Shown: one piece after another, positions 1-64,000 of the stretch
Layout of the letters: each line of letters opens with the position of its first letter
Numbering within the stretch: position 1 is the stretch's first letter
IMG/VR virus record: IMGVR_UViG_3300042502_001806
DNA length: 64,000 bases
Reading direction: 5' to 3' (one strand)
From: an uncultured virus (IMG/VR IMGVR_UViG_3300042502_001806)
Lineage: Duplodnaviria; Heunggongvirae; Uroviricota; Caudoviricetes
The notes under the pieces: model-generated
What the model saw: only the letters and a program-made list of their open reading frames with translations
The model's database searches: none
Told to the model about the DNA's origin: nothing
Made by a program: the position numbers and the translations under genes

Positions 1-491
1 ACAATCAAGATTATAATATAACTGGTGCTTTATCAACCGGATCTGATTATAGAGTAAAAGATGGTGATGAAGTTAGTTCAACTGCTTTATCTGAATTGGA
101 ATGTCCTATTTTGGCGATGTGTTTTGGATATCAATCAATGGCTAAATTCTATGGTGTTAATATAGATAGTGGTGAAGAGAACTGTGGATTATTTAATTTA
201 AGTGATTATGATGATTCACACTTTTTATTCAAAGGTATAGATTTATCTCAACAAAAGGTAAGTTTTTGTTTTCATGATTATCCAAATAGTGTTCCTCAGG
301 GATTTGAAGTAATTGCTATGTTAGGTGATGTAATATCTGGAATATCTTCTAAGAATAGATATGGTTTGTTATTTCATCCTGAAGAGTTAGAATCTACATA
401 TACTATATTGGATAACTTTATAAATAGTTGTAAAGTAAATAAAGGTTCTGAAATGAAATATTTACAAACTTTTGAAAGATTTAGAAAATAA
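1..491 (+). CDS. Class I glutamine amidotransferase (GMP synthase GATase-like), 5' truncated by window
   Basis: Frame is open from the window start; nucleophile elbow AMCFGYQ and catalytic FHPE; ends in MKYLQTFERFRK. Confidence 0.8.
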   Translation, partial: NQDYNITGALSTGSDYRVKDGDEVSSTALSELECPILAMCFGYQSMAKFYGVNIDSGEENCGLFNLSDYDDSHFLFKGIDLSQQKVSFCFHDYPNSVPQGFEVIAMLGDVISGISSKNRYGLLFHPEELESTYTILDNFINSCKVNKGSEMKYLQTFERFRK

Positions 492-503
492 ATCATATCT
501 TTG
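471..503 (+). promoter_or_regulatory. Bacteroidota-type housekeeping promoter (-33 TTTG / -7 TAnnTTTG)
   Basis: TTTG 471-474, 21-nt spacer, TATCTTTG 496-503, just upstream of the ATG at 527. Confidence 0.7.
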
Positions 504-526
504 TACTTAAATTAAAAATATTAAAA

Positions 527-922
527 ATGTCAAATATTAAAAATTGGGGTGAGTTCCTAAAAGACGTACCAACAGATGCTTTATTATCTGAGGTAGAAAA
601 GAGAAAAATTAAACAATCTACTTCAGTAAGTGAATCAGCAAATGAAATCATGAGTCAAATCGATAAAGCGATTGAAATGTTTGGTAGTTATAGTTTTGAT
701 GATAAAGGACCTTGGGAGGTTATGGATATTAATTCCATTAAGAAAAATCTATCTACAAAATCAATAAAGGAAATTGCTGCTATATTATCTGAGATTTTAG
801 ATAACTATTCAAATTATGAAAGAGCATTTAGTGTTGTTGGTTGTATCATTGGTGAGTTTGATAGTCTACCAGAAGATGAATTTGACGAACTTTTAGATTC
901 TGATGAAAGATTTGAATATTAA
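527..922 (+). CDS. Hypothetical protein
   Basis: 131-aa ORF with A-rich start context and a preceding promoter. Confidence 0.7.
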   Translation: MSNIKNWGEFLKDVPTDALLSEVEKRKIKQSTSVSESANEIMSQIDKAIEMFGSYSFDDKGPWEVMDINSIKKNLSTKSIKEIAAILSEILDNYSNYERAFSVVGCIIGEFDSLPEDEFDELLDSDERFEY

Positions 923-937
923 AAAAACCAAAATAAA

Positions 938-969
938 TTTGGTAGATTAAAAACAAATACATATCTTTG
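938..969 (+). promoter_or_regulatory. Bacteroidota-type promoter driving the leader/tRNA array
   Basis: TTTG 938-941, 20-nt spacer, TATCTTTG 962-969. Confidence 0.75.
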
Positions 970-1010
970 TACTATACTATTAAGAAATAGTAAAAAGGAA
1001 GAATAATATT

Positions 1011-1020
1011 TTAATATATA
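1011..1020 (+). promoter_or_regulatory. Putative phage late-type promoter motif TTAATATATA
   Basis: The same 10-mer recurs just upstream of many minus-strand structural or tagged genes. Confidence 0.55.
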
Positions 1021-1027
1021 AGAAATA

Positions 1028-1123
1028 ATGAAAACAATTAACGTAAATATCGCACAAGTTAACCCGCAACCTCAGGATCAGGATTCTAAGGAAGTGACTA
1101 ACTATGTCTTTACAATAAGTTAA
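1028..1123 (+). CDS. Putative attenuator leader peptide (31 aa, MKTINVNIAQVNPQPQDQDSKEVTNYVFTIS)
   Basis: ATG 1028 to TAA 1123; Pro/Gln/Asp cluster at 1064-1084; GACTAACT 1096-1103 is complementary to the terminator 5' arm. Confidence 0.7.
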   Translation: MKTINVNIAQVNPQPQDQDSKEVTNYVFTIS

Positions 1124-1147
1124 TTTGAAACATTAAACGATTTGTAT

Positions 1148-1180
1148 AACCCAGTTAGTCTTTGATTAACTGGGTTTTTT
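1148..1180 (+). terminator. Intrinsic terminator (attenuator) before the Pro/Asp tRNA array
   Basis: AACCCAGTTAGTC-ttt-GATTAACTGGGTT 13-bp stem (one G-U) followed by a T run. Confidence 0.85.
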
Positions 1181-1195
1181 GTTTTAAGTAAAAAA

Positions 1196-1269
1196 CGGGT
1201 AGTGACTAAGGTTTTAAGCACGGGTGTTCTGGAGACATCAGTTAGTCGGTTCGATTCCGACCTACCCGA
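1196..1269 (+). tRNA. tRNA-Pro(TGG)-like, atypical (C33, A37, weak D-arm)
   Basis: Acceptor CGGGTAG/CTACCCG with A73; T-arm GTCGG-TTCGATT-CCGAC; anticodon stem GGTGT/ACATC with loop TCTGGAG. Confidence 0.65.
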
Positions 1270-1331
1270 CACGAAGTATAATTGGACAGAAACGTACTCT
1301 TTCGAGAATAGAGTAAAAGAATTCTCAAAAA

Positions 1332-1419
1332 CTAGTTGTGTAGGCAATTGGCAGCCGACCTGATTTGGATTCAGGAATGAACATAAAGTTCTATGTGGGT
1401 TCGAGTCCCATCAACTAGA
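1332..1419 (+). tRNA. tRNA-Pro(TGG) with long variable arm, atypical
   Basis: Acceptor CTAGTTG/CAACTAG with A73; anticodon stem CCTGA/TCAGG, loop TTTGGAT; 19-nt variable region; T-arm GTGGG-TTCGAGT-CCCAT. Confidence 0.7.
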
Positions 1420-1428
1420 CAAAAATAC

Positions 1429-1501
1429 GGATGTGAGGTCAAACGGTTAAGATGTCTGCCTGTCACGCAGTTCGGAGCGGGTTCAACTCCCGTCACGTCC
1501 G
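1429..1501 (+). tRNA. tRNA-Asp(GTC)
   Basis: Acceptor GGATGTG/CACGTCC with G73; loop CTGTCAC; T-arm GCGGG-TTCAACT-CCCGT. Confidence 0.85.
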
Positions 1502-1507
1502 CAAATT

Positions 1508-1579
1508 GGTCCTGTAGTTAAACGGCTATAATGTCGCCCTGTCACGGCGAAGTTCGGAGTTCGATTCTCCGTGGGACCG
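1508..1579 (+). tRNA. tRNA-Asp(GTC)
   Basis: Acceptor GGTCCTG/TGGGACC with G73; stem TCGCC/GGCGA, loop CTGTCAC; T-loop TTCGATT. Confidence 0.9.
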
Positions 1580-1634
1580 CTAACAGAAAGGTTGTTAACA
1601 CCGCTACCTGAAAATAAAAGAAAGTTAACAAAAT

Positions 1635-1706
1635 GGTCTTGTCGTCCAATGGTAGGATAACCCGTTGTCTGCGGGATGGTTGCGGGTTCGAATCCCGTCA
1701 GGACCG
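1635..1706 (+). tRNA. tRNA-Asp(GTC), atypical anticodon loop (U37)
   Basis: Acceptor GGTCTTG/CAGGACC with G73; CCCG-TTGTCTG-CGGG; T-arm GCGGG-TTCGAAT-CCCGT. Confidence 0.8.
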
Positions 1707-1715
1707 CTAAAACTA

Positions 1716-1788
1716 CGGGATGTAGTTCAGTTGATAGAACGCTCGGTTTGGGACCGAGAGGTCGCAGGTTTGAGTCCTGCCATCCCGA
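1716..1788 (+). tRNA. tRNA-Pro(TGG)
   Basis: Acceptor CGGGATG/CATCCCG with A73; CTCGG-TTTGGGA-CCGAG; canonical D-arm. Confidence 0.9.
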
Positions 1789-1819
1789 CAAAGAAATAAA
1801 ATATTAATAAATAGAAATT

Positions 1820-1870
1820 ATGAGAACAACAACACAATACCAGCAACAACAAATTAATCCAACGGATTGA
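1820..1870 (+). CDS. Putative Gln-sensing attenuator leader peptide (16 aa, MRTTTQYQQQQINPTD)
   Basis: ATG 1820 to TGA 1870; 5 Gln codons (CAA tac CAG CAA CAA CAA); stop codon lies in a segment complementary to the terminator 5' arm. Confidence 0.8.
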   Translation: MRTTTQYQQQQINPTD

Positions 1871-1898
1871 TAACGGTATCGTATTGTTTAAACTTTAC

Positions 1899-1932
1899 AA
1901 ACCCTATTCAATCTGATTGAGTAGGGTTTTTT
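1899..1932 (+). terminator. Intrinsic terminator (attenuator) before tRNA-Gln x2 and glnS
   Basis: AAACCCTATTCAA-tctga-TTGAGTAGGGTTT stem followed by a T run, ending 2 nt before tRNA-Gln. Confidence 0.85.
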
Positions 1933-1934
1933 AT

Positions 1935-2006
1935 TGCTCCATAGTATATGGGTGATCATATCTGTCTTTGAAACAGATGAGCTTGGTTCGAGTCCAAGTG
2001 GAGCAA
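1935..2006 (+). tRNA. tRNA-Gln(TTG)
   Basis: Acceptor TGCTCCA/TGGAGCA; TCTGT-CTTTGAA-ACAGA; T-arm CTTGG-TTCGAGT-CCAAG. Confidence 0.85.
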
Positions 2007-2012
2007 CAACAT

Positions 2013-2083
2013 TGTCTCGTAGTGTAACGGCAGCACAGAAGATTTTGACTCTTCTAGTCTAGGTTCGAATCCTAGCGAGACAA
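2013..2083 (+). tRNA. tRNA-Gln(TTG)
   Basis: Acceptor TGTCTCG/CGAGACA; GAAGA-TTTTGAC-TCTTC; T-arm CTAGG-TTCGAAT-CCTAG. Confidence 0.9.
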
Positions 2084-2101
2084 CTAAAAAATATAAACAT
2101 T

Positions 2102-3706
2102 ATGAATTTCATTGAAGATAAAATACTAGAAAAAGGTAATCTTGATAAATTAACATTAAGATTTCCACCAGAACCAAATGGTTACTTACATATTGGTCAC
2201 GCTAAATCTATTATACTAAATTTTGGTTTAGCTGAAAAATATAATAGACCTTGTAACTTGAGATTTGATGATACAAATCCAACTACTGAAGATACACACT
2301 TTGTTGAATCAATTATAAAAGATATAGAATGGTTAGGCTACAAACCAGCCAATATTTTTTATACATCTGATTATTTTGATTTTCTTTATGATTGTGCTGT
2401 TACTTTAATTAAAAAAGGATTAGCTTATGTTGATGATTCAACATCTGAAGAAATTGCTTTAATGAAAGGAACTCCAACTTCAGTTGGTAAAGACTCACCT
2501 TATAAATCTAGAAGTATAGAAGAAAACTTAGACTTATTTAATAGAATGAGATTAGGTGAATTTGTTGAAGGTTCTAAAATATTGAGAGCCAACATTGATA
2601 TGACTTCTCCAAATATGATTTTAAGAGATCCGGTTCTTTATAGAATAATATCTAAGTCACATCACAAAACTGGTGATACTTGGAAGATTTATCCAATGTA
2701 TGACTTTGCTCATCCACTTTCTGATTATAAAGAAGGTATCACCGATTCTTTATGTACTTTAGAATTTGAGGTTCATAGACCTTTATATATGTGGGTATTA
2801 GAAAATTGTGATTTAGAAAATCCACTTTCAGAAGAAACTGAGTTTGCTCGTTTGAACATTGACTATACAGTTATGTCAAAAAGAAAATTAAAAAGATTAG
2901 TTGAAGAAGGATTTGTAGATGGTTGGGATGATCCAAGAATGCCAACTATTTCTGGTTTAAGAAGAAGAGGTTTTACGCCAAATGCTATTAAAGACTTTTG
3001 TGATAGAATTTCTGTTACTAGAAAAGAATCAGTTGTTTCTTATTTACTTTTAGAAGAATGTTTAAGAACTGATTTGAATGTAGTCACTAATAGATTAATG
3101 GGTGTTATGGATCCAGTTAAGTTAGTTATTACCAATTGGGATATGGGAACTGAAATGGTTGAAGTTGAAAACAATCCTGGTGATGAAAGTGCTGGTATGA
3201 GAATGATTCCTTTTAGTGGTGAACTATTTATTGAAAGAGAAGATTTTAGAGAAGAAGCTAATAACAAATTTCATAGATTGAAACTAGGTGGTGAAGTAAG
3301 ATTAAAAGGTGCTTATGTTATTATGGCTAACGAAGTTATCAAAGATGAATTTGGAGAAATCACTGAGATCAGATGTGCTTACGATCCTTTAACAAGATCA
3401 GGTATGACTTTTGAAAGAAAGATTAAAGGAACTATTCACTGGGTATCTGCTGAGCACGGAGTCAGAGTTGGTGTAAATGAATATGAAAGATTATTTAATG
3501 ATGAATCACCGGATAAAAATGAAGATGATTTTATCAATTACATCAACCCAGGTTCACTTATAATTAATGATAAGGCAATCTTTGAGCCTCACGTTTTAAA
3601 CGTCAAGGAGCCAGTTCAAATGATGAGAAAAGGGTATTATATTTTAGATACTGATGGTAAAAGTTTCAACAAAACTGTTAGTTTGAAAGAAGGGTGGGTA
3701 GGTTAA
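2102..3706 (+). CDS. glnS: Glutaminyl-tRNA synthetase
   Basis: RFPPEPNGYLHIGH (HIGH), VMSKRKL (KMSKS-like), YPMYDFAH, GWDDPRMPT, KGTIHWVS anticodon-binding barrel. Confidence 0.97.
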   Translation: MNFIEDKILEKGNLDKLTLRFPPEPNGYLHIGHAKSIILNFGLAEKYNRPCNLRFDDTNPTTEDTHFVESIIKDIEWLGYKPANIFYTSDYFDFLYDCAVTLIKKGLAYVDDSTSEEIALMKGTPTSVGKDSPYKSRSIEENLDLFNRMRLGEFVEGSKILRANIDMTSPNMILRDPVLYRIISKSHHKTGDTWKIYPMYDFAHPLSDYKEGITDSLCTLEFEVHRPLYMWVLENCDLENPLSEETEFARLNIDYTVMSKRKLKRLVEEGFVDGWDDPRMPTISGLRRRGFTPNAIKDFCDRISVTRKESVVSYLLLEECLRTDLNVVTNRLMGVMDPVKLVITNWDMGTEMVEVENNPGDESAGMRMIPFSGELFIEREDFREEANNKFHRLKLGGEVRLKGAYVIMANEVIKDEFGEITEIRCAYDPLTRSGMTFERKIKGTIHWVSAEHGVRVGVNEYERLFNDESPDKNEDDFINYINPGSLIINDKAIFEPHVLNVKEPVQMMRKGYYILDTDGKSFNKTVSLKEGWVG

Positions 3707-4086
3707 GCTACCTCCCATCTACCATCTGATAAAAATTTATAAGAGCCGACAAACTCAAATTTTTTCCATTGGTCTGGAGATATTAAGGAAAGGAATTCTT
3801 CATTGGATTCCTTTTTATATAAGTGATAAATTTCACCAGATATTGGAGTAAAGTTGTGAGTAGCCATATAAAGTCTTTCATTCATTTTAATTTCTGACAT
3901 TAGCTTTTGATACTCTTTGGTCATTTCGTCAAATTTTGACGAATAGTATTTTTTTATCTTAGTAGTTTTTTCAATTTTAAAAAGACTAATATTATCTGGT
4001 TCAAATTTTGGCGCGCCAATTTCCGTTGGATAAGTCTTACTCATTCGATTTTCTACAAAACTATCAGGTCTTTTCTTCTGTTCCAT
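3703..4086 (-). CDS. DUF2452-like protein
   Basis: EIGAPKFEP and YHLY...FLSLISPDQW pattern, recalled as DUF2452. Confidence 0.6.
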   Translation of the reverse strand: MEQKKRPDSFVENRMSKTYPTEIGAPKFEPDNISLFKIEKTTKIKKYYSSKFDEMTKEYQKLMSEIKMNERLYMATHNFTPISGEIYHLYKKESNEEFLSLISPDQWKKFEFVGSYKFLSDGRWEVA

Positions 4087-4195
4087 ACAATTATATTTAT
4101 AATATTAATAATGTTTATAAAGGATATCATGATGTTTCATGAATTTAAATTTCCTAAAACAAAAAAAAATTATTATATTTGTGAATATATAATCT

Positions 4196-4651
4196 ATGTA
4201 CTGCGTTTACAAAATTAAATTTACTAAGTCACCATTTGACTTAAATGAGGACTATGACAGACTTTCTGACATAGACAAGGAGAAGATTGCTGATATGAAT
4301 GCGGATTCTTTTTTTGATTATGAAGAAGATGGCGTTTATACATTTTTTACTATAGCTGAACCAATCGAAGTTAAAAGATATTTAGGTGTACTTTCAGAAA
4401 ATTTAGTTAAATTTGAACTAACTGATTTATCTAAAGATATATTAAAATCAAATTTTGATTTAAATTTAGAATTAGGTCCTAAAGTGAATCCAATTGATTC
4501 AATGAAATTTTCATTTTTTATTGATGATTTAGATGATTGGATATACAACAATTTAGATATTGACACTATATTAGATAGAATAAGTCAAGTGGGGTTAGAC
4601 TCACTTACTAAAGTAGAAAAAGAATTTCTTAACAATAATTATAACGTATGA
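4196..4651 (+). CDS. Hypothetical protein
   Basis: 151-aa ORF; C-terminal IDTILDRISQVGLDSLTKVEKEFL helical-hairpin motif. Confidence 0.7.
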   Translation: MYCVYKIKFTKSPFDLNEDYDRLSDIDKEKIADMNADSFFDYEEDGVYTFFTIAEPIEVKRYLGVLSENLVKFELTDLSKDILKSNFDLNLELGPKVNPIDSMKFSFFIDDLDDWIYNNLDIDTILDRISQVGLDSLTKVEKEFLNNNYNV

Positions 4652-4824
4652 AAAAATTAAAAGAACTAAGAGCTAAATTTATTATGAGTTGGGCTCAACC
4701 AATGGCTGACTTTTTAATTGAAAGATTAGAAATGTCAACAGACAATCAAGAATTTGAAACTTGGTTTAATATAGCATTATATTTAGACCTTTATTGTACA
4801 AACAAAGGAGTGTACTTAAATTAA
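4648..4824 (+). CDS. Small hypothetical protein (58 aa, not in ORF track)
   Basis: ATGA overlap with the upstream stop; MKKLKELRAKF...GVYLN fills the gap exactly. Confidence 0.65.
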   Translation: MKKLKELRAKFIMSWAQPMADFLIERLEMSTDNQEFETWFNIALYLDLYCTNKGVYLN

Positions 4825-4828
4825 AAAA

Positions 4829-5245
4829 ATGAAATTATTTTTAGACGACATCAGAATTCCAGGAATGGCTCATAACGCAGTTAAGGGTTTAGGATTGGAT
4901 TATATGGCTACTGACAAGTGGACTATTGCTCGTGACTATTTTGAATTTGTTGATATTGTTAATAAACATTTTAACGAAATTGAATTAGTTTCATTTGATC
5001 ATGATTTGGCTTGTGTAGATAAAGATGGTAAAGAGTGGACTGGTAAAGATGCGGCTGATTATTTAATCAACTATTGTTTAGACCATGTAAAACACTTCCC
5101 AGATTGGTATGCTCATACTGATAATACTTCTGGTCGTCAAAATATAATTGGAGCTATCAACGGATATTTGAAGGCAATCGAAGGTAAAGACATTACCGAC
5201 TTCAGATATTACCACAACGGAATTGTTAACGGTAAATTTGTATAA
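4829..5245 (+). CDS. Cyclic-phosphate-processing receiver-like domain protein
   Basis: KLFLDDIR, VSFDHDL, TGKD, HTDNxxG motifs. Confidence 0.7.
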   Translation: MKLFLDDIRIPGMAHNAVKGLGLDYMATDKWTIARDYFEFVDIVNKHFNEIELVSFDHDLACVDKDGKEWTGKDAADYLINYCLDHVKHFPDWYAHTDNTSGRQNIIGAINGYLKAIEGKDITDFRYYHNGIVNGKFV

Positions 5246-5548
5246 ATGAATTTCATCAAAAGACATTTAATTGAAAAGATAAACGAACAGATAAAGCTAA
5301 AACAAGCTACTCTAAAACATGACCATTTCTACTACTTTGATGAACCTATCAAAGATGGTAAAAGATTGATTGATAGAGTTAATAGATGGAACCCTTTTAC
5401 TAAGGAGGAAATTCTACCAACTACTTGGTATGCCTTAGATGGCTCTTCTTTAAGAGAACTTTATATGAAGTTAAAATATAACCAGTTTTACATCTATAAG
5501 AAATTAGACGATGGTAAAAGCTACAAAACAAGAATTAAAAACAAATGA
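5246..5548 (+). CDS. Hypothetical protein
   Basis: 100-aa ORF abutting both neighbours. Confidence 0.7.
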   Translation: MNFIKRHLIEKINEQIKLKQATLKHDHFYYFDEPIKDGKRLIDRVNRWNPFTKEEILPTTWYALDGSSLRELYMKLKYNQFYIYKKLDDGKSYKTRIKNK

Positions 5549-6255
5549 TAGTTGGAGTAAGTTTTAAGTATCACACTAATTACGATTATGACGCTAATAG
5601 AGATTGTAGTGCTCACGGTTGTGATGAGGAAGGCATTTGCCGTTGTGAAACCTTAGAAAATGCTCATGTTGTAACAGTTGACATACCTTCAATAGGTAAC
5701 GAAATATATAACTCTATTTTTGATAACTCTTTATCTTCAAAGAGAAACTCAGCTATTAATTCTATATTAGGTGGTGTTTCAAAAGAAATTGATATTTATA
5801 CTATTGATAGAATTTTAAGAATTAATAAAGCATATGAACCAACTAATTGGGAAGTTCAGGTTTGTGGTGGATATTATGGTCAAGAAATTGATGATGTCTT
5901 ATTAGAGAATTCTGTTGCTCAAAAAATTGAGAACCAAATTAATGAAGCTCTTTCAATAATTGACTTAGCACCAAGAATTGAATATCTTCTAATGTTAGAG
6001 TATGGTAGTATTCTACCAGCTTTACAAGGTCGTCAATATTCAATTGAAACGGTTGAAAGAGATAGTATAATCTTTGGTAGTGACGAACATTATAGAAAAG
6101 TAAATACTAAAAGCCTTGGTCATTATTCTGATAAGAATTATGATGGTATTAGAGGTATTGCTTTAGTTAAAGATGATAGATATAGATTGATAGATGGTTA
6201 TCACCGTTCATCAACATCGGAGAATATTAAGATTCAACTTTTAATCGCAAGATGA
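5545..6255 (+). CDS. Hypothetical protein with C-terminal ParB/Srx-like motif
   Basis: YRLIDGYHR motif; N-terminal CxxxxCxxxxxCxC cluster. Confidence 0.55.
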   Translation: MIVGVSFKYHTNYDYDANRDCSAHGCDEEGICRCETLENAHVVTVDIPSIGNEIYNSIFDNSLSSKRNSAINSILGGVSKEIDIYTIDRILRINKAYEPTNWEVQVCGGYYGQEIDDVLLENSVAQKIENQINEALSIIDLAPRIEYLLMLEYGSILPALQGRQYSIETVERDSIIFGSDEHYRKVNTKSLGHYSDKNYDGIRGIALVKDDRYRLIDGYHRSSTSENIKIQLLIAR

Positions 6256-6312
6256 TTTTTCGTATAAAGTTAAACAATACAATCGTGATAAAGCACTAGA
6301 ACAAATTGGAAT

Positions 6313-8184
6313 TTAGTTCCAAGTTTCTTCTTCTAAATTCTCTAATCTATCTTGACATAAAGCCATATTCATAGAAATTTTATCTCTATATTCTTGTTCT
6401 TCTTGACCTTGAAATGGAAGTTGTAACTGACCTTTATTATTTAAAACATCACTATATCTCAAAATTAACTTAGGTAGTCTTTCTAAAAGGATATCTGTAT
6501 ATTCAGAAATAATTTCAGTGTAAGTAAACCAATCAATTAGTCTCTTTTCTGATTCAATAATATTATACCCTAATCCTAAAGAGTCAACCTTAGTTAAGTA
6601 CTCAACTCCTGTTATATCAACAGCATTATCTCTAGGTTCTATATTATAAACTTCAGTAGCAAATGCTTTAGGAATATAATTACCTTTATAATCAACAACT
6701 AATAATTTTTGATTAATGTAACGATATTCTCTCCAGTCTCTGAACTTATCACTTATTTTATCAAACCATAACCAATCTGTATCTATTTCTTTAATATCTC
6801 TATCACCTTCATACATATATTGATCACTAGAACTTGGTACATCTCCATCCCCAAAGATTTCAACAACTACTAAAACAGCAGTTTCTTCATATAGACTTCT
6901 TCCTTCAATTTCAGAATAAACTGAATTATCTATATGAAAGTATTCATCATGATCTATATCATAAAATACATCATCATAATCTTCTGGATACCAACCTATT
7001 CTTCTTCTACCACCTCTTTCTACTTGAACAGATCTATCAGCATATAAATGATCATTAAGTGGTTCAGACCAAACAGCCTCATCTTCAGGAATTCTTCTAT
7101 CATACCATTCAGAATAATAACCACCTTCAATTTCTGTATAACCACCACCAGTATCCTCTAAGATATACTGACCTTCGTGTTCACTATCTTGTTCATCATC
7201 ATTATGTAGGATACCATTATTAACATCATATCTTTTAAATGTATCCATATAAGGGTATCTGTTATAATCTTTATCTTTTACTTTAATAGTCATTCCAACA
7301 TTTCTATCTTCACCGTCTATATTAACAGTTGAATAACTATGATGATTATTATAAGATTTATAACACCAACCTTGTTCTTTAGCATAGTTTCTAAACTTTT
7401 GAACGTCTGATTCTTTAATAGTGTATTGTCTATCCATAAAATATTCAACACCTTCAACAGGTTTACCTAAGCTTCTTATAGATTCTAACTTCCAAATTAA
7501 AGCTCTACCTATAATCTTATCATCTTCTTTAAGAATTAACATTTTACAAACATCTTGATTCTGAGTATAGATGCCAAATAGATTTCTTTTTTGAGCCATA
7601 CAAGATGAACCAAGTGTTCCTGATTTTTCTTTGTAGTTTTCAGAGTTATACCAAAATTCAATATCTTCTCCTTCAACTAATTCAAAATACTCTCCAGCTT
7701 TTTCTAAAATTGCTTTGAATGAGTTTATAAATTCTTCTATCTGTTTTGAGTTATATTTACCAGGAAATAGTTTATTGACAAATCTACCTAAACCAACTTC
7801 ATTTCTTGATTTAGTAAATACACCACTGGCATCCTCACCACCAGCAATATCAAATTCGTGTAAATCATTTGAATAGTTTTCAGGATCTGGCATTGGCTTA
7901 TTGTCAATATTTATTGACCAATCTGTATTTGGATATTTAGCAACCATCAAAGGTTTAGCATTCCTCATTGTGATAAAAGAAAAATAACCTTCTTTACCTA
8001 AATCAATAAAAGTCATATCTGGTTTCACATCAGTTCCTTCTGAACCTAATAACTCAGTAGCAATATCATTACCTTTTATTCTACTTAAAGCTTTTCTAAC
8101 ATTTGGTGAATAGTATAAGAAAGACTCATTGATAGCCTTCTCTAACAACATATCTACAATAAAACTATTATACTTTGAAATCAT
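6313..8184 (-). CDS. Large conserved phage hypothetical protein
   Basis: About 623 aa; GTLGSSCM, GRALIW, MDRQY, YPYMDTF motifs; ATG at 8184 lies just after a TTAATATATA motif. Confidence 0.75.
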   Translation of the reverse strand: MISKYNSFIVDMLLEKAINESFLYYSPNVRKALSRIKGNDIATELLGSEGTDVKPDMTFIDLGKEGYFSFITMRNAKPLMVAKYPNTDWSINIDNKPMPDPENYSNDLHEFDIAGGEDASGVFTKSRNEVGLGRFVNKLFPGKYNSKQIEEFINSFKAILEKAGEYFELVEGEDIEFWYNSENYKEKSGTLGSSCMAQKRNLFGIYTQNQDVCKMLILKEDDKIIGRALIWKLESIRSLGKPVEGVEYFMDRQYTIKESDVQKFRNYAKEQGWCYKSYNNHHSYSTVNIDGEDRNVGMTIKVKDKDYNRYPYMDTFKRYDVNNGILHNDDEQDSEHEGQYILEDTGGGYTEIEGGYYSEWYDRRIPEDEAVWSEPLNDHLYADRSVQVERGGRRRIGWYPEDYDDVFYDIDHDEYFHIDNSVYSEIEGRSLYEETAVLVVVEIFGDGDVPSSSDQYMYEGDRDIKEIDTDWLWFDKISDKFRDWREYRYINQKLLVVDYKGNYIPKAFATEVYNIEPRDNAVDITGVEYLTKVDSLGLGYNIIESEKRLIDWFTYTEIISEYTDILLERLPKLILRYSDVLNNKGQLQLPFQGQEEQEYRDKISMNMALCQDRLENLEEETWN

Positions 8185-8262
8185 ATACACTATATATTAA
8201 TTTTATATTGGTAAATTAATAAATAAATCATATCTTTGTAAGATGAAAAATAACATTCGATA

Positions 8263-8868
8263 ATGGCGACTATAAAAAAGTTTAATCAATTTAATACATC
8301 TGAGTGGATAGGACCGTTGAAGGTTCTTGATATTAAAGAAAATACAGTTTATACAAACTTTGGTAACTTCTTCAATAAATCAGAAAATAAATTAACAGTA
8401 GGATATTCTTATATTTTAAGAGTTGTTAATAATGATATTGTTGATACAGGAATGTCTTGTGTCGATTTAGTTGTTCTTATTGATACAGGTACAAACTATA
8501 AAGTTCTTTCTATTAAAAGAGGTCGAGCACCATTTGTTGGTATGTGGGCTAATCCAGGAGGAAACATTGACGAGGGTGAACAACCTTTAGATGCCGCTTC
8601 TCGTGAGTTAGAAGAAGAAACAGGACTTATGATACCTAGTAAGTATTTTACTTATGTAGGTGCTTTTGATAAAGAGTTCAGAGATCCTCGTAATAAAAAT
8701 TGTGTTAGTCATGCTTTCGTTATTGTTTTAGATGAAATGCCAGTTGTTAAAGCTGGTGATGATGCTACAGAATGTACTTGGAATGATGTAAGTTATGATG
8801 GTGATGTAACCGTTGATATGGCATTTGACCACGCAGAAATAATTAAAAAATCAATTCAATCAATATGA
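8263..8868 (+). CDS. NUDIX hydrolase (ADP-ribose pyrophosphatase-like)
   Basis: Nudix box GGNIDEGEQPLDAASRELEEETG; RDPR, AGDDA, AFDHAEI. Confidence 0.92.
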   Translation: MATIKKFNQFNTSEWIGPLKVLDIKENTVYTNFGNFFNKSENKLTVGYSYILRVVNNDIVDTGMSCVDLVVLIDTGTNYKVLSIKRGRAPFVGMWANPGGNIDEGEQPLDAASRELEEETGLMIPSKYFTYVGAFDKEFRDPRNKNCVSHAFVIVLDEMPVVKAGDDATECTWNDVSYDGDVTVDMAFDHAEIIKKSIQSI

Positions 8869-9353
8869 GTATTAAAAACTTAAAAGAACCATTTGTTATT
8901 ATCCTTATCGGACCACCTCTATCTGGTAAATCAACTTGGATTAGAGAAAACTTTCCAACGACTGAAGTAATTAGTCGTGATGAAACTGTTATGGAAGTCT
9001 ATGGTTCAAGAAACTATACTGAGGCATTTAACAATGTAGACCAAAAAGAAGTAGATAGAGTTTTAACTCAAAAGTTTTTAGATGCTAATTTGGTTAAAAA
9101 GAATGTGATTGTTGACATGACACACATGGCTTCTAAGCGTAGAAAGCAAAATCTAAACTATTTCTCAGATGATTACTATAAGTTGGGTGTTATCTTTCCA
9201 ATTCTTTCAGATGATGAATATGTAAGACGTAATCAAAAAAGAATTGAAGAAGAAAATAAAGATCTTCCAATGAGAATTGTTAAGTCTATGATTTCTTCTT
9301 ACCAACCAATCACAACAGATGAAGGGTTTAACAAAGTAATTACATTAAAATAA
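8865..9353 (+). CDS. AAA_33 / polynucleotide-kinase-like P-loop kinase
   Basis: GPPLSGKST Walker A, ISRD, VIVDMT, RNQKR lid, EGF tail. Confidence 0.85.
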   Translation: MSIKNLKEPFVIILIGPPLSGKSTWIRENFPTTEVISRDETVMEVYGSRNYTEAFNNVDQKEVDRVLTQKFLDANLVKKNVIVDMTHMASKRRKQNLNYFSDDYYKLGVIFPILSDDEYVRRNQKRIEEENKDLPMRIVKSMISSYQPITTDEGFNKVITLK

Positions 9354-9358
9354 AATAT

Positions 9359-9673
9359 ATGTCAACATTCAATTCGTTAGTGGAAGCAGTTCAAGCTTCT
9401 GGAAAAAAATTTAGTGAGATTAGTAAAGATTCTATTCTTTCTTTTCTTGAAAGACAAGGTGAGCCAAGAAATACTTGGGAATCAACTTATCAAAAATTAG
9501 GTGATATGTTCAATCCTAATAAGAAAAGTTCATCTGGTTTTGGTGGAAGTCCAAAAGAAGATAGGTCTCATAAATCATCTGTTGTTGATTACACAGATAA
9601 TTCACACAATGATGTCAAAGTAAGACAACCTAGAAAATCAATTTTCTCAGAGATAAAAAAAGTGGCTGGTTAA
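9359..9673 (+). CDS. Hypothetical protein
   Basis: 104-aa ORF within the operon. Confidence 0.65.
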   Translation: MSTFNSLVEAVQASGKKFSEISKDSILSFLERQGEPRNTWESTYQKLGDMFNPNKKSSSGFGGSPKEDRSHKSSVVDYTDNSHNDVKVRQPRKSIFSEIKKVAG

Positions 9674-10548
9674 TGAAAACATTGGTTACAGGTGGTTTAG
9701 GATTTGTAGGATCTAATTTAGTAGATATATTAATTAACTCAGGTGATGAAGTTTTCATATTAGACGACTTATCATCTGAGTCTTCATTTATTGAAAATCA
9801 AAATGAAAAAGCAAATCTTATTATTGGTAAAGTTGAAGATATTAATAAGTATTTTGTTGGGTATAAATTTGACAGAATATTTCACTTAGCCGCAAAAGCA
9901 AGAATACAACCATCTTTTGATAATCCAACAGAATACTTTAGCTCAAATGCTTTAGGTACTTCTGAAGTTATGGAGTTTGCCAGATTATCTAAATCTGGTA
10001 TAGTTGTTTATGCTACTACATCTTCTAAAAATCATGGTGATTATATTAGTCCATATACTTATTATAAAGTTGTCGGTGAGGGTATCTTAAAAACATATGC
10101 TAATTGTTTTGATATGAATTGCGCAATGGCTACATTTTATAATGTGTATGGACCAAGGGAACCAAGAATTGGTGAGTGGGCTACTGTTGTTGCTAAATTT
10201 GGTAGACAGTTTGAAGAAGGTGACCAACTAACAGTTGTTGGTGATGGCTCTCAATCTCGTGACTTCACTCACGTTGAAGATATTTGTAATGGTTTAATTA
10301 AAATAAGTGAAGGTGATTGGAGAGGTCAAAACTTTGACTTAGGTCGTGGTAATCCAATTTCTATTTTAGATGTTGCTAAAATGTGGACTGACAATGACTT
10401 ATCAAAAATTACATTTGTGCCTTTAAGAAAAAATGAAGGACAACACACAGAGTCTGAATGGGAGAAAACATATTCTTTAATTAAATGGAGAGCTGAAAAA
10501 TATCTTCCAGATTATATAAAATCTTGTAAAATTTTGAATTTACAATAG
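9673..10548 (+). CDS. NAD-dependent epimerase/dehydratase (extended SDR)
   Basis: VTGGLGFVG, HLAA, YxxxK, NVYGP, SRDFTHV. Confidence 0.92.
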   Translation: MKTLVTGGLGFVGSNLVDILINSGDEVFILDDLSSESSFIENQNEKANLIIGKVEDINKYFVGYKFDRIFHLAAKARIQPSFDNPTEYFSSNALGTSEVMEFARLSKSGIVVYATTSSKNHGDYISPYTYYKVVGEGILKTYANCFDMNCAMATFYNVYGPREPRIGEWATVVAKFGRQFEEGDQLTVVGDGSQSRDFTHVEDICNGLIKISEGDWRGQNFDLGRGNPISILDVAKMWTDNDLSKITFVPLRKNEGQHTESEWEKTYSLIKWRAEKYLPDYIKSCKILNLQ

Positions 10549-10582
10549 TTTTTCGTATCTTTATATTCTAAACAAAATATAT

Positions 10583-10945
10583 ATGACAAACTTTATTTCT
10601 ACATATTCATTAGACCTAAGTAAAATCAACGAGCCTGTTGATTTTGATTGTAAAAAATCAGAAGATTGGGAAGAATTAATATGTGAAAATGAAGGTCGCT
10701 TTATTAGAGAAAGTGAATTTATGTCATTTGAAGTGGATGGATTAGATTTATTAATAGTCTATGATTTAGAAGTAGATGGAAGAGTAGATTATGATCCAGG
10801 TGATTATTACACACCACCATATTCAGATTGTGAAATCACTTACGAAGATATCGATGTAACAGAAGTTACATTGGATGATTATAACATCGAGTTAACAAAA
10901 GAACTCAAAAAGTTATTTTCAGAAGTGATTAAAAAAAATTTATAA
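10583..10945 (+). CDS. Hypothetical acidic protein
   Basis: 120-aa ORF with DPGDYYTPP motif. Confidence 0.7.
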   Translation: MTNFISTYSLDLSKINEPVDFDCKKSEDWEELICENEGRFIRESEFMSFEVDGLDLLIVYDLEVDGRVDYDPGDYYTPPYSDCEITYEDIDVTEVTLDDYNIELTKELKKLFSEVIKKNL

Positions 10946-10946
10946 T

Positions 10947-11273
10947 ATGGGAAAAGTTTACTTTGATAAAGAAAAGTACGGTATCTGGGTAGTTGATGAT
11001 TTAGAAGACTACTATAGTTTCAAAGCCGTTAATTTTGAAACAAATGAAGAATCAAATCACATTTTATCTTGGTCTAGAAATTATGACCTATCTGACATGA
11101 ATAATAATGTTGATAGAGTTTATGATGTTGAGATAGATGAAAAAAAATACTACTTTTTATTTATTAATAATGGTGATGGTTGGGATGTTATCTCGGAAGA
11201 TTCTATGAAATTAGAAAAGTTATTAAACGATAAAAATCTATTCTTTACCGGAGATACTAAGATAGTTGAGTAA
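10947..11273 (+). CDS. Hypothetical protein
   Basis: 108-aa ORF. Confidence 0.65.
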   Translation: MGKVYFDKEKYGIWVVDDLEDYYSFKAVNFETNEESNHILSWSRNYDLSDMNNNVDRVYDVEIDEKKYYFLFINNGDGWDVISEDSMKLEKLLNDKNLFFTGDTKIVE

Positions 11274-12095
11274 ATTATCCATTAGCTGGTCAGCTCTTTC
11301 AAAAAGTTCTCTATTTTTAATAACAGTTAGATTTGCTGTGTAATAATCAACACCTTTATTTGTATAAAATGCTTGTACTAATTCATCTGGTACATAAACA
11401 CCAGAATATTTTAATTGATTTATAAAAGGCATTACAACATTTTTAGGATTGTTTTGAAATCCATCATCCATAACATCATATGATGGTGGTAATTCTCTAT
11501 CACTGTAGTCGTCTGCTCCGTTATCACCGTGTACATAAAAACCAGCAACTTTACCTTCTAAGTGATTTCTTAAAAGACTATTGTATTTTTTATCTTTAGA
11601 GAGCTCTCCAGTTACTTTTGGATCTTTAATACCTTCTCTACCTATAACATTTATAGCATCCCAAACGTCCATTGTTAGATTAATACAAACTAAACGATCA
11701 AATAATGATTTAATTTGAGTTGTTAAAGAGTGCCAGTGAATTGGAGAAACAATTATAAAAGCATCACATTCTTGTAATAATTTATAAACATCTAATTCGT
11801 GTAATAAATCAGGCATTTTTTTATCACCTTTATTATAACAAGAACAAGGAAAATGACAGTGATAACCACCCGCAGTTGAAACACATCCTTTACAAGGTTG
11901 TATTATAGGTCTTTTATGTTGATTAACCGAAAGATCGATAACCTTAAAGTTAATAAAAGGTGACCATTGTTCCAATAAATAGTTTACAACAGTCTCACTT
12001 TTTGAGTCCATTCCTGAACAAGTTTCTTTATCTCTAGGCGATCCTTGAAATAAAACTACATTAGGTTTTTTATCTCCGAGTTTTCTAATAATCAT
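11238..12095 (-). CDS. Flavodoxin-like NAD(P)H-dependent FMN reductase / iron-sulfur flavoprotein
   Basis: FQGSPR, PCKGCV...CHFPCSC, SPIHW, KSLFDRL; start moved to ATG 12095 after a TTAATATATA motif. Confidence 0.85.
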   Translation of the reverse strand: MIIRKLGDKKPNVVLFQGSPRDKETCSGMDSKSETVVNYLLEQWSPFINFKVIDLSVNQHKRPIIQPCKGCVSTAGGYHCHFPCSCYNKGDKKMPDLLHELDVYKLLQECDAFIIVSPIHWHSLTTQIKSLFDRLVCINLTMDVWDAINVIGREGIKDPKVTGELSKDKKYNSLLRNHLEGKVAGFYVHGDNGADDYSDRELPPSYDVMDDGFQNNPKNVVMPFINQLKYSGVYVPDELVQAFYTNKGVDYYTANLTVIKNRELFERADQLMDNLLNYLSISGKE

Positions 12096-12131
12096 ATTGT
12101 ATATATTAATTATTTGTACTATCTTTGTGAT

Positions 12132-12545
12132 ATGAAAGTAAGTTTTGATTTTGACCACACGTTATCTAGAAAAGATGTTCAGGTATTTGCCAAACAATTG
12201 GTAGATGAAGGACACGAAGTTTGGATTGTTACCTCAAGATTTAGTGATGAAGCGGCAAAAGAAAAGAAGTGGCATTGGATAGAAGGACAAAATCAAAAAC
12301 TATTTGATGTTGCGGAAGAATGTGGTATTAAAAAAGAAAATATTCAATTCACTTGTATGGAATCTAAGTCTTACTTTTTAGAAGGCAAAGGATTTATATT
12401 TCATTTAGATGATGATGATATTGAATTGATGGATATTTTTGAGTCTAATAAATTTGACCAAAGTAAATGTTTCCCAGTTCATGTAGACCATTTTGAGTGG
12501 AAAGAAACTTGTCGAAATATTTTGAAGAAAAATTTGGCAGAATAA
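12132..12545 (+). CDS. HAD-superfamily phosphatase-like protein
   Basis: MKVSFDFDHTL (DxD), IVTSR, HLDD; start at 12132 after TATCTTTG. Confidence 0.8.
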   Translation: MKVSFDFDHTLSRKDVQVFAKQLVDEGHEVWIVTSRFSDEAAKEKKWHWIEGQNQKLFDVAEECGIKKENIQFTCMESKSYFLEGKGFIFHLDDDDIELMDIFESNKFDQSKCFPVHVDHFEWKETCRNILKKNLAE

Positions 12546-12564
12546 GAAATAAGTATTATCTTTG
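12533..12564 (+). promoter_or_regulatory. Bacteroidota-type promoter
   Basis: TTTG 12533-12536, 20-nt spacer, TATCTTTG 12557-12564. Confidence 0.75.
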
Positions 12565-12672
12565 TGTAACAAAAGAGATAAAAAAGATTAAAGATAACCT
12601 AAACGGTGAGGGACATTAAAAGTAAAGCACGAAGCTTGAGCCCAAATAGGAGGCGGTCACCGTCCGAAAAAT

Positions 12673-12759
12673 GAGGAAGTAACAAAGTGGTCAAATGTGG
12701 TTGTGTCGTAACACAGCTGGCTTTTAAGTCTTCGGAGGTTCGAATCCTACCCTTCCTCA
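12673..12759 (+). tRNA. tRNA-Tyr-like (GTA) with expanded anticodon loop and bulged T-stem; possibly a pseudo-tRNA
   Basis: Acceptor GAGGAAG/CTTCCTC with A73; long variable arm; GGTTCGAATCC; GTTGT-GTCGTAAC-ACAGC 8-nt loop. Confidence 0.65.
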
Positions 12760-12809
12760 CAAAATTTGCGGTTTTTTACAACTTTTAAAAATCACAAAGT
12801 ATAACCTAT

Positions 12810-13049
12810 AGAGTTTTCGTAGTGGTTGACTCTTAATTCTCCTAACGGAGGGGTCTGTTTTTACAGGGTGGATACCAAACTCCACGCAAAGTTTTCGTAG
12901 TGGTTAACTAACCCTTTAACTAGGGGGTCTGTCTTGAACAGTGTGGGTACCAAAACCCACTCTACTTAAAAAGAGTTTTCGTAGTGGTTAACTCTTAATT
13001 CCTCTTAACAGAGGGGTCTACTCCAAGTAGGGTGGGTACTGAACCCCAC
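12810..13049 (+). ncRNA. Three tandem copies of a 70-80-nt four-hairpin structured RNA motif
   Basis: Copies at 12810-12885, 12890-12960 and 12971-13049; invariant GTTTTCGTAGTGGTT with compensatory stem changes. Confidence 0.75.
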
Positions 13050-13067
13050 ACTAAACACATTTCATTA

Positions 13068-13166
13068 ATGAATTCAGAAATCTACGCGGCTATTGCCACA
13101 CCTGTAGTTCTATTGTCTACTCTAGCAATAGTAATCTACAAGGAGAAGAAAAAAATGAGAAAATAG
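13068..13166 (+). CDS. Small membrane peptide (32 aa, MNSEIYAAIATPVVLLSTLAIVIYKEKKKMRK)
   Basis: One hydrophobic helix plus a basic tail, lying between the RNA repeats and a terminator. Confidence 0.55.
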   Translation: MNSEIYAAIATPVVLLSTLAIVIYKEKKKMRK

Positions 13167-13176
13167 AGAAAATTCG

Positions 13177-13205
13177 ATCCTATCAAAATGATAGGATTTT
13201 TTTTT
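13177..13205 (+). terminator. Intrinsic terminator
   Basis: ATCCTATCA-aaa-TGATAGGAT followed by a T run. Confidence 0.8.
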
Positions 13206-13271
13206 GATATTTAATAAAAAAATCATATCTTTGCTGCTATAAAAAATATAATCTAAAACATATTTATATTA

Positions 13272-13760
13272 ATGAAATTAGAAATTGAACGCAAATTTTT
13301 ACTAAAAGCTATGCCTGACATATCTCCAACCGAGATTGTTAAAATTGATCAGTATTATTTTAAAAACTCAAGTGGTACTTGGGAAAGAGCCAGATCTTGG
13401 GATTCTAATATCAAGGGTAAATCGTATATTCATACTGTAAAGAAAAGCGTTTCAAAAGGTGTCAACCTTGAAGATGAAAAATTTCTAAGTGAAAAAGAAT
13501 TCAAAGAGTTCAAATCGCATTGTTTATTATCTACAACCGAGTCTAGATTCATAACTAAAGAAAGATGGATTTATCCCGATGGTAATCTATACTGGGAAGT
13601 AGATATGTTTAATAGTGGTCACCATCTTATTGTGGCTGAAATTGAAATTCCTACAAAAAATCATAAAGTAAACATTCCTAAGTTTATAGAAGATAAACTT
13701 TTACTTGAAGTAACAGGATTAAAACAATTTAGTAATAGAAACCTTTCTAATAAAATATAA
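13272..13760 (+). CDS. CYTH domain protein (triphosphate tunnel metalloenzyme)
   Basis: EIERKFL, KER, WEVDMF, VAEIE, EVTG...SN. Confidence 0.9.
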   Translation: MKLEIERKFLLKAMPDISPTEIVKIDQYYFKNSSGTWERARSWDSNIKGKSYIHTVKKSVSKGVNLEDEKFLSEKEFKEFKSHCLLSTTESRFITKERWIYPDGNLYWEVDMFNSGHHLIVAEIEIPTKNHKVNIPKFIEDKLLLEVTGLKQFSNRNLSNKI

Positions 13761-13770
13761 TATAAAAAAT

Positions 13771-14319
13771 ATGAAGAAATTAGAATTAAGAATGTATGGT
13801 CTCGTACCTTATAATATCTCACCTATTCAACAAGCTATTCAATTTGGACACGCTGTTGTTGAGTATGGTCAGAAGTTTAGAAATGATAACTATAACGATT
13901 GGGCCGATAACTGGAAAACATTTATCATCTTAAATGGTGGTACAACAAATCACAAAACTTCTTTAGAAGATGGATTACCATTTGGTAGTCTTAACAATCA
14001 CTTACTCACTTTAATGGATAATGGTATTGAGTTTGCTCAATTCAACGAACCTGATTTAGGTGACCAACTTACAGCTGTTGTTTTTATTGTTGATGAAAGA
14101 GTATTTAATAAAAAGAAATATCCTGACTTTGAAGATTGGGTTATTGAGAAATATGGTGATTTAATTACAGGTGGTGGTACTGCTTACCAAGTTGCTAAAA
14201 GAATAAAAGAATCAACTTCTAAAAAAGATCAAAAAGTTTATCAAGAATGGATTAAACTTATAGGTGGTGAAAAGAATGTTTTCTTGAGAGATTTCTTAAA
14301 AAACTTTAGATTGGCATAA
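13771..14319 (+). CDS. Peptidyl-tRNA hydrolase PTH2-like protein
   Basis: IQFGHAVVEY, FIILNGG, FNEPDLGDQLTAV. Confidence 0.6.
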   Translation: MKKLELRMYGLVPYNISPIQQAIQFGHAVVEYGQKFRNDNYNDWADNWKTFIILNGGTTNHKTSLEDGLPFGSLNNHLLTLMDNGIEFAQFNEPDLGDQLTAVVFIVDERVFNKKKYPDFEDWVIEKYGDLITGGGTAYQVAKRIKESTSKKDQKVYQEWIKLIGGEKNVFLRDFLKNFRLA

Positions 14320-14666
14320 TGAAAGAATCTTGGATTAAGATTAATAATGAAATATTCTTTATAAAGGAAATGATGATTCAACTAAGTATTGGTTCACATG
14401 CTTCTTTACAATTATCATTCGATATTAAAAAATATCCAAAATACTCAGATATCTTTTTTAATAAGTATGAAAACAAAGAGAAGTTTAATATAGTTGGTAA
14501 AGAGTTTGAAGCAAAAGGAACAATAATTAAAACAATTGATACAGATAAGAATACAATGAATACTTCTTTAAGATGTGATTTATTAAATCATAAAGACATT
14601 TCAGAACGAAGAGAAGAAATTATTGATGTTGTACTAAACAACCAACAAAATAATAATATAAAATAA
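14319..14666 (+). CDS. Hypothetical protein
   Basis: 115-aa ORF; C-terminal RREEIIDVVL. Confidence 0.65.
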   Translation: MKESWIKINNEIFFIKEMMIQLSIGSHASLQLSFDIKKYPKYSDIFFNKYENKEKFNIVGKEFEAKGTIIKTIDTDKNTMNTSLRCDLLNHKDISERREEIIDVVLNNQQNNNIK

Positions 14667-14684
14667 ACAAGTAAATTAGAAAAT

Positions 14685-16820
14685 ATGAAGAATACTAAGA
14701 ACAACATCGAAGGCAGAGATTATGTATCACCTGATATTAAAGCCGCTATTGACGATGATGATGAAGATAGTCCTTCCTTTAATTCTAGTTCGAGAAAACC
14801 AGACTCTAAGTCTAAAACTCCTGTACTAGACACTTATAGCCGTGACCTAACTAAAATGGCTGAAGAAGGAAAACTTGATGCTATCATTGGTCGTGAAAAA
14901 GAGATTGAGAGAGTTTCTCAAATTCTTTCTCGCAGAAAGAAAAACAATCCAATCTTAATTGGTGAACCAGGTGTAGGTAAATCTTCAATCGCTGAAGGAT
15001 TAGCACTAAGAATTATTCAAAGAAAAGTAAGCCGCATTCTTTTTAACAAAAGAATCGTAATGCTTGATTTAGCTTCTATGGTGGCTGGTACTAAGTACCG
15101 TGGTCAGTTTGAAGAACGTATCAAAGCTCTAATGGCTGAAATGGAGAAAGAACCAGACGTTATTCTTTTCATTGATGAAATTCACACTATTATCGGTGCC
15201 GGTGGTGCCTCTGGTTCATTAGATGCTTCTAATATGTTCAAACCTGCTTTAGCTCGTGGTGAAATTCAAATCATCGGTGCTACAACTTTGGATGAATACC
15301 GTAAGCATATTGAGAAAGATGGCGCTTTGGAAAGACGTTTTCAAAAAGTAATTGTTGAGCCAGCTTCTGCTGAAGAAACAATTCAAATCATTGCTAACAT
15401 CAAAGATAAGTATGAATCACATCACAATGTAGTTTATACTGAAGAAGCAATCAAAGCTTGTGTTGATTTAACTGATCGTTATGTTACCGATCGTTTCTTA
15501 CCAGACAAAGCTATTGATGCTTTAGATGAGGCTGGATCTCGTGTTCACATTTCAAATATTGTTGTTCCTAAAGTCATTACTGACATTGAGAATAAGATTG
15601 GAGAAATTAAAGAGAAAAAGAATCAAGTTATTCGTTCTCAGAAATATGAAGAAGCTGCTAAGTTAAGAGACGTTGAGCGTCAGCTTAATGAATCTTTGGA
15701 AGTTGAGAGAAAGAAATGGGAAGATGAATGTTCTAACAACAAACAAACAGTAACTGAAGACAATGTAGCAGAAGTCGTTTCGATGATGACTGGTATTCCT
15801 CTTCAAAAGGTATCTGAAAATGAAACCTCTAAACTTGGTAAAATGCAAGAATCTATCGTTGGTAAAGTTGTTGGTCAAGATGATGCTGTTAAGAAGATTG
15901 TTAAAGCGATTCAAAGAGGTCGTGTTGGTTTGAAAGACCCAAACAAACCAATCGGTTCATTTATGTTCTTAGGACCTACTGGTGTTGGTAAAACACAATT
16001 GGCTAAAGTTTTAGCTAAGTATCTATTTGACTCAGAAGATTCTTTAATTAGAATTGATATGTCTGAGTACATGGAGAAGTTTGCTGTATCTCGTTTGATT
16101 GGTGCGCCTCCAGGCTACGTTGGTCACGATGAAGGTGGACAATTAACTGAGAAAGTAAGACGTAAGCCTTACTCAGTAGTTCTTCTTGATGAGATTGAGA
16201 AAGCTCACCCAGAAGTTTTCAACTTGTTACTTCAAGTTCTTGACGATGGTCAGTTAACAGATTCTCTTGGTAGAAAAGTTAACTTTAAGAATACCATTAT
16301 CATTATGACTTCTAACACTGGTTCACGTCAGTTGAAAGAATTCGGAACTGGAGTGGGTTTCAATACTAAAACTAGAGAGTCTAAAGGTCAACAAGAGTCA
16401 AATTCAGTTATTGATAAAGAGTTGAAGAAGAAATTCGCACCTGAGTTCTTAAATCGTATTGATGATGTTGTAATGTTTAACTCACTTGTAAAAGAAGATA
16501 TTAATAAAATTATTAGTATTGAATTAGAGAAGTTAGTTAGTCGTGTTCAAAAGATGGATTTTGAATTAGAAATTACCGAAGGTGCTACTGATTATATCGC
16601 TTCTCAAGGATTTGACCCAGAATATGGTGCTAGACCTTTGAAGAGAGCTATTCAGAAGTATGTTGAAGATGTTCTAACAGAAGAAATCATCCAACAAAAC
16701 CCTGAAAAGATGTCTAAATTATTGTTAGATTACAATAAAGAAGACGACAAGATGGTTGTAGTAATTACTTCTCCACCAAAGAAGAAAGTTACTAGAAGGA
16801 AAAAAGATACTGACATTTAG
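14685..16820 (+). CDS. clpC: ClpC-type Hsp100 ATPase lacking the N-terminal Clp repeat domain
   Basis: Two AAA modules ([16 protein letters not shown]), UVR-like YEEAAKLRD coiled coil, GVGF ClpP-docking loop, GARPLKR. Confidence 0.93.
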
Positions 16821-16828
16821 TAAGTATT

Positions 16829-16859
16829 AAAAAAAGAGAGTTGAAAAACTCTCTTTTTT
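16829..16859. terminator. Intrinsic terminator (bidirectional form)
   Basis: A-run, AGAGAGTT-gaaa-AACTCTCT, T-run. Confidence 0.8.
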
Positions 16860-16896
16860 ATTTTAAACAATTCCTATATTAATCAATATAAACCAA

Positions 16897-17817
16897 ATGG
16901 AACTTAATGCTAAAATTTTTGTTGCTGGTCATAATGGAATGGTTGGATCAGCAATAGTTAGGAAACTAACAGAACTTGGATATACAAATATTATAACATC
17001 CGATAGAAGTAAATTAAATTTACTTAACCAATCAGATGTTGACTCTTTTTTTAATATAACTTGTCCTGAATATGTTTTTCTTGCTGCTGCCAAAGTAGGT
17101 GGTATAAAAGCAAACAACGAAATGAAAGGTGATTTTATTTATGAGAATATTATGATTCAATCTAATATAATTAAATCTTCTAAAGACCACAATGTTAAAA
17201 AATTAATATTCTTAGGATCATCTTGTATTTATCCTAAGATGTCACCACAGCCAATTAAAGAAGAGTATTTATTAACTGGTTCATTAGAACCAACAAATGA
17301 TGCTTATGCTATTGCTAAGATTGCTGGTATTAAAATGTGTCAAAGCTTTAATCAACAGTATGGTACTAATTACATTTCTGTAATGCCTACTAATCTTTAC
17401 GGACCAAATGATAATTATGACTTAAACAATTCTCACGTTTTACCAGCAATGATTCGTAAATTTCACGAGGCTAAGTTAGAGGGTAAAGATAAAGTTGAAA
17501 TTTGGGGAACCGGAACACCAATGAGAGAATTTCTTTATGTAGATGATTTAGCTGATGCTTGTATTCATCTTATGTTAAACTATAATGGTAGTGAAGTAGT
17601 AAACATTGGCACTGGAGTAGATATAACAATAAAAGATTTAGCCCTAACAATAAAAGAAGTTGTTGGCTTTGAAGGTGATATTTATTTTAATACAGATATG
17701 CCTGATGGTACACCAAGAAAACTTTTAGATGTTTCTAGATTAAAAGATTTAGGTTGGGAATACAAAACCACTTTGAGAGAGGGGATAGAAAAAACATATA
17801 AAGATTATGTCAAATAA
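16897..17817 (+). CDS. fcl: GDP-L-fucose synthase
   Basis: [50 protein letters not shown]. Confidence 0.96.
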
Positions 17818-18835
17818 GAAAGCATTTATAACAGGTATAACAGGTCAAGATGGATCATACTTAGCCGAGTTATTACTAGAAAAAGGATATGAAGTTCATG
17901 GTATTGTTAGAAGATCATCTACTATCAATACTGGTAGAATTAATCATATCTATAACAAAATTAAATTACACTATGGTGATATGACTGATTCACTTTGTCT
18001 TGATAGACTTATGAGTGAAATTAAACCAGATGAGATTTATCACTTAGCAGCACAGTCACATGTAAAAGTATCATTTGAATTACCAGAATATACTGGTCAA
18101 GTTGATGCTATGGGTACACTTAGATTTATCGAAGCTTATAGAAAGCATTGTCCTAATGCTAGATTCTATAATGCCTGTACATCAGAAATGTATGGTTTGG
18201 TTAAAGAAGTGCCTCAAACAGAAGTAACACCTTTTCACCCAAGAAGTCCTTATGGTGTTGCTAAATTATATTCATTCTGGATATGTAAAAACTACAGAGA
18301 AGCTTATGGTTTACATATTAGTAATGGTATTCTTTTTAATCACGAAGGTGAAAGAAGAGGTGAAACATTTGTTACTCGTAAAATCACTTTAGCATTAGGA
18401 GAGATTAAAAGATGTTTAGATAACGGTCAAGAATTTCCTAAATTAAGATTAGGTAATCTTTACTCTAAAAGAGATTGGGGTTATGCTAAAGACTTTGTTT
18501 ATGGTATGTGGTTAATGTTACAACAAGACAAACCAGATGATTATGTTCTTTCAACTAATGAAACACACACAATTAAAGAGTTTGTTGAATTGGCTTGTAA
18601 AGAATGTGGTTGGAACATAACTTGGGAAGGTGAAGGAGAAAATGAGAAAGGTTTAGTAGATGGATTAGTTATAGTAGAATTAGATAAAAAGTATTTGAGA
18701 CCGTCTGAGGTTGATTTACTTATTGGTGATTATACAAAAGCTAAAACTGTTTTAGGATGGGAACCTAAAGTTAAATTTGAAGAGTTAGTGAAAATCATGA
18801 TGGAGCATGATATTAAAAATATAAATAGTATATGA
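17807..18835 (+). CDS. gmd: GDP-mannose 4,6-dehydratase
   Basis: [43 protein letters not shown]. Confidence 0.97.
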
Positions 18836-19533
18836 TACATATTTTATGGTGTACACTAAGACCTGCTCAGTTTCAACACGCACACACAGAATGGATTAAA
18901 AGAGCTGATAATCCAGAAAACATACAAACTTATGTTGCTGTTAATTGGAAAGAACACGCTGATCAATTAAGAGATTACTTAAAGAAAAATTATCTAATAA
19001 CAGTTAATACTAATAAGATTGGTGTTTGTTACCCATCTTATGAGCTATCTTCTAAATTGGGAATTAAAATGGGTGTAGCAAATGATGGTGATATTGTTAT
19101 TTTTGCTTCTGATGATTTTATGGCACCTCAAGGTTGGGACACTTATTTAATTAATAAGTTAAATGACAAAGGAGATGTTGGTTTAATGGTTAGAGATGGT
19201 TATCAATTACCTGATTCATCTAACATGTTACACGCAGCAATTACAATTCCTATCATGACTTATGGTTGCTTGAAGAAATTAAATATGACTATCTATCATC
19301 CGGCTTATAATCATATGTTCTCTGATTGTGAGTTGTATAATAATCTAAAAGACTTAGAGTTATTATATGATGATAGAATAAATGATACTACAGTATTTGA
19401 ACATTTACATTATGCTGCTGGTAAAAGAAATGCCGATCAGGCGGACCAAGCTTATAATGCTAAATGGGTGGAAGATGAAGTAACTTGGAATAATAGAAAA
19501 TTATTACCAGTGGAAAAAAGAATAGAAATATAA
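18832..19533 (+). CDS. GT-A fold glycosyltransferase-like protein
   Basis: ASDD (DxD-like), GWD, FSDCEL, EHLH; located in the sugar operon. Confidence 0.6.
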
Positions 19534-19534
19534 A

Positions 19535-20308
19535 ATGACAGACATTTTTATCAAAACATACCCAGGTGATTTTATTTGGTTGGAGTATTGTATCAAAAGT
19601 ATTGAAAAATTTGTAACAGGCTTTAGAGACATTGTTATTGTTACAGATAGTGAAACAGAATTAAAAATTGATTCTAACCTTCCAATTAAAATCTTTTATG
19701 AAGATTTACCAAACGAAACACATCCTTGTCCAGTTGGCATTGGATATGCTTGGGCTCAAAGCGTAAAGTTAAATTGGACAAAGTACACAGATGCTGACTA
19801 TATTCTTCAAATTGATAGTGATACTATGTTTACTAATAACATAGATATGTCTTATTATCAAATTGATGAAAAAATTAAATGGTTTTATAGAGAGTGGTCC
19901 GAATCAGGTGAAGGTGAGATTCATAGAGTTCCTACTGATTTTTTTATTAAAAGAGAATCTACAAGAGATCATATGCCTGCTCCAACTTGGTTTTTTTCTA
20001 GAAAAACTACAGAACTATTTCAAAATTGGGTTAATGAAAATTGGGGTGGTATTTGGAATTATCTAAATGTACATGCTAGACAATTATGGACTATGGATTT
20101 AGATTTTCAATCTAATCATATTCATACTCACAAAGGTTGGGGTTCTTGTGAATATCATATGTATGGTAATTTTATAGAATTTTTTTATCCTGACGAATAT
20201 CAATTAGTACATTCGAGTCAATATGGTGTTCCTATTAGACAATCTTGGTCATGGGGCGGCTTAAAGGAAGATGAGATTAAATTTAGAGAAGAATTATTAA
20301 GTAAGTAA
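19535..20308 (+). CDS. Putative glycosyltransferase (DUF6492-like)
   Basis: IKSIEKF, GYxxxQxxKL, IDSD, EYxxYG. Confidence 0.55.
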   Translation: MTDIFIKTYPGDFIWLEYCIKSIEKFVTGFRDIVIVTDSETELKIDSNLPIKIFYEDLPNETHPCPVGIGYAWAQSVKLNWTKYTDADYILQIDSDTMFTNNIDMSYYQIDEKIKWFYREWSESGEGEIHRVPTDFFIKRESTRDHMPAPTWFFSRKTTELFQNWVNENWGGIWNYLNVHARQLWTMDLDFQSNHIHTHKGWGSCEYHMYGNFIEFFYPDEYQLVHSSQYGVPIRQSWSWGGLKEDEIKFREELLSK

Positions 20309-21813
20309 TGAATGTTTTCACAACTATAAATCCTAATGGTAATTTTGAAGCTCAAAATGAAGCTATGTCTTCTTGGGCTTTAAAATTTACTATTTATTCT
20401 GTTAATACAAAAAATGATATTGATAAAGTTAAAGATTTATATCCATATGTTAATTTTATAGAAACAGAAGATACTTATATTTATAAAGGAAAAGAATTAA
20501 TAAAGTTAAATGCGTTACTTGAAGCTATTAAGAGTTCTGATAAAGAATATGCTTGTATAGTAAACTCTGATATTATATTAAACTCTAGTATAGATATAAG
20601 TGATTTATTAAAAAACAAATATTTAGATAAAGGTTTAATAATAGCAACTAGATATGAAATAGATGGTGAGAAAGAACCATATCCATTTACTTCTGGTTAT
20701 GATATATTTATATTTAATAAAAAAAATGTAAATCTATTTTTAAATAAAAACTATGTTATTGGAATGCCTTGGTGGGATTATTGGGTTCCAATTATTTCAA
20801 ATAAAAATTCATTTACTATCTATCATATAAATAGTAAATTAATTTATCATAAAACACATCAAACTAACTATGATGGTGATGTTTGGAATGAGTTTGGTCA
20901 AAGTTTATATAAAGACATAGTATCAAAAAAAGGATTTTGGTCAACAGCTGATGGTAAAGTAGTTAATGATATAAAAAATTACGCTGATATATACTCATTT
21001 TGTACAAGTATTAAAAAATTTATAGAAAAAGAACAGATAAATATAAACCTATCTGAAAAAAAAGAAAAACTAAACATGAAGATAGTATTTTTCACCACAT
21101 CAACATTTTCAGATATTCAAGAAACTCAATCTGAATGTATTAATAAATTATTTCCCGAAAGTGATCACATTAAAATTGATGGTAGAACTGGTTGGTTTAC
21201 TGTTTGGTATGAGTGGTTAAATAGGTCATATAAATATGTAGCTGATTGGTATGTTCATATTGATGAAGATTGTTTTATCACCTCAAGAGATGAGATAGAA
21301 AATCTAATTCAATATATGATTAAAAATAATCTAGATATTGCCGGTCCACCTGATGGATATTTTGAATATAGAGGTGGTAACAATATGGCTTTTAATTCAT
21401 TTTTTATGATAATGAATAGAAAGTGTATTGATACTTGGTTTAATAGAACGTCTATACCTCAATTTAAACAGGAATGGATAGAAGAGTATCCTTATGAAAA
21501 AAAAGGAGGTGTTAATTATGAGTATAATATGGAGTTTGGTACTTCTGGTAAACCGCTTGGTTTAATATGGAAACCCTGTACTGAACCATATTATGATTTT
21601 ATGTGGGTTTTAAAAGAAGCCGGTATTAAATTCCATTATTTAGAACCAATTTTTGGTGATGAATTTCAAACAACTAACTTATTAAATAATACAATATATC
21701 ATATGTGGCATCAAAGAGAAAGATGGGTTGATAGAATTGTTTCACCTGTTCATAAAATGACTAACAAACAAAGATTTGATGGTATGATTGAAAAAATTAA
21801 AAAAACAATATGA
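20308..21813 (+). CDS. Two-domain putative glycosyltransferase fusion
   Basis: N-domain NSDI/GYD/PWWDYW; second domain starting MKIVFFTT with IDED. Confidence 0.55.
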   Translation: MNVFTTINPNGNFEAQNEAMSSWALKFTIYSVNTKNDIDKVKDLYPYVNFIETEDTYIYKGKELIKLNALLEAIKSSDKEYACIVNSDIILNSSIDISDLLKNKYLDKGLIIATRYEIDGEKEPYPFTSGYDIFIFNKKNVNLFLNKNYVIGMPWWDYWVPIISNKNSFTIYHINSKLIYHKTHQTNYDGDVWNEFGQSLYKDIVSKKGFWSTADGKVVNDIKNYADIYSFCTSIKKFIEKEQININLSEKKEKLNMKIVFFTTSTFSDIQETQSECINKLFPESDHIKIDGRTGWFTVWYEWLNRSYKYVADWYVHIDEDCFITSRDEIENLIQYMIKNNLDIAGPPDGYFEYRGGNNMAFNSFFMIMNRKCIDTWFNRTSIPQFKQEWIEEYPYEKKGGVNYEYNMEFGTSGKPLGLIWKPCTEPYYDFMWVLKEAGIKFHYLEPIFGDEFQTTNLLNNTIYHMWHQRERWVDRIVSPVHKMTNKQRFDGMIEKIKKTI

Positions 21814-22655
21814 ATGTAGTTTCAGTTCAAATTTATTCCGACCAAAATACACCTTGGGATAGATCAAAAATTGATTTCCCAATTAACATAGAAGATACTA
21901 ATTGGCCCGGTAATGGTTGTGGTCTTTGTAATCAAATATTTAAACTTATTAATACTATAGCTTTTAATAATGGACATGATATTTATGTAGATTTATTCTC
22001 TAAAGATTATTCAAGAGGTAATACTATATGTGCTTCTGATATATTTAATTTAGAAGAGATGCGTAAGTTAGGACATAGATTATATGATATTGTTGATATG
22101 GATTATAATCAAAACTATGTAATTAAAACATATCCTGGAGTTTATATGTTATATCATATGAATAAAGATTATTTTATCAATATTGTTAAAAGTCTAAGAT
22201 TTAATAGTAAATATGAAAATATATCAAAGAATATCTTAGTTAATAAAGACCTATCAAATAAATTAGTAAATTTAGTACACTTGAGGATAGATATTGATTT
22301 TAAAAATCATGTAGTATCAACGAGTAGTTTAGAAAACTACTTAAATATCATTGAAAGGTATAGAGAACAAATATATATGAACTGTGATAATTCAATACCA
22401 CTTGTTTTATTGCTAGAAGAAACTGACCATTCATTTGTAAAAGAGTTACAAAAAGATTATGATGTTTATATGTTTGAAAAGTCAGAAGTATTAAGTGTTG
22501 ATAATAAAATAGAAGGTAGAGAAATATTTGCTTTAGTTGACTTACTTACAGCAAAAGAATTAACTATTGATAAATTTATTGGACTCGAAGGTAGTACTTT
22601 TTCTTTGATATTAAATTATCTAATAGAATGTAAAAAATCAATTATTTTAAAATGA
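21810..22655 (+). CDS. O-fucosyltransferase-like GT-B protein
   Basis: GLCNQ, VHLRID, A-x-VD, FIGxxGSTFS. Confidence 0.65.
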   Translation: MNVVSVQIYSDQNTPWDRSKIDFPINIEDTNWPGNGCGLCNQIFKLINTIAFNNGHDIYVDLFSKDYSRGNTICASDIFNLEEMRKLGHRLYDIVDMDYNQNYVIKTYPGVYMLYHMNKDYFINIVKSLRFNSKYENISKNILVNKDLSNKLVNLVHLRIDIDFKNHVVSTSSLENYLNIIERYREQIYMNCDNSIPLVLLLEETDHSFVKELQKDYDVYMFEKSEVLSVDNKIEGREIFALVDLLTAKELTIDKFIGLEGSTFSLILNYLIECKKSIILK

Positions 22656-23269
22656 AATTATATGTAATATTCACACCTTCACATAGAAATCTATATGAAG
22701 ATTATTTTTTAAAAACTCTTCCTAATGAGTTTGAATTAATTCCCATAGAGATTCCTCAGGAATGTCCAACTGGTGAATTCTACAAAGAGGGTTGGGATAA
22801 AACCTGCTATAGAAAAGTAGAGTTGTTTCATAAAGCATGTGAAGAAAATCAAGGAGAGTTATATGCCTTTTCTGATGTTGATATTCAATTTTTTGGAAAT
22901 ATCAAAGAAACTATGATAGAAGAATTAGGTGATTATGATATAGCTTGTCAAAATGATACGGGTCAATTTTATTGTTCGGGTTTTTTTATTTGTAGAGGAA
23001 ATGAAAGAACATTAAATATGTTCTCTGAGATGAAGAAAAATTACGAAGGGGAAGACCAAACAACATTAAATAGACATATTCATATGGTTAAGTCAAAGTT
23101 TTTATCTAGAAAGTTTTTTACAATTGGTCATATTGTAGGTCTTTGGAATGGACAAGAGTTTAATATACCTTATCCTATATTAGTACATCACTCAAATTGG
23201 ACATCTGGTATTGAAAACAAAATTAAACTATTAGATATAGTTAGAAAAAAAGTAGAAAATAATGGATAA
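22652..23269 (+). CDS. Nucleotide-diphospho-sugar transferase (GT77-like)
   Basis: FSDVDI, CSGF, DQ, HSNW...K. Confidence 0.7.
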   Translation: MKLYVIFTPSHRNLYEDYFLKTLPNEFELIPIEIPQECPTGEFYKEGWDKTCYRKVELFHKACEENQGELYAFSDVDIQFFGNIKETMIEELGDYDIACQNDTGQFYCSGFFICRGNERTLNMFSEMKKNYEGEDQTTLNRHIHMVKSKFLSRKFFTIGHIVGLWNGQEFNIPYPILVHHSNWTSGIENKIKLLDIVRKKVENNG

Positions 23270-24113
23270 TTATCAAAAACATTTAATTGAAATATTTTCT
23301 AATTTTAGACCTAGTCCTAAATACCCAACATATCCACCGTACCATGAGGGTTTATATTTAGAAGACTATTTCTTTGATTATTTTACAAAAAATGATATAC
23401 AAACTGATAGATATTATATTCCAGTTTTTTGGACAACTTGTTATGTGGATAACTGTTTTAATGGATTACAAGAATTAATTAATACATTGGATCCTAATCT
23501 TAAATACTTTACAGTAGCTCAACACGATGATGCTATTAGAGAAAGATTACCAATAGATACAATTTCATTTAATGCGGGTGGTAATGGTGGTGGTATTCCT
23601 ATTCCATTAGTTTGTTCACCAATAAAAGATGAAGTGAAACCTAAGTTAGAAAAAGATATATTTTGTTCATTTGTTGGTTCGATAACACATCCAATTAGAA
23701 ATATGATGTATCATACTTTAGTTAATAATCCAAAGTATGTAATATCAGCTAGAAACTGGACATCATCTGTTTCAGAAAATGACTTTAATAATTTCATTAA
23801 TATAACATCTAGAAGTTTTTTTTGTTTAGCACCAAGAGGTTATGGTAGAAGTTCTTTTAGATTATATGAAGCAATTCAATTAGGTTCAATACCTGTCTTT
23901 ATTTATGACCATAAGTGGCTACCATTTGAAGATGAAATAGATTGGAATCAGTTTTGTGTTTTGATTGATGTTAATGATATTCAAAATATAGATACTATTT
24001 TATCAAGTTATACACCAGATAGAATCAAACAAATACAAGATAATTTGTATAACTACTGGGTAGATAATTTTACAATGAAATCTATTTGTCAAAAAATAAT
24101 TAATAGAATATGA
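23262..24113 (+). CDS. Exostosin-family glycosyltransferase (GT47-like)
   Basis: FCLAPRGYGRSSFRLYEAIQLGSIPV, LPFEDEIDW. Confidence 0.85.
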   Translation: MDNYQKHLIEIFSNFRPSPKYPTYPPYHEGLYLEDYFFDYFTKNDIQTDRYYIPVFWTTCYVDNCFNGLQELINTLDPNLKYFTVAQHDDAIRERLPIDTISFNAGGNGGGIPIPLVCSPIKDEVKPKLEKDIFCSFVGSITHPIRNMMYHTLVNNPKYVISARNWTSSVSENDFNNFINITSRSFFCLAPRGYGRSSFRLYEAIQLGSIPVFIYDHKWLPFEDEIDWNQFCVLIDVNDIQNIDTILSSYTPDRIKQIQDNLYNYWVDNFTMKSICQKIINRI

Positions 24114-24895
24114 AAAAATACTTAATGGTAATTGCTAGATATAAAGATTGGAGACAAGAATTTTTTGAAACTCACATGTCTCCTAGAAATAAAGAGTATT
24201 GTGAGTTACACAATTTTGAATATATTGAAATTAAAAATGATGTAGATTTAGAGTTGTTTAGAGGAAATCCAACTTGGTGGAAATTCACAATTGTTAGAGA
24301 TATGATAAACTCTGGTAAATTAAAAGATGGTGATATTCTAACTCACTTAGATGCTGATATGGCTATTAATGATATGAGTATTGACTACTCTACTAAAAAA
24401 TCATTCTCATACTCTATAGATTCTGGAAATACACATTGTATGGGTTCTTACTCTATAAAGATAAATGAATGGAGTAAAAGAATGATAGATTTAATATTAG
24501 ATGAAGAAAGATATAAATTATTAAATGATCAAGTTACACAACATGATTACTTTGGACATTTTTCAAGTTTTTGGCACGAGTTCAGAGAACAAGCTTCTTG
24601 GTATTCATTGTGTGGTGTGAAAAGACATTCACAAGAACCTTTTTGGAATTTATCTAATTATGGATGGCATTCAAATAAAACTGATAACACTATCTATACT
24701 ATAGATGAGTTAAATGAAAATGTTGAGATATTACCAACAGAGTGGAATGTTACTGAAATGGAAGGTGAATCAAATTGTATGTTTTTAATTAACAAAGTTA
24801 AAAAAGAAGATGTGTTTATTAGACATTTTGCTGGTGGTCAGCCTTGGAGAAAAGAATGGTTTGAAAATAAAGAAATAACGAAATATGAAATATAA
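24110..24895 (+). CDS. GT34-like glycosyltransferase
   Basis: YCELHNFEY, WWK, LDAD, EQ, WN, RHFAG. Confidence 0.65.
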   Translation: MKKYLMVIARYKDWRQEFFETHMSPRNKEYCELHNFEYIEIKNDVDLELFRGNPTWWKFTIVRDMINSGKLKDGDILTHLDADMAINDMSIDYSTKKSFSYSIDSGNTHCMGSYSIKINEWSKRMIDLILDEERYKLLNDQVTQHDYFGHFSSFWHEFREQASWYSLCGVKRHSQEPFWNLSNYGWHSNKTDNTIYTIDELNENVEILPTEWNVTEMEGESNCMFLINKVKKEDVFIRHFAGGQPWRKEWFENKEITKYEI

Positions 24896-25484
24896 TACAC
24901 ACGACTGGAAAGGATTTTTAATAAATGATTTAATATCTGATCTAAACTATAAATCTTATCTAGAATTAGGTGTTTCTATTGGTGAATCTTGGAAATTAAT
25001 TTCTTGTCAAAATAAAATTGGAGTTGATAATAATATAAATGTTGCGAATGAATTTGATGGTGTTATACATGCTACAACAGATGATTACTTTTTAAATAAT
25101 AAAGATAAATTTGATTTAATTTATATAGATGCTCTTCATGAAAAAAATCAAGTATATAAAGATTTTAAAAATAGCTTTAATGTATTGAATGATTCTGGTG
25201 TAATAATTTTTCACGATGTAAATCCTTTTGATATAAGTCAAACACATTTTAATAGTTCTGGTGATGTTTTTGAACTATGGATAGAATTAGCAAAGACATA
25301 CAAAGTTTATATAATTAAAAATGAATATGATGGTGATTCTGTTGGGATATTTATAAAAAGTGAAAATTCTAAATTTATCGATATTGAAGTAAAAGATTAC
25401 ACATATCAATTTTTTTCAGAAAATAGAGAAGATTTTATATCATATTTAAACTATGAGGAAATAATTAATAAAATTAAACTATGA
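24885..25484 (+). CDS. Class I SAM-dependent methyltransferase (Methyltransf_24-like)
   Basis: YLELGV, DLIYIDALH, GVIIFHD. Confidence 0.85.
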   Translation: MKYNTHDWKGFLINDLISDLNYKSYLELGVSIGESWKLISCQNKIGVDNNINVANEFDGVIHATTDDYFLNNKDKFDLIYIDALHEKNQVYKDFKNSFNVLNDSGVIIFHDVNPFDISQTHFNSSGDVFELWIELAKTYKVYIIKNEYDGDSVGIFIKSENSKFIDIEVKDYTYQFFSENREDFISYLNYEEIINKIKL

Positions 25485-26245
25485 ATAAAATAGAAGAAGT
25501 TACCATATGCCTACATTGTGGGTGTTCAGAAGAAATAGTTAATAGACAAATTGAACTTTTAGGTCCACTATCTGAACATTATAAAATACACTGGAATAAT
25601 CGTATAAATAGACATCCAGAATCTTATGATTCATATTCTGAATTAATAAATGATTGTGTTGCTACATCACCTACCGAATATATAATATTTATAAATGATA
25701 GAACAACACCATATGCTAGTGATGCTAAACATATGTTAGAATTATTAGAAGATGGTTATGCTGCTGTGACTAAATATAGTGTTGGATTTATGGCATTCTC
25801 GAAAGAGTTAATAAGACAGATAGGATGGTGGGATGAGAGATATTATGGTGGTGGTTATGAAGATGATGATTTTGTCTTGAAATTAAGATTACATAATTTA
25901 TCATATTATGAGTCTTTAGAAGGAACTTATGATATGAGTTGGAAAAGTCCATTACAACCAGAAGATGGTAAAGCTTGTTCTAAATCAGAACCGTTTTTTA
26001 ATTCAAAATGGAATAAAACGGATAATGAGATTACTAGAATAGTAGCCGAAGAGGAATATGAAAAATATAAAGGAAAACTAGGTAATAGTAGAGAAGATAT
26101 ATCTTCAAATTGGAAAGATTGGAGTCATTCTAAAATAGGAGTCTTTTTTGAAGAAAGAAGAATAACAAATGGAGCAGGTCCTTCTAGGACACATCACTTT
26201 AGAAATGGTGATATTGAATTTAGAAAAGTAGTTTCAAATGTATAA
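25481..26245 (+). CDS. GT2/GT7-like glycosyltransferase
   Basis: IGWWDERYYGGGYEDDDF. Confidence 0.75.
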   Translation: MNKIEEVTICLHCGCSEEIVNRQIELLGPLSEHYKIHWNNRINRHPESYDSYSELINDCVATSPTEYIIFINDRTTPYASDAKHMLELLEDGYAAVTKYSVGFMAFSKELIRQIGWWDERYYGGGYEDDDFVLKLRLHNLSYYESLEGTYDMSWKSPLQPEDGKACSKSEPFFNSKWNKTDNEITRIVAEEEYEKYKGKLGNSREDISSNWKDWSHSKIGVFFEERRITNGAGPSRTHHFRNGDIEFRKVVSNV

Positions 26246-26263
26246 AAATAATAGAAAATAATA

Positions 26264-27232
26264 ATGAAAAGTAAAATTTTAATAACTGGCGGTTTGGGGT
26301 TTATAGGAACACACTGCGTAGAAAAATGGGAAGGTTTAGGATATGAGATAACTATAATAGATAATTTATCATCTAATGCTTTATCACCGGATAATGATAT
26401 ATTCAAAAATTGTAATGTAATTATTGAAGATATTTTAAATATTAATGTAAAAAATCTAGATAAGTTTGATCGTATTTTACACTTGGCTTCTCCTGTTGGT
26501 CCTGTTGGTGTTTTAAAACATTCTGGTAAAATGGCATCTATTATTATAGATGATATTTATTGGGCTATAAATGCGGCTAAGCACAACAATTGTCCTTTAG
26601 TATTTGTCTCAACTTCTGAAATATATGGTCACAGAGATGAAAAAACTTACTTAAAAGAAAATGATCCTAAAATATTAGTTGGTGATTTTACAGTAAGAAA
26701 CGAATATGCTATTGCTAAGTTACTATCTGAAATTGCTATTGTCAACACTGGAAAAATTGATGATAACTTTAAGTATCAAATAATTAGACCTTTCAATGTT
26801 ACTGGTAGGTATCAATTGCCTGATGGTGGATTTGTTATTCCTAGATTTATGGACCAAGCAATTAAAAATGAAGATATTACTGTTTATTATGATGGTTTAC
26901 AATTAAGAGCATTTACTTGGGTAAAAGATATTGTTGATGGTATTTATTTAACATCAGTTGCTCCAGAAGATAATTGGAATCAAGAGTGGAATATTGGTAA
27001 TGAAAAAAACGAAGAAACTATACTTTATTTAGCTGAAAAGGTAAAAGAAATATCTGGTAGTAAATCTAACATTATTAATATTGATCCAGTTAAATTACAT
27101 GGTAAATTATTTTCTGAAGCTCCTGAAAAAATTCCTAACAGTGAGAAAATTAAATCTTTACTAGGTTGGGAACCTACAAAAAATGTTGATGAAATAATAG
27201 AAGAAGTTGTTGAATTTTTTAAAAATAAATAA
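26264..27232 (+). CDS. NAD-dependent epimerase/dehydratase (UDP-glucuronate decarboxylase-like)
   Basis: ITGGLGFIG, HLASPVG, STSEIYG, YAIAK, RPFN. Confidence 0.9.
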   Translation: MKSKILITGGLGFIGTHCVEKWEGLGYEITIIDNLSSNALSPDNDIFKNCNVIIEDILNINVKNLDKFDRILHLASPVGPVGVLKHSGKMASIIIDDIYWAINAAKHNNCPLVFVSTSEIYGHRDEKTYLKENDPKILVGDFTVRNEYAIAKLLSEIAIVNTGKIDDNFKYQIIRPFNVTGRYQLPDGGFVIPRFMDQAIKNEDITVYYDGLQLRAFTWVKDIVDGIYLTSVAPEDNWNQEWNIGNEKNEETILYLAEKVKEISGSKSNIINIDPVKLHGKLFSEAPEKIPNSEKIKSLLGWEPTKNVDEIIEEVVEFFKNK

Positions 27233-27236
27233 AAAT

Positions 27237-27953
27237 ATGAATAAAATTGGAATCATAGGTTATGGTGAGATAGGATCTAGCTTACATAATGTATATAAAG
27301 AGTTTGAATATGATGTTAAAATCATAGATCCTTTTATAGGCTTAAATGATGACCTATCAAATTGTGACTTGTTAAATATATGTATTCCTTTTGTAGATGG
27401 ATTTGTAGATGTTGTTAATGAGTATATTAAATTATTAAATCCAAAATTAACAGTTATACACTCAACTATTGAGCCTGGTACAACTTATAAAATAAATGGT
27501 AGAGTCTGTCATTCTCCAGTTAGAGGATTACATCCAAATTTATCATTAGGTATTAAAACTTTTATCAAGTATATAAGTTCCGAGGATATGGATAATTCGA
27601 TAGAATATCAAAACCATTTGAAAGAATTAAATATAAAATCATTTATTTGTAAAAATACAAAAACTAGTGAATATGCTAAATTACTAGATACTACTTATTA
27701 TGGATTGTGTATAGCTTTCCATAATGAGGTTGCTAGTATTTGCGAAAAAGAAGGTTTAGATTTTGATGAGGTTATGACTAATTATAATCAATCCTACAAT
27801 GATGGTTATCTTTCTTTAGGAAAAGATAATGTTGTTAGACCTGTTCTATATAGCTCTGGTAAAATTGGAGGACATTGTGTTATACCAAATGCTAAAATAC
27901 TAAATAAACATTTAAAATCTGAATTAATAGATGGTATATTAAAATACGAATAA
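27237..27953 (+). CDS. Short UDP-glucose/GDP-mannose dehydrogenase-family protein
   Basis: IGIIGYGEIG, HSTIEPGTT, SEYAK, GGHCV; lacks the C-terminal UDP-binding domain. Confidence 0.8.
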   Translation: MNKIGIIGYGEIGSSLHNVYKEFEYDVKIIDPFIGLNDDLSNCDLLNICIPFVDGFVDVVNEYIKLLNPKLTVIHSTIEPGTTYKINGRVCHSPVRGLHPNLSLGIKTFIKYISSEDMDNSIEYQNHLKELNIKSFICKNTKTSEYAKLLDTTYYGLCIAFHNEVASICEKEGLDFDEVMTNYNQSYNDGYLSLGKDNVVRPVLYSSGKIGGHCVIPNAKILNKHLKSELIDGILKYE

Positions 27954-27955
27954 CT

Positions 27956-28852
27956 ATGAAAATACTTTATATAACAACAGTAAACCCTAGAGCACAAGGA
28001 GATTTTCAAGAAGTAATGATACTTAATGGTTTAAGATCTATTATTGGTGACTCTTGTGTAGATTTTCCTAGAAAAAAAGTAATGTATGGTGATTATAGCG
28101 AAACTCCAAAAACAGAGTTACATGGTTCAGGATTTACATTATATACAATACCATTAAATGAAATAAAAGATGAAGTTAGAAATCTAGAAAATATTGACTT
28201 TGTTTTATATGGTGTTACTAACGCTTATGGTATTACAGATTATCCAGAGATAAATAATCTAACTAATAATGTTTGGTATATTGATGGACATGATCATGAT
28301 TATATAACTAAAAAACCTTGCTTTAAGAGAGAGTTGTTTAATGATGAAGAAGGAGTTTATCCAACAGGTTTTGGAATACCTCATTATCAATTAAGACCTA
28401 TTAATTTGAATAAGACTCAACTTTTTCAGAAGACCGCTCCATATCATTCTCTTTTTAAAGAAGCAACTGACTTAGGAACAAGATTTCATCACATATTTAA
28501 TAACGAAGAAGAATACTTTGATGATATGTCAAACTCTTGGTTTGGATTAACTTCTAAAAAAGGTGGTTGGGATAGTTTAAGACATTATGAAATAATGGCA
28601 TCTGGTTCTCTTTTACTATTTAGGGATTATGATAAAAAATCAAAACAATGCTCACCTCAGAATCTCCCATGTTTTTCATATTCAAGTATGGAAGAATTAG
28701 AGATTTTAATGAATAGATTGGTTGTTGATAACAAACCAACTGATGAGTATCTAGAGATGTTGTTTTTACAAAGAGAGTGGTTATTAAAATATGGAACAAC
28801 AGAAGCTAGAGCCTTATCAATAATTAAAACAATGATAAAAAATAAAAAATAA
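27956..28852 (+). CDS. Putative GT-B glycosyltransferase
   Basis: IDGHD, FKREL, KKGGWDSLRHYEI. Confidence 0.6.
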   Translation: MKILYITTVNPRAQGDFQEVMILNGLRSIIGDSCVDFPRKKVMYGDYSETPKTELHGSGFTLYTIPLNEIKDEVRNLENIDFVLYGVTNAYGITDYPEINNLTNNVWYIDGHDHDYITKKPCFKRELFNDEEGVYPTGFGIPHYQLRPINLNKTQLFQKTAPYHSLFKEATDLGTRFHHIFNNEEEYFDDMSNSWFGLTSKKGGWDSLRHYEIMASGSLLLFRDYDKKSKQCSPQNLPCFSYSSMEELEILMNRLVVDNKPTDEYLEMLFLQREWLLKYGTTEARALSIIKTMIKNKK

Positions 28853-28853
28853 A

Positions 28854-29855
28854 ATGCCAAAAAAAGTAGTAGCATTTCACTCATATCAGTTAGGTGAAAG
28901 AGGAACAGAGATTCATATGTATAATCTCGCAAAGTATAATAGAGATATATTGGGCAATGAATCAATAATTATATCAACATCATCAAGACCAACTCCAACA
29001 CTATCAATGTTTGAAAAAGAATTCAAAACATTTTTATATCCAGATGTTTGGATTCCAGATGGTGTTAATTTGAATTTAAGAACTTCAATTGAAAAAATAT
29101 GCGAAGAAAATAAGATTACTCATTTTTGGGCTACTAAAGGTGGTGAAAGTGATGGTATAATGCCAACTAATGCTAAAAGTATAGCGGCTTGTATATTTAG
29201 AATGGATGAACCACACGGTGATATTTATTCTGGTATCTGTGAATATATTTCCAATAAACACGGTGGTGGATTTCCATATGTTTATCCTATAATAGAAAAA
29301 GAATTTCCGGATTACACTGATGATTTCAGGGAAGAATTAAATATTCCAAAAGAAGCTCTTGTATTTGGAAGACACGGTGGCAAAGACTCATTTAGTTTAT
29401 CTTTTGCTAAAGATGCTATTATAGACTCTCTAAATAAAAGAGACGATATTTACTTTTTATTTCTTAACACTGATGTATTTATAAATCATCCTAGAGTTAT
29501 ACATATAGGATGGTCACCTGATTTTAAATTAAAATCTAAATTTGTAAATACTTGTGATGCTATGATTCATGCTAGATATGATGGTGAAATATTTAGTCAA
29601 GCAGTGGCTGAGTTTTCAGTTAGAAATAAACCAATTTTAACCTGGAAACCAGATTTTATACCTAGTCATTATGATACAGGTCATATATGGGTATTGGGTG
29701 ATAATGCCTTCTATTATAGAGACGGAAGTGAATTAATTAATATATTAACTAGTATTTCAAAAAATGATTTTATAGGAAAAGATTGGGATGTTTACAAAGA
29801 TAAATATTCCGCAGAAAATGTAATGAGAGATTTTGATAGAATCTTCTTATCATAA
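28854..29855 (+). CDS. GT-B (GT4-like) glycosyltransferase
   Basis: ERGTE, FGRHGG, DAMIHARxDGExF...AEF...KPI. Confidence 0.75.
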   Translation: MPKKVVAFHSYQLGERGTEIHMYNLAKYNRDILGNESIIISTSSRPTPTLSMFEKEFKTFLYPDVWIPDGVNLNLRTSIEKICEENKITHFWATKGGESDGIMPTNAKSIAACIFRMDEPHGDIYSGICEYISNKHGGGFPYVYPIIEKEFPDYTDDFREELNIPKEALVFGRHGGKDSFSLSFAKDAIIDSLNKRDDIYFLFLNTDVFINHPRVIHIGWSPDFKLKSKFVNTCDAMIHARYDGEIFSQAVAEFSVRNKPILTWKPDFIPSHYDTGHIWVLGDNAFYYRDGSELINILTSISKNDFIGKDWDVYKDKYSAENVMRDFDRIFLS

Positions 29856-29872
29856 AAAAATAAATAAAAAAT

Positions 29873-30511
29873 ATGGAAATAATTGAACAAAAACATGGTG
29901 AATCAATGAACGAAGGTCATTTAGGTGGATGGGCACTAGAAGGTGATGGAGGTACATATTATCCAAATATGTGGAAATATCTATTCGATAATTATGAAAT
30001 AAAATCTCTTTTGGATATTGGCTGTGGTCGAGGATATTCAACTAAATTTTTTAAGAGTTTAGGTTGTGTTGTTAAAGGAATTGATGGTAGTATTGCTGCT
30101 AAAGAAATGACATTATTAGACGAAAATGAATTTATATCACACGATTATACAAAAGGATTTAGTGACATTCAAGAAACATTTGACTTAGGTTGGTCTTGTG
30201 AGTTTGTAGAACATGTCGAGGAACAATATATGAATAACTTTTTGAATGATTTTTCAAAATGTAAATATCTAGCAATTACATTTGCGGAAATAGGTCAGGG
30301 TGGTCACCATCATGTTAATGAAAATACTGAGGAGTATTGGATAGAAAAAATAGAAAGTTTTGGATTTAAATTCTTAAATGAAGAAACACAAATTTTAAGA
30401 AGTAAAACCATAATAGATAAAGATGAACGAAATAAGACTCCAAATGTTCCTTTTTTCATATCACACTTTATAGAAAGAGGTCTATTCTTTAGAAATAATA
30501 ATATATTGTAA
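29873..30511 (+). CDS. Class I SAM-dependent methyltransferase
   Basis: LDIGCGRG, GIDGS, EFVEH, GQGGHHHVNE. Confidence 0.88.
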   Translation: MEIIEQKHGESMNEGHLGGWALEGDGGTYYPNMWKYLFDNYEIKSLLDIGCGRGYSTKFFKSLGCVVKGIDGSIAAKEMTLLDENEFISHDYTKGFSDIQETFDLGWSCEFVEHVEEQYMNNFLNDFSKCKYLAITFAEIGQGGHHHVNENTEEYWIEKIESFGFKFLNEETQILRSKTIIDKDERNKTPNVPFFISHFIERGLFFRNNNIL

Positions 30512-30517
30512 AATAAA

Positions 30518-31207
30518 ATGATCAATCCAACACAAAAGTATGGCTTTAAAATTGAAGTAGACCAATTTGGTTATAAGTATCCAACACAGGATTTTTATGA
30601 TGTTTCAGAGATAATTCTTATTGAGAAATTTGAAAAAATTTCTCAAATTATAAAATCAATAGAAAAAAAAGAATATTGTATGATTGAATTAGGTTGTAAT
30701 CAATGTTTTTATTCAATATTTTTTCTATCAATGATTGGTAGAGAAAAAACAAAACTAATAATGGTTGAGCCTTATCAACCATTCTTAGAAAGAGGCTTCA
30801 GAAATCTAGATATAAACAATATTGATTTAGAAATAATTAATAGATGTGTAGGTAGAAAAAAATGGATAGGACATTCACCTAATTATGAATTTGATGTTGA
30901 CTTAATAAGTATTCAAGAGTTAATAGAAAAACATGAGATTGTCGATGTTTTTCATTGTGATATAGATGGTAGTGAAGTTGAAATGTTGGAACAAAATAAA
31001 GAGGTTTTTTTTGATTATAGATTCAGAGTAATTTTTTTACTGACTCATGGTATTGGTTCAGAAACAAGTACACATGAAAAAGTTAAATATTTTTTTAACC
31101 AAACTGAATATGAATTAATTTATGAGTGTAGTGAGGATATAATTGGTTCAGATACTCTTCTTATTTACAGCATTGATAAAAAAATAACAGAATTGTATAA
31201 AAAATGA
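30518..31207 (+). CDS. FkbM-like methyltransferase
   Basis: IELGC, VEP, HCDIDGSE. Confidence 0.75.
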   Translation: MINPTQKYGFKIEVDQFGYKYPTQDFYDVSEIILIEKFEKISQIIKSIEKKEYCMIELGCNQCFYSIFFLSMIGREKTKLIMVEPYQPFLERGFRNLDINNIDLEIINRCVGRKKWIGHSPNYEFDVDLISIQELIEKHEIVDVFHCDIDGSEVEMLEQNKEVFFDYRFRVIFLLTHGIGSETSTHEKVKYFFNQTEYELIYECSEDIIGSDTLLIYSIDKKITELYKK

Positions 31208-32157
31208 TAATAACAGCAACTTGTCCTTTAAGAATATCTTTAGTTGGTGGTTCCACTGACCATCCTGACTTTTTAAAAAAGTATGGAAGTGGAATGGTTA
31301 TTAGTTTTCCTTGTGATTTGAAAACTTATATTACAATACATAAAGATGTTTTTGGTATCAATTCAATTGGTAAGAGATATATTTTGAATTACTCTAAAAG
31401 AGAAGAAGTAGATTCTATTGGTGATATTAAAAATGAATTAATTAAAAATTGCTTTGATAAATTAGATGTGTCTCAAATAAATCTATTTTTAACATCAGAT
31501 GTTTATTCTAATGGATCAGGTCTTGCTTCTTCTTCAGCTTATTTAATGTCATTAATAAAAGCAATTTACACTTTAAGAAATGAAAAGATAACTGAAAGTG
31601 AAATATGTAAATTGGCTATGGAAATAGAAAAGACATTCAATCCTTTAGTTGGTCAACAAGATTTCTATGGTAGTTTAGGTGGTCTTAAAAGAATTAAATT
31701 CTATGACAATGATAATCCAGAGATTAAATATTTAGATACTAAAATATTTAATCAAATGGATATGTATCTAATCTATACTGGTATAACTAGAAGTTCTACA
31801 AATATATTACAAACAATAAATATTGATAATAGTGTTCCTTTATTAGAAGATGTTGTTAACTTGGAAAAATCAATAAATGAATTAGATATTGATTTATTTA
31901 ATAAGACTATAAGAAAAACTTGGATTAACAAAAAGAATACATCATCCTTAATATGCTCAAATGAAAACCTAATGAAGTTAGATGATTATATTTCAAATGA
32001 TAAAAATGTACTTTCTCATAAACTATTGGGTGCTGGTAATGGTGGATACTTTTTGATATTTACTGATAAAGATAAAGATGATGAGGTTTATAAAAACTAT
32101 CAAAATGTTAAGAAAATAAAAATATCGGAAATCGGTATCCAATCGAATAAAATTTAA
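31204..32157 (+). CDS. hddA: GHMP kinase, D-glycero-alpha-D-manno-heptose-7-phosphate kinase-like
   Basis: PLRISLVGGSTD, GSGLASSS, GQQD, KLLGAGNGG. Confidence 0.82.
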   Translation: MIITATCPLRISLVGGSTDHPDFLKKYGSGMVISFPCDLKTYITIHKDVFGINSIGKRYILNYSKREEVDSIGDIKNELIKNCFDKLDVSQINLFLTSDVYSNGSGLASSSAYLMSLIKAIYTLRNEKITESEICKLAMEIEKTFNPLVGQQDFYGSLGGLKRIKFYDNDNPEIKYLDTKIFNQMDMYLIYTGITRSSTNILQTINIDNSVPLLEDVVNLEKSINELDIDLFNKTIRKTWINKKNTSSLICSNENLMKLDDYISNDKNVLSHKLLGAGNGGYFLIFTDKDKDDEVYKNYQNVKKIKISEIGIQSNKI

Positions 32158-32167
32158 TATAATATAA

Positions 32168-32662
32168 ATGAATATAGAAGATTTAAAAAGATGTCTGAAT
32201 GATGTTAGTAATAATGATTTAGACAAACTAAGAGATATAATTTTATCAAAAGAGAAAATTATTATTTTAGGTAATGGTGGTAGTAATGCTATATCATCAC
32301 ATATCTCACAGGATTATACAAAAGCTCTTGGTAAAAAAGCTTTATCATTTTCTGATGCTTCTAGACTTACTTGTTATATAAATGATTATGGTATGGAAAA
32401 TGCTTACTCTAAATTTATAGAACATTTTGCTGAACCAGAAACTTTAATCATATTAATATCATCTTCTGGAAATTCTGATAATATTGTAAATGCTGCTAAT
32501 TATTGTATTGGTAAACATGATATTATTACACTTTCTGGCTTTAATAAAAATAATAAATTGAATTCATATTCAGATAAATCACTGTTAAGTTTCTGGGTTG
32601 ATAGTAGTGAATACGGTGTTGTTGAAAGCATACACGAAATAATACTACACTCATTAATGTAA
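32168..32662 (+). CDS. gmhA: SIS-domain phosphoheptose isomerase-like protein
   Basis: GNGGS, NDYG, ISSSGNSxN, YGVVExxH. Confidence 0.82.
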   Translation: MNIEDLKRCLNDVSNNDLDKLRDIILSKEKIIILGNGGSNAISSHISQDYTKALGKKALSFSDASRLTCYINDYGMENAYSKFIEHFAEPETLIILISSSGNSDNIVNAANYCIGKHDIITLSGFNKNNKLNSYSDKSLLSFWVDSSEYGVVESIHEIILHSLM

Positions 32663-32664
32663 TT

Positions 32665-33396
32665 ATGAAAATATACTGCTTTGATTTAGACGAAACACTT
32701 TGTAATACTTTTAATAAAGATTATAAAAATTCAACTCCTATAACAGAAATGATTGATAGGGTTAATTATTTATATGAACAAGGTAATATAATAAAAATAT
32801 TTACAGCCAGAGGAATGGGTAAGTTCTCAGGCGATGTTGATAAAGTCAATGATGCTTACTACGAACTAACTAAAAGTCAATTAGATAATTGGGGTGTTAG
32901 ATATCATGAACTACACTTGGGAAAACAATCATTTGATTATTTCATTGATGATAAAAACTTATCAATTAATCAGTTCAAAAATTTAATACAACCTAAAGTT
33001 GGATTTATAGCTGGTGCTTTTGATGTTATACATCCTGGTTATATCGATATGTTTAAGTTTATGAAAAAAAATTGTGATTTTCTTTTAGTTGGCTTACATA
33101 AAGACCCATCTTTAGAAAGAAATACTAAATTAAAACCAGTTTTGAGTGTTGATGAAAGAAAAGAAATGCTTTTATCATTAAGATATATTGATGATGTTAT
33201 TGAATACCAAACAGAATCTGATTTAATAGAAATATTAAATAATAGTAAAATTGATGTTAGATTTTTAGGAGATGATTACATAGATAAACATTATACAGGC
33301 AAAGGACTTCCTATTGAAATAAAGTTCATAGATAGAAGTCATGGTTGGTCAACAACTAAGTATAAAACATCTATAAGTAATAGTTTAAAAAATTAA
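32665..33396 (+). CDS. HAD phosphatase fused to a cytidylyltransferase-like domain
   Basis: FDLDETL, FTARG, IDDK; then GAFDVIHPG, LGDDY, RxHGWSTT. Confidence 0.85.
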   Translation: MKIYCFDLDETLCNTFNKDYKNSTPITEMIDRVNYLYEQGNIIKIFTARGMGKFSGDVDKVNDAYYELTKSQLDNWGVRYHELHLGKQSFDYFIDDKNLSINQFKNLIQPKVGFIAGAFDVIHPGYIDMFKFMKKNCDFLLVGLHKDPSLERNTKLKPVLSVDERKEMLLSLRYIDDVIEYQTESDLIEILNNSKIDVRFLGDDYIDKHYTGKGLPIEIKFIDRSHGWSTTKYKTSISNSLKN

Positions 33397-33403
33397 ATAT
33401 CTA

Positions 33404-34306
33404 ATGAAAGTAATTGTAACAGGTGGTTGTGGATTTATTGGTAGTCACATAGTTGATAAACTAGTTGAATTGAAACATCAAGTATTAGTAATAGATGATT
33501 TATCGGCTTCTGAAAATGAACAATTTTATTTTAATGAAAAAGCAGAATATCATAAAATTGATATTTGTGAAAAAGAAAAAATAGAATCATTATTTGATGG
33601 TGTTGATTATGTATTTCATCTAGCAGCAGAATCTAGAATTCAACCTGCTATAAAAAATCCATCAAGAGCTTATAATGTTAATGTTATAGGAACTCTTAAT
33701 ATACTTGAGCTATCTAGAAAATATAACATTAAGAGAATAATGTATTCATCGACATCTTCAGTTTATGGATTAACAAATGAATTACCAACATCAGAGGGTA
33801 CGAAGATTGATTGTTTGAATCCATATGCTCATTCAAAATATACAGGAGAAGAGTTGTTCAGACAATATTGGAAAGAGTATAAAGTTGATAGTGTTGTATT
33901 TAGATATTTTAATGTATTTGGTGAAAGATCACCAATTAAAGGACAATATGCTCCAGTTGTTGGTATATTTTTAAATCAATTAAAAAATAATACAGATTTA
34001 ACAATTGTTGGTGATGGTTTGAAAAAAAGAGATTTTATTTACGTTGGTGATATAGTTACTGCTAATATAGATGCTATGATATATGAAGGTGATTTAGAAT
34101 CAAAAACAATTAACATAGGAAGTGGTAGCAATATAACGATAAAAGAAATTGCTAATCTGATAAGTAATAATCAAGTACATATAGATAATAGACCAGGTGA
34201 AGCTGAAAATACATTAGCCGATACTACAAATGCTAAAGATATTTTAAATTTTAATCCAAAGACTGATGTTAAAGAATGGATAGAAAAAAATACTGAAAAA
34301 AAATAA
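33404..34306 (+). CDS. NAD-dependent epimerase (UDP-glucose 4-epimerase-like)
   Basis: VTGGCGFIGS, STSSVYG, YAHSK, RYFNVFG, RDFIYV. Confidence 0.92.
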   Translation: MKVIVTGGCGFIGSHIVDKLVELKHQVLVIDDLSASENEQFYFNEKAEYHKIDICEKEKIESLFDGVDYVFHLAAESRIQPAIKNPSRAYNVNVIGTLNILELSRKYNIKRIMYSSTSSVYGLTNELPTSEGTKIDCLNPYAHSKYTGEELFRQYWKEYKVDSVVFRYFNVFGERSPIKGQYAPVVGIFLNQLKNNTDLTIVGDGLKKRDFIYVGDIVTANIDAMIYEGDLESKTINIGSGSNITIKEIANLISNNQVHIDNRPGEAENTLADTTNAKDILNFNPKTDVKEWIEKNTEKK

Positions 34307-34314
34307 AATCTAAT

Positions 34315-35412
34315 ATGATGTATGATTATTTAATAGTTGGTGCTGGTTTATTTGGATCAACATTCGCCTATGAAATGACAAAGGCTGGTAAAAAATGTCT
34401 TATCATAGAAAGTAAAGAGCACATTGCTGGTAACTGTTATACTGAAAATAAAGATGGTATAAACATACATACTTATGGCCCTCATATATTTCACACTAAC
34501 GATAAAGGTATTTGGGAATGGGTTAATCAATTCACTGAATTTAACAATTACAGACACTGTGTTAGAGTTTCTTATGATGATAAGATGTATTCCTTCCCAA
34601 TCAATTTAATGACCTTAAATCAACTCTGGGATGTTAAAACACCTGAAGAAGCAAAGACTAAGTTAAAGTCAGTTTCAATACCAAATGATAATCCTGAAAA
34701 CCTAGAAGAGTGGATTCTTTCACAAGTAGGTGAGGATATTTATAAAACTTTTGTTAAGGGTTATACAACTAAACAATGGGGCAAATCACCAAAAGAACTT
34801 CCGACATTTATTATTAAAAGACTTCCTATAAGAACTAGTTTTGATGATAACTACTACTTTGATAAGTATCAAGGTATTCCAATTGGTGGTTATACAAAAA
34901 TGTTTGAAAAAATGTTAGAAGGCATTGAAGTTAGAACAGGAGTTGATTACTTTTTAGATAAAGAGTATTATGATTCTATTGCTAAGAAAGTGGTCTTCAC
35001 TGGTAAGATTGATGAGTTTTTTAATTATAAATTTGGTGAATTAGAATATAGAACTCTTTCATTTGTTAATGAAAGATTAGATGTTGAAGATTATCAAGGA
35101 TGTGCTCAAGTTAATTATGGTGACGAGAATGTTCCTTATACAAGAATCACAGAACACAAACACTTTGAAAAAAATGATTCTAAAGTAACTTGGATATCAA
35201 AAGAGTATTCAATGAAATATAAAAGAGGTGATATTCCGTATTATCCTATTAATGATGAAAAGAATAATAAAGTATATAGCCAGTATAAAGAACTTTCTAA
35301 TCAATATCCGAATATAATATTTGGTGGAAGATTATCTGAATATAAATATTACGACATGCATCAGATAATTGGATCGGCTTTAACAAAAGTAAAAAAAGAA
35401 TTAAATCAATGA
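34315..35412 (+). CDS. glf: UDP-galactopyranose mutase
   Basis: IVGAGLFG, YGPHIFHT, YQGIPIGGY, PYYP, GRLSEYKYYDM. Confidence 0.96.
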   Translation: MMYDYLIVGAGLFGSTFAYEMTKAGKKCLIIESKEHIAGNCYTENKDGINIHTYGPHIFHTNDKGIWEWVNQFTEFNNYRHCVRVSYDDKMYSFPINLMTLNQLWDVKTPEEAKTKLKSVSIPNDNPENLEEWILSQVGEDIYKTFVKGYTTKQWGKSPKELPTFIIKRLPIRTSFDDNYYFDKYQGIPIGGYTKMFEKMLEGIEVRTGVDYFLDKEYYDSIAKKVVFTGKIDEFFNYKFGELEYRTLSFVNERLDVEDYQGCAQVNYGDENVPYTRITEHKHFEKNDSKVTWISKEYSMKYKRGDIPYYPINDEKNNKVYSQYKELSNQYPNIIFGGRLSEYKYYDMHQIIGSALTKVKKELNQ

Positions 35413-36209
35413 AAAAGAAATGTGCTGTTTATACAATAGTTAAAAATGAAGATTACTTTCTTCCAAAGTGGATTAAACATTTTAATAAATATTTTGACAA
35501 ATCAGATATTTATATTTTAGATCATCAGAGTGATGATGGTTCTACTTCAAATTTAGATGTTAATGTTACTAAGGTTGTTAATGATTTAGCATTTGATCAC
35601 CAATGGCTTTTAAATACTGTTGAAAGTTATCAGTCAGTTTTGTTAGAAAAATACGAGTGTGTTCTTTTTGCTGAGGTCGATGAGTTATTATACTGTACTA
35701 ATAAGCCTTTGAATGAGATGATCGATGATTTTTTAAATGACGATATCAAATATTTAACAGCTCACGGCTATGAAATAAAACAACATAATGGAGAAACACC
35801 TATTAGTGTTAACGATGAGATAATGATAAATAGAAACTATTGGTTTGAATCTTGGATGTATGGTAAAACTTTACTTTCAAAAATAAAACTAAACTGGGTT
35901 TGGGGATTTCACTACGCTAGAGTTATTAAGGAAAAATATATGTGGGATGAAAATAATATTCTTCAAAGAATTTATAAAAATAAAGAAGGTTTAGATTATG
36001 GTTTAAATTTAATTCACTTACATAGATGTGACTTTGAGTTAATGTATCAAAGACATGAGATTAGGTCTAAATGGAAACAAAAGTTTGATGGTGGTGGTAA
36101 TCATAATAGAACAAGTGATAGAAGAGTATTAGAGCAATATTTTAATGATATCCAAGGTGAAGTTGTACAAATACCTGAAGATCACAAAAAGCAACTTTAT
36201 GGAATATGA
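35409..36209 (+). CDS. GT2-like (Glyco_tranf_2_4) glycosyltransferase
   Basis: VKNExxFLxxW, DHQSDDGS, EVDE, WGFH. Confidence 0.75.
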   Translation: MKKKCAVYTIVKNEDYFLPKWIKHFNKYFDKSDIYILDHQSDDGSTSNLDVNVTKVVNDLAFDHQWLLNTVESYQSVLLEKYECVLFAEVDELLYCTNKPLNEMIDDFLNDDIKYLTAHGYEIKQHNGETPISVNDEIMINRNYWFESWMYGKTLLSKIKLNWVWGFHYARVIKEKYMWDENNILQRIYKNKEGLDYGLNLIHLHRCDFELMYQRHEIRSKWKQKFDGGGNHNRTSDRRVLEQYFNDIQGEVVQIPEDHKKQLYGI

Positions 36210-36892
36210 TAAACATTTATATTAATATAGCAATGGTTGGTTCTGTTAACCAAGTTCTTTGGGATTTACTAACAAGAATTAAACAAAGTGGATTATATGA
36301 CTCTGCTAATAAGATATATTTAGTTTTTAATGGTGATAGAAAACAACTATCATTTAATTTAGTTAGTGAAAAATATGTTATAATTGATTCTAATCCAGAT
36401 ATTTCAAAGTGTGAATTTCCAACATTAGACTTGATAAGTCAACATTGTAAAGAAGAAGATTTTAATGTTTTATACTTACATACTAAAGGCGTTACCAAAC
36501 CAGGCTATCAACAAATAATTGACTGGACTAATTTACTATCTTATTTTAATATAAATAAATGGCAAGATAGATTAAAAGATTTAGAAGATAATGATTGCTC
36601 TGGTGTTAATTTCTTTGGAAATCCAGATGATATAAATCATCATCCATCAACTTGGGGTTACGGCAAAGCTCCTTTACATTATAGTGGTAATTTTTGGTGG
36701 TCTAAGTCATCTCATATTAAAAACTTACCTAATATGTCAAATTGGTTACCAGATGGTAACTATTTGAGATGGAGAGTAATGGCTGAGATGTGGCTTTGTC
36801 AAATACCGGATGGTAAATACAGTTGTGCTTGGCAATCAAATATAAATCACTACCAACAAAATTATCCTAAAGAATTATATGAATCAAATTAA
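36206..36892 (+). CDS. Putative glycosyltransferase
   Basis: EFPTL, LYLHTKG, HYSGNFWW, AEMW. Confidence 0.6.
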   Translation: MINIYINIAMVGSVNQVLWDLLTRIKQSGLYDSANKIYLVFNGDRKQLSFNLVSEKYVIIDSNPDISKCEFPTLDLISQHCKEEDFNVLYLHTKGVTKPGYQQIIDWTNLLSYFNINKWQDRLKDLEDNDCSGVNFFGNPDDINHHPSTWGYGKAPLHYSGNFWWSKSSHIKNLPNMSNWLPDGNYLRWRVMAEMWLCQIPDGKYSCAWQSNINHYQQNYPKELYESN

Positions 36893-37106
36893 AACAGGAG
36901 CCGGTGGTGAAATCTATTCAAATCCTGAGGCTGATAAATTAAGTAGTCATTATGGTCTCGATGTAGCTGATCAATTATCTGCTATGTTATCTGATGAAAT
37001 AGCCAAAAGTATAGATAAAGATATTCTAAAAAGTTTAGGATTAGAACCAGATAGAAATAAAAGAAGAAAAAACTCTATTAATAAAATATTTAAAGACGTT
37101 GAATAA
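36879..37106 (+). CDS. Small protein resembling a fragment of T4 gp23-type major capsid protein
   Basis: YGLDVADQLSAMLSDEIAKSIDKDIL resembles the gp23-family HG(L/M)DAxxELxxxLxxEIxxEIxRExI helix. Confidence 0.5.
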   Translation: MNQIKTGAGGEIYSNPEADKLSSHYGLDVADQLSAMLSDEIAKSIDKDILKSLGLEPDRNKRRKNSINKIFKDVE

Positions 37107-37689
37107 TAGAAGGTAAAGCACCTAATTCAAGTACTTTAGATTTATCCAATAAGAATTCAATATCGTAAAAGTTAAAGTGAAATGTCATTGTAAATTCTTT
37201 AGAGTTAACTTTTTGTTGTGAATAATTAAAAGTATTGTCAGAAAGACCTTTAAGAATTATTTCATAAAACCTAATTACATAGATAGCATCTCTGTGTATA
37301 TCAACACAAGTAATTGTAAAAGGATTAACCCAAGCATTATCAACATCTAAGTAGTGTTTAGTTAAAATATCAAACACTAACCAGTAGTTTAAGTCAGAGT
37401 CAACAGATCTAAATGTTACTGTTAAATCATGAGTTGAAGTAATATCTTGAACGTTTTTAGCAGGCTTGAATTGTCTTTCTTTACCTCTCATATTAGTTTG
37501 TTTAGGCATATCGATTCCAACACCTGGAAAATTAACAGACTTAATAGTTGAGTTAACATAATCAATTACATTCTCATACTGTACCCAATTCTTTTCGAGA
37601 ATTGGAGTATAAGTGTTAATAATTTCTTGTTTAATGAAATCACTCGGTAAATTAAATATAAACTGACTACCTTGACTACTTAATCTCAT
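37090..37689 (-). CDS. Tail tube / tail-completion (T4 gp3/gp19-like) protein
   Basis: SVNFPG, DLTVTFxxxDxxxNY, FNY...FTMTF pattern. Confidence 0.55.
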   Translation of the reverse strand: MRLSSQGSQFIFNLPSDFIKQEIINTYTPILEKNWVQYENVIDYVNSTIKSVNFPGVGIDMPKQTNMRGKERQFKPAKNVQDITSTHDLTVTFRSVDSDLNYWLVFDILTKHYLDVDNAWVNPFTITCVDIHRDAIYVIRFYEIILKGLSDNTFNYSQQKVNSKEFTMTFHFNFYDIEFLLDKSKVLELGALPSIIQRL

Positions 37690-39617
37690 TGACCACCTAA
37701 GTTATTTTTTAAATTTATTGCTGCTTTACTAATTGATTGTTGTAACATATTAGCCTTTGACATACCTGGTTTAGCAACTGGTGCTGATTGTTTAACTGGT
37801 CTTCTTGTTACAACAGCTGTTTCTTGTGGTAACTTAGGATCTTTAATAATAGCAGGATTAGCACTGGAAGCCGCTTCCTGATTAAGACCGGAAACATTAG
37901 CAGCACTATCGTATATCTTAAATAATCCAGAGTAAACAACAGATTTAACTGATTGTATATCACTAGTTATGTAAAATAAATTAATACCTGACTCATATAG
38001 TTTTTTAATATCGACAAATTTATTTTGAGTTATCTTAAATGATAATTGACCAAGATCTAAATTAACTGAACCAGAATCTGTGTAAAGAGGAAAATCAAAA
38101 GTTTTAGAATCATTTCTGAATGTTAATTTAATATCACCATATCCAGTCATATTCAAAAAATCTGGTTTAGTATCACTACCATTAGCAATAGTAAATGTGA
38201 TAATATTGTCAAAAGGATAAATATTGATAATCATTTTTCCAATACCATAAAATAAAGTATTATTAAATGAAGCATTATCTGATTTACCAACTATATTAAA
38301 CTTATCAACTAAAACAGGGAAAGGAACTTTTACAGTTTCAATTTGAATAATTGGTGTGTTATTATTATTATTATTATTATTAGATCCAGATACTCTACCA
38401 GTTACTGCTTTGCTTATAGATATAGGTTTAGTTATTCTACCCATTGAGTTAGACATACCAACTAATGATGGATCTATATTAGATTTAATATTATAAATCT
38501 TAGGTTTATTAGCATTTGTTAAATTAATCTTAGTTAGGTTTAGAGAGTATTTAGATACTTCATCTTGTAACATACCATAAGAAGCTCTTCTAATGATATA
38601 AGAGTCATCTACAGCGTCTATTAATCTCATTTCAACATCTATGATAGCGGTTGTAGTTGAGTACTTAATAATAGGTCTATATTCAATAGTTTCATTAAAG
38701 TTATCATGTACAGTAACTGTTGTAGTTTTACCTCTAATGTTTTGTTCATACATTGTAATGTTATATTGAACATAGTATCTGTGACCAATATTAAATGATT
38801 CATCCATAAACTGATTAAAACCAGCAATAGTATCATTATAAACACCGTATATCTCAAAGAAGTCACCATTAATTGAGTGAGCTACAACTAGACCTAATCT
38901 TTCGAACTCAGGAGTTTGAGGAACTGTTGTTGTTACTTTAGTTGATAAAATATATCCAGTTAATCCATTAACAGTTTGTATATTATCTATAAAGTGAAAA
39001 TCAATAAAAACAGGAGATGTTATATTTAATCCCGCTCCATTTGTAAGATTAGCATTAATACTATTTTCTTTTGGAACATTGTTAGTCTTTTGACTAGCTA
39101 AATCACTTAAAGATGGAATATTAATAGTTATATTCTTACCCCATAGTTTTTCTTGAAAAAGAAGTGGTGGACTTGTAAAGTTTAATAAATATTGTTGACT
39201 GACATCAGTCATGTCAAAGTAAAAGTTTGATATATCAAATATTCTAGTATTTGTAGTATCAAATCCATAAACTTTAATAAAAAAACCTAAGTGTTCACCA
39301 AATGTCCAGTTTATAGGAACATGAATTTTAATAGTATCATGTCTAGTAGGTGTACCAGAAGCATACTCTTTTAATTGTAAAAATGAGTAATAAGATGGAT
39401 TTACTTTAGCATACTTTTGAGTTACTGAATCAACTTTAAATAATTGATTACCCATTGTATTGCCGGTGATAGATGAAGAACCTGCTATATATGATTGTCT
39501 TCTATCTCTAGAGTCAACTAATATATCATAAGATTCACTTATTAAGTTACCATCATCATAAATATATTCAAGTAAAACATCTTTGTCTAGTTTTACAAAC
39601 TTAGAAATTTTTGCCAT
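37686..39617 (-). CDS. Putative virion structural protein
   Basis: 643 aa, beta-rich; upstream TTAATATATA; coupled to the tail-like gene; poly-Asn linker. Confidence 0.55.
   Translation of the reverse strand: MAKISKFVKLDKDVLLEYIYDDGNLISESYDILVDSRDRRQSYIAGSSSITGNTMGNQLFKVDSVTQKYAKVNPSYYSFLQLKEYASGTPTRHDTIKIHVPINWTFGEHLGFFIKVYGFDTTNTRIFDISNFYFDMTDVSQQYLLNFTSPPLLFQEKLWGKNITINIPSLSDLASQKTNNVPKENSINANLTNGAGLNITSPVFIDFHFIDNIQTVNGLTGYILSTKVTTTVPQTPEFERLGLVVAHSINGDFFEIYGVYNDTIAGFNQFMDESFNIGHRYYVQYNITMYEQNIRGKTTTVTVHDNFNETIEYRPIIKYSTTTAIIDVEMRLIDAVDDSYIIRRASYGMLQDEVSKYSLNLTKINLTNANKPKIYNIKSNIDPSLVGMSNSMGRITKPISISKAVTGRVSGSNNNNNNNNTPIIQIETVKVPFPVLVDKFNIVGKSDNASFNNTLFYGIGKMIINIYPFDNIITFTIANGSDTKPDFLNMTGYGDIKLTFRNDSKTFDFPLYTDSGSVNLDLGQLSFKITQNKFVDIKKLYESGINLFYITSDIQSVKSVVYSGLFKIYDSAANVSGLNQEAASSANPAIIKDPKLPQETAVVTRRPVKQSAPVAKPGMSKANMLQQSISKAAINLKNNLGGQ
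38358..38381 (-). repeat. (AAT)n microsatellite encoding 8 Asn
   Basis: GTT followed by (ATT)7 on the plus strand. Confidence 0.85.
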
Positions 39618-39668
39618 TTTTAGATAGATTATCTTTTGGTTATATATTAAAAAAGAAAACCTTTCTTA

Positions 39669-40082
39669 TTAAGAAAGGCCCTCTTTTATTAATCTATCTT
39701 GTACTTTTTCTACTATCTGATTTTCTGTTAGATTTGGATGTCCATCTAAAATTTGACGATATAGTTCCATTTCTTCCTTAGCTAATTTTTCAATTTCTAA
39801 GTTGATAGGCTCTATTAGCTTTTCTAATCTTTTACCTTCATCTTCTACTTCATCAATTATCTTTAATAATTTTTCAAAGATTTCAGTTTCGCTCATGTGA
39901 ATTTTTTGATTTTTAGAACTTTCTTTTAACTCTTTTTGATAGTCATCTATCTTTTTAAGAGTGCCATCTAATCTCTCAGAGACTTGAATAGCTCTTGCTC
40001 TATAAAGATCCATATTGTTGATTAACTTCAAATATGTTCTTCTGATAGAAATTGCTTTTTGTAAATATTTTTCATCAACCAT
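39669..40082 (-). CDS. Hypothetical coiled-coil protein
   Basis: 137-aa helical ORF. Confidence 0.7.
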   Translation of the reverse strand: MVDEKYLQKAISIRRTYLKLINNMDLYRARAIQVSERLDGTLKKIDDYQKELKESSKNQKIHMSETEIFEKLLKIIDEVEDEGKRLEKLIEPINLEIEKLAKEEMELYRQILDGHPNLTENQIVEKVQDRLIKEGLS

Positions 40083-41002
40083 TATTTAGCGATTTCTTTT
40101 TTAGCTCTAGGTTTTCTAGTAGTTGTTTTTTTAGGAAGATCTTTTGATAAAACAGGTTCTTTCTCCCAAGTAAGAGGTTCATGTTTTTCAGCTTTCTCAT
40201 TATGTAGTTGAGTAACTGAATCTGTAATTTGTGAGTTAACATCTTTAACTTCAGCGCCATAAACAACTTCTTTAATCTTTTGTTTAATCATATCTTCTAT
40301 GATTTGAGGATTTCTAAGTAAGTTATCTGTAAACTCTGCTGCTAAGAAATCAATAATACTTGTATTATAAGAATCTTCCATCATTTCAATAAAGTCTAGA
40401 CGAGGAATTTTATTTTTAATTTCAAGAGATATTGAAAAATCTTTAGATCTTTTAACATTCTTAAACATTGTGATAATCGGGTCTTCAACAACTTGAACCG
40501 GTTGTTGATAAGTTTGAGAAACTGGTTGTTGAACAGGATTTCTATTTACTTGAACTTGTTGAACTTCTTCAGACTCTGGATTTAATAATTTATTAAATGC
40601 CTCACTTTGTTTAGCTAATTCCGCTTTTGGATTAGTAACACCGTATTTTCTAGCTAATTCAGCTCTTTCATCTTCTTCAGTAACTTGAATAATAGCACTT
40701 TCATTTGTTTGTGGTCTAAATTGATTATTACCATCTACATTAACCATAACTTCACCACCAACATCATCTCTGATTTTATCAGCTGGTATGTTTTTAATTT
40801 TTTCAGCTAAATTGTTATAAGCACCTTGTGTATTAAAGAAACTAGAAACATCAATTTGCTCAGTATATAAATCTGGGTTTAAAAGTTGAGCTACATCAGC
40901 CTTGCCTTTATTTTCAAGAATTGCTATATTTTCAAAAGAATCAATAACTTTTACAATCTCACCAGTTGCGTTATTTTTAAATGTTTTATTACTAAGACTC
41001 AT
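40082..41002 (-). CDS. Hypothetical protein
   Basis: 306-aa ORF with Q/V/P-rich linker. Confidence 0.75.
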   Translation of the reverse strand: MSLSNKTFKNNATGEIVKVIDSFENIAILENKGKADVAQLLNPDLYTEQIDVSSFFNTQGAYNNLAEKIKNIPADKIRDDVGGEVMVNVDGNNQFRPQTNESAIIQVTEEDERAELARKYGVTNPKAELAKQSEAFNKLLNPESEEVQQVQVNRNPVQQPVSQTYQQPVQVVEDPIITMFKNVKRSKDFSISLEIKNKIPRLDFIEMMEDSYNTSIIDFLAAEFTDNLLRNPQIIEDMIKQKIKEVVYGAEVKDVNSQITDSVTQLHNEKAEKHEPLTWEKEPVLSKDLPKKTTTRKPRAKKEIAK

Positions 41003-41076
41003 ATTTAATTTTATTTTTTATATTATTATCCTTTTAATTATATAAAAGACTTCAAATAAGTTGTTAGGATATGTAT

Positions 41077-41110
41077 AAAAAAAATAGGAGTCCCAATGGA
41101 ACTCCTATTT
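41077..41110 (-). terminator. Intrinsic terminator after the SSB gene
   Basis: AAATAGGAGT...ACTCCTATTT stem with an A-run on the plus strand (U-run on minus). Confidence 0.7.
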
Positions 41111-41130
41111 CTAATATTAATATGTTACTA

Positions 41131-42099
41131 TTATAAGTCATTGAAGAAATCATCTTCATCTTCAGAAGCACTAGCAGTAGTAGCCGCTGTTTTTGCGAAG
41201 TTGTCTTCAAATTCAAAATCATCAGATGATGGTTTTGCTTCTTGTTTAGGACTAGAGAAAGAAGAAGAAGCTTTACCAGTTAAGAAGTTTGAAATCTCAG
41301 TGATTTTAGCTTGTTGCTCATCAGTTAATTTCTTTGGAGCAAATTCTTCTAAATCGTGTTCACGGTCTAATAAGAAATCTTTAATTTTACTTTGAACACC
41401 AGCTTCAATTTTACCATCAGTAACAGGAGCATTTTTGAAAACACCTTTTTCTTTGAAGTAAATTGGAAGTGAAGTAGCTTCTGGTTTGAACATACTCATT
41501 TTGTAATCAGGATATGTTTCATCACCTGTTTGGATTTCTTTAACAACTAATACGAAATCTTTACCAGCTGCTAAGTCAAATACGTTACAACCTACACCAG
41601 AGATTTCACCATTCTTTTCAGCCATGATTTTATCTTTGATAGTCTTACCATATTGCCAGATTAAAATTTTACCAACTAATTCTGGTTGTTGTTCGTCTTC
41701 GATAACTAATACATAAGAGTAGTATTTCTTAGAGTACTTTAATTGTTTTGATTTCTCAATCAAAATCGCATTTTTTGAATTTTGCATGGTGTAATACAAA
41801 TCAGTCAAAGGACACTTCTCGTTGAAGTTCTTTGGTGAATCAAACCAACCGCTTAATTCTTTAGGTTGTTTAATATCAACATAGTGAGTAATTTTCTCAA
41901 TTGCTGATTGACCAACTTTACCGTCTTTGGTCAAATTAGGAAGGATTCTTACTAAAGATCTCCATCCTCTTTTTTTGTCTTTCACTTTTGAAAGGTCAAC
42001 GCGGTAAATACCATCGTTGTTGTTGCTTGTTTTCGTGTCATTAAGGAAGTCCATTTTACTTTCTAAACCGCCATTAAATAAATCATCTAAATCTGCCAT
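41131..42099 (-). CDS. T4 gp32-like single-stranded DNA-binding protein
   Basis: VRILP, CPL, YYSYVLVIEDxxxPExxGK, YGKTIKDKI, FDLxxGKDF, YPDY; acidic DDFFNDL tail. Confidence 0.85.
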   Translation of the reverse strand: MADLDDLFNGGLESKMDFLNDTKTSNNNDGIYRVDLSKVKDKKRGWRSLVRILPNLTKDGKVGQSAIEKITHYVDIKQPKELSGWFDSPKNFNEKCPLTDLYYTMQNSKNAILIEKSKQLKYSKKYYSYVLVIEDEQQPELVGKILIWQYGKTIKDKIMAEKNGEISGVGCNVFDLAAGKDFVLVVKEIQTGDETYPDYKMSMFKPEATSLPIYFKEKGVFKNAPVTDGKIEAGVQSKIKDFLLDREHDLEEFAPKKLTDEQQAKITEISNFLTGKASSSFSSPKQEAKPSSDDFEFEDNFAKTAATTASASEDEDDFFNDL

Positions 42100-42271
42100 A
42101 ATTGCTTTTTATTTTTTTTGTTTATATCAAATACTTTGTGTATCTGATTAGTATTTATATTATAAGTTTTGAAAAAGTTGTTGTGTTATTTTGAAGTATT
42201 TTGTTAGAATAAAAAAAGTGTGGAATTTATAATAAAAACCACACTTGTATAGAAAATAATTTCAAAAAAGT

Positions 42272-42991
42272 TTATAAAAAATGTTTAGTCACTTCAGATG
42301 TATAATTACCAGTAGTAAAAATCTTACAAAGGTTCTTATACTCTACATCACTTACTTTATAAAGTTGTAAGTCATTTCTTACAGTAGAAACAACATTGCC
42401 TGTATCTTCATCTATATAGTCTTCACCCCATATAGATGACGTTGGTCTAAATCCAGTTACCTCATATAATCTTTGTAAACACTCTATAAATATTGGTAGG
42501 TTTTCCGGTTTGAAAATACCTAAGTTCAAATAAATAATCGGATAACCCGGAATAATATCATTTAATATATTCTCTTGTAATCTTTCAAGATAACTTTTAC
42601 CAGCACTATTTTTTGATTCTTCAACTTCTGAAAAATAAACATCATTGTAGATAAGTGAACTTCGAGAGTTTTTACTAGCCATTTTAATCATATCATCTGA
42701 TAGGGGTTTGGACAAATCAATAAACATATTTTTCCAAGTATCTTGAATATCTTCACATTCTTTATTAATCCAATTCTCTTCAAAACTCATATCAGAAAAT
42801 AATTGACTTCTAATAGCCCTTGATATATTATTAGTTGTAAAGAATTGATAACCTGATTCGTATAATTTACATTTAGCTAGAGGTTCTTCATCTGTTAGAT
42901 CATAGAATAGTTCTTGAATATCCAACTCAATAGGAAATTCAGATTTAATAATAACAGATTCAAATAATTTATATGACTTTAAGTATCTCAT
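42272..42991 (-). CDS. Hypothetical protein with N-terminal MRYLKSYKLFES tag
   Basis: 239-aa ORF in a translationally coupled operon. Confidence 0.75.
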   Translation of the reverse strand: MRYLKSYKLFESVIIKSEFPIELDIQELFYDLTDEEPLAKCKLYESGYQFFTTNNISRAIRSQLFSDMSFEENWINKECEDIQDTWKNMFIDLSKPLSDDMIKMASKNSRSSLIYNDVYFSEVEESKNSAGKSYLERLQENILNDIIPGYPIIYLNLGIFKPENLPIFIECLQRLYEVTGFRPTSSIWGEDYIDEDTGNVVSTVRNDLQLYKVSDVEYKNLCKIFTTGNYTSEVTKHFL

Positions 42992-44247
42992 TATAAGTTT
43001 AATAATATTTTAAATGAATAATCATTAACATCAGTATCATCATCATACATTCTGTCAAATCTTGCCATATCAAAAACAACTTCTTCATAATCTAACTCTG
43101 GTAAAATACTTAACAAAGCCTCATCTATATCCGATTCTAATTTTCTAAGATTCATTTTCCCTGTTAGATGTGAGTTATTATACCCACCTATGTTTATACT
43201 AATGGATGGTTTATACATATCTAAAACTTTATCAACTGAATAAGCTTTTTTATTTTTAATATCATAACTATAAATTGTAACACTTCTTCTTTCATCACCT
43301 GGAAATTCATCACCATCTTTGAATCCATAATTATCAATATCAAAATTGACACAATTCCATTTTTTATCAGTTACATAATACTGTTCGTCACTTCTTCTTA
43401 ACATTGTATTTGGGTAACTGCCAATATTTAAAGTTGGTGAAATAATATCTATTAATATATGTTTAACTATTCTTAACTTAGATTCTTCATTTACATTCAT
43501 AACAGATATTAAACCATTGTATTTATTCTTATTTGGTTTATCATGATTTTCATAATTGCCATAAGCTATACATAAAACTGAATACTTATCTTTAGCAGAT
43601 GGAATCTCATCATAAACATCATACATTCTATCATTTACGGTTTCAATATCAACCTTTGATAGTGAATTAAACATTTTATCAACTAAAGAAGTAATTTTTT
43701 GCCAATAACCTTCTCCAATAAAATGTTCTGTATTTAATCTAAGAGATGATTCACTTACTTTATTGTTACTACGACCCCATTGAGAAGATTTTATATCTTC
43801 AAACCAATCATAGATACCATAATTCATTTGATTAGATTCTTGAATTTTATCAGCTGAAAAAATAGTTTCTAATTTAGGCATCTCATCATATATTTCAAAC
43901 TTATCATATCCATATTTTTTATAGTCTTCTGGTATAAGTATTAAATAATTATCATTAGGATTTTTAGTAAATTGTTTAATAGCAAAATCTATAACTTTAT
44001 CATGTATCATAGGAGCAATATGAGCTTCAATATTAGAATCAAAATAAACTACTTTAACATTCAAGTCTTTTGATTTTGCCCATTTGTAAAACTCATTGGT
44101 AAACCAAGCACAATTGGCTTTATTTTTATCAAATGATTCTCCAAATCTAAGACTATAAACTTTAGACATATCAGTAATAAACTGATTAGCTATAGTTTCT
44201 AACTTAAACATCGATTCAAATATTTTATATTTAGTTAAATGTCTCAT
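42991..44247 (-). CDS. Hypothetical protein with N-terminal MRHLTKYKIFES tag
   Basis: 418 aa; N-domain has NC...H...D spacing reminiscent of a papain-like triad (weak). Confidence 0.7.
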   Translation of the reverse strand: MRHLTKYKIFESMFKLETIANQFITDMSKVYSLRFGESFDKNKANCAWFTNEFYKWAKSKDLNVKVVYFDSNIEAHIAPMIHDKVIDFAIKQFTKNPNDNYLILIPEDYKKYGYDKFEIYDEMPKLETIFSADKIQESNQMNYGIYDWFEDIKSSQWGRSNNKVSESSLRLNTEHFIGEGYWQKITSLVDKMFNSLSKVDIETVNDRMYDVYDEIPSAKDKYSVLCIAYGNYENHDKPNKNKYNGLISVMNVNEESKLRIVKHILIDIISPTLNIGSYPNTMLRRSDEQYYVTDKKWNCVNFDIDNYGFKDGDEFPGDERRSVTIYSYDIKNKKAYSVDKVLDMYKPSISINIGGYNNSHLTGKMNLRKLESDIDEALLSILPELDYEEVVFDMARFDRMYDDDTDVNDYSFKILLNL

Positions 44248-45095
44248 TCTAAGTTAAGTTCTTTTAATATTTCTGTTACTTTATCAAGTCTTATCATTAT
44301 TGACTCATCTTCAAACCAAGATTCAAGAGCTTCTGATTCATTTGTATCAAGTTGAGAATACATATTCATTACACCTACTATATCTGTTAGTTTGAAGTTA
44401 TTATTTTTTGGATCTAATAATATATTTAAGTTTTCTAATAGGTTTAGACTATCATCCCACAAAACTTCATGATCAGTTGTAAAGTATTTACTTATTATGT
44501 GTTCAGATGCTTCTGATTCTTCTAAAAACGATTTTAGTTCATTCCAATTTGTATTTAATGATGGTTTAACATTTCTGTCTAATTCATGAACAAGTGATAT
44601 CATATAATAAGCAATTGATGGTCTATCCAAATCTTCCTCAGAAAATTCTTCATCTTTTGGTAGATTTGAAAAACAATTCCAAAAATCACCTCTATCACCT
44701 GTTGCTAACATAGTATCATCAAAAGGAATAATAACATAATCAACTGATGGTCCTTTGATAAATCCACCACCATGTGACAATGCTCTATATGAAGAAGCAC
44801 ATATTAATGATTTGTTTCTTCTGGGCCAGTCTTTCCAAGATTCTAAATTAGAGATTAATAGATTGTGATAGTTTTTAAAAGCATAAGGGGCAATTCTATC
44901 TTGTGATGAAATCTTTGGATTAACTAATAAAAAGTCACCACGATTTTCATCTTTTCTATAAATTAAACAACCTTCAGTATAGTCTTTTCCCCAATTAAGA
45001 AATTTCTTACATTTTGTCATAAGTATCTCAATTACTTCGTCTTTTGTCAACGTAGTAGTATTTAGACTTTCATTTATGCTTTTTAAATGTTTCAT
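44244..45095 (-). CDS. Hypothetical protein with N-terminal MKHLKSINES tag
   Basis: 283 aa; IYR, PRRxxSLIC, D(F)W motifs. Confidence 0.7.
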   Translation of the reverse strand: MKHLKSINESLNTTTLTKDEVIEILMTKCKKFLNWGKDYTEGCLIYRKDENRGDFLLVNPKISSQDRIAPYAFKNYHNLLISNLESWKDWPRRNKSLICASSYRALSHGGGFIKGPSVDYVIIPFDDTMLATGDRGDFWNCFSNLPKDEEFSEEDLDRPSIAYYMISLVHELDRNVKPSLNTNWNELKSFLEESEASEHIISKYFTTDHEVLWDDSLNLLENLNILLDPKNNNFKLTDIVGVMNMYSQLDTNESEALESWFEDESIMIRLDKVTEILKELNLE

Positions 45096-46412
45096 TTATT
45101 TACTTGCTTTAATAACTTTAATTCTTTCAGTTTGATATTTCATAATATCAACTTCTTGATGTTGATTTAAGAAGTCAACCATCTTTTGATACATTTGAAT
45201 TGTAATTCTACAATCGGTTAAGGCATCGTGATAGTTAGTCATATTAATTCCAAGAGCTGGTCCTACTTTAGACATAGAAGATGAAATTAAACCACCATCT
45301 CTTGATGATGTTCCAATAAAGTCAATTATATCTTTATATTTAGAATCTACTTCAGCTAGTGCTTGTAGAAGTGGTAAATAATATAATTGAATTAACATCT
45401 TAGTATCAAATACTTCATTATTAATTTTATGACCATATCTACCAGCCAACATTGCCATATCAAAGCCAGCATTCTGTGCTATAAATAAACAAGGCTCATA
45501 ATTACCAATCCAATCAAAGAACTTATCTAATATCTCTTGTTCATTTTTATATTTGTATTTACCTGAACCATAATGATTAAATCCCAACACCCATTTAGTT
45601 TTATCTTCTGGTGTTCCAAATTTAGATTTAGTTTCATCAGTTAACTTAATCTTCTCATCAAATAATCCTAATTCATTAAAAGTATTTGATTGAAAATTAT
45701 AATCAGTTGATAAAGCAGATACTTGAGTTAACTGTTGTTTTTTAGGCCCACCTAATCCAGTTGTTTCAGTATCTATCCATAACCAAGGCATTTTAGACTT
45801 AGATTCTAACCATTCTAATATTTGTGGAATAGTTTTATACCACATTTTATTTTCATTTAATGATTCAACTATACCTTGATTGTATTTGAAATTTACTTTT
45901 TCACCACTTGGCATTGAATAAGTTATATTATCAACATTCTTAACTTCATATTTATATTCTGGTTTAACATATTTCTTACCAGTTCCTTTGTTAACATAAG
46001 CGATTGTTATATGTGGTTTGTAATCAGGGAAACTATTTGAGTTAGGAAACTCAGAAAGTTTATCGTGTAAATCTTGAAGAGCACCATCAGGGTTAACATT
46101 AAACTTAACAACATCATAGTCTTTGTTTTCAAAAACACCAATACCATCAACTTCTATGTTAATACTTCCGGTAAATCCTTCAAATACAGATTTGACATCT
46201 TCTTCTGTTACACCTTCATGTAAACCATATAATATAGTAACATGTGGATTCTCTTGTATGCCGTGAGCGTCATCACCTCCAGTATAAACATCTTCAGGGT
46301 CAATGTAACTTGTTATTTCATTCCAATTACTTACTGGTACTTCAACCATTACACAGCCATATTCATAACCAGATGATTCTTTTATAAATTGTATATAGTT
46401 TTTAATTATCAT
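45096..46412 (-). CDS. 2H phosphoesterase (Acb1/gp57B-like) fused to a DEDDh 3'-5' exonuclease
   Basis: PHVTILYG and PHITIAY (two HxT motifs); IDTETTG, QNAGFD, HDALTD. Confidence 0.82.
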   Translation of the reverse strand: MIIKNYIQFIKESSGYEYGCVMVEVPVSNWNEITSYIDPEDVYTGGDDAHGIQENPHVTILYGLHEGVTEEDVKSVFEGFTGSINIEVDGIGVFENKDYDVVKFNVNPDGALQDLHDKLSEFPNSNSFPDYKPHITIAYVNKGTGKKYVKPEYKYEVKNVDNITYSMPSGEKVNFKYNQGIVESLNENKMWYKTIPQILEWLESKSKMPWLWIDTETTGLGGPKKQQLTQVSALSTDYNFQSNTFNELGLFDEKIKLTDETKSKFGTPEDKTKWVLGFNHYGSGKYKYKNEQEILDKFFDWIGNYEPCLFIAQNAGFDMAMLAGRYGHKINNEVFDTKMLIQLYYLPLLQALAEVDSKYKDIIDFIGTSSRDGGLISSSMSKVGPALGINMTNYHDALTDCRITIQMYQKMVDFLNQHQEVDIMKYQTERIKVIKASK

Positions 46413-46843
46413 ATTCTACCTTGTATTATTATTCTTCTTTCACCACCTCTATTATTATATGAAAATCTGAAATCAAGTCCAGTTTCATCATGTAATCTTT
46501 TTACAGCAACTAAGAAATCTTTACCATCTTCACTATCTGTTTCGTCTTCATTCATTTCCCAATTAATAGAACCATCTGATTTAATTTCACCGGTAATATC
46601 AATGTTTTTTTCATAAGGATTTTTATTTAGAGTCCAGTTTCTTGGATCAGATTCTTCTTTATTCATCATTCTACAATTAAAGTTTGGATTTTGCCAAACA
46701 GATATGCCCGATCCATAAGAAACATCTGATATCCAATGCCAACCATTATCTTCAAATTCTTGAAAACAATCTTTTATAGAATCAAGAACTTGCTGATAGA
46801 TTTGATTTTCGATTGATTCATTAAAACTTTTAAGATATTTCAT
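46409..46843 (-). CDS. Hypothetical protein with N-terminal MKYLKSFNES tag
   Basis: Start moved to ATG 46843 after an (A)TAATATATA motif. Confidence 0.7.
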   Translation of the reverse strand: MKYLKSFNESIENQIYQQVLDSIKDCFQEFEDNGWHWISDVSYGSGISVWQNPNFNCRMMNKEESDPRNWTLNKNPYEKNIDITGEIKSDGSINWEMNEDETDSEDGKDFLVAVKRLHDETGLDFRFSYNNRGGERRIIIQGRI

Positions 46844-46859
46844 ATATCTATATATATTA

Positions 46860-46891
46860 TTTGGTGTAATCAAAATTAATTTATATCTTTG
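46860..46891 (+). promoter_or_regulatory. Bacteroidota-type promoter for the RNA ligase gene
   Basis: TTTG 46860-46863, 20-nt spacer, TATCTTTG 46884-46891. Confidence 0.75.
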
Positions 46892-46923
46892 TATTGTTAA
46901 TTTCTTCTTAGATAGAATTTAAT

Positions 46924-46952
46924 TGGTGGCACAAGGACGGACTCGAACCCAG
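46924..46952 (-). other. Isolated tRNA 3'-end fragment (T-loop to CCA), antisense within the RNA ligase 5' leader
   Basis: Minus strand reads CTGGGTTCGAGTCCGTCCTTGTGCCACCA. Confidence 0.6.
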
Positions 46953-46980
46953 ATTGTTAAACAAATTAAATTAAAGAATT

Positions 46981-48069
46981 ATGAGTAATTTTAAAGTATC
47001 TAAAGAAAGAATCGAGCTCTTCGTTCACCCAAACGCAGAAGCTCTCGAACTAGGTAAGGTTGGTTCATACCAAGTAGTAGTTCAAAAAGGTCTTTATGTG
47101 ACCGGAGACGAGGTAATCTTCGCACCTGAAAAATCTGTTCTAACCGGACAGCTTAAAGCAGAGTATGAAAAATACCTTTCTGGTCCTGATAAAGACAGGG
47201 TAAAGGCTGTTCGTCTTAGAAATGAAATCTCTTCTGGGATTATCATTCCTAAGCATTTAGTTCCAAACTTTGAAAGCTACACGGTTGGTGTAGATATTTC
47301 TGAAGACTTGGGTATCACTAAATACGAACCACCAATTCCAGTTCACTTGGCTGGAAGTGTGACACGATTTGAAATGCCACACATTGGAAATCACGACTGT
47401 GAACATGCGAATGTTTATGTCAATGATTTAGTACCAAGTGAAAGAGTTGTTATCACTGAGAAAGTACACGGGTCTCAATTCATCTTAGCACATGAGATTG
47501 AAACTGAGAAAACGATTGTAAGTTCTAAAGGTATGTTAAAAGCTGGATTGTCTCTACAAGATGAAGAAGGAAACACATACTGGATGGCATCTAAAAATGA
47601 TAACATTGTTGGTAAGATTAGAAATAGTTTTACAGAAGGTGTTGTTCAAGTGTTTGGTGAGGTTATTCCTGTTCAAAAAGGATATAACTATGGACAAACA
47701 AATCCAACCGCAAGGTTGTTTGATGTTAGGGTAAATGGTAAATCTATCCCTTACGATATGGTATCCAATGAATTGAGAGAGTTGTGGGTGCCAATCATTT
47801 ACGATGGTACTCTTAACTTAGAATCTAAAGAAGTAGTTCTTTACGAAGATGAGTCAAGAGGAATCCGTAAGACAAGAGTTGACTTCATCCTTCCAAAAGA
47901 TGTCGTAGAACTTTGTAAGGGAAAAGAGTTAGTGTCTGGTAAAGAATTACATATCCGTGAAGGTGTTGTACTTCGTCCTTACATTGACCGTGATGCTAGA
48001 GATGGTACTAAACTTAGGTTGAAAATCATCAACCCGGCATACAAAGAAACCGGGGAAGAAATTAACTAA
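46981..48069 (+). CDS. ATP-dependent RNA ligase, DRB0094/Rnl5 family
   Basis: N-terminal OB domain HPNAEALE...VVVQKG, RLRNEISxG, TEKVHGS, FGE, REGVV, LKIIN. Confidence 0.9.
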   Translation: MSNFKVSKERIELFVHPNAEALELGKVGSYQVVVQKGLYVTGDEVIFAPEKSVLTGQLKAEYEKYLSGPDKDRVKAVRLRNEISSGIIIPKHLVPNFESYTVGVDISEDLGITKYEPPIPVHLAGSVTRFEMPHIGNHDCEHANVYVNDLVPSERVVITEKVHGSQFILAHEIETEKTIVSSKGMLKAGLSLQDEEGNTYWMASKNDNIVGKIRNSFTEGVVQVFGEVIPVQKGYNYGQTNPTARLFDVRVNGKSIPYDMVSNELRELWVPIIYDGTLNLESKEVVLYEDESRGIRKTRVDFILPKDVVELCKGKELVSGKELHIREGVVLRPYIDRDARDGTKLRLKIINPAYKETGEEIN

Positions 48070-48072
48070 AAG

Positions 48073-48104
48073 AAAAAACCCACTCATTTGAGTGGGTTTT
48101 TTTT
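48073..48104. terminator. Bidirectional intrinsic terminator between convergent genes
   Basis: AAAAAACCCACTCA-tt-TGAGTGGGTTTTTT. Confidence 0.88.
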
Positions 48105-48387
48105 ATTCTTCTCTATGAACTAATTTAATTTCATCTTCCCATCCTTCTGGTAGTTCTTCTTCTGGTTCTGTGTCAAAACCAAAGTCCATTCCAACTAGAT
48201 AGTTCATAACTGAATCAATCATAATATCATCAGCTCCTCTTTCTTTCATATAAGCTTCATAGTCTTCTACTGTGTAGTAACCTTTTTCAGCCTGAAGTTT
48301 CTTTAATTCTGCTAATATACTTACAGCAATATCCTCATGAATATCTGATGATTGTCCGTATGCTTCGAATGTTTTTAAGTATTTCAT
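48103..48387 (-). CDS. Hypothetical protein with N-terminal MKYLKTFE tag
   Basis: 94-aa acidic ORF. Confidence 0.7.
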   Translation of the reverse strand: MKYLKTFEAYGQSSDIHEDIAVSILAELKKLQAEKGYYTVEDYEAYMKERGADDIMIDSVMNYLVGMDFGFDTEPEEELPEGWEDEIKLVHREE

Positions 48388-48389
48388 AA

Positions 48390-48821
48390 TTATCTAAAAA
48401 TTTTTGAGTTAAATATATTATCTGATAATAAGTAATCAAAAGTTTGACTTACTTCTCCTTTACTTAAATCAGAATATTCTGTATCTAAAAGTAATTTAAT
48501 TTTAGAATAAAGTTTAACTTGTTGGTCATTAAGTTTACCACCTTCTAAATCTTCTTCTTCTGATAATATTTCATCTAAGATTATTTCTAAGAATTTATTA
48601 GGATCAGATATACGACCACTATCAATAACTTGTTGAATTTCTTCAGATGTAAATGTTAATTCATTACATAAGTCACCTAATTCAGAAAGAATATCAGCCT
48701 TAGAAGGTTCATCACCTTGTTCAAATTCACTTTCATCATAGTTAATAATCTTATCAGCTAATTTGATAAATTCTTCAATTCTATCAAATGATGCTTCGTT
48801 ATATTTTTTTAAGTATTTCAT
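48390..48821 (-). CDS. Hypothetical protein with N-terminal MKYLKKYNE tag
   Basis: 143-aa acidic ORF. Confidence 0.7.
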   Translation of the reverse strand: MKYLKKYNEASFDRIEEFIKLADKIINYDESEFEQGDEPSKADILSELGDLCNELTFTSEEIQQVIDSGRISDPNKFLEIILDEILSEEEDLEGGKLNDQQVKLYSKIKLLLDTEYSDLSKGEVSQTFDYLLSDNIFNSKIFR

Positions 48822-48823
48822 AA

Positions 48824-49342
48824 CTATTTCTTCTTTTTTGATTCACCTGAAAATGGACTTAATAAATGTTTTAAGTTCCAAGAAGGAACAAACTTTTTGT
48901 TGTGTTTTTGATAATCTTCATATGATTCAATACCTGAATCAATTGGATTTTGAATATATTGAATGTTAGCACCTTGTTTATTCATATCAGAGATTCTATT
49001 ACCAATATCAGTTTTAGCTGATTGTTTCATAACTCTTTTCAATTGGTCTACCGTTTGTTGTCTTGGTAAAGATTCATTTGTTTCAATTACAATATCAACT
49101 GTACCATCTTCATTGAATTGTGCTAACCAGGGACTATCACATATTTTAATTGATTGACTTAATAAATCTTCATTAATATTTTCAGGTCCAAACTCTTTAA
49201 CAGTTTTAACACCATCTTCATCAATAACAAAATGAAATTCATCACCTTTATTTTTATCAATAAGACCTTTGATTCTACCTGCTACAGATATGAACTCAGT
49301 TACACCACCATAAGGTTTAAGTCTAGCTCTAATAATTTTCAT
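48824..49342 (-). CDS. Hypothetical protein
   Basis: 172 aa; upstream TTAATATATA at 49347-49356. Confidence 0.7.
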   Translation of the reverse strand: MKIIRARLKPYGGVTEFISVAGRIKGLIDKNKGDEFHFVIDEDGVKTVKEFGPENINEDLLSQSIKICDSPWLAQFNEDGTVDIVIETNESLPRQQTVDQLKRVMKQSAKTDIGNRISDMNKQGANIQYIQNPIDSGIESYEDYQKHNKKFVPSWNLKHLLSPFSGESKKKK

Positions 49343-49375
49343 AAGATATATATTAAATAAAAAAACCCAATTTGA

Positions 49376-50239
49376 TTATTGGGTTAATTTTTTGAAATCA
49401 TTTACTTTGATTCCGTGAAATATCATAACTGATTGATTGGTCATTTGATTGGTCATTTTATTTTGAGCAATAAAATAAGATTTATCAAATAATCCACTTT
49501 CGTATAATCTATAACAATCTAGTATATCTTCAAATCTAGAATTATCTATCTTTCTTATATCAACAATTCCATTACTTATACAAGCGGTTCCTAAGTTTCC
49601 ATTTTGATTATAAGACCAAAGTGTGACATTATAAATTTCTTCATCACCAGTGGCTATATTTCTAAGTTTATCATTATTAGTATAGTTATTCCAATCTAGT
49701 AAAAAATCTAAATGTCTTTTGCTATAAACTATCATACAGTTTTGTGACCAAAGCTTGCCTGATCTTTCCATTGATAACTCTTCGCATAAGTCACCACCAA
49801 AACATTTTATATTATTAGGGTCTCTATAATCCATAGGAAATTCCCAAAAGTGTTGAGGTGATAGTGGTGTATTTGATTTTTCTATTTGAGAAAATAAAAT
49901 TTCTGAATTGAAATTTTTAGTAACTAATACATCTAAATCTAAATAGATGAAATTATCAGAATCTATATCAATTAAAGATTTAATTAAAATATTTGGTTTA
50001 AGAAAAACCGGATTAAATTCTGATTTTGTAGATGAAGAAACATGTCTATCACCTCTTTTAAATGTTTTATTGGTATTAAATTGATTTATAATTAAATTGT
50101 CTCCTTTGATATTAGATTCATAGTTAACTGAATAATAATGTAAAGTAAATTCTTCATTACATTTATCAACAAGTGATTTATAAAAATATTCTAATAACTC
50201 TTCACAGTTATCAGTACCAAAAGAAACAAAATTAATCAT
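49376..50239 (-). CDS. GT-A (GT8-like) glycosyltransferase
   Basis: LKP, IYLDLDV, GDEEIYN, FHG. Confidence 0.6.
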   Translation of the reverse strand: MINFVSFGTDNCEELLEYFYKSLVDKCNEEFTLHYYSVNYESNIKGDNLIINQFNTNKTFKRGDRHVSSSTKSEFNPVFLKPNILIKSLIDIDSDNFIYLDLDVLVTKNFNSEILFSQIEKSNTPLSPQHFWEFPMDYRDPNNIKCFGGDLCEELSMERSGKLWSQNCMIVYSKRHLDFLLDWNNYTNNDKLRNIATGDEEIYNVTLWSYNQNGNLGTACISNGIVDIRKIDNSRFEDILDCYRLYESGLFDKSYFIAQNKMTNQMTNQSVMIFHGIKVNDFKKLTQ

Positions 50240-50241
50240 AA

Positions 50242-51198
50242 TTAAAAATCATTATCTAAGTTATCGAAGTCGATAGCTTTGTCAGATACTTTTTGGTATT
50301 CAGCAACTCTTTTCTCAAAGAAGTTAGTTTTACCTTGTAAAGAAATCATATCCATAAAGTCAAAAGGATTTTCAACATTATAAACCTTTGAACAACCTAA
50401 AGCTTGTAACCAGAAGTCAGCAGTAAACTCAATGTATTGTTCCATTAGTTTAGAGTTCATTCCAATTAAAGACACTGGTAAAGATTCTGTAATGAATGTT
50501 CTTTCAATATCAACTGCTGAACAGATGATTTCTTTGATTCTTTCTTCTGATACTTTATCTTTAATGTATCTGTTGTGTAACAAACAAGCAAACTGACAAT
50601 GTAAAGCTTCATCTCTAGAGATTAACTCATTAGAAAATGATAGACCCGGCATTAAACCTCTTTTCTTCAACCAAAAGATAGAACAGAATGATCCTGAGAA
50701 GAAGATACCTTCAACTGCCGCAAAAGCAATTAATCTTTCATCAAGTGAATCAGATTCAATCCATTTCAAAGCCCAATCAGCTTTTTCTTTAATAGAAGGA
50801 AAGTTATCAATTGCGTGAAATAATCTATCTTTCTCAGCTGAATCCTTAATATAAGTATCAATTAATAAAGAATATGTTTCAGAGTGAATATTCTCCATAG
50901 CGATTTGAAAACCATAAAATGATTTCGCCTCTGGATATTGAACTTCTTTCAAAAAGTTTTCAGCTAAGTTTTCGTTTACGATACCATCAGATGCCGCAAA
51001 GAAAGCTAGAACCATTTTAATAAAGTGTTGTTCATTCTCATTTAATTTTTCGTTCCAATCGGTTAAATCTTGAGCTAAGTCAATTTCTTCAGCTGTCCAG
51101 AATGAATGTTGTTGAGTTTTATACATTTCCCAAATATCGTGATATTTTAAGGGAAACATTACAAAACGGTCTTTGTTTTCTTGTAGTATATGTTCCAT
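50242..51198 (-). CDS. nrdB: Ribonucleotide reductase class Ia beta subunit
   Basis: [55 protein letters not shown]. Confidence 0.97.
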
Positions 51199-51270
51199 GT
51201 TTTTAATTTTGTTTGTTTTTTTTATATAAGTATTTATTAATAATGTTTAGTTACTTGCTGTTTAAAAATA

Positions 51271-51299
51271 AAAAAAAGCATCAATTATATTGATGCTTT
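51271..51299 (-). terminator. Intrinsic terminator after deoC
   Basis: AAAGCATCAAT-tat-ATTGATGCTTT with an upstream A-run on the plus strand. Confidence 0.7.
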
Positions 51300-51317
51300 A
51301 TATTGAAGTAAAAAATA

Positions 51318-52124
51318 TTAATAAGAAGAAGTATTATCTACCGTTAAATTGTTTAATTTATCAACAGCAGCATAGCCCATTCCAAATCTATCAACAATAC
51401 CTAACATAGAGTTAATCTGTTCAGCTGTTCTAACACCACCGGAAGCTTTAATCTTCATATCAGATTCATACTCTTTTATAGTATCATACATTATCTTAAT
51501 TTTATTCATTTCGGCACCAACAGGAACTTTACCTGTGGATGTTTTGATAAAATCAGCTCCTGCTTCCATACAGATATGAGTTGCTTCTTCTGTTTCATAA
51601 TCTGATAATAGTCCAGATTCTACAATTACTTTTAGTATAATTGGTTCACCATCTTTATTTGTATTAGAATGACATTCTTCTACTAAAGGTGATACATCAT
51701 CAAAAGTTAATTGATTTATAGTTTCATTCCACTTATCTTCACCTTCTGGTTTATTAATATCTAATTCTTTTGCGAATAACTCTTTTAGTAGTTTATAGTT
51801 TAGAACCATATCAACTTCATCAGCGCCATCACTAATTACTTTTTTAGTTTCGTCTAATTTTTGACTTGATGAATCAGTACCGTTTGGAAAAGAAACAACA
51901 GTACAAACAAGAACTTTTGAATTTTCTAATTGTTTTGCCGCTAAAGCAACATGTTTTGGAAGAACACAAACAGATTTAACACTTAACATATTAGCTTTTT
52001 CACAAAGCTCAATAATATCTTGGTCTGTAGCAGATTCTTCTAATAAAGTATAATCAATCATATCATTATACTGGAACATTGTGTTCTCTTTAATAAATTG
52101 TATGTAGTTCTTAATCTTTTTCAT
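51318..52124 (-). CDS. deoC: Deoxyribose-phosphate aldolase with N-terminal MKKIKNYIQFIKE tag
   Basis: IDYTLL, VVSFPNG, GADEVDMV, KVIVE, ADFIKTSTG, KASGGVR. Confidence 0.92.
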   Translation of the reverse strand: MKKIKNYIQFIKENTMFQYNDMIDYTLLEESATDQDIIELCEKANMLSVKSVCVLPKHVALAAKQLENSKVLVCTVVSFPNGTDSSSQKLDETKKVISDGADEVDMVLNYKLLKELFAKELDINKPEGEDKWNETINQLTFDDVSPLVEECHSNTNKDGEPIILKVIVESGLLSDYETEEATHICMEAGADFIKTSTGKVPVGAEMNKIKIMYDTIKEYESDMKIKASGGVRTAEQINSMLGIVDRFGMGYAAVDKLNNLTVDNTSSY

Positions 52125-52125
52125 A

Positions 52126-53109
52126 TTACTTTTCAAAATTTGCCATTGTTTTTACAAATAACTTCATATCTTCATCAGTTCTCATAATTTTAGAAACGTG
52201 AGGAAGATTCCAAGGTGAGTGACCAGAGATTTTCCAACCATCGATATACCAAGCAAACATTGGTTTGTTTAAGAACGATGTTTGTTGTAATTCACCAAAT
52301 GTACCACCACTTGTTACATCATTAAATCCTACAAATACAGCATCACATTTATTTACTATTAACTCATCTTCTGGCTCGATTGTTTGAGAGAAGATTCTTG
52401 ATATTTCATCAAATTGTCTTGGATCTTTAGTTTCTTCATATTCACCAGATTTGAACTTACCCATTTCTTTACCAAAATTAGGATTCTTAGTTCTATCCAT
52501 TTCTTTTCTAACTGGATTTAAGATAGCTGGTCTATCATAATATTTAAGAGTGTAGTTATTACCACTATCAACAAATTGTGCTAAATGGTCACCATCCACA
52601 ACATAAGCGGGTTTTAAGACAATATTTTCACCGTGATAAGGAATAGTAATCTTTTCCATTTCTTCATAAGAAACACCTTTATTAACAACTTCAAATTCAT
52701 ATTCAACTTGTGCTCTCCAGCCTGCTCCAACATCTTTAGCTTTGTCCATACCACCGGCAAGGTATAAAGAATTCAATTCAAAAGCTCTAAAGTTCTTTTT
52801 GATATCATCTAAAGTTGTTAAGTCAAAAAGATCTAATTTACCAATCAATTCAGTATAGAATCTTTTTTTCTTATTAACAATATAGTTCATTATCTTTTCA
52901 TCAAACCATTTAACAAGTCTGTCTTTAATATCACTAAAGAAACCTTCGTTTAGTGATTCAGTTGTTAAAAGTGGAGTTAAATCTTTTTTAAGATTTGAAA
53001 TTTCACTTGATGGGATATTTTTAGCAATATAATTAAGTATTGCTTCTAAGTCTTTTTGGTCTTTTGAATCTTCATATGACTCGTTGAATTGCTGCCAGTT
53101 TTGGATCAT
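52126..53109 (-). CDS. Nucleoside 2-deoxyribosyltransferase-like protein with N-terminal extension
   Basis: LYLAGGMD, GWR, NP, CDAVFV, SGGTFGEL, KP; start at MIQNWQQFNES. Confidence 0.65.
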   Translation of the reverse strand: MIQNWQQFNESYEDSKDQKDLEAILNYIAKNIPSSEISNLKKDLTPLLTTESLNEGFFSDIKDRLVKWFDEKIMNYIVNKKKRFYTELIGKLDLFDLTTLDDIKKNFRAFELNSLYLAGGMDKAKDVGAGWRAQVEYEFEVVNKGVSYEEMEKITIPYHGENIVLKPAYVVDGDHLAQFVDSGNNYTLKYYDRPAILNPVRKEMDRTKNPNFGKEMGKFKSGEYEETKDPRQFDEISRIFSQTIEPEDELIVNKCDAVFVGFNDVTSGGTFGELQQTSFLNKPMFAWYIDGWKISGHSPWNLPHVSKIMRTDEDMKLFVKTMANFEK

Positions 53110-53164
53110 AAAAATATTTTGTGTTTTGTGTATATATTTAATTTTCATTTGTATATTTGTAACT

Positions 53165-53563
53165 ATGAAACTGTATTATAATGGCAGAGGGTATCCTGTA
53201 CAGTGGAAATCCTTGATGAGAAAAGATATGTGGTATAATATGGAACCTGTGAAAATAAAATTCACACTTCCAGAATCTGTATATAAAGCAATTCTCATAG
53301 ATATTAAATTAAATAAAGATGAGCATCGAGATATCTTTTCATTTAATCTACTCTTAAATAAAGATGAAATGTCTAGAGATCGTGATAAACTTGTTGTAGA
53401 AACAAATGAGTATTGGAAGATTGATGCTTGTGTAGATAGAGTTTCAATTACTTCTCGATTTAGAAATGGTGATGTGGTTGCTATATTTGAAGTTTCAATA
53501 TTTGAAGAAGAAGAATTAGACAAATCTGAATTAAGAGAAATATTATTAAATGAACTTGTTTAA
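53165..53563 (+). CDS. Hypothetical protein
   Basis: Start MKLYY just after TATATTTG; C-terminal LREILLNELV. Confidence 0.65.
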   Translation: MKLYYNGRGYPVQWKSLMRKDMWYNMEPVKIKFTLPESVYKAILIDIKLNKDEHRDIFSFNLLLNKDEMSRDRDKLVVETNEYWKIDACVDRVSITSRFRNGDVVAIFEVSIFEEEELDKSELREILLNELV

Positions 53564-53650
53564 AAGCGAGAACACCGAGGAGCGAATTCGGTGTTCTCAA
53601 TAGTCACCCGTTGGGGTTATAACTATTCCGGCCCTAAGTCGGATTAAATT
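53562..53650 (-). ncRNA. Candidate small structured RNA (three hairpins)
   Basis: GC-rich intergenic island; 11-bp GAGAACACCGA/TCGGTGTTCTC stem plus two more stems; TTAATATATA motif on the minus strand at 53658-53667 with no ORF directly behind it. Confidence 0.5.
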
Positions 53651-53730
53651 TATAAAGTATATATTAAACTTTATCTACTCTTAATCATAAAACAAAAGTA
53701 AATTAATGTCCAACAAAACAAAATAAACAA

Positions 53731-54045
53731 ATGATTAAACACGAAATCAAAGTAGAGTTCTCTAACTCTGAAGCTCTTAAAACTATTATTCAAAAAGCCT
53801 ACTTCGAACAAGGTCAGATGGGTAAGATTTTAGGAAAGAACCACTTTATCACAGTTGATGAAACAAAAGATGATGTGGCTTACACAATTTTCAAAGGACT
53901 AAACAGTGCTACAGCAAAGATAACAAATGAAGAAGTTATCGATGGTGCTATGAGATTTATGATTGATGAAACATCTGGTGAAATCAGACTTTATCCAATC
54001 TCTATCTACTGTATTCAAGAAGAAGAAAAATACATCTTCTATTAA
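53731..54045 (+). CDS. Hypothetical protein
   Basis: 104-aa ORF. Confidence 0.7.
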   Translation: MIKHEIKVEFSNSEALKTIIQKAYFEQGQMGKILGKNHFITVDETKDDVAYTIFKGLNSATAKITNEEVIDGAMRFMIDETSGEIRLYPISIYCIQEEEKYIFY

Positions 54046-54064
54046 AAAATCAAACAAATTTATT

Positions 54065-55135
54065 ATGGTTCATCCAGATTTTAATGACATCCTGATCACT
54101 CCGGCTGTTGTATCAACTATTCGATCAAGAAGTGAAATTAAAGCTTATCAAATGAGTATAGGTGAAACTCCTTGGTTACCTTTATTTGTATCTCCAATGG
54201 ATACTGTTATTGGTTTAGACAATTGGGAGTTATATCTGAATAATAAAATGCCTATTTGTTTTCCAAGAGATATTAGACCAAATTCCTTTAATGAGGATGA
54301 TAAAGGTTTACTATCAGCTTATAGTGATGTTATTTTCTTTTCTTACTCTTTAGAAGAAGCATCAGCAATGTGTGAGTGGTTAAATAGTAATAAAGATAAC
54401 GATTTAGAGTTTAATATTTTAATTGATATTGCTAATGGTCATATGAAACATATGGTTGATGTAGTTGAAAGATTAAGAGAAAGAACTAAAGTTAAAATCA
54501 TGGTTGGTAATATTGCTAACCCTCAAACTTATAAAGTTTTATCAGAAGCAGGTGCTGACTTTATTAGAGTTGGTATTGGATTTGGTGGTGGTTGTTTAAC
54601 TGCTATGAATACTGGTGTGGGTTACTCAATGGCTCAGTTAGTTAAAGAATGTGCTGACTTAAAAGACCATATGGAATCTATGGGTGATAGAACTGCTAAG
54701 ATTGTTGCTGATGGTGGATTCCGTGATTATTCGGATATCATCAAAGCTTTGGCTTTAGGTGCTGATTATGTTATGTTAGGATCTATCTTAAACAAATGTC
54801 TTGAGTCTTCTGGTGATACTTATTGGAAAGGTATAAAGGTTTCTCCTAATATTGCTAATTTTCTTTGGAAACGTAAATTCAAATTAGAAAAGAAGTTTAG
54901 AGGCATGAGTACTAAAGAAGTTCAAAAGAAATGGGGTAAGTCAAAACTAACTACATCTGAAGGAGTTGTTCGTATGAGAACGGTTAAATACACTTTAGAA
55001 GGTTGGACTGAGAACTTTGTTGATTACTTAAAATCTACGATGTCTTATACTAACAGTAGAACATTAAAAGATTTTATTGGAAATGTTAAGTGGACTGTGA
55101 TTTCACAGAATGCTTATAATAGATTCAACAAGTAA
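54065..55135 (+). CDS. IMP dehydrogenase / GMP reductase family protein
   Basis: FNDILITP, SPMDTV, IDIANGH, VGIGFGGGCLT, ADGG, FRGMST, SEG, STMSY. Confidence 0.9.
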   Translation: MVHPDFNDILITPAVVSTIRSRSEIKAYQMSIGETPWLPLFVSPMDTVIGLDNWELYLNNKMPICFPRDIRPNSFNEDDKGLLSAYSDVIFFSYSLEEASAMCEWLNSNKDNDLEFNILIDIANGHMKHMVDVVERLRERTKVKIMVGNIANPQTYKVLSEAGADFIRVGIGFGGGCLTAMNTGVGYSMAQLVKECADLKDHMESMGDRTAKIVADGGFRDYSDIIKALALGADYVMLGSILNKCLESSGDTYWKGIKVSPNIANFLWKRKFKLEKKFRGMSTKEVQKKWGKSKLTTSEGVVRMRTVKYTLEGWTENFVDYLKSTMSYTNSRTLKDFIGNVKWTVISQNAYNRFNK

Positions 55136-55136
55136 C

Positions 55137-55167
55137 AAAAAACCCACTCAACTGAGTGGGTTTTTTT
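55137..55167. terminator. Bidirectional intrinsic terminator, near-identical to 48073-48104
   Basis: AAAAAACCCACTCA-ac-TGAGTGGGTTTTTT. Confidence 0.88.
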
Positions 55168-55191
55168 ATTGTATTTGTAATTTTACTTATT

Positions 55192-55992
55192 TTATTTCTT
55201 AACCATGTAGAACCAACTTGATGTTGATTGTCCTTTTACTTCTTCTTCAACTTCTTTTACTTCTTCTTTGCCTTGAGATACTAAATCCGCGGCATTAATT
55301 TTAACACCACCAGGTAAAGTATAATCATAACGACCAACTAAATTACCTAATTGTTGTTTACAATATCCAGTAACATACTTAAAGAATAAATCATCTTTAA
55401 ATAAATTCTCTTGTGGAATATTAGCATAAGCTTCCATAATAACGTTATGTTTAACATTAGTTAAGATATGTAGTCTGTGATTTAATTGGTTGAATTGATA
55501 CCTTAGAGTATATTTATTCATTTGATTTAACATATCAGACATTGAGTCTAATACAGTTTTATAAACCCCTAACTCACCAATAGTAGTAACATATGATGAT
55601 AAGTAAGGTTGATTAGTAACACCTAAGTTAACCGATAAATTAGGAGTGTTTATACCCAATTGAAATAAACTATCACCTCTAACTTCATAAAGATAAACCA
55701 CGGTTTGAATTTCACAAGGTACATTTACATAATTATATTTAGTGAACTCTTCTTCAAAGAAAGCTTGTTTATCAATAAAGTAATATAATTTTTGAACAGC
55801 GTATTGGTAACTACGATAAAACCAAGGTAGTGCTCTTGTTTCAATAATTTGTCTGATATTAGCATCAGGTAAAGTTTTTGGCAAAGCACAAGAAATAGTT
55901 AATTCATTTTGAACTAAGTCAACTAACTCCTCGATTGTATATCCACCTTGGTAAGGCACATAAGCATCACCTAATCTATTTACATCTGACAT
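55192..55992 (-). CDS. T4 gp13-like neck/head-completion protein
   Basis: C-terminal KYVTGYCKQQLG...LPGGVKINAxxLxxxGKEE; start MSDV after TTAATATATA. Confidence 0.7.
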   Translation of the reverse strand: MSDVNRLGDAYVPYQGGYTIEELVDLVQNELTISCALPKTLPDANIRQIIETRALPWFYRSYQYAVQKLYYFIDKQAFFEEEFTKYNYVNVPCEIQTVVYLYEVRGDSLFQLGINTPNLSVNLGVTNQPYLSSYVTTIGELGVYKTVLDSMSDMLNQMNKYTLRYQFNQLNHRLHILTNVKHNVIMEAYANIPQENLFKDDLFFKYVTGYCKQQLGNLVGRYDYTLPGGVKINAADLVSQGKEEVKEVEEEVKGQSTSSWFYMVKK

Positions 55993-56022
55993 AAAATTAT
56001 ATTTATTTTGTTTATATATTAA

Positions 56023-56054
56023 TTTGGACAATCCACTTATTTTCCTTATCTTTG
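56023..56054 (+). promoter_or_regulatory. Bacteroidota-type promoter, back-to-back with the late motif
   Basis: TTTG 56023-56026, 20-nt spacer, TATCTTTG 56047-56054. Confidence 0.75.
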
Positions 56055-56086
56055 TATAACAAAACAAACAAATAATCACTACGGCT

Positions 56087-56275
56087 ATGAAAAACGGTAA
56101 AATTATAAATCTTGGTAAATTCACAAAAGAGGATGCTATGAAAGCTAACAGAATGGCTGGTCGTGAAATTGATTTAATTAATTCTACTGGCTGGGTTGCT
56201 ACTCATAAAGCTCATAAATCTGTAAAAGATTACACAAGAAAACCTAAGCATAAAAAAGCTATTCTTATTGACTAG
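56087..56275 (+). CDS. Small basic protein
   Basis: 62 aa; HKSVKDYTRKPKHK tail; has its own promoter. Confidence 0.65.
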   Translation: MKNGKIINLGKFTKEDAMKANRMAGREIDLINSTGWVATHKAHKSVKDYTRKPKHKKAILID

Positions 56276-57020
56276 TTAAGGATTGTCTTATAAAGTAAGA
56301 AAGTGGTGTTTTGTTTAGTATTTCGGACTCAGTTAGATTTTCAGCTTCCTTATAAACACTATTCGTAAGAATAATTAATGGTTGAAATTCTCTTACTAAA
56401 TTTTCCCAATTTTCATAAGGTTTTGTTAGATACTCTTGTTTTTGTATTTTCCAACTTACTGGATACATATTTTCACCACCATCATAGAATTTATAATTCT
56501 TATACAAATATGGTTCATTATCAGTAAACTTTTTTAAAATATCATTTCCGATTTCTTCCCAAGATATTTTATTTTGTTTCTGATTTAATATATTAGTTAA
56601 TGATTGAGACCATTTATGAAAAAGTTCTGTACCTGGTATAGTTCCTAATATTCCATTACAAAGTTTTTTATTGTACTTATCATCAGATTGAAGTATAAAA
56701 AATCCATCCTGATTCTTGATTATATCAAACAATGAACTCAAATCGTTCATAACTACAGTGTCACTATCTAACCAAATACCTCCATATTTATATAAAATAT
56801 TAACTCTTATAAAATCTGCCTGGTGTGCTGGATGTAAGTTAAAAAAATAACTTGGAACCTCATCTAAATAATTTAAGATATTATTTTGGTTCAATAAGTG
56901 AACTTTATAGTTTATGCCATTATTAGAGTGATGATAAATAAGACCTCTTAAAAACTTTATTAACTTATAATCAAATCCCGTCCAATATAAAAAAACGTTA
57001 TTCTCAAATTTATCAACCAT
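56265..57020 (-). CDS. GT32 / capsular polysaccharide synthesis-like glycosyltransferase
   Basis: HQADFIRVNILYKYGGIWLDSD. Confidence 0.85.
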   Translation of the reverse strand: MVDKFENNVFLYWTGFDYKLIKFLRGLIYHHSNNGINYKVHLLNQNNILNYLDEVPSYFFNLHPAHQADFIRVNILYKYGGIWLDSDTVVMNDLSSLFDIIKNQDGFFILQSDDKYNKKLCNGILGTIPGTELFHKWSQSLTNILNQKQNKISWEEIGNDILKKFTDNEPYLYKNYKFYDGGENMYPVSWKIQKQEYLTKPYENWENLVREFQPLIILTNSVYKEAENLTESEILNKTPLSYFIRQSLTSQ

Positions 57021-58078
57021 TAAACTGTAAAGTTTTTAGATGATTTTAACTTTTCAAGGGTATATTTTTCATCAAGTTCAATCTTCTTAGGAATCTTAAT
57101 TGATATCTTTATATAAAGGTCACCTAAGCCATATTGAATATCTGGAATACCTTTACCACTCATTCTGATAACTTTACCGTGTTCAGTTCCTGGTTCAATT
57201 GTTACAGATATTTCACCATGTGGTGTTTTAACTTTTACATTTGATCCAATAATAGCATCAATGACTGAAATGGTTTTCTCAACAATAATATTGTTATTTT
57301 CTCTTTTGAAAGAGTAATCATTCAATTCCTCAATAACAATATGTAAATCTCCTGGTTGACCATTTCTAACATGATTACCAAATCCTGGCATTGATAATTG
57401 CATGCCATTAGATACACCTGCTGGGATATCAACATCAACAGTTTGTTCTTTAAAAACCGTACCATCACCTTTACAATCTTTACATTTATTATGAACGTGT
57501 TGACCGCTACCACCACAATCAGGACAAGAAGTAGCTTGTCTTATTTGACCAAATGGTGTGTTTTGAACAACTGTTCTTTGACCTGATCCATTACAAGGAA
57601 TACAATTTCTAACATCTGTACCACCTTTACCATCACAAGTTCCACACTTATCTTGTCTTTTATATTTTAATTTCTTAGAGACACCTTTAAGAATTTCATC
57701 AATTGTTAAACTAACTTTAATTCTCAAATTAGAGCCTCTACTTTGTGGTTTTTGTCCACCACCATACCTTTGGTTAAAAGAGTTGCCAAAGATATCTCCA
57801 AAATTACTGAATATATCTTCCATATTAAATCCGCCACCACCAAATGGATTTCCACCGCCACCATTTGCCGATCCAAATCTATCATAGTTAGATTTTTTAT
57901 CTGGTGTTGATAAAACATCATAAGCTTCAGCCGCTTCTTTGAATTTAGACTCTGCTTCTGGATTATCAGGATTTTTGTCTGGATGAAACTTCATTGCCAT
58001 CTTACGATAAGCTTTTTTAATTTCATCTTCTGAAGCGTTTCTATCAACGCCTAATACATTGTAATAATCTTTACTCAT
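57020..58078 (-). CDS. dnaJ: Molecular chaperone DnaJ
   Basis: J-domain with HPD, G/F-rich region, four CxxCxGxG repeats, C-terminal domains. Confidence 0.97.
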
Positions 58079-58389
58079 GTTAATATTTGTCTTATTTTTG
58101 ATTCTCTATATATTTGTATGGGTGTTTCGGTCAGTTTTATAGTTACCCATCTGTTATAATTTATTATAAACTCACTATTATAAACTTTGGCTGTCATAAT
58201 TGGAAGTTCTTCGATTATTTCTTTGAAGATAGTATTAGCATCTTCTAATTTCCAATCTTTCATATCAGTTAGTCTATTACAGAAATAATCCATACAAGGT
58301 GAAGCAGTGTCTATAACATTTCCTAAATACTTATCGCCTTTGAATCCCTCTGGAGCCGAGTCTGATATTTCAACATACCAATCCGTCAT
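58075..58389 (-). CDS. Hypothetical protein
   Basis: 104 aa; C-terminal [10 protein letters not shown]. Confidence 0.7.
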
Positions 58390-58973
58390 AACAAATCATC
58401 TTTATTTTCTTCAAAGATTTGATTTATAGTTTCTTCTCTTTTATATTGTTTTAACATACCTTCAATTGCTTGTTCGTGATCTTCAATGTCTAGAACTTTT
58501 TGAACTAAACTAGCAACATAATTATCAACAATTAGAGTTAATGTTTCGGCAGTTCTATCGATATGTTCAAAATGTTGAAGACAATCTTTTGATTTAATAA
58601 ACATATCAATTAGATAATCAATAAATTCATCAGCATTGAAGAACATAGTAAATAGTTTATATCTATGTCCATTATTATATCCTGTTTCTTTGAAAAGTGT
58701 TGGTGGGTCAATAAAGACCTTACCAAATACTCTTCTAATTGCCGGTAGTACTAAATCTAAAGTTTCATCTTCTTCGAGATATAAAGCTCCTTTGAATTCC
58801 TCTCTATCAAATAAATAATATTTTTCATCAACAACATATTCTAATAAAGACTTAAACGAATGAAGATGTTGACTAGATATTCCTTGACATAAAGCGTCAA
58901 TGATAGCTTTTTTATATTGTTCATCTTTATAAAGATCTAAGAAGCTTTTTTTATTCTCTACTTTATTTGACAT
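58386..58973 (-). CDS. Hypothetical protein
   Basis: 195 aa; LVLPAIRRVF; near-terminal KREETINQIF. Confidence 0.7.
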   Translation of the reverse strand: MSNKVENKKSFLDLYKDEQYKKAIIDALCQGISSQHLHSFKSLLEYVVDEKYYLFDREEFKGALYLEEDETLDLVLPAIRRVFGKVFIDPPTLFKETGYNNGHRYKLFTMFFNADEFIDYLIDMFIKSKDCLQHFEHIDRTAETLTLIVDNYVASLVQKVLDIEDHEQAIEGMLKQYKREETINQIFEENKDDLL

Positions 58974-59422
58974 TATTGACTAATAACAATTTTTGGATGT
59001 CTGAAAGGTTTACCATTTAATGAATAACCTTTACTAACAACATCAACAACACCTGGTTTACCAGTTGGAATTACACTAATAACTTCATGTAACTCATCAT
59101 CATAAGTTTCAGTTTGAATAGTTTCAATACCTTGTGATTTCAAGAAGTTCTCAAGTTTTTGAGCAATAAGTTGAACTCCTTCTTTTGCTGATTCATCTTT
59201 GATGTTTTTAATAGCAATAGCCACATCATTGTCCATATCAAGAATAGAAGAAACCATATTTACTTTAGTATTAAATCTGATTTCTTCTTTATCTTTTTGA
59301 ACTCTTCTTTTGTAATTTTCAAATTCAGCATAAAGACGAACATACTTATCTTCAGCTTCTGCCAACTTTTCAACTAAATCTTTTTCCTGAATTTGTTCGT
59401 TTTCAATTTGATTTTCTTCCAT
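58973..59422 (-). CDS. grpE: Nucleotide exchange factor GrpE
   Basis: RLYAEFENYKRR, YDxELHE, KGYSLNGKxxRHxKIV. Confidence 0.92.
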   Translation of the reverse strand: MEENQIENEQIQEKDLVEKLAEAEDKYVRLYAEFENYKRRVQKDKEEIRFNTKVNMVSSILDMDNDVAIAIKNIKDESAKEGVQLIAQKLENFLKSQGIETIQTETYDDELHEVISVIPTGKPGVVDVVSKGYSLNGKPFRHPKIVISQ

Positions 59423-59426
59423 AGTA

Positions 59427-59912
59427 TTAATAATTAAATTTTAATAGTTTTCTTACATTGTTTGAGTTATAAAACTCATAGGTTACATTTTTGTCTACAA
59501 TCTTATGTATTTCAAGTTTTTCAACTTCTATCTTCATAATTTCAACATAATCAACTAACTCTTTTAGAGATCTTGACCAATTTGAATTTGGTTCCCAATA
59601 ATCAGGAAACTTATCTACGAATTTATCAATAGCAAAGTCAAATGTTTTCTTTCTAACAAGTAAGTATTCTTTTTCTTTAATGGATTTGTTTGTTAAAAAC
59701 TCCATAATATAAGAATTGAATTTGTGAATAAGATTATCTGTTTCAATTAACTTTAACAAACCTATTACTAAAGCATCTCTTTCTGAGAGTTCCATTTCGG
59801 CATTTTCTTTTAATAATTTTTCTGCTTCTTTCTCAGAACCGACGATGTAATATACATAGTGGTCCCATAAACACATCCTTACAATATCTTCTGGATAAAT
59901 TTTTATATTCAT
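59427..59912 (-). CDS. Hypothetical protein
   Basis: 161-aa ORF, first gene of the chaperone operon. Confidence 0.7.
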   Translation of the reverse strand: MNIKIYPEDIVRMCLWDHYVYYIVGSEKEAEKLLKENAEMELSERDALVIGLLKLIETDNLIHKFNSYIMEFLTNKSIKEKEYLLVRKKTFDFAIDKFVDKFPDYWEPNSNWSRSLKELVDYVEIMKIEVEKLEIHKIVDKNVTYEFYNSNNVRKLLKFNY

Positions 59913-60132
59913 TTATATAATTTATTTTTTAATTATAGTCTATCACTGACATAAAGTTTTCTACTTTATCTAAATAGAAAATTAAGTCTGGATAATAGAC
60001 TACACCATAGTTTTAGAAAAACTTTTAAAAAAGTTGAAAATTGTTTAAAAAAACAAGAAAAATTGTTAAAAAATGTAATATATAATCTCACTTTTACTAC
60101 CGTAAAAGACAAAAAAATCAATATTTAATGAA

Positions 60133-60363
60133 TTGAAAAACATTGTTAATTCAGAAGTGGATACCCCTGACGGCAAAGCCACTCTAAAGGAAATCTATGT
60201 AACAGAATTAGGTTACATAATGGCAAAAGTTTACTACCCAAAAAAAGGTGTTTATGTTAATCACAAAATTGGGTCTCTTAAAAACCTACTAAAATCAGAT
60301 GGATTGAATTTAGTATCTGAATGGACAGAACATATAGTATTAGAAGAAAAGTTGGTTAAATAA
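60133..60363 (+). CDS. Hypothetical protein
   Basis: 76 aa, TTG start; followed by terminator-like AAGTTGGTT/AACCAACTT. Confidence 0.55.
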   Translation: MKNIVNSEVDTPDGKATLKEIYVTELGYIMAKVYYPKKGVYVNHKIGSLKNLLKSDGLNLVSEWTEHIVLEEKLVK

Positions 60364-60407
60364 CCAACTTTCTTTTTTTTAAATCAATTTTTATATATAT
60401 TTGTAAA

Positions 60408-61049
60408 ATGAGTAAGTACAACAGAACATATCATTTACCGTGGTCACCTGGTTCTACCAATGACGATAGGATATCAAACGGAGTTGAATCTCTGTTAGGT
60501 ATTGATATTGTTATTACCGAGAAATTAGATGGTGAAAACTGTGGAATGACAGATGATGGTGTTTATGCCAGAAGTCATGCGGCATTCACTACATCACCTT
60601 GGTCAAGAGAGGTTAGACAACTACATAAACTTTCAGTTGAAGACGAGTTAGGTGATGGTGTTTATCTTTTTGGTGAAAATATGGAAGGCATTCATTCAAT
60701 TGAATATACTAACCTAACATCTTATTTTTATATCTTTGGAGTTAGAGATAATAACATCTGGATTCCTTGGGATAAAGTTGAAGAATATTCTTATCTTTTA
60801 GATATACCAACTGTACCTGTTTTATTTAAGGGTGTAGTTAATACTGAAAAAGAATTAAAAGACCTTGTTATGAGCTTAGTAAGCAAACCATCACAACTGG
60901 GTGGTCAAATAGAAGGCATAGTTGTTAGAAATGCTTCGTTATTTCACAATGACGACTTTGTTGATAATGTAATGAAGTGGGTTAGAAAAGGTCATGTTCA
61001 AACTGATGAACATTGGACTCGTAACTGGGTTAAAGCAAAAATTAATTAA
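60408..61049 (+). CDS. RNA ligase (Rnl2-like adenylation domain)
   Basis: KYxRTxHLPWS, TEKLDGEN, ARS, FGEN, EGIVVR, KWVRxxH. Confidence 0.88.
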   Translation: MSKYNRTYHLPWSPGSTNDDRISNGVESLLGIDIVITEKLDGENCGMTDDGVYARSHAAFTTSPWSREVRQLHKLSVEDELGDGVYLFGENMEGIHSIEYTNLTSYFYIFGVRDNNIWIPWDKVEEYSYLLDIPTVPVLFKGVVNTEKELKDLVMSLVSKPSQLGGQIEGIVVRNASLFHNDDFVDNVMKWVRKGHVQTDEHWTRNWVKAKIN

Positions 61050-61053
61050 TAAT

Positions 61054-61242
61054 ATGGAACTTGAAAATAAAATTGAATTAAACAAACAAATTAGAGGTTA
61101 CAAGGGAACAAACACTTTTGTAATTTCTTTACAGAAACAACTTAAAACAAATAAGTATTTATCTAAAGTAGAATGGAAAGGTAAAGAAGTTAAGATTTTA
61201 AGTGACAAACAATACGAAGCAGCAATTAGTGCTTTAGCATAA
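61054..61242 (+). CDS. Small hypothetical protein
   Basis: MELENK...LSDKQYEAA; non-overlapping start at 61054. Confidence 0.6.
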   Translation: MELENKIELNKQIRGYKGTNTFVISLQKQLKTNKYLSKVEWKGKEVKILSDKQYEAAISALA

Positions 61243-61271
61243 AAAAAGACCCTAATAAATAGGGTCCTTTT
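61241..61271. terminator. Bidirectional terminator
   Basis: A-run, GACCCTA...TAGGGTC, T-run between convergent genes. Confidence 0.7.
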
Positions 61272-61289
61272 TATTTAGATTAACGGCAA

Positions 61290-63470
61290 TTAATCGGTTA
61301 TTGTAACTAAGTGATCTTCTGTTTCACCTGATTGAAATTTACTACAAGGCGTTAAGTAAATTCCATATAAGCCTCCACCTAATACTAATCTAAGACAAGT
61401 AACTCCCGGCATAACATTTAATGGTATTGTTATAGTTCCTGTTATATGTTTAGGTCCGGTCACACCATCAACTTGTAAAACCTTTTCGTTATCATCAAAT
61501 ACGCCATTTTGATTAAAGTCTATCCAACCACCTACTGAAGCGGTATAATATGGTGAAGCTGGTATATCACAATCATTATCATAAATATCAAATGAGTATG
61601 TACTGCCCTTTTTTAGTGTAGTAAATGAACCGTTTGGTTTAAAGTCTGAGTATTCATTTAAGTAGGATTTAGCACCGGGTGCTTGTTTACCACAATCTAG
61701 ACCAACCTTTACTCCATTTAACGTGAAGTCTATAATTTCTTCATCAGCCTGACCACCAGCACCAGACTCACAATAACAATCAGTAAACTTATTTAAATCA
61801 ATTAAAATTGACTCTGTTTCTTTTAATACATCACCACATTTAACTTTACAAATAAAAGTAGTAGGTTCTGATACAACTGGTTCATAAAAAAAATCAGTAG
61901 ATCCACTTACCACTTGACCATTTTTAATCCATTGATAACTATCACCTGTTATAGATGGGTAAAGTAATAAACTACTGCCTTTACAAACTTTAGTATCGCT
62001 ACTTATTATTTTAGGAGTATTATCACAATTAACATCACTAACTAAATTAATTGTGTAGTCCTCAGTTTCTCCAAAAGCATAAGATCCACATGATGAAATT
62101 GCGTTTTGTGTTTCGTTCACAATAACTCTAACTCCTGTTATACCTGGTTGTGATGTAACTGGAATTTTAATAAAACCTTTTCTGACATTGGCAGTTGGAC
62201 CATAAACAACAGGTGATAAATAAATTTGTTCACTACCCTCAAATTCACCATTTCTATTAATATCTATAAAAATAGCGGCACGATTATAAGCACCGTTAGT
62301 ACCACATAATGATGTTTCAACAATAAATGGAACACTAGAACCAATTTTAATATCTGTAGGTTTATCATCTCTGTAATTTGAGTATAAAGATTTTTTTGAT
62401 CCTTCACCGGGTGCTAAATCACCACAGTCTCCAGCTCTAACTCCAAATATAACACTAGTACCAACACTGGATTTTTTATCTAAATTACCTAATTTGAAAT
62501 GTGTTATCTCTTCATCTGTTGGTGATTGAGCCGTACTTGGACAATAACAATTATAAAAAGGATTAATTGGTATTTTTATAATATTTGTATAAGTAACAAG
62601 ACTACCACAGCTAACCTTACATCTATAATATGTCTCGGTTGTTTGTGATGTAATTACTGATGAACTATTACCAATAGAAGCGGCATCATTGAAAGATAAA
62701 CTATTTGATTTCTGCCAGTCATATGATATACCGCCTTCAGCTATTTTATTAGTCAATGAAAGTGTGAATTGTTGGTTTGGACAAACAACATTATTCGTTG
62801 AAACAGCTAAACCTGTATTAGGTAATGTTGAACACATGTTAGGAGCCGTATATGTTATTCTAATTGTTGGTTTTAGAGAACCAGATGTTGGTAGTAGCAA
62901 AGCATCTTGTGGTATTAATACTGGACTTGTTACCTGAATAGCTTTACCAACAGAGGCTTTTTGATAGAAAGTTAATGGTCCAACACATGTTCCCACTTTA
63001 GCCCAATCTGTTAGTATAGATAAGCTTCCTCCTTCATAGATAAAACCAGATGAGAATGGACAAGGTATCCAATAGTTTGTTGTAGCTGGGAATTCCATTT
63101 TATCAGTTGAGAAAACTGTTTGTGAGTTTTGTAAAAATTCTGAATAATTAGCAGACGTACCCATTGTTGTTTTAGATGTATTAGAAATAATAACATTGAA
63201 TTTATTATTACCGGTAGCAGTCGCGTTATTTGCTTTTAGCCATTCCACTTTTGTAATGGTTGATCCAGATGGAATGTTTAATTCATCTTTAGTGTAAAGA
63301 TAAGCAGACTTAGAATATTTTGCGGTCTGAGCAGTAACTCTTTGATAGATAGGACCTGTTTGATAGGATGAAGCACCAGAGATTGGCCCAATTGTTACAC
63401 TTTGGGCAAGACAAGTGTTGATAGTTAGTATTGATAGTATCAATACCATAAGTTGTTTAATTTTTCTCAT
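61290..63470 (-). CDS. Secreted protein with two GEVED-like domains and Ig-like segments
   Basis: Sec signal peptide ending CLAQ; IDINRNGEFE...GETEDY and WIDFNQNGVFDD...GETEDH; YC-x-S motifs. Confidence 0.85.
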   Translation of the reverse strand: MRKIKQLMVLILSILTINTCLAQSVTIGPISGASSYQTGPIYQRVTAQTAKYSKSAYLYTKDELNIPSGSTITKVEWLKANNATATGNNKFNVIISNTSKTTMGTSANYSEFLQNSQTVFSTDKMEFPATTNYWIPCPFSSGFIYEGGSLSILTDWAKVGTCVGPLTFYQKASVGKAIQVTSPVLIPQDALLLPTSGSLKPTIRITYTAPNMCSTLPNTGLAVSTNNVVCPNQQFTLSLTNKIAEGGISYDWQKSNSLSFNDAASIGNSSSVITSQTTETYYRCKVSCGSLVTYTNIIKIPINPFYNCYCPSTAQSPTDEEITHFKLGNLDKKSSVGTSVIFGVRAGDCGDLAPGEGSKKSLYSNYRDDKPTDIKIGSSVPFIVETSLCGTNGAYNRAAIFIDINRNGEFEGSEQIYLSPVVYGPTANVRKGFIKIPVTSQPGITGVRVIVNETQNAISSCGSYAFGETEDYTINLVSDVNCDNTPKIISSDTKVCKGSSLLLYPSITGDSYQWIKNGQVVSGSTDFFYEPVVSEPTTFICKVKCGDVLKETESILIDLNKFTDCYCESGAGGQADEEIIDFTLNGVKVGLDCGKQAPGAKSYLNEYSDFKPNGSFTTLKKGSTYSFDIYDNDCDIPASPYYTASVGGWIDFNQNGVFDDNEKVLQVDGVTGPKHITGTITIPLNVMPGVTCLRLVLGGGLYGIYLTPCSKFQSGETEDHLVTITD

Positions 63471-63570
63471 AACGTTTTTATTTTTATATAATAATATAAC
63501 TAGTTCATAACCAGCTATTTACTCGTTAAAATAATGTTAATAAGCTGTAAATCAATGTATATCTATAAAT

Positions 63571-63595
63571 AAAAAAGACCCATAAGGGTCTTTTT
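63571..63595. terminator. Intrinsic terminator
   Basis: AAAAAAGACCC-ataa-GGGTCTTTTT. Confidence 0.75.
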
Positions 63596-64000
63596 ATTTT
63601 ATTTTCTTAAATACTATTGAAACTTGTTTAAGTTTAATTTCAGTTACTTTATTTCTTTCTTTCAATCCATTTTGAACAGTTGGTGATGGAAATTCACTAT
63701 TTCTATTCACTTTTAAATCAAGATTAAGTGACCAGGATTTAGTACAATTATCTAAATCAGATAATAATGTATCTAAGTCTGAACCTGTTAGAACTAATTT
63801 ATCATTAGAAGCATAACTCATACTTAACTTTTCAACATTAAGAGTTTGATAATATCTACTCCAAAGAGGTTTGTCAGTATCTTCATCATATCTACTTGAA
63901 TACTCTTTAGCAGCGTTAATTATTTCAGTTCCAAATCTACCAGCATTACCATTGTAGAATAATGGACCTTTAACTTTATACTTTATAATATAGTTGAAAT
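63594..64000 (-). CDS. Hypothetical protein, 5' end beyond window
   Basis: The 63594-63821 reading frame stays open to the window end. Confidence 0.65.
   Translation of the reverse strand, partial: FNYIIKYKVKGPLFYNGNAGRFGTEIINAAKEYSSRYDEDTDKPLWSRYYQTLNVEKLSMSYASNDKLVLTGSDLDTLLSDLDNCTKSWSLNLDLKVNRNSEFPSPTVQNGLKERNKVTEIKLKQVSIVFKKIK

Follow-up and report, generated by a model that had tools for sequence, protein, structure and literature searches.

Putative nested leader-peptide attenuators ahead of tRNA genes in a huge AT-rich phage

Results

Organization of the locus

The DNA analysed here, a stretch of 64,000 nucleotides hereafter referred to as the window, derives from a huge AT-rich phage whose nearest records are uncultured phages of 642 kb and 635 kb. 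At this locus, a promoter-like motif is closely followed by a leader open reading frame (ORF) of 31 codons, a terminator with a 13-bp stem, and six tRNA genes for Pro and Asp; downstream of this array, a Gln leader without a promoter precedes a second terminator, two tRNA-Gln genes and a glutaminyl-tRNA synthetase (GlnRS) gene (Table 1). ARAGORN calls in the window comprised Pro, Asp, Asp, Asp and Pro at 1332-1789, and two Gln genes at 1935-2084. The tRNA-like gene at 1196-1269, which ARAGORN misses in the window, reached 29.2 bits in Rfam, where the tRNA cut-off is 29, and in L001 and L002 ARAGORN calls the homologous genes tRNA-Pro(UGG). The three Pro and three Asp genes listed in the first-pass annotation are thus recovered, five by ARAGORN and the sixth by its Rfam score and homologues, with two of the three Pro genes of the array being atypical.

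Table 1. Features of the Pro/Asp unit and the nested Gln unit in the window
Feature	Position	Strand	Evidence or remark
Promoter-like motif TTTG-N20-TATCTTTG	938..969	+	Regex scan; 58 nt from motif end to leader ATG
Leader ORF, 31 codons, MKTINVNIAQVNPQPQDQDSKEVTNYVFTIS	1028..1123	+	ORF translation; homologous ORFs at 14 further loci
Tentative segment 1	1054..1061	+	Pairs with 1099-1107 in full-length minimum-energy fold
Sensor codons CCG CAA CCT CAG GAT CAG GAT (Pro Gln Pro Gln Asp Gln Asp, PQPQDQD)	1064..1084	+	
Segment 2, candidate antiterminator 5' strand GACTAACT	1096..1103	+	Within 3' part of leader ORF
Leader stop codon	1121..1123	+	
Intrinsic terminator, 13-bp stem (1148-1160/1164-1176) and T tract	1148..1185	+	Hairpin search; -16.8 kcal/mol
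Segment 3 AGTTAGTC	1153..1160	+	In terminator 5' arm; exact complement of segment 2
tRNA-Pro-like gene (UGG)	1196..1269	+	Unusual anticodon loop; Rfam tRNA 29.2 bits
tRNA-Pro(UGG), 84-89 nt, atypical	1332..1420	+	ARAGORN; Rfam 30.9 bits
tRNA-Asp(GUC) x3	1429..1502, 1508..1580, 1635..1707	+	ARAGORN and Rfam
tRNA-Pro(UGG), canonical	1716..1789	+	ARAGORN; Rfam 69.5 bits
Nested Gln leader MRTTTQYQQQQINPTD (QYQQQQ)	1820..1870	+	Without own promoter motif
Second terminator, 14-bp stem	1899..1929	+	Hairpin search
tRNA-Gln(UUG) x2	1935..2084	+	ARAGORN
GlnRS gene, final member of the nested Gln unit	2102..3706	+	Pfam tRNA-synt_1c, E = 8e-98, and both anticodon-binding domains

Leader ORF and sensor codons

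The leader ORF and its run of Pro, Gln and Asp codons are present as described in the first-pass annotation, which had also pointed to GC-rich codons that stand out in this AT-rich DNA; CCG accounts for 4% of Pro codons and CAG for 12% of Gln codons in the 74 ORFs of the window. Only 4 of the 30 leader residues are Pro or Asp; Pro, Asp and Gln together make up 13.4% of residues in the window ORFs, and a run of 7 such residues would be expected approximately 2e-5 times per 31-residue peptide. The Pro/Asp unit is conserved at 14 further loci from huge-phage relatives, where the Pro, Gln and Asp identities are kept and the codons differ in their third position (CCG/CCT/CCC/CCA, CAA/CAG). The sensors show an enrichment of rare codons, with CCG representing 17 of 36 Pro codons and CAG 18 of 48 Gln codons in 14 distinct leaders of the Pro/Asp family. 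Furthermore, whichever leader precedes the Gln unit contains Gln codons; in relatives of the window this is the Pro/Asp leader, and in L011 it is the Leu/Arg/Glu leader TLRQLVLEQLIE, in agreement with the earlier proposal that the outer leader senses Gln as well.

Terminator and antiterminator pairing

Region 1-5000 of the window holds four terminator-like sites, as compared to 1.3 expected from shuffles. The 13-bp terminator reported behind the Pro/Asp leader was reproduced as a hairpin at 1148-1176 (13 pairs, loop of 3) ahead of TTTTGTTTT, and the exact complementarity of segments 2 and 3 was confirmed. The predicted antiterminator comprises 8 bp at -9.4 kcal/mol against -16.8 kcal/mol for the terminator, a modest complementarity; dinucleotide shuffles did equally well in 13 of 200 cases. 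Folding of the nascent RNA 1028-1163 pairs 1096-1103 with 1153-1160 and so includes the antiterminator. Among 15 relatives, 88% of cells were paired for the terminator, 92% for the antiterminator and 70% for the hairpin between segments 1 and 2, which is part of the window's minimum-energy fold and is poorly conserved. Column shuffles of the 15-sequence family alignment gave no significant covariation for any of these three pairings; for the antiterminator in the Pro/Asp leader family, one compensatory pair was found, and the observed value was reached by 110 of 500 shuffles. As far as the sequences indicate, the antiterminator of the window unit is backed by conservation, not covariation. When a 30-nt ribosome footprint was masked at five positions in static folds, the terminator was kept at all five; a switch, if there is one, must therefore act kinetically.

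In the Asn/Leu/Thr/Val family, the leader segment and the terminator change together, TCTGAGGG with CCCTCAGA and GAATCTGGG with CCCAGATTC. L007 and L036 carry leader ORFs identical or nearly identical to that of the window, but a different terminator, whose 5' arm is unpaired with segment 2 (-3.0 kcal/mol for this pairing in L007).

Matching of leaders and arrays across related genomes

Attenuator-like units were defined by a rule requiring a terminator of -11 kcal/mol or stronger from an RNAfold-based hairpin finder and a tRNA within 300 nt; the uORF was taken as the longest ATG frame of 12-60 codons ending at most 70 nt before the terminator. A limit of 150 nt between terminator and tRNA would drop the first unit of the window, L020 and one L024 unit, in which atypical tRNAs are uncalled. 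The rule yielded 43 units, 41 of them with a uORF; 31 lie in five related phage genomes, each of which holds 50-68 tRNA-model matches, most of them in multi-gene arrays.

The match between leader codons and downstream anticodons, put forward for the window in the first-pass annotation, proved systematic for the tRNA clusters of these five genomes and exceeded permuted controls, the true pairing of leaders with arrays ranking top of all permutations in every genome (1/720, 1/5040, 1/5040, 1/720 and 1/120). Across the 41 units, the own leader contains one or more codons for 117 of 120 tRNA identities, and two or more for 108 of these 120 (odds ratio 24.5), and the match peaks in the ORF's own frame in 39 units. 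A crude measure, the fraction of leader residues represented in the own array, places the own array of Pro/Asp leaders 2nd to 6th of the 5-7 in a genome; large arrays match MK..N.NI, the N-terminus that the leaders share. More could be learned from the summed permutation test and from the table drawn up per identity. The leaders also track rearranged arrays: in the L032/L033 genome, a KKKKK leader is followed by five Lys genes on their own, and WPVMPTTVGAICIIMAGDY by a mixed array with 11 identities.

Complementarity between each leader and its own terminator 5' arm had a mean z of -1.92 over the 41 units, with 16 units below -2, and own leader/terminator pairing was reached by 8/720, 13/5040, 7/5040, 8/720 and 3/120 permutations in the five genomes. 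The last sensor codon lies a median of 8 nt before segment 2 (11 nt in the window), and the stop codon 17-36 nt before the terminator (24 nt in the window); this arrangement resembles that of classical attenuators.

Multi-gene arrays have such units; tRNA genes standing singly (Met, Arg-UCU, Cys and the CUA suppressor) lack them. The Asp/Asp/Pro array of L045 had no unit by the rule and is counted as a miss. At 20 GlnRS loci of 54-57% identity, which are presumably bacterial-like, no Gln leader, terminator or tRNA-Gln was found upstream of glnS.

Promoter motifs and related sequencing runs

The promoter motif of the window unit, which we take to be of the Bacteroidetes consensus type, is found 16-121 nt upstream of 19 of the 41 leaders, and its -7 part alone upstream of 29. 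Scanning for this motif gave no match inside the Pro/Asp tRNA array of the window; the Gln unit has none before it in the window and in most relatives, which supports the earlier description of a Gln-only gate nested behind the first. A third promoter-like motif of the window, at 12533-12564, also heads a non-coding RNA.

DNA runs containing related sequence are lake-water metagenomes, and small shares were present in six RNA-library runs. In three of the four RNA-library runs examined, a relative's contig spans the terminator into the tRNAs and reaches from 87 to more than 250 letters further upstream; these contigs show neither ends nor levels, and may reflect DNA carry-over.

Discussion

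A model for conditional tRNA supply

We consider it probable that the unit is a ribosome-mediated (leader-peptide) transcription attenuator, multivalent and nested, that gates a phage tRNA array. The anatomy of the unit, its conservation, the frame-specific match of leaders with arrays and the complementarity of leaders with terminators are direct observations. From them we infer that the leader is translated, that a stall-dependent switch operates, in which direction it does so, and what triggers it physiologically. The multivalent attenuator proposed in the first-pass annotation gains support from the systematic match, with the switch itself and its biological trigger retaining this inferred status.

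According to this model, host RNA polymerase would initiate near 938-969 and transcribe the leader, with a ribosome translating directly behind it. With Pro-, Asp- and Gln-tRNAs plentiful, the ribosome would pass the codons at 1064-1084 and segment 2 and arrive at the stop codon (1121-1123), the terminator hairpin of 13 bp would form, and transcription would end at the T tract. If any of these tRNAs were scarce, the ribosome would stall in the PQPQDQD run and leave segment 2 free to pair with the terminator 5' arm at 1153-1160, so that the polymerase would continue into the six Pro/Asp tRNA genes; these genes are, then, probably turned on only when the codons of the leader are read slowly by ribosomes. 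A second gate of the same kind, with the QYQQQQ leader and its terminator, would follow before the two tRNA-Gln genes and GlnRS, and the Gln codons of the outer leader would allow a Gln shortage to open both gates. The new tRNAs would relieve the stall, and the whole would act as a negative-feedback supply controller. The trigger could be on-demand replacement after tRNA damage, or general decoding demand; lack of aminoacyl-tRNA through amino-acid starvation and loss of the tRNA would look alike.

Alternative readings

One alternative retains the sensing of translation by the leader and places the output elsewhere, in altered Rho access, RNase processing or transcript stability, with the hairpin as a fixed leaky terminator or processing signal. 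The weak antiterminator of the window, conserved and not covarying within its family, is in line with this reading, as are the retention of the leader without arm pairing in L007 and L036 and the persistence of the terminator in all static folds. Nevertheless, across families the leaders complement their own terminator arm more than the arms of other units, in the Asn/Leu/Thr/Val family a change of the terminator is accompanied by one in the complementary segment, and the sensor, segment 2, stop codon and terminator are regularly spaced, all of which render such an output improbable.

A reversed logic, in which plentiful tRNAs and efficient leader translation would lead to readthrough and the arrays would be made only when translation already works, draws on the fold of the nascent RNA, where the antiterminator forms even without a ribosome. 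We judge it very improbable: segment 2 follows the sensor codons within the ORF and would be covered by a ribosome running on, and the 17-36 nt between stop codon and terminator put the hairpin too far away to be melted by a ribosome that terminates. Classical attenuators with this layout open on stalling.

Least probable of all is that the hairpins simply terminate transcription constitutively or insulate tRNA modules from one another, the small ORFs being unrelated genes or chance frames, a reading for which nothing specific speaks beyond the common occurrence of short ORFs and hairpins in AT-rich DNA and a promoter-like motif (12533-12564) that also heads a non-coding RNA, and which is disfavoured by the permutation, odds-ratio and frame tests, by conservation with synonymous change in the sensor codons, and by the presence of units at multi-gene arrays and their absence at single tRNA genes.

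Relation to known systems

Leader-peptide attenuation is a textbook control for amino-acid synthesis genes, and multivalent leaders are known from the enterobacterial operons thr (Thr and Ile codons), ilvGMEDA and ilvBN (Ile/Leu/Val). Like the thr and ilv leaders, the phage unit has a short ORF near the promoter in which codons for several amino acids cluster, a terminator facing a competing pairing further upstream (a predicted one in the phage), and a stop codon well ahead of the hairpin. The thr and ilv leaders regulate biosynthetic enzymes, whereas the phage unit precedes tRNA genes and one synthetase, and the tRNA product itself would relieve the stall; in addition, the phage unit belongs to a phage of a Bacteroidetes-type bacterium, places two putative gates nested in one transcript, and lacks any sequence or Rfam relationship to these leaders. 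In the pheST attenuator of E. coli, the leader peptide pheM with its cognate codons controls phenylalanyl-tRNA synthetase, and the inner QYQQQQ unit would stand in a similar relation to GlnRS; in the phage, however, tRNA genes lie between attenuator and synthetase, and the outer unit would control tRNA genes only.

T-box elements bind uncharged tRNA directly and do not need translation. They share with the phage element the sensing of a specific tRNA state by codon-anticodon logic and a terminator/antiterminator before translation-related genes, but the latter has a conserved, frame-specific ORF and no T-box match. The Salmonella mgtA and mgtCBR leaders (mgtL, mgtP) have Pro codons in a short ORF and likewise link ribosome speed at these codons to the choice of alternative RNA structure; they differ in the genes regulated and have no homology to the phage unit. 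Rfam searches of the 64-kb window gave no leader family (His, Thr, Trp, Leu, Phe and others) or T-box at gathering score, the sole leader-family match in 900-2150 at E up to 1 being mgtC_leader (20.5 bits and E = 0.3, with the cut-off at 48). A possible precedent, a Phe-codon leader before the E. coli tRNA-Phe gene pheV, was discarded, no such ORF being present in the 105 nt between yqgA and pheV. In a literature search that included PMC7162821, no description of leader-peptide attenuation controlling tRNA genes was found.

Implications for huge phages

We tentatively extend the model to the multi-gene tRNA arrays of these huge phages, which may consist of five to seven independent, codon-addressed attenuator modules forming a distributed sensor-actuator network. 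Each module would gauge how fast the codons read by its own tRNAs are decoded and resupply that set (for Gln, also the synthetase), nested gates would provide OR logic, and the main role would be to answer targeted host tRNA loss, be it through anticodon-nuclease defences or host tRNA decay in infection; RNA-ligase and end-healing genes in the same window fit this role.

If the attenuator reading is true, stable-RNA genes can come under translation-sensing feedback; the reading would also explain how phages with dozens of tRNA genes could avoid a constant cost, and would offer a directly testable link from host tRNA loss to phage response. The units would further form a natural collection of small sensors with codon specificity (Pro/Asp/Gln, Gln, His/Phe/Lys/Trp, Ser/Arg, Glu/Tyr, Gly/Ala/Ile, Asn/Leu/Thr/Val and Lys) that could find further use in reporting decoding capacity.

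Organization of the Pro/Asp unit

The window DNA is AT-rich and was present in lake-water metagenomes in a sequencing-run search. Among its two nearest blastn relatives, the uncultured phage genomes LR745206.1 (634,780 bases) and LR756502.1 (642,428 bases) matched 52% and 57% of the window query at 78.5% and 74.5% identity, respectively. According to the accessible text of one report, which contains neither "attenuat" nor "leader", complete phage genomes of 634, 636, 642 and 735 kb form part of a clade with predicted Bacteroidetes hosts and up to 67 tRNAs (PMC7162821).

The first-pass annotation had proposed a multivalent attenuator, in which a 31-aa leader ORF with Pro, Gln and Asp codons, a complementary segment and a 13-bp terminator precede three tRNA-Pro and three tRNA-Asp genes, followed by a Gln unit, and all these elements were located (see table). 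ARAGORN called Pro, Asp, Asp, Asp, Pro and then Gln, Gln; the sixth gene (1196-1269) scored 29.2 bits against a tRNA cut-off of 29, and its homologues in L001 and L002, two loci of related phages, were called tRNA-Pro(UGG). Four terminator-like sites lie within 1-5000, vs 1.3 expected. The promoter-like motif agrees with what we take to be the Bacteroidetes promoter consensus, and no motif of this type occurs in the 613-nt Pro/Asp array or before the Gln leader of the window. Three of four RNA-library runs contain a relative's contig that includes the terminator and extends into the tRNAs, with 87 to >250 letters upstream; these contigs are possibly DNA-derived and were given no weight.

Features of the leader-terminator units in the window and in related phage genomes
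Feature	Position	Detail
Promoter-like motif	end 58 nt 5' of first leader ATG	TTTG-N20-TATCTTTG; motif scan
First leader ORF	1028-1123	product MKTINVNIAQVNPQPQDQDSKEVTNYVFTIS
Sensor codons	1064-1084	CCG CAA CCT CAG GAT CAG GAT
Segment 2	1096-1103	GACTAACT, complementary to segment 3
Segment 3	1153-1160	AGTTAGTC
First terminator	1148-1176	hairpin of 13 pairs, then TTTTGTTTT
Second leader	1820-1870	MRTTTQYQQQQINPTD; between Pro/Asp and Gln arrays
Second terminator	1899-1929	14 pairs
GlnRS gene	2102-3706	3' of the two tRNA-Gln genes
Leader MTTNSTHKNFSKSHKWFSNQSFGTESVLSLN		tRNAs behind: His, Phe, His, Phe, Trp, Lys x4
Leader MKTINNTSKSSSRSSSMSEIRLYS		tRNAs behind: Arg, Ser
Leader MNTITNIASYESYYEEGNLVRRNNYVVM		tRNAs behind: Glu x4, Tyr x2
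Leader MKNLNNISIAVIGNGAGAIREWLSYGI		tRNAs behind: Ile, Gly, Met, Gly, Gly, Ala
Leader MLVVVAIVIKKKKKPWSQGTIAY		tRNAs behind: Lys x5
Leader MKQRFTYTTKTSTTWPVMPTTVGAICIIMAGDY...		tRNAs behind: Gly, Met, Val, Trp, Tyr, Pro, Ile, Asp, Ala, Thr, Arg

Several peculiarities of the arrays were recorded. A 60-nt spacer between tRNA genes (1271-1331), conserved in L002 (about 2087-2146), holds an exact TATAAT along with two small hairpins and was unflagged by the consensus promoter scan; if it were a promoter, five tRNAs would escape the first gate. tRNA-Pro-like genes with the anticodon loop TCTGGAG or TCAGGAG (window 1196-1269; L001 2047-2120 and about 2500-2575; L002 1932-2006 and about 2500-2575), several of them overlooked by ARAGORN, place C at the position of U33, a near-invariant residue in tRNAs. 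An atypical tRNA-Pro of 84-89 nt (1332-1420; Rfam, 30.9 bits) is exactly skipped in relatives' contigs from three RNA-library runs (joints 1326/1330 to 1423/1427), which means that close relatives differ in array content. Four-base anticodons called by ARAGORN within arrays (gtag, acat, ggaa and ttga; L002 2427-2500, L025 about 4918, L029 about 2699 and L043 about 649) may reflect enlarged anticodon loops or miscalls.

Leader codons match the downstream arrays in five genomes

A tRNA-model search of five whole related genomes gave 50-68 clustered matches each, and 22 regions around these clusters were retrieved. Units were defined by a terminator of -11 kcal/mol or lower with a + strand tRNA within 300 nt, the leader being the longest ATG-initiated ORF (12-60 codons) that stopped at most 70 nt before the terminator; this rule yielded 43 units, 41 of them with such an upstream ORF (uORF). 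In the comparison that the first-pass annotation had proposed, leader codons predict the anticodons behind them beyond permuted controls: when leaders were swapped among arrays within one genome and scored by summed match, the true pairing ranked top in all five genomes (1/720, 1/5040, 1/5040, 1/720 and 1/120), tests that are not independent because the genomes are related. The mean match of a leader to its own array was 0.36-0.42, vs 0.11-0.20 off-diagonal, and in 39 of the 41 units the frame of the ORF itself gave the best match (0.35 vs 0.15 and 0.11 in the other frames). Among unit-by-identity cases, 117/120 have at least one corresponding codon in their own leader and 108/120 at least two (odds ratio 24.5). 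In one genome (L011, L032, L033) array composition is different and the leaders differ to match, and single tRNA genes (Met, Arg-UCU, Cys and a CUA suppressor) stand without a leader-terminator unit. On a crude fraction score, Pro/Asp leaders rank their own array only 2nd to 6th; on the same score, large arrays match the N-terminus MK..N.NI common to many leaders.

The lone CUA-anticodon tRNA, of the amber suppressor type and annotated as Pyl by ARAGORN, was seen in one relative (L027 about 2631) without a leader unit and may point to recoding of TAG in this phage.

Conservation of the Pro/Asp leader and nesting of the Gln unit

Loci gathered through GlnRS relatives (9 from IMG/VR and 80 from metagenomes), together with L001 and L002, included 15 with a homologous leader and terminator before Pro/Asp tRNAs, counting the window. 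Their alignment holds 14 distinct leader ORFs, such as MKNLNLNIVNPQPQVVIDQDPGSKGANYVVLS and MKTFVNIFVSQPQPQVVIDQDPDTIKANCVFM, which retain Pro, Gln and Asp despite variable third codon positions (first Pro CCG/CCT/CCC; second Pro CCT/CCG/CCA/CCC; Gln CAA/CAG). Rare codons are enriched in the leaders, where CCG makes up 17/36 Pro codons and CAG 18/48 Gln codons, vs 27/625 and 69/558 in 74 window ORFs, the leader counts not being independent since the leaders are related. L040 and L043 were missed because their 5' ends are cut off, and no unit was found under the rule at L045, which has an Asp/Asp/Pro array.

At L007 (2377-2408) and L036 (3084-3115), a leader ORF identical or near-identical, respectively, to that of the window is joined to a different terminator, AAACCCTCATAAGTTAGTTCTTATGAGGGTTT, and tRNA-Gln is the first gene of the L007 array; this combination looks like module shuffling by recombination.

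The nested position proposed for the Gln gate was supported in the window and most relatives: the -7 motif is absent from the Gln units of the window, L002, L003, L004, L006, L007, L008 and L011, and L001 has -7-like matches only; the L010 unit has a full promoter motif, yet lies 1.7 kb away from its Pro/Asp array. The leader preceding the Gln unit carries Gln codons; in relatives of the window this is the Pro/Asp leader, and in L011 it is TLRQLVLEQLIE, which stands before a Leu/Arg/Met/Glu/Ile array. Since tRNA-Gln also lies within the first array of L007 and L037, the outer-leader Gln codons could in part be left over from that arrangement. No Gln-type leader was found at 20 GlnRS loci of 54-57% identity, which we infer to be bacterial-like.

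RNA folding and geometry

In the nascent RNA 1028-1163, before the terminator 3' arm is made, the predicted fold pairs segments 2 and 3, whereas the full-length fold pairs 1054-1061 with 1099-1107 around the sensor codons and forms the terminator (-16.8 kcal/mol). Forcing the antiterminator was 10 kcal/mol worse than the free fold, and static folds with five masked ribosome-footprint positions gave no loss of the terminator, which argues that any switch in this unit would be kinetic. Switching in the trp attenuator is likewise kinetic. The antiterminator of the window unit is modest (leader vs terminator 5' arm, -9.4 kcal/mol, against -6.6 for shuffles; 13/200 shuffles as good). In the 15-locus alignment, 88% of terminator and 92% of antiterminator cells are paired, against 2-54% when slid, with mostly wobble-compatible changes (GACTAACT, GGCTAACT, GGCTAATT); pairing in both elements did not exceed that of shuffles, and the hairpin between segments 1 and 2 was paired in only 70% of cells. 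The terminator arm of L007 and L036 does not pair with segment 2 (L007, -3.0 kcal/mol); by eye, AGTTAGTT straddles the arm/loop junction of this terminator.

Leader-arm complementarity is stronger across all units than in the window unit alone: for the 41 units the mean z was -1.92, with 16 below -2, and per genome 8/720, 13/5040, 7/5040, 8/720 and 3/120 permutations reached the own value. In an Asn/Leu/Thr/Val family, leader segment and terminator change jointly: ..TGAGGG.. pairs with CCCTCA.. in L014, L020 and L025, and GAATCTGGG with CCCAGATTC in L028, with 0/200 shuffles as good in each. Distances are regular, with the final sensor codon a median of 8 nt (IQR 4-11; window, 11 nt) upstream of segment 2 and the stop codon 17-36 nt (window, 24 nt) before the terminator.

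Other features of the window

RNA-repair-type genes (45096-48069, 60408-61049, 4829-5245 and 8865-9353) comprise two RNA ligases, a 2H-phosphoesterase/exonuclease fusion with a weak Acb1-like match, a cyclic-phosphate-processing receiver domain and a P-loop kinase (AAA_33) domain; these ligase and end-processing genes provide an RNA-repair setting and do not count as support for the switch. Behind a third promoter-like motif (12533-12564; region 12533-13062) lie about 700 nt that lack a long ORF. They include a tRNA-like piece (12673-12758), which reached only 18.1 bits (E = 0.87) with the tRNA-Sec model, and, behind it, a tandem array of three units, each about 85 nt long, that share three hairpins, in which 6 pairs stay paired through changes on both sides; the units matched no Rfam family, and Tandem Repeats Finder did not report the array. 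A ClpB-like ATPase lies at 14685-16820, and 16897-36209 and 56265-59422 comprise a long + strand sugar-nucleotide/glycosyltransferase/methyltransferase block (GDP-mannose dehydratase, UDP-galactopyranose mutase and others) and - strand DnaJ and GrpE. Another promoter-like motif (56023-56054, + strand) stands among - strand genes, followed by a 62-codon Lys-rich ORF (56087-56275).

Discussion

The leader-array correspondence itself is real, and the multivalent attenuator proposed in the first-pass annotation is the best-supported interpretation at the sequence level. The predicted working of the Pro/Asp unit resembles that of the thr and ilv multivalent attenuators and of the pheST leader; an Rfam model search of the window placed it in no leader family or T-box. 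A leader before Escherichia coli pheV was considered as a possible precedent for an attenuated tRNA gene, which the sequence there did not bear out, and the accessible parts of the literature searched hold no description of leader-peptide attenuation of tRNA genes. In one study (PMC11555353), phage tRNAs were reportedly able to evade tRNA-targeting defences, which offers a biological setting for, rather than a test of, the idea that these phages replace tRNAs on demand. Taken together, the unit would represent a known mechanism, leader-peptide attenuation, put to a new use in the control of tRNA genes.

Follow-up and report, generated by a model that had tools for sequence, protein, structure and literature searches.

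Eight tRNA genes near the start of an uncultured phage genome carry the Pro(UGG), Asp(GUC) and Gln(UUG) anticodons on unrelated tRNA bodies. This block and its odd bases are real and not an artefact, and the surprising parts of it are cassette-like bodies, predicted gating and a rewired tRNA-Pro. The most likely interpretation is an on-demand tRNA supply in which unrelated bodies would give both dose and a hedge against tRNA-targeting defences. We give about even chances to the full form of this interpretation, in which unrelated bodies with the same anticodon are swapped as cassettes behind attenuators and differences between the bodies probably shield some copies from such defences.

The tRNA block and its setting

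The window, meaning the whole stretch of DNA that was analysed, comprises the initial 64 kb of a virus record 117 kb long (30% GC), and its genes include those for gp32, a head-tail adaptor, an RNA ligase and a chaperone. The stretch was found in lake-water DNA runs (14 rows with at least half of its words). Its glutaminyl-tRNA synthetase (GlnRS) is 72-78% identical to those of the uncultured phages LR745206 and LR756502 (635-642 kb), described as freshwater and subsurface megaphages in PMC9723777. The order of Pro/Asp block, Gln block and GlnRS gene (Table 1), the leaders and the atypical tRNA-Pro are all present in both of these phages. The layout is not universal, since the relative G004 has a GlnRS gene with a single tRNA match. 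In L005 (4760-5587) and L008 (3303-4136), an inserted ORF of ~275 aa separates the Pro/Asp block from the Gln block, and class II synthetase domains lie directly 3' of tRNA blocks in G003 (322271, 393086, 413686 and 422380) and G001 (220628).

Bacteroidota taxa were named in the titles of 79 of the best 80 bacterial GlnRS loci, the remaining one being an uncultured bacterium. The motif TTTG-N20-TAnnTTTG, which we take to be the Bacteroidota-type promoter consensus, matched the window 11 times compared to 4.1±2.1 times in shuffles, and a sigma-70 promoter scan gave 4 matches with 3.7 expected. The GlnRS type and the promoter motif together suggest that the host belongs to the Bacteroidota. As stand-ins for the host, we used 20 of the Bacteroidota genomes with the best GlnRS loci.

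All eight tRNA genes lie on the plus strand within 1196-2083. ARAGORN called seven of them by default and Pro 1196 (genes are named here by their first position) at a relaxed score only; low-score intron and permuted tmRNA calls were set aside as noise. In a scan of the window with RF00005 (cut-off 29 bits), the same number passed, at 30.9-69.5 bits; Pro 1196 was absent from the gathering scan and reached 29.2 bits in a local scan. The anticodon loops written down in the first-pass annotation are borne out: UC-UGG-AG, UU-UGG-AU and UU-UGG-GA in Pro 1196, 1332 and 1716, CU-GUC-AC in Asp 1429 and 1508, UU-GUC-UG in Asp 1635 and the two Gln loops given in Table 1. The odd bases that it listed are likewise present: C33 (1229), A37 in two tRNA-Pro genes (1233 and 1369), U37 in Asp 1635 and A8 in Asp 1429. 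In all eight genes the isotype identity bases (Pro C1-G72 and A73, Asp G73, Gln U1-A72 and A73) equal those of host-like genes.

As also stated there, none of the eight encodes CCA, C74 alone being encoded in all of them. This absence was rejected as an oddity because only 4 of 28 host-like Bacteroidota genes encode CCA and 24 likewise lack it; among phage genes 19 of 365 encode it. A8 was not retained as a special feature: 60 of 365 ARAGORN calls have a base other than U8, some of them through register errors.

Relatives of the phage have tRNAs with a CUA (amber) anticodon outside the gated blocks (G002 370132, G003 121630 and G026 151233) and A34 anticodons, namely AGG on the atypical Pro body and AAG in seven tRNA-Leu genes. 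A gene at L004 5594-5679, assigned to Ser by ARAGORN, resembles a tRNA-Pro(UGG) whose D-loop carries an inserted hairpin.

Table 1. Features of the tRNA region, the wider contig and related phages. Positions are those of the window unless another sequence is named.
Feature	Position	Strand	Remarks
Bacteroidota-type promoter-like motif	938..969	+	one of 11 window matches
Leader ORF 1, 31 codons	1028..1123	+	Gln/Pro/Asp-rich codons 10-19; homologous leaders before relatives' Pro/Asp blocks
Predicted antiterminator segment in leader 1	1095..1104	+	complementary to 5' arm of terminator 1
Terminator-like hairpin 1, U tail	1148..1184	+	z -5.6
Atypical tRNA-Pro(UGG)	1196..1269	+	C33 and A37; anticodon stem predicted to be extended, D-stem of 2-3 bp, variable loop of 2 nt
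tRNA-Pro(UGG), long variable arm	1332..1419	+	37-38 polymorphic (AU, GA, GG); gene missing in some strains
tRNA-Asp(GUC), host-like loop, A8	1429..1501	+	identical in L014 and LR745206
tRNA-Asp(GUC), host-like loop	1508..1579	+	ARAGORN
tRNA-Asp(GUC), U32 and U37	1635..1706	+	L004 copy 96% identical, loop unchanged
tRNA-Pro(UGG), host-like loop	1716..1788	+	69.5 bits with RF00005
Leader ORF 2, 16 codons	1820..1870	+	five Gln codons, four consecutive; conserved before Gln blocks
Predicted antiterminator segment, end of leader 2	1863..1870	+	folding
Terminator-like hairpin 2, U tail	1899..1934	+	z -6.5
tRNA-Gln(UUG), loop CU-UUG-AA	1935..2006	+	gene missing in some strains
tRNA-Gln(UUG), loop UU-UUG-AC	2013..2083	+	ARAGORN
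Glutaminyl-tRNA synthetase	2102..3706	+	TIGR00440 glnS 656 bits, cut-off 426; directly 3' of Gln block
RNA repair/maturation genes	window 8865-9353, 46981-48069, 60408-61049; genome 66751-68088, 112094-113724
Shared short words	1090-1101, 1152-1160 and 1198-1209, 1240-1252		repeat comparison
A34 anticodons in relatives	L014 3290; L263 1196; L264 1196; G001, G003, G005, G026-G029
tRNA-like bodies without 7-nt anticodon loop	L001 5244-5315; L006 3649-3720; L263 1118-1191

Unrelated bodies and their exchange between relatives

That the same anticodon sits on unrelated bodies, as the first-pass annotation had it, holds for the window, where identity between such genes is 0.48-0.57 for Pro, 0.62-0.66 for Asp and 0.58 for Gln. 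The comparison was extended to 26 loci with Pro, Asp or Gln genes; besides the window, these were phage loci linked to GlnRS and a single region of G005, and this set omits four duplicate loci, loci without tRNAs and bacterial-type hits. When grouped at 82% identity, 31 Pro genes fell into 14 body families, 42 Asp genes into 24 and 55 Gln genes into 24. Identity was at least 82% in 1 of 97 pairs within loci compared to 143 of 2714 pairs between loci. We also analysed the tRNA regions of nine near-complete genomes, four reached via GlnRS and five via the atypical tRNA-Pro, which contained 365 well-formed tRNA genes and 163 same-anticodon pairs within genomes. Only two of these pairs had at least 82% identity, and the mean was 0.586, compared to 0.607 for same-anticodon pairs between genomes. 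Host-like tRNAs are alike across genomes (0.84 for Pro and 0.90 for Asp), and host copies are identical, as in the four Asp genes of L276. The best identity of phage to host-like tRNAs was 0.56-0.76, and all bodies of the window tRNAs differ from those of the stand-in genomes. From the pairwise comparison of bodies, tandem duplication was rejected as the origin of the copies.

The nearest relatives, with GlnRS identities of 95-96%, have one and three of the window's eight bodies, and one of the two relatives with an identical Asp 1429, L014, has a GlnRS of 82% identity. Contigs from four lake DNA runs skip exactly one gene, corresponding to 1326-1422 (Pro 1332) in three of the four runs and to 1932-2011 (Gln 1935) in the other, and these whole-gene skips fall at short shared junctions. 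In the lake contigs, Pro 1196 has paired anticodon-stem changes, with C33 and A37 unchanged among the differences listed, and Pro 1332 occurs with G37 alleles. Overall, tRNA bodies turn over faster than the flanking leader and GlnRS. The tRNA genes are gained, lost and exchanged between relatives as whole cassettes.

Leaders and terminators predict gating of the tRNA blocks

The attenuators to which the first-pass annotation referred are real in sequence terms. Among the terminator-headed tRNA blocks of the nine genomes, 35 of 37 have a leader ORF, a count that covers neither scattered single genes nor clusters in which no terminator was detected. The leaders contain 0.97 of the amino acids of their block compared to 0.68 when leaders are shuffled within genomes (p<5e-5), the wrong ORF having been taken as leader in one G002 block. 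For example, a Lys run precedes five tRNA-Lys genes and a Tyr/Glu run precedes Tyr/Glu genes. A leader rich in cognate codons and an intrinsic terminator between leader and genes are thus both in place; the remaining hallmark of an attenuator, an exclusive antiterminator freed by a stalled ribosome, is a computational prediction.

In leader 1, the predicted antiterminator duplex (-10.6 kcal/mol, second among 36 arms) forms in folding when codons 13-19 are masked and is lost at codon 24 or later. In leader 2, the duplex (-10.3 kcal/mol, second among 37) forms with codons 8-11 masked and is lost at codon 16. Across the 37 units, pairing of the leader with its own terminator arm averaged -12.0 kcal/mol compared to -9.05 kcal/mol after permutation, with eight units ranking ninth or worse among the arms. 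In both window units, folding of the complete RNA invariably gives the terminator, which would make the switch a kinetic one. No promoter motif occurs in the 30 nt before leader 2, suggesting that this leader would act as a second gate in series, and such an arrangement would explain the Gln codons in leader 1. L005 and L014 have a leader of the first type with a different terminator stem and with the antiterminator partner word kept in the loop. Parts of the block are covered by contigs of relatives from RNA libraries, which as contigs are not evidence of transcription. In the titles and abstract openings of mostly open-access literature, we found no tRNA-gene attenuators, phage isodecoder panels or fold like that of the atypical tRNA-Pro.

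An atypical tRNA-Pro family with compensatory changes

Homologues of Pro 1196 were collected via GlnRS neighbourhoods, a D-arm pattern, an independent 3'-side pattern, BLAST and a covariance model, and form a family of 31 distinct phage sequences. The family was modelled with an anticodon stem prolonged by columns 25-47, 26-46 and 27-45, the D-stem consisting of 9-24, 11-23 and 12-22. In the alignment, 96.9% of cells are paired and 17 of 23 pairs have changed on both sides, with compensatory changes in the acceptor, anticodon and T stems. Columns 26-46 pair in all 31 sequences (CG 24, UA 5, AU 1, GU 1) with seven double changes, and columns 25-47 pair in all 31 with one double change; the layer 27-45 is non-standard in 21 members, and 12-22 shows one UA-to-CG switch. 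Invariance of the D-arm is partly built in, as 10 members came from the D-arm pattern. A canonical 4-bp D-stem register pairs in 7.3% of cells, and the family departs from the canonical architecture of a 3-4 bp D-stem, a 5-bp anticodon stem and a 4-5 nt variable loop. In ordinary tRNA-Pro recovered with the same 3' pattern, positions 25-47, 26-46 and 27-45 are mostly unpaired. The compensatory changes support a model in which the anticodon stem is extended by two pairs at the expense of the D-stem.

The anticodon is UGG in 29 members and AGG in two, and no others occur; G35-G36 and A73 are invariant, and C33 is present in 20 of 31. Position 37 is A in 30 members, U in one and never G; eight members were found by a pattern requiring A37, so that the unbiased count of A37 is 22 of 23. 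Family members scored 82-100 bits with the covariance model and other tRNAs at most 51, and the best score in 151 Bacteroidota genomes was 46 bits (32 candidates scored per genome). Decay of Pro 1196 is excluded by the compensatory changes in the three stems and, with the Pro anticodon kept throughout the 31 sequences, so is a pseudogene. The earlier view that the atypical copies are not decaying pseudogenes therefore stands for the C33/A37 tRNA-Pro family, and purifying selection acts on the oddest copy of the block. According to abstracts, m1G37 is needed by bacterial tRNA-Pro; the atypical tRNA-Pro has no G37 and cannot take this modification. No TrmD-family domain was found in five phage genomes, and A37 in tRNA-Pro is not treated in the part of bioRxiv 10.1101/2022.05.14.491930 that was covered. 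The atypical gene shares short words with the antiterminator segment of leader 1 and the terminator arm (Table 1), probably by chance.

A model of on-demand tRNA supply

We propose that a shortage of charged tRNA-Pro, tRNA-Asp or tRNA-Gln would stall a ribosome in a leader and so release a panel of replacement tRNAs. According to folding, a stall on the Gln, Pro or Asp codons of leader 1 would free its antiterminator segment to pair with the terminator arm, and transcription would then enter the six Pro/Asp genes. Leader 2 would open the two tRNA-Gln genes and GlnRS only when Gln codons also stall. CCA would be completed by a host enzyme or by the contig's nucleotidyltransferase. Copy number would supply dose, and unrelated bodies may protect against recombinational collapse and also distribute the risk across nucleases and modifying toxins whose recognition includes stems and distal parts in addition to loops.

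The contig has an RNA repair and maturation set consisting of a kinase-like protein, three RNA-ligase-like proteins, a nucleotidyltransferase and a 2H phosphoesterase (Table 1). The nucleotidyltransferase (genome 112094-113263), a candidate class II CCA-adding enzyme, matched the tRNA nucleotidyltransferase PHROG 2244 (E=3e-59), with the CCA and PcnB models both below cut-off. A role in counter-defence is suggested by the fast turnover of bodies, convergent U37, these RNA repair genes and the precedent of AriB discussed below, and resistance of the phage tRNAs to host nucleases is a candidate role. The enrichment of pyrimidine-37 in tRNA-Asp and the avoidance of the commonest host-like loop by tRNA-Gln(UUG), both described below, also speak for a defence context. 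More tentatively, and with rather less than even confidence, we suggest that these megaphages draw on a variable tRNA repertoire: dozens of non-homologous bodies per anticodon, pooled among the phages, would be shuffled gene by gene into amino-acid-specific operons with codon-matched attenuators, including a working rewired tRNA-Pro without G37, so that the phage would sense which host tRNA was destroyed and release structurally different replacements.

Dose, anticodon loops and non-decoding copies

A supply of dose without any defence is the alternative that survives best, although we regard it as rather unlikely. Here the attenuators would answer amino-acid starvation or heavy demand, additional copies would yield more tRNA, and the bodies would be unrelated only through recombinational loss of identical 75-nt neighbours and the old neutral diversity of the pool. 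More copies are present for amino acids in heavier use (Spearman 0.67, p=0.001, with counts from four relatives set against this contig's proteins), and synthetases share tRNA blocks, as GlnRS does here; copy number and synthetases behind matching blocks both fit a plain shortage of charged tRNA. The rarity of near-identical copies within genomes and loci, the whole-gene skips at short shared junctions and within-genome identities close to those between genomes, as in random draws from a diverse pool, also agree with dose. In addition, a host tRNA-Tyr under a strong promoter rescued as well as the phage tRNA (PMC11555353), suggesting that dose alone can defeat a nuclease. However, dose leaves unexplained the repeated occurrence of U37 among Asp bodies that are unrelated (7 of 42 genes, six body families), the three alleles at 37-38 of one Pro body, the rewired Pro fold kept across distant phages and the turnover of bodies ahead of the flanking leader and GlnRS.

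The first-pass annotation held that the anticodon loops themselves are a hedge against anticodon nucleases, and escape by loop mutation has been proposed (PMC10264068); we consider this improbable. The Pro loop of the stand-in genomes was UU-UGG-GA in 17 of 17 fully listed genomes (by eye) and in 7 of 7 extracted genes, and the Asp loop was CU-GUC-AC in 20 of 20 genomes and 10 of 10 extracted genes; the Gln loop was mostly UU-UUG-GU (7 of 11 genes), with G37 in 10 of 11. Of the eight window tRNAs, three (Pro 1716, Asp 1429 and Asp 1508) carry a host-like loop; the other five differ from it, in keeping with a hedge by loops. Among loci with several copies, a host-like loop occurs alongside another one in 9 of 11 for Pro and 12 of 14 for Asp, which is likewise in keeping with such a hedge. 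Only 3 of 55 phage tRNA-Gln(UUG) genes have the commonest host-like loop, which the other 52 avoid. Pyrimidine-37 (U or C) is enriched in phage tRNA-Asp (4 of 20 compared to 5 of 345 other genes, p=7e-4), and this part of the claim that loops are deliberately diverse stood.

Special diversification of the loops did not. Among the 163 same-anticodon pairs of the nine genomes, 83 differed in the loop compared to 74.6±4.4 after shuffling genome labels (p about 0.03), a weak excess counted with a filter that demanded Y32/U33 and so left out other odd loops. For Pro, 14 of 17 pairs differed (p=0.037), for Asp 22 of 39 (p=0.12) and for Gln 30 of 41 (p=0.18); the genomes are related and not independent, so the permutation p-values, here and for the leaders, overstate independence. 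tRNA-Lys(UUU) is the classic target of anticodon nucleases, and a single loop was present in 21 of 21 such phage genes, on up to four bodies per genome, as it was in 15 of 16 tRNA-Asn and 9 of 9 tRNA-Gly(UCC) genes. In 151 pairs of close homologues, positions 32, 37 and 38 differed in 9%, acceptor stems in 19% and anticodon stems in 18%; hypervariability of the loops was thus not seen. Certain tRNA families require t6A or i6A at position 37, and the variety of loops is concentrated in families without this requirement. Conservation of odd bases in relatives was found for the Pro 1196 family; A37 of Pro 1332 was rejected as a fixed trait, as other alleles carry G37, and appears to be a strain variant. 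Collectively, these comparisons suggest that body diversity is the general feature and that the emphasis on loops was overstated.

That the atypical copies do not decode, being either decaying genes or decoys that bind tRNA-targeting enzymes, is very improbable: the borderline RF00005 score of Pro 1196, its scarce canonical D-stem pairs, the frequency of C33 and tRNA-like bodies without a 7-nt anticodon loop in relatives' blocks would agree with it, but the compensatory changes exclude decay for the Pro family, and invariant G35-G36 and A73 and an anticodon that varies between two Pro anticodons only also argue against it.

The tRNA-like bodies just mentioned lie inside Asp/Pro blocks of relatives (Table 1), have G73 and an intact T-arm and are possible decoys; similar unassigned bodies are present in other blocks. 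In the window, a non-coding stretch at 12533-13053 lies 3' of a Bacteroidota-type promoter motif. It includes a tRNA-like RNA with a long arm and no 7-nt anticodon loop (12673-12760), followed by three repeated multi-hairpin units of ~80 nt, and Rfam gave no match at 12500-13300.

Comparison with known systems and significance

trpL, hisL, thrL, ilvL and pheM of pheST are ribosome-mediated transcription attenuators. Like trpL-type attenuators, the units in the window combine a short ORF with runs of cognate codons, a U-tailed terminator and a predicted overlapping antiterminator. In contrast, what would be controlled here are a phage's tRNA genes, along with a synthetase; almost all of the tRNA set is divided among matched operons, and there are two gates in series. 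The Anabaena trn operon of 26 genes is under one protein repressor, TrcR (PMC10272220). The block would resemble it as a reserve of tRNA genes that stays silent until translation is under stress; here, a codon-specific RNA switch is predicted for each block instead.

Huge phages have up to 67 tRNAs that differ from their hosts' tRNAs, synthetases, a CCA-adding enzyme and tRNA ligation genes (PMC7162821); together with LR745206 and LR756502 they are the same kind of phage with the same gene inventory. The string 'attenuat' does not occur in the main text of PMC7162821, and same-anticodon copies and the atypical fold are not treated in the parts of PMC7162821 and PMC9723777 that were covered. 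T5 tRNA-Lys escapes PARIS AriB by anticodon-stem changes and distal contacts (PMC12409363), and T5/SP15 tRNA-Tyr acts against retron Eco7 (PMC11555353). Like these nuclease-evading tRNAs (T5 Lys(UUU) and Tyr), those of the window differ from host-like tRNAs and could replace depleted species. Unlike them, they comprise several unrelated bodies per anticodon, swapped as cassettes behind predicted attenuators.

tRNA-Pyl and type I mitochondrial tRNA-Ser(UCN) have a 6-bp anticodon stem and a 3-nt variable loop (PMC7609411), and the atypical tRNA-Pro shares with them an elongated anticodon stem, a short connector and a short variable loop. It differs from both in having 5 bp, a mostly G-A layer and two further pairs that covary, in a variable loop of 2 nt and in its canonical T-loop and standard amino acid. 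It lacks the 6-bp stem and 3-nt loop and, according to our model, works by a similar trade without being a member of the group. The words 'phage' and 'tRNAPro' do not occur in the review (PMC7609411).

It has long been asked whether phages carry tRNAs for dose, codon use or counter-defence. Unrelated bodies with the same anticodon, together with alleles that differ in the anticodon arm only, are a ready panel for finding the parts of a tRNA on which escape depends, and the leaders would serve to report the loss of tRNA for a particular amino acid. Standard annotation almost entirely overlooks the atypical tRNA-Pro; if this tRNA decodes, it would represent a natural case outside organelles of a tRNA whose core is rearranged and in which m1G37 is impossible.

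What the first reader, a model, noticed from the sequence alone, without database searches (positions are those of the whole stretch)
1820..3706. Gln-codon leader peptide attenuator controlling phage tRNA-Gln genes and glutaminyl-tRNA synthetase
Seen: a 16-codon ORF (MRTTTQYQQQQINPTD, 1820-1870, five Gln codons) is followed by a strong terminator (1899-1932) that ends 2 nt before tRNA-Gln(TTG), tRNA-Gln(TTG) and glnS. GGATTGA (1864-1870, containing the leader stop codon) can pair with TCAATCT (1908-1914) in the terminator 5' arm, extended by GGT/ACC. ACAATAC (1834-1840) can pair with GTATTGT (1881-1887). Established: this is the architecture of trp/his/pheST ribosome-mediated attenuation. Inference: a ribosome stalled on Gln codons frees the antiterminator, so tRNA-Gln and GlnRS are made only when charged tRNA-Gln is scarce (starvation, or cleavage by host anticodon nucleases). 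I know of no description of leader-peptide attenuation of tRNA genes in a phage.
Basis: partly seen in the sequence, partly recalled or inferred. Interest (0 to 1): 0.95.

Follow-up and report, generated by a model that had tools for sequence, protein, structure and literature searches.

The report
Gln-codon leader attenuator gating phage tRNA-Gln/glnS
A giant lake phage places its glutamine tRNA genes and glutaminyl-tRNA synthetase behind a tiny test gene full of glutamine codons and a switchable transcription stop, probably so that they are made only when ribosomes read glutamine codons slowly; related phages have a matching test gene before every tRNA block.

Summary

Twenty distinct related huge-phage sequences keep a Gln-run ORF, a perfect terminator stem and tRNA-Gln. 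By contrast, 0 of 57 bacterial-type glnS loci do, and phage glnS genes without tRNA-Gln upstream have no leader.

The element is one of a family. In four related genomes each tRNA array is preceded by a small ORF rich in the codons its own tRNAs read, for example KKKKK before five tRNA-Lys. In each genome the observed leader-to-array assignment is the single best of all permutations (1/5040, 1/720, 1/720, 1/24). The window has a second such module at 1028-1176 (Pro/Asp/Gln leader).

Each leader is also complementary to its own terminator's 5' arm. In the window's subgroup this antiterminator is conserved but shows no nucleotide-level covariation.

Best reading: ribosome-mediated attenuation acting as a tRNA-supply feedback. 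Translation and switching were not tested.

Eight literature searches found no description. Earlier notes of this scan report the same kind of element in other phages.

The parts
938..969 (+). Bacteroidetes-type promoter-like motif: TTTG (938-941), 20-nt spacer, TATCTTTG (962-969). Likely start of the whole transcription unit.
   Evidence: Sequence. The motif TTTG-N19-21-TAnnTTTG occurs 10 times in the window against 2.66 expected, and 0 of 100 shuffles reach 10. The same motif stands before the homologous leader in L001 and L002 and before most modules. The consensus itself is recalled, not taken from a call.
1028..1123 (+). First leader ORF, MKTINVNIAQVNPQPQDQDSKEVTNYVFTIS. Its core PQPQDQD is made of Pro, Gln and Asp codons.
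   Evidence: The ORF and its D/Q/P core are conserved in L001 and L002. The Gln-leader model R1 matches 1028-1182 weakly (24.5 bits, E 0.093).
1095..1104 (+). Candidate antiterminator strand of module 1 (TGACTAACTA), complementary to the 5' arm of terminator 1.
   Evidence: Duplex -9.4 kcal/mol, z -1.3; 31 of 300 shuffles do as well, so it is weak on its own. The equivalent segment is present in L001 and L002.
1148..1183 (+). Terminator 1: 13-bp stem, 3-nt loop, T-run.
1196..1789 (+). tRNA array 1: a tRNA-like gene (1196-1269), tRNA-Pro(tgg) 1332-1420, tRNA-Asp(gtc) 1429-1502, 1508-1580 and 1635-1707, and tRNA-Pro(tgg) 1716-1789.
   Evidence: ARAGORN and Rfam RF00005. The 1196-1269 gene scores 29.2 bits against a cut-off of 29.
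1820..1870 (+). Gln leader ORF MRTTTQYQQQQINPTD. Gln codons at 1835-37 and 1841-52; stop TGA at 1868-70.
   Evidence: Conserved in 20 distinct sequences.
1828..1888 (+). Anti-antiterminator. P1 pairs 1828-1841 with 1875-1888; P2 pairs 1853-1860 (ATTAATCC) with 1864-1871 (GGATTGAT). The Gln run 1842-1852 sits in the internal loop between them.
   Evidence: Minimum-energy fold. P2 is found by RNAalifold. Inner P1: 5 of 6 pairs change on both sides, 84% of cells paired. P2: 3 of 8 pairs, 83% paired.
1863..1877 (+). Antiterminator 5' strand: CGGATTGA (1863-1870, contains the stop codon) and GGT (1875-1877).
   Evidence: Best duplex with the terminator 5' arm plus loop is -12.4 kcal/mol. 78% of cells are paired across 17 homologs against 20-49% when slid, but there is no covariation.
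1899..1934 (+). Terminator 2: 5' arm 1899-1912, loop 1913-1915, 3' arm 1916-1929, T-run 1927-1932. Positions 1901-1903 and 1908-1915 are shared with the antiterminator.
   Evidence: All 20 homologs have perfect 12-15 bp stems. 12 of 14 pairs change on both sides, 97% of cells paired, 0 of 500 shuffles as high.
1935..2084 (+). Two tRNA-Gln(UUG) genes, 1935-2007 and 2013-2084.
2102..3706 (+). glnS, glutaminyl-tRNA synthetase (534 aa). It starts 17 nt after the second tRNA-Gln; I saw no terminator or promoter motif in between.
   Evidence: The motifs LHIGH and VMSKR can be read in the translation. No terminator-like site lies between 1930 and 3706 on the + strand.

Best explanation
This is a ribosome-mediated (leader-peptide) transcription attenuator that works as a supply sensor for glutamine decoding.

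Transcription starts at the host-type promoter near 938. It must pass terminator 1 (1148-1176), which is gated by a Pro/Asp/Gln leader, then run through the tRNA-Pro/Asp array. It then meets the Gln leader (1820-1870) and terminator 2 (1899-1929).

OFF, no ribosome on the leader: stems P1 and P2 lock up 1863-1877 and the terminator forms.

OFF, fast translation: the ribosome reaches the TGA at 1868-70 and covers 1863-1877. Again the terminator forms, and RNA polymerase stops 1-5 nt before tRNA-Gln.

ON, slow Gln decoding: the ribosome waits on the Gln codons (1835-37, 1841-52) because charged tRNA-Gln is scarce. It masks the 5' strands of P1 and P2 and leaves 1863-1877 free. That segment pairs with 1901-1915 as soon as it is made, so the terminator's 5' arm is unavailable. 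Transcription then runs into the two tRNA-Gln genes and glnS.

The output (tRNA-Gln and its charging enzyme) relieves the stall, which makes a negative feedback loop.

Shown: the anatomy, its conservation, the frame-specific match between leader codons and downstream tRNAs, terminator covariation, and leader-terminator complementarity. Inferred: translation of the leader, the three states, and the physiological trigger.
For: 1. Anatomy is as described.

2. Conservation. All 10 loci with tRNA-Gln upstream of glnS (window, two GenBank huge-phage records, seven IMG/VR contigs) have an ATG-started ORF with at least 4 consecutive Gln codons, then a terminator, then tRNA-Gln. Among metagenome relatives, 12 of 13 phage-type loci with tRNA-Gln and at least 100 nt upstream have a Gln leader. 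In 20 distinct sequences the Gln codons total 100 CAA and 19 CAG, the CAG position moves, and run length varies from 2 to 7 whole codons.

3. Specificity. 0 of 57 bacterial-type glnS loci (54-57% identity) have tRNA-Gln or a QQQ small ORF upstream. Phage glnS without tRNA-Gln upstream (L009, L040, L047) has no leader.

4. Family-level codon match over 27 modules. Cognate residue fraction is 0.342 against 0.151 when tRNA sets are permuted (0 of 20000). Within genomes the true assignment is the unique best: 1/5040, 1/720, 1/720, 1/24.

5. Frame specificity. Cognate fraction is 0.342 in frame against 0.148 and 0.116 in the other frames. The true frame is best in 26 of 27. Internal stops occur in 0, 22 and 23 of 27.

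6. Codon level. 233 of 262 cognate codons are readable by the downstream anticodons. Arg is CGN before tRNA-Arg(acg/gcg) in 7 of 7 cases and AGA before tRNA-Arg(tct) in 4 of 5.

7. Terminator. 12 of 14 pairs change on both sides, 97% of cells paired, 0 of 500 shuffles as high.

8. Antiterminator. Summed duplex energy of cognate leader/terminator pairs is best or second best of all permutations: 1/5040, 2/720, 2/720, 1/24. Three Gln-leader lineages with unrelated terminator stems (L011, L044, L045) have a matching, different leader segment: -13 to -16 kcal/mol cognate against -3 to -9 with the GATTGA-type group's sequences.

9. Masked folding. With the RNA cut before the 3' arm, the 5' arm is paired upstream at a mean of 11.05 nt when a ribosome is placed on the Gln run, against 2.65 nt at the stop codon. 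Stall exceeds stop in 20 of 20.

10. aaRS genes are under the same logic in relatives. A leader MKTMTINNRNRLTDII plus terminator precedes AsnRS and an ArgRS-like gene. A leader MINNNVNILLLPLT precedes a LeuRS-like gene. In G001 the HisRS-like and LeuRS-like genes end the arrays that hold tRNA-His and tRNA-Leu.
Against: No direct evidence that the leader is translated or that the terminator is ever read through in a regulated way.

In the window's own subgroup the antiterminator is weak: 8 bp, a 4x4 internal loop, then 3 bp. Against the 5' arm alone it gives -5.9 kcal/mol, z -0.77, and 62 of 300 shuffles do as well. It shows no nucleotide covariation: 2 pairs with a change on both sides, and 219 of 500 shuffles do as well.

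That antiterminator leaves most of the lower terminator stem free, so it may not block the hairpin efficiently.

In the no-ribosome fold of the truncated RNA the antiterminator already forms in the window and in several of the 20 homologs. The OFF state therefore rests on a kinetic argument.

The Gln leader has no promoter of its own in the window and sits 30 nt after a tRNA. Its translation must therefore start on a tRNA-precursor transcript.

Modules in different genomes are homologous and not independent. AGT Ser codons in the Ser/Arg leaders are not matched by a listed downstream tRNA. One phage-type locus (L048, 61% identity) has tRNA-Gln(ctg) without a leader.
Confidence: 0.8

Rival explanations
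1. The hairpins are plain constitutive terminators, insulators or RNA-processing signals between tRNA sub-operons. The small ORFs are untranslated by-products of AT-rich sequence, and the tRNA-Gln genes are expressed by leaky read-through or an unrecognised promoter.
For: Strong terminators are common in the window: 13 on the + strand and 10 on the - strand. No expression data exist. The antiterminator in the window's subgroup is weak and does not covary.
Against: It cannot explain the frame-specific enrichment of exactly the codons read by the downstream tRNAs: unique best permutation in four genomes, and 26 of 27 best in frame. It cannot explain the Arg codon-box match, the conserved start and stop in 20 of 20 Gln leaders, or the leader-to-own-terminator complementarity. 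There are only 2 nt between the T-run and tRNA-Gln, which leaves no room for a promoter.
Confidence: 0.07
2. This is a T-box-like riboswitch without a ribosome. The run of CAA codons, displayed in the internal loop between P1 and P2, is read directly by the anticodon of uncharged tRNA-Gln, which stabilises the antiterminator.
For: In the minimum-energy fold the Gln run 1842-1852 lies unpaired in an internal loop, somewhat like a specifier loop. The regulated genes (an aaRS) are the classical T-box targets.
Against: No T-box or any other leader family matched at E up to 1 in Rfam. A start codon, reading frame and stop are conserved in all 20 leaders, and the other frames are full of stops. Sister leaders mix up to about 10 different amino acids matching 17-19 downstream tRNAs, which a single specifier cannot do. 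I saw no conserved counterpart of the tRNA 3'-end-binding bulge in the alignments.
Confidence: 0.04
3. The small ORFs are translated, but they act through something other than terminator switching. For example, they could be micro-peptides with a function of their own, or translation could affect processing or stability of the tRNA precursor.
For: The leaders share an N-terminal pattern (MKT../MTT..) across paralogs. Translation is plausible. The OFF/ON structures are only modelled.
Against: Outside the codon runs the peptides vary freely between relatives, and only the cognate residues and the RNA pairings are kept. Every leader is followed within 90 nt by a strong terminator to which it is specifically complementary.
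Confidence: 0.06

Closest known systems
Leader-peptide transcription attenuators of amino-acid operons (trp, his, leu, thr, ilvGMEDA of enterobacteria); recalled textbook knowledge. Abstract of PMC1183508 seen in the listing.
   Same: A short ORF with a run of regulatory codons. An intrinsic terminator. An alternative antiterminator that shares the terminator's 5' arm. An upstream 1:2 pairing that a stalled ribosome would open. Multivalent leaders, as in ilv and thr, have counterparts here in the Pro/Asp/Gln and Asn/Leu/Thr/Val/Ile leaders.
   Different: The regulated genes are tRNA genes and an aminoacyl-tRNA synthetase, not biosynthetic enzymes, so the loop senses and corrects decoding capacity rather than amino-acid synthesis. 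It sits in a phage. It occurs as a paralogous family covering all tRNA arrays. Two attenuators stand in series in one transcription unit. The leader follows a tRNA rather than a promoter. No Rfam leader family matches.
E. coli pheST attenuator (pheM leader with Phe codons before phenylalanyl-tRNA synthetase); recalled, no paper read.
   Same: A synthetase gene is placed behind a leader ORF rich in its own amino acid's codons and a terminator.
   Different: Here the cognate tRNA genes lie between the terminator and the synthetase and appear to be the primary target: the leader is absent where glnS lacks upstream tRNA-Gln. There is no sequence relationship.
T-box riboswitches (Rfam RF00230)
   Same: Control of aaRS expression by the charging state of the cognate tRNA through a terminator/antiterminator switch.
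   Different: A T-box reads one specifier codon by direct tRNA binding and has a conserved T-box sequence. Here there is a translated-looking ORF with many codons, and no Rfam match at E up to 1.
Huge-phage translation gene sets (Al-Shayeb et al. 2020, PMC7162821; passages read)
   Same: The two best GenBank relatives (634,780 and 642,428 bp) match the sizes of that paper's largest genomes. The paper places those in the 'Mahaphage' clade with predicted Bacteroidetes hosts, and reports up to 67 tRNAs and up to 15 aaRS per genome.
   Different: The main text has no occurrence of 'attenuat' or 'leader'. Regulation of the tRNA and aaRS genes is not addressed there. Supplements were not looked at. 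The identity of the records with the paper's genomes is inferred from length only.

Membership tests
Ribosome-mediated (leader-peptide) transcription attenuator | Short ORF with start and stop codon directly upstream of the regulated genes | tested here: met
   1820-1870. Kept in 20 of 20 homologs. Other frames carry stops in 22 and 23 of 27 family members.
Ribosome-mediated (leader-peptide) transcription attenuator | Regulatory codons cognate to the product or function of the regulated genes, enriched in the leader | tested here: met
   5 of 15 residues after Met are Gln. Gln runs in 20 of 20. Family-wide permutation tests, frame test, codon-box test.
Ribosome-mediated (leader-peptide) transcription attenuator | Intrinsic terminator between the leader and the regulated genes | tested here: met
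   14-bp stem plus T-run. 12 of 14 pairs covary.
Ribosome-mediated (leader-peptide) transcription attenuator | Antiterminator pairing mutually exclusive with the terminator | tested here: met
   1863-1877 with 1901-1915, -12.4 kcal/mol. Cognate leader/terminator pairs are best or second best of all permutations. The pairing is replaced as a whole helix in L011, L044 and L045.
Ribosome-mediated (leader-peptide) transcription attenuator | Nucleotide-level covariation supporting the antiterminator in the window's own subgroup | tested here: inconclusive
   78% of cells paired against 20-49% when slid, but only 2 pairs change on both sides and 219 of 500 shuffles do as well. The bases are nearly invariant.
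Ribosome-mediated (leader-peptide) transcription attenuator | Upstream (1:2) pairing that sequesters the antiterminator strand and overlaps or abuts the regulatory codons | tested here: met
   P1 and P2 flank the Gln run. Helix 2: 5 of 6 pairs change on both sides; helix 4: 3 of 8. P2 is found by RNAalifold.
Ribosome-mediated (leader-peptide) transcription attenuator | Leader is translated, and read-through rises when the cognate charged tRNA is limiting | not testable with these tools
   Only RNA-library contigs of relatives were available. They cannot show ends, strand or levels.
T-box riboswitch | Stem I with specifier loop and the conserved T-box sequence, detectable by the Rfam model | tested here: not met
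   cmscan of 1000-4200 at E up to 1 lists tRNAs and a few weak unrelated hits, and no T-box.
Curated Rfam leader families (His, Trp, Leu, Thr and similar leaders) | Match to a curated covariance model | tested here: not met
   No such family at E up to 1. The only 'leader' hit is mgtC_leader at 1007-1112, 20.5 bits against a gathering score of 48, E 0.78.
Glutaminyl-tRNA synthetase (glnS) | Scores above the curated equivalog cut-off; class I HIGH and KMSKS-type motifs | tested here: met
   TIGR00440 656.1 bits against 425.8, and NF011291 712.2 against 681. LHIGH and VMSKR are present in the translation. The motif names are recalled.

The most novel reading that the evidence does not exclude
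Huge Bacteroidetes-type phages run their whole imported decoding apparatus as a set of codon-addressed feedback loops. Every tRNA array, and the synthetases attached to it, sits behind its own mini-ORF written in the codons those tRNAs read, wired to a terminator switch. The phage thus measures, codon family by codon family, how well the infected cell decodes, and tops up only what is short.

The window shows a hierarchical version. An upstream Pro/Asp/Gln leader gates an operon whose distal part is gated again by a pure Gln leader, which explains why Gln codons sit in the first leader.

A further step, less likely, is that these sensors are a counter-defence: they fire when host anticodon nucleases or phage-induced host shut-off deplete specific tRNAs. 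Two observations fit this. One is the KKKKK leader before five tRNA-Lys. The other is an RNA ligase gene that follows a HisRS-like gene just downstream of a tRNA array in a relative.
Probability: 0.65. Interest if true: 0.92.

Novelty: new variant of a known kind. Interest (0 to 1): 0.88.

Why it matters
Leader-peptide attenuation is a textbook mechanism, but its known outputs are amino-acid biosynthesis genes and, in the pheST case, a synthetase. Here the output is the tRNA itself, together with its charging enzyme. That closes a direct loop: slow decoding of codon X leads to more tRNA-X.

This would be a new principle for controlling tRNA gene expression. It would also give a concrete, testable answer to two open questions: why giant phages carry dozens of tRNAs and synthetases, and how they deploy them.

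The leaders are compact, modular sensors of codon-specific decoding capacity, which could be useful as reporters. The family also offers natural experiments: the same scaffold re-coded for Gln, Lys, Ser/Arg, Glu/Tyr, His/Phe/Lys/Trp and so on. If the trigger is tRNA depletion by host defences, it links phage tRNA arrays to the arms race around anticodon nucleases.

Tried and rejected
- The window's own genome is not held, so the genome-wide test was done on relatives.
- RNAalifold on a MAFFT alignment of 16 Gln leaders recovered only P2, because the terminators were out of register. A covariance-model alignment was used instead.
- A scan of IMG/VR with the AT-rich 5'-UTR/start motif shared by several leaders was non-specific. 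83 stretches matched, and 0 of the 80 loci examined had an ORF + terminator + tRNA module.
- Four RNA-library runs were laid on 900-3800. Only assembled contigs of 90-99% similar relatives were available. Some bridge tRNA-Pro, leader, terminator and tRNA-Gln, and one bridges tRNA-Gln into glnS. Contigs cannot show transcript ends, strand or level, and DNA carry-over is possible, so this counts for nothing either way.
- tblastn of GlnRS against 50,697 phage records found no cultured relative above 54% identity, so no isolate is at hand for experiments.
- Whole-contig scan of G001 for further modules. Beyond the seven tRNA-array modules, the candidates with a promoter motif had no convincing codon logic and were not pursued.
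- In G001 no separate leaders stand before the HisRS-like and LeuRS-like genes, unlike in LR745206.1.
- Literature: eight full-text searches found no paper describing leader-peptide attenuation of tRNA genes. Only listings and abstracts were seen, except passages of PMC7162821.
Full report
**What is at the coordinates**

Reading 1500-4000 confirms an ATG at 1820 and a TGA at 1868-1870. The ORF encodes MRTTTQYQQQQINPTD, with Gln codons at 1835-37 and 1841-52.

- The consensus scan finds a terminator-like hairpin at 1899-1929 (14 pairs, 3-nt loop) followed by a T-run.
- ARAGORN places tRNA-Gln(ttg) at 1935-2007 and 2013-2084. Rfam's tRNA model agrees.
- The ORF 2102-3706 is a glutaminyl-tRNA synthetase: Pfam tRNA-synt_1c 8e-98, and NCBIfam TIGR00440 656 bits against a cut-off of 425.8.
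- The RNA 1790-1934 folds at -27.6 kcal/mol, z = -3.89, and 0 of 200 shuffles fold as well.
- That fold has three parts: stem P1 (1828-1841 with 1875-1888), hairpin P2 (1853-1860 with 1864-1871) and the terminator. The Gln run lies unpaired between P1 and P2.
- No T-box and no curated leader family matches at E up to 1.

**Where it comes from**

- The best GenBank matches are two unannotated 'uncultured phage' records of 634,780 and 642,428 bp.
- These sizes match the largest genomes of Al-Shayeb et al. 2020. That paper assigns them to the 'Mahaphage' clade and predicts Bacteroidetes hosts (passages of PMC7162821). The link is by length only.
- The motif TTTG-N19-21-TAnnTTTG, which I recall as the Bacteroidetes promoter consensus, occurs 10 times in the window against 2.66 expected; 0 of 100 shuffles reach 10.
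- Fourteen lake-water DNA runs hold 81-88% of the sampled words of 900-3800.
- The window is syntenic at 80-92% identity with a 476-kb IMG/VR contig, G001.

**Conservation of the Gln module**

- *First set.* Both GenBank relatives carry the same arrangement. GlnRS relatives in IMG/VR gave nine loci. Of these, L005 is cut at a contig end and L009 has no tRNA upstream. In all 10 loci with tRNA-Gln upstream of glnS (the window, L001, L002 and seven IMG/VR loci) there is an ATG-started ORF with at least 4 consecutive Gln codons. A terminator follows it and ends 2-50 nt before the first tRNA-Gln.
- *Metagenome set.* A metagenome scan kept 80 loci, and I examined 75. I dropped L039 and L049, which lack the gene start, and L065, L068 and L082, which have short upstream sequence and were left out untested.
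- *Phage-type loci.* Of the 18 phage-type loci (61% identity or more), 13 have a tRNA-Gln with at least 100 nt upstream, and 12 of these 13 have the leader. L042 has a weaker one, MKTNTQYQQFRIQLKG. L048 has none.
- *Negative control.* None of the 57 bacterial-type loci (54-57% identity) has tRNA-Gln or a QQQ small ORF upstream.
- *glnS alone.* Phage glnS genes without tRNA-Gln upstream (L009, L040, L047) have no leader. The leader therefore goes with the tRNA-Gln genes.
- *Operon context.* glnS rides behind the tRNA-Gln genes, 17 nt after them in the window. In some relatives protein genes intervene, with no terminator seen between.
- *Codon usage.* Across 20 distinct sequences the Gln codons total 100 CAA and 19 CAG. 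The CAG position moves, and runs are 2-7 whole codons.

**The element is one of a family**

LR745206.1 has 61 tRNA-model hits in clusters. In the stretches I fetched, seven terminators stand just before tRNA blocks, and each is preceded by a small ORF. Examples:

| Leader | Downstream tRNAs |
|---|---|
| MTTNSTHKNFSKSHKWFS... | His, Phe, His, Phe, Trp, Lys x4 |
| MKTINNTSKSSSRSSS... | Arg(acg), Ser(tga) |
| ...SYESYYEE... | Glu and Tyr |
| ...ISIAVIGNGAGAI... | Ile, Gly, Met, Gly |
| MTTMNLNMTMNLTLNVVNITLCNIR... | 19 tRNAs for Asn, Arg, Leu, Val, Ile, Thr, Met |

Three further genomes (G001, G002, G003) give more:

| Leader | Downstream tRNAs |
|---|---|
| ...IKKKKKP... | five tRNA-Lys |
| ...ISRSRSSRS... 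| Ser/Arg x6 |
| MNTLIYIGYIAEGGYEAG... | Glu, Tyr, Gly, Ile, Ala |

The window itself has a second module. The promoter-like motif at 938-969 is followed by the ORF 1028-1123 (...NPQPQDQD...) and terminator 1148-1176. After the terminator come a tRNA-like gene, tRNA-Pro, three tRNA-Asp and another tRNA-Pro. This module is conserved in L001 and L002. No promoter motif stands between it and the Gln leader, so the two attenuators are in series. That would explain the Gln codons in the first leader.

**Statistics on 27 modules**

The set has 26 modules found automatically. The window's first module was added by hand, because ARAGORN missed the tRNA-like gene and the gap exceeded my 150-nt rule. 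For L017's Gln module I took the Gln ORF rather than a longer ORF that overlaps tRNA-Pro.

| Test | Result |
|---|---|
| Leader residues whose tRNA lies downstream | 0.342 observed, 0.151 when tRNA sets are permuted (0 of 20000) |
| True assignment among all within-genome permutations | unique best: 1/5040, 1/720, 1/720, 1/24 |
| Cognate fraction by reading frame | 0.342 in frame; 0.148 and 0.116 in the other two |
| True frame is best | 26 of 27 |
| Leaders with an internal stop (frame 0, +1, +2) | 0, 22 and 23 of 27 |
| Cognate codons readable by downstream anticodons (strict wobble) | 233 of 262 |
| Arg codon box | CGN before tRNA-Arg(acg/gcg) 7 of 7; AGA before tRNA-Arg(tct) 4 of 5 |

Ser AGT codons are not matched by a listed downstream tRNA. 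Modules in different genomes are homologous, which is why the within-genome exact permutations matter.

**RNA switch**

- *Terminator and upstream stems.* A covariance model was built from seven Gln leaders. It aligned 17 homologs; the window itself was not among the sources, and L003 has the same terminator, P1 and P2. On that alignment 12 of the terminator's 14 pairs change on both sides, and 97% of cells are paired. Inner P1 has 5 of 6 such pairs and P2 has 3 of 8. No shuffle of 500 reaches the observed values, and sliding the partners drops pairing to 30-45%. The alignment is fitted to this structure and leans towards it. A structure-free check agrees: all 20 terminators are perfect 12-15 bp stems with 4-6 pair types at the middle positions.
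- *Antiterminator, family level.* Against the 5' arm alone, mean z is -2.1 and 13 of 27 modules have z below -2. With arm plus loop, cognate leader/terminator pairs are the best or second best of all permutations: 1/5040, 2/720, 2/720, 1/24.
- *Antiterminator, window.* The window's Gln leader is weak against the arm alone: -5.9 kcal/mol, z -0.77. With arm plus loop its antiterminator is CGGATTGA/TCAATCTG plus GGT/ACC, -12.4 kcal/mol.
- *Helix-level covariation.* Three Gln-leader lineages with unrelated terminator stems (L011, L044, L045) carry a different, matching leader segment. Cognate pairs give -13 to -16 kcal/mol, against -3 to -9 when paired with sequences of the GATTGA-type group.
- *No nucleotide covariation in the window's subgroup.* Within that subgroup the antiterminator is conserved (78% of cells paired, against 20-49% when slid). 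It has no nucleotide covariation, and 219 of 500 shuffles do as well.
- *Masked folding.* With the RNA cut before the 3' arm, the 5' arm is paired upstream at a mean of 11.05 nt with a ribosome placed on the Gln run. The mean is 2.65 nt with the ribosome at the stop codon and 7.5 nt with none. Stall exceeds stop in 20 of 20.
- *Shared architecture.* The Gln-leader model also hits the paralogous leaders weakly. Examples are L012 26082-26218 at 38.8 bits and window 1028-1182 at 24.5 bits.

**Synthetases belong to the same circuit**

- In LR745206.1 the leader MKTMTINNRNRLTDII plus a terminator precedes an AsnRS (TIGR00457 394.5 against 342.6) and an ArgRS-like gene.
- MINNNVNILLLPLT plus a terminator precedes a LeuRS-like gene. 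MRALHTYKITIDLG plus a terminator precedes a HisRS-like gene; the codon match there is weak.
- In G001, HisRS-like and LeuRS-like genes instead sit at the 3' ends of the arrays that hold tRNA-His and tRNA-Leu. The window's glnS sits behind tRNA-Gln in the same way.

**Mechanism proposed**

The model has three states.

- No ribosome: P1 and P2 hold 1863-1877, and the terminator forms.
- Fast translation: the ribosome reaches TGA 1868-70 and covers the same segment, and the terminator forms.
- Slow Gln decoding: the ribosome sits on about 1826-1862, so 1863-1877 pairs with 1901-1915. The terminator cannot form, and tRNA-Gln and glnS are transcribed.

This is inferred from anatomy and comparison only. 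Weak points:

- The window's antiterminator is modest.
- The lower terminator stem is left largely free.
- The OFF state rests on a kinetic argument.
- Translation must start on a tRNA-precursor transcript.
- There is no expression evidence; RNA-library contigs cannot show it.

**Comparison and novelty**

The element works like the trp/his/ilv and pheST attenuators (recalled). Its outputs, tRNA genes plus the cognate synthetase, its phage setting and its genome-wide paralogous deployment are different.

Eight full-text searches found no description. The main text of PMC7162821 has no 'attenuat' or 'leader'; its supplements were not looked at.

Earlier AI notes of this scan report the same kind of element before tRNA arrays of other phages, and likewise found no publication. 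None concerns this DNA. I rate it a new variant of a known kind, of high interest.

Noticed in passing
window 1196-1269; L001 1291-1365 and about 1862-1936; L002 about 882-955 and 1335-1410: The first gene after terminator 1 is a tRNA-like sequence. In the window it only just reaches the Rfam tRNA cut-off (29.2 against 29 bits) and ARAGORN does not call it. Homologs recur in the relatives, some called tRNA-Pro(tgg). The anticodon-loop region looks unusual, with C rather than U before a TGG or AGG triplet by my reading.
   Followed up: partly
window 1332-1420; many tRNAs in L001, L002, L012, L013: tRNAs that normally have a short variable region are 81-92 nt long here. Examples are the window's tRNA-Pro at 89 nt, and in relatives tRNA-Gln at 82-85, tRNA-Lys at 84-87, tRNA-Asn at 87 and tRNA-Arg at 90 nt. 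By eye the window's tRNA-Pro has a roughly 20-nt extra arm. I have no explanation.
   Followed up: no
L001 1786-1859; L023 (G002); L035 about 649: ARAGORN reports tRNAs with four-base anticodons (gtag, ggaa, ttga) or two-base anticodons inside the arrays of relatives. They could be mispredictions or unusual decoders.
   Followed up: no
L012 6321-7031 (LR745206.1): An RNA ligase gene (Pfam PF09414, 3e-23) follows the HisRS-like gene just downstream of a tRNA array. This is compatible with tRNA repair, and so with the idea that these phages face tRNA-cleaving host defences.
   Followed up: no
window 1331-1426 and 1933-2010: RNA-library contigs of close relatives skip exactly one tRNA gene each: tRNA-Pro 1332-1420 and the first tRNA-Gln (joints 1330>1427 and 1932>2011). 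tRNA copy number in these arrays therefore varies between strains. The terminator-to-tRNA junction is kept in the form that lacks the first tRNA-Gln.
   Followed up: no
window 12533-12564, 13203-13233, 46860-46891, 56023-56054 and others: Further copies of the TTTG-N19-21-TAnnTTTG promoter-like motif, most with the same TATCTTTG second box as at 962-969. This suggests the phage uses host-type promoters widely.
   Followed up: no
G001 232551-232683 (contig coordinates): A further codon-matched leader, MKNLTNISTAIIGGGAGANVTGWTML, plus a terminator stands before tRNA-Gly, tRNA-Gly and tRNA-Ala in the window's closest large relative.
   Followed up: partly

Follow-up and report, generated by a model that had tools for sequence, protein, structure and literature searches.

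What are three similar repeats, lying one behind another between positions 12810 and 13049, doing in a phage genome? The stretch of DNA analysed here, referred to throughout as the window, is 64,000 nt long. From its letters alone, an earlier note described the repeats as three copies of a four-hairpin non-coding RNA motif. The three copies are real, and the hairpins, the named stems, the GGT linker and the TACYRAA loop are all present. All copies are on the plus strand. Copy 1 (12810..12885) contains hairpins H1 (12810-12833), H2 (12838-12851), H3 (12855-12866) and H4 (12868-12885), with an invariant 12-nt H1 loop at 12816-12827. Two short strands predicted to form a pseudoknot, RGU and ACY, are at 12852-12854 and 12874-12876, and the copy is followed by a tail (12886..12889), G-C-A-A, made up of a discriminator-like base, a C74-like base and two further bases. 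Copy 2 (12890..12960) has H1 at 12890-12909, H2 at 12912-12925, H3 at 12929-12941 and H4 at 12943-12960, with the H1 loop at 12894-12905, RGU at 12926-12928, ACY at 12949-12951 and then a tail T-C-T-A. Copy 3 (12971..13049) has H1 at 12971-12996, H2 at 13001-13014, H3 at 13018-13030 and H4 at 13032-13049; its H1 loop is at 12978-12989, RGU at 13015-13017 and ACY at 13038-13040, with a G-U pair in the pseudoknot. Its tail (13050..13053) is A-C-T-A, the commonest tail both of the RNA family and of these phages' tRNA genes.

The spacing of the copies is 78 and 84 nt. A 15-mer core occurs exactly three times in the window; allowing up to two mismatches gives four matches, against 0.18 expected, and four were reached in none of 100 shuffles. 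The covariance model finds exactly three copies across the 117-kb record (about 47% complete), with a score for copy 1 of 80.7 bits that is high by construction. Folded singly, copies 1 and 3 give the four hairpins and copy 2 gives them in part (z of -1.5, -0.4 and -2.0 for copies 1, 2 and 3), while the minimum free energy fold of the unprocessed triple array mixes the copies (z of -3.0).

The note could assign no known family, and the Rfam check bears this out. At the gathering score the whole window yields seven tRNAs, none of them at the repeats, and a search of 12500-13300 to an E value of 10 gives four weak matches, again none on the repeats. Neither Rfam nor ARAGORN calls a canonical tRNA (RF00005) at 12810-13049, and the motif differs from canonical tRNA in having no cloverleaf, no 5'-3' acceptor pairing and no anticodon and T loops. 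In the literature the 12-nt loop, whether written as DNA or as RNA, was found only in papers on unrelated topics, and a description of the motif was not found. A catalogue of phage structured RNAs (PMC10690425) gave no match in four of its six text supplements, whose tables may carry no sequences, and its remaining large or zipped supplements may list the motif.

Some other identities were tried and rejected. An rRNA target or mimic was dismissed on finding that the longest matches of a 19-nt core to three Bacteroidota rRNAs, 6-8 nt, are the same as those of shuffled cores, and no antisense target was found on the opposite strand of the phage's own genome. Readings of the H4 loop as Twister-like, and of the H3/H4 junction as T-box-like, both disagree with the order of elements and with the natural variants.

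Matches to the core pattern were found in 17 viral and 107 metagenome loci. Of the 157 core matches in these 124 loci, 114 are covered by an alignment of 78 distinct copies, the three copies of the window among them; the 43 others fall outside it and none has the full layout. Among those outside are an end copy reduced to H1 (L119/L191), an H1 that follows a tRNA-like end (L151) and an H1-like hairpin (L179). Others lie in protein-coding DNA, many of them antisense to the start of one bacterial gene, which by eye looks squalene synthase-like; these were treated as chance matches. In L179, at about 290-330, the same 12-nt loop is found in a different, G+C-rich hairpin ahead of an open reading frame, with the rest of the motif missing.

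The aligned copies all belong to a single phage group and do not count as independent. Given 78 homologs, RNAalifold produces the same four helices unprompted. With the pseudoknot included, 97.6% of the cells in the alignment pair, and 12 of the 20 pairs change on both sides; as a control, sliding the partners against each other lowers pairing to 35-56%. H2, H3 and H4 covary, which upholds the description of the motif as a structured non-coding RNA with covariation. It had also been claimed that the stems change compensatorily while the loops are conserved. This is borne out for the stems of H2 to H4 and for the H1 loop, but not for the core stem of H1, whose pairs served as the search anchor and show no covariation, nor for the H2 loop. 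The latter is variable (3-6 nt): the TAAC described in it is found in only 14 of 78 copies, GAAA, GAGA and others also occur, and in a single copy, the first of L171, H2 is missing altogether. The H3 loop is not conserved. The most conserved pairs are the three end pairs of H4, with G-C in 70, U-A in 77 and G-C in 78 of the 78 copies.

The H4 loop had been suggested to pair either with the GGT linker or with the 5' loop. The linker pairing is favoured by covariation. One pair between the linker RGU and the ACY of the H4 loop is G-C in 56, G-U in 11, A-U in 10 and mismatched in 1 of the 78 copies, figures to be read with the knowledge that the alignment parser demanded this pair and that the mismatched copy, L174, was added by hand. 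Placed on a tree, the pair shows five joint changes that keep pairing, and ranks second of 3021 column pairs among those at least 90% pairable. The other two pairs of the pseudoknot are nearly invariant and add no covariation, and for the alternative pairing with the 5' loop both sides are invariant across copies. Covariation thus supports RGU:ACY as a predicted H-type pseudoknot. H2 abuts RGU directly, with no gap, in all 77 copies that have H2, and the linker between H1 and H2 is short, 1-8 nt where scored.

All real copies have the same 12-nt H1 loop. A pattern that ignored H1 returned eight real loci, all with the same H1 loop, and two scans with half of the loop freed gave no variant member; relaxed scans for loop variants gave no real locus beyond those of the viral core-pattern search, the extra matches being chance. 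As far as can be tested, the H1 loop would thus appear to be invariant beyond the bias of the search. Taken together, the comparisons of sequence make it a well-supported conclusion that the repeats represent an uncatalogued family of structured RNA, of about 75 nt and with a new fold.

The motif is carried by large phage records, which reach 483 kb in IMG/VR and include the 635-kb LR745206.1; those searched whole have one motif locus each. The covariance model finds no copy in the related 642-kb LR756502.1. When loci were fetched by means of the neighbouring CYTH gene, the motif was present within 4 kb in 5 of 13, and is for this reason considered accessory. A blastn search of a collection of isolated phages with the repeats gave no match; this search is insensitive, as the covariance model did find a copy in LR745206.1. 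The phage ClpC has its best relatives among Bacteroidota proteins (up to 74-78% identity), and Bacteroidota is therefore the likely host phylum of the carrier phages. Each locus has one to three copies; most relatives have a single one, and 15 of 64 distinct loci are tandem.

What lies around the motif provides clues to its function. Across the 64 distinct loci, what precedes the first copy is a tRNA or tRNA-like gene in 31 cases, a mini-tRNA in 15, a TATAA-like element (by a loose criterion) in 16 and something else in 2, so that 46 of 64 are behind a tRNA, tRNA-like or mini-tRNA gene. The gap from the discriminator of that gene to the invariant core is 3-7 nt (4 nt in 27 of 45), and the H1 stem begins 2-5 positions past the discriminator. 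The junction from copy to copy in tandem arrays has the same form as the junction from tRNA to copy, and the linkers between copies contain no common A-rich cut site. Behind most single copies comes a tRNA-like gene or a terminator-like hairpin. The neighbouring RNAs are tRNA-like, and either their anticodon loops are abnormal or the anticodon arm is missing altogether. In the window the cluster includes, upstream of the copies, an atypical tRNA-Tyr-like gene on the plus strand (12673..12760) with an enlarged anticodon loop, which ARAGORN labels 'tRNA-???' with a 4-base anticodon; it is 72-79% like phage tRNA-Tyr genes and is missed at default thresholds.

Relatives have similar Tyr-like and Glu-like genes. 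ARAGORN gives 'tRNA-???' for 33 of 76 distinct genes, and some have hairpin insertions in the D-loop. The mini-tRNA, of about 45 nt, has an acceptor stem and a T-like arm but no anticodon arm; it replaces the tRNA-like gene in its 15 loci, and lies between the GOLLD RNA and the motif, for example in L002, L008, L013 and L014.

The motif had also been credited with its own promoter. The element proposed, CAAC-N17-TATAA (12779..12804, plus strand, with CAAC at 12779-12782 and TATAA at 12800-12804), is present and is conserved ahead of several tandem arrays, so that a promoter is plausible, but in 46 of the 64 loci the motif instead follows a tRNA or tRNA-like gene. The layout of the window, in which a promoter-like element leads into three copies, a peptide and a hairpin resembling a terminator, is thus a derived minority form. 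As to expression, ten runs contain 5-38% of the sampled words. In four runs from RNA libraries, flat contigs cover parts of the region in relatives; these may be DNA, and give no strand, ends or level.

The peptide of this layout is a 32-residue hydrophobic one with a basic C-terminus (13068..13166, plus strand). The peptide has no PHROG match, and a longer, 44-residue form has no Pfam match. It is followed by an intrinsic-terminator-like hairpin and T run (13176..13208, plus strand) that would end the transcript. The note proposed that the array might be a tandem cis-acting switch for this peptide, which is indeed found behind 10 of 15 tandem loci and mainly with tandem arrays, compared with 2 of 49 other loci. 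This association can reflect shared descent. The peptide occurs at 12 of the 64 loci in all, with none in the available DNA of the other 52 (four of which have less than 220 nt downstream), single copies mostly lead instead into a tRNA-like gene or terminator-like hairpin, and no terminator or start codon overlaps the motif. We regard a switch as extremely improbable.

Compact pseudoknots can block exonucleases. The position of the motif between tRNA-like genes in many loci could be that of a non-catalytic element that guides or blocks host nucleases and so affects the processing or stability of the tRNA-operon transcript, with no function as a free RNA. Such an element would not explain the tandem and promoter-proximal copies that have no adjacent tRNA, nor its absence from an otherwise similar operon, and an invariant 12-nt loop exceeds the needs of a spacer. 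This role is improbable.

A many-based set of invariant unpaired positions together with a pseudoknot is typical of small ribozymes, and both are present in the motif. It could belong to a new class of small self-cleaving ribozymes, trimming the 3' trailers of tRNAs much as theta ribozymes do but with another fold; the tandem copies would then either be by-products or serve to cut the transcript into units. The 46 loci behind a tRNA, tRNA-like or mini-tRNA gene place it in the slot of the theta ribozymes, and kinase-, CYTH- and hydrolase-family genes are nearby. Theta ribozymes, which are minimal HDV-like ribozymes, are also described from Bacteroidota phages that have CCA-less tRNAs and CCA-adding enzymes (PMC10879173), and the two kinds of RNA are alike in being small, structured and placed behind CCA-less tRNA genes of such phages. 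The window's own genome has a match to PF01743 (the CCA-adding/poly(A) polymerase family) at G000:C1:112205-112570, in a frame of 404 residues, and a PF01743 gene is found in this genome and in 4 of 5 records. Against cleavage, Rfam contains no ribozyme match up to an E value of 10, and an HDV-like nested-pseudoknot descriptor, run with no positive control, fits none of 89 copies with flanks, so that the motif appears to differ from the theta ribozymes in having no nested double pseudoknot of the kind that holds a catalytic C in J4/2. It differs also in its promoter-proximal and tandem copies, and apparently in its gap to the core, which varies over 3-7 nt, where 77% of tRNA-linked theta ribozymes are within 1 nt (PMC10879173). 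Moreover 16 of the 64 loci have no tRNA directly upstream, and the tRNAs evidently mature without the motif, because the 642-kb relative has the same GOLLD-tRNA-like operon and no copy. Self-cleavage is an unlikely explanation; if it did occur, it would make the family a new ribozyme class.

GOLLD RNA (RF02032; bioRxiv 10.1101/2024.12.08.627333) is a frequent neighbour of the motif in the same operon: 32 of 64 loci have its 3' end, confirmed by Rfam, just ahead of the motif. The motif itself does not belong to GOLLD, and one tRNA-like gene separates it from the Rfam match upstream of it. A partnership or antisense regulation can be imagined, in which the H1 loop pairs with a complementary 9-nt stretch of GOLLD, and of 27 GOLLD loci examined, 13 contain RACCACTAC, the complement of the 3' nine bases of the loop. 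Twelve of the 27 have a different middle base (two more are unparsed), and in those with a visible partner strand this base changes together with GOLLD's own stem rather than with the loop, which is invariant; most of the stretch falls within the first Rfam helix of GOLLD. The motif also occurs in records without GOLLD, two of which are 97% and 94% complete (positive controls were run), and an upstream GOLLD end is missing from 14 of the 15 tandem loci. Such a partnership is very improbable.

The invariance of the H1 loop in all real copies is what might be expected of an RNA whose protein target recognises this loop and the pseudoknot, with no tRNA mimicry, that is, a protein sponge or antitoxin-like RNA comparable to the pseudo-ToxI of phage PhiTE. 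Pseudo-ToxI is a phage-encoded tandem pseudoknot RNA of variable copy number (PMC3475682), and the expansion here from one to three copies of an H-type pseudoknot, tandem in 15 of 64 loci as in type III antitoxins, recalls such ToxI mimics. The patchy presence of the motif, in 5 of 13 CYTH-gene loci, would also fit a sponge. The unit is however twice the 36 nt of ToxI, about 75 nt with four hairpins, three of them extra, its copies are diverged and not freshly slipped, and they share no common A-rich cut site. A bacterial counterpart was found neither by exact pattern in GTDB genomes (0 matches) nor by the covariance model in 151 genomes of the Bacteroidota phylum (0 matches, in a search run without a positive control that a diverged counterpart could have escaped), and no Rfam antitoxin family matched; a cognate bacterial antitoxin next to a ToxN-type toxin was thus not found in these searches. 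The suggestion of an antitoxin-like repeat is correspondingly weak. A sponge of this kind would also leave the tRNA-like tail unexplained, and we consider it distinctly unlikely.

That tail brings us to the best explanation that we can offer, tentative as it is: each copy may be a CCA-matured mimic of the acceptor end of tRNA, acting as a dosage-dependent decoy for a host protein. Following H4 there is an N-C-W-A tail, with A in 57, C in 70, A or T in 74 and A in 70 of 78 copies. The trailers of the phage tRNA and tRNA-like genes in motif loci are closely similar, with A in 61, C in 69, A or T in 62 and A in 61 of 76, and Bacteroidota tRNA genes have the C in 36 of 36 cases and encode CCA in only one of the 36. 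Ahead of the tail, the elements follow one another in the order H2, a 3-bp strand, an inserted hairpin, a 5-bp stem with the partner loop, and the tail, so that H2, pseudoknot and H4 could stack coaxially in the manner of an acceptor arm. The predicted stack is 12 bp in 31 copies, 13 bp in 40 and of other length in 7, but the 71 of 78 with 12-13 bp discriminate little, because H3 is of the same 4-5 bp length in 70 of 78.

On this hypothesis, monomers would be cut from the transcript of the tRNA operon by the nucleases that process tRNA, and a CCA end would be added to each trimmed monomer, which fits the PF01743 gene in the same genome. The monomer might then tie up a host protein that attacks or senses tRNA ends; our guess for the target is, for example, a host toxin acting on tRNA 3' ends by modification or cleavage, or else a synthetase. 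Tandem copies would raise the dose. Such a decoy comes close to the protein-sponging or anti-defence array that the note proposed. The tandem arrays (15 of 64) and the TATAA-like starts with no adjacent tRNA (16 of 64) fit a product that is wanted in amount. A stoichiometric decoy is what we infer from an RNA that cannot decode, that is found among non-decoding tRNA-like RNAs, and that is accessory and variable in copy number. There are precedents for the logic, which are not in themselves evidence: phage tRNAs counter tRNA-degrading defences (PMC11555353), and the expanded pseudo-ToxI repeats provide an RNA-based counter-defence (PMC3475682).

Several features fit less well with an acceptor mimic. 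The tail could have been inherited from the tRNA operon, or could pair with UAGU/GU of the H1 loop, a full match (RCUA) being found in 30 of 78 copies. No tRNA elbow is evident, because there is no T-loop at H2 and no anticodon arm, and H2 is absent in the L171 copy. The H1 loop, the most conserved part of the RNA, is unaccounted for by acceptor mimicry, and a second protein contact there would be a guess. In favour of a mimic, the outer pairs of H4, together with the G that precedes them in 55 of 78 copies, resemble the first bases of tRNA-His from Bacteroidota (one example), and the GTG start is found in none of 36 other host tRNAs compared. Histidine charging is nevertheless doubtful, because C follows H4 in no more than 3 of 78 copies, compared to the C73 of host tRNA-His (one example).

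The closest parallels to an acceptor mimic are found in plant and insect RNA viruses, as tRNA-like structures (TLS) of the valyl and histidyl types. The valyl TLS combines a T-arm with a pseudoknotted acceptor stack of 4/3/5, and tolerates a stem-loop in the pseudoknot loop (PMC7749636); the stack is fixed at 12 bp for Val and 11 bp for His; and conservation of the T-loop is defining (PMC8127992). Judged by these accounts, the likenesses are a 3' H-type pseudoknot of 3 + 5 bp on a preceding hairpin of 4-5 bp, a discriminator and C after the pseudoknot, an inserted stem-loop as in the NCBV TLS, and an upstream hairpin with a D-loop-like GG. The phage RNA has a pseudoknotted 3' stem of this kind in RGU:ACY with the 5-bp H4, supported by covariation. 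It is unlike a TLS in being a small RNA at an internal locus in the tRNA cluster of a dsDNA phage, not the 3' end of a positive-strand RNA genome; in having no conserved 7-nt T-loop, anticodon arm or encoded CC(A); and in its invariant 12-nt 5' loop and its tandem copies. Since the T-loop, which is defining, and the anticodon arm are missing, it is not a member of the TLS, and at best it may work like the acceptor end of one.

Whatever its role, this is a new RNA fold with a covarying pseudoknot, seen in 78 copies in some of the largest known phage genomes. The RNA family is solid, and its function is a testable guess. If the copies are acceptor-end mimics, the TLS type of pseudoknotted acceptor would extend beyond the ends of RNA-virus genomes, and phages would be using RNA decoys, and not spare tRNAs, against defences that target tRNA. 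A broader idea, possible but on balance doubtful, is that giant Bacteroidota phages maintain an arsenal of non-decoding tRNA mimics, of which this RNA would be the most radical: a free, CCA-ended, pseudoknotted mimic of the acceptor arm, of a type not known except at the ends of RNA-virus genomes, arisen independently of RNA viruses and amplified in tandem against a host defence that attacks tRNA 3' ends. Mimicry and self-cleavage alike would bear on the role of the GOLLD operons and their odd tRNA-like genes. Roles other than those discussed have together a slight chance.

It is worth adding some observations on the surroundings. Genes flanking the RNA cluster are at 8865-9353, 12114-12545, 13272-13760 and 13771-14319, and the families represented are a kinase (AAA_33, with a polynucleotide-kinase-like PHROG), HAD-like, CYTH and hydrolase-family proteins, which suggests an RNA repair region. 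In L278 (2680-3190) and L279 (2430-2950), several hundred conserved non-coding bases lie upstream of the Rfam GOLLD match, and are probably the 5' half of GOLLD in this clade. Two relatives that lack the motif, L290 and L295, have another conserved hairpin RNA in its place, ahead of the gene that precedes the CYTH gene, and behind this RNA a terminator-like hairpin. Finally, the window contains a second small RNA on the plus strand (12603..12666, about 64 nt), closed by a 7-bp stem that is followed by C-C. It has no Rfam match, and is 80-99% identical in relatives, with changes among them in the inner hairpin.
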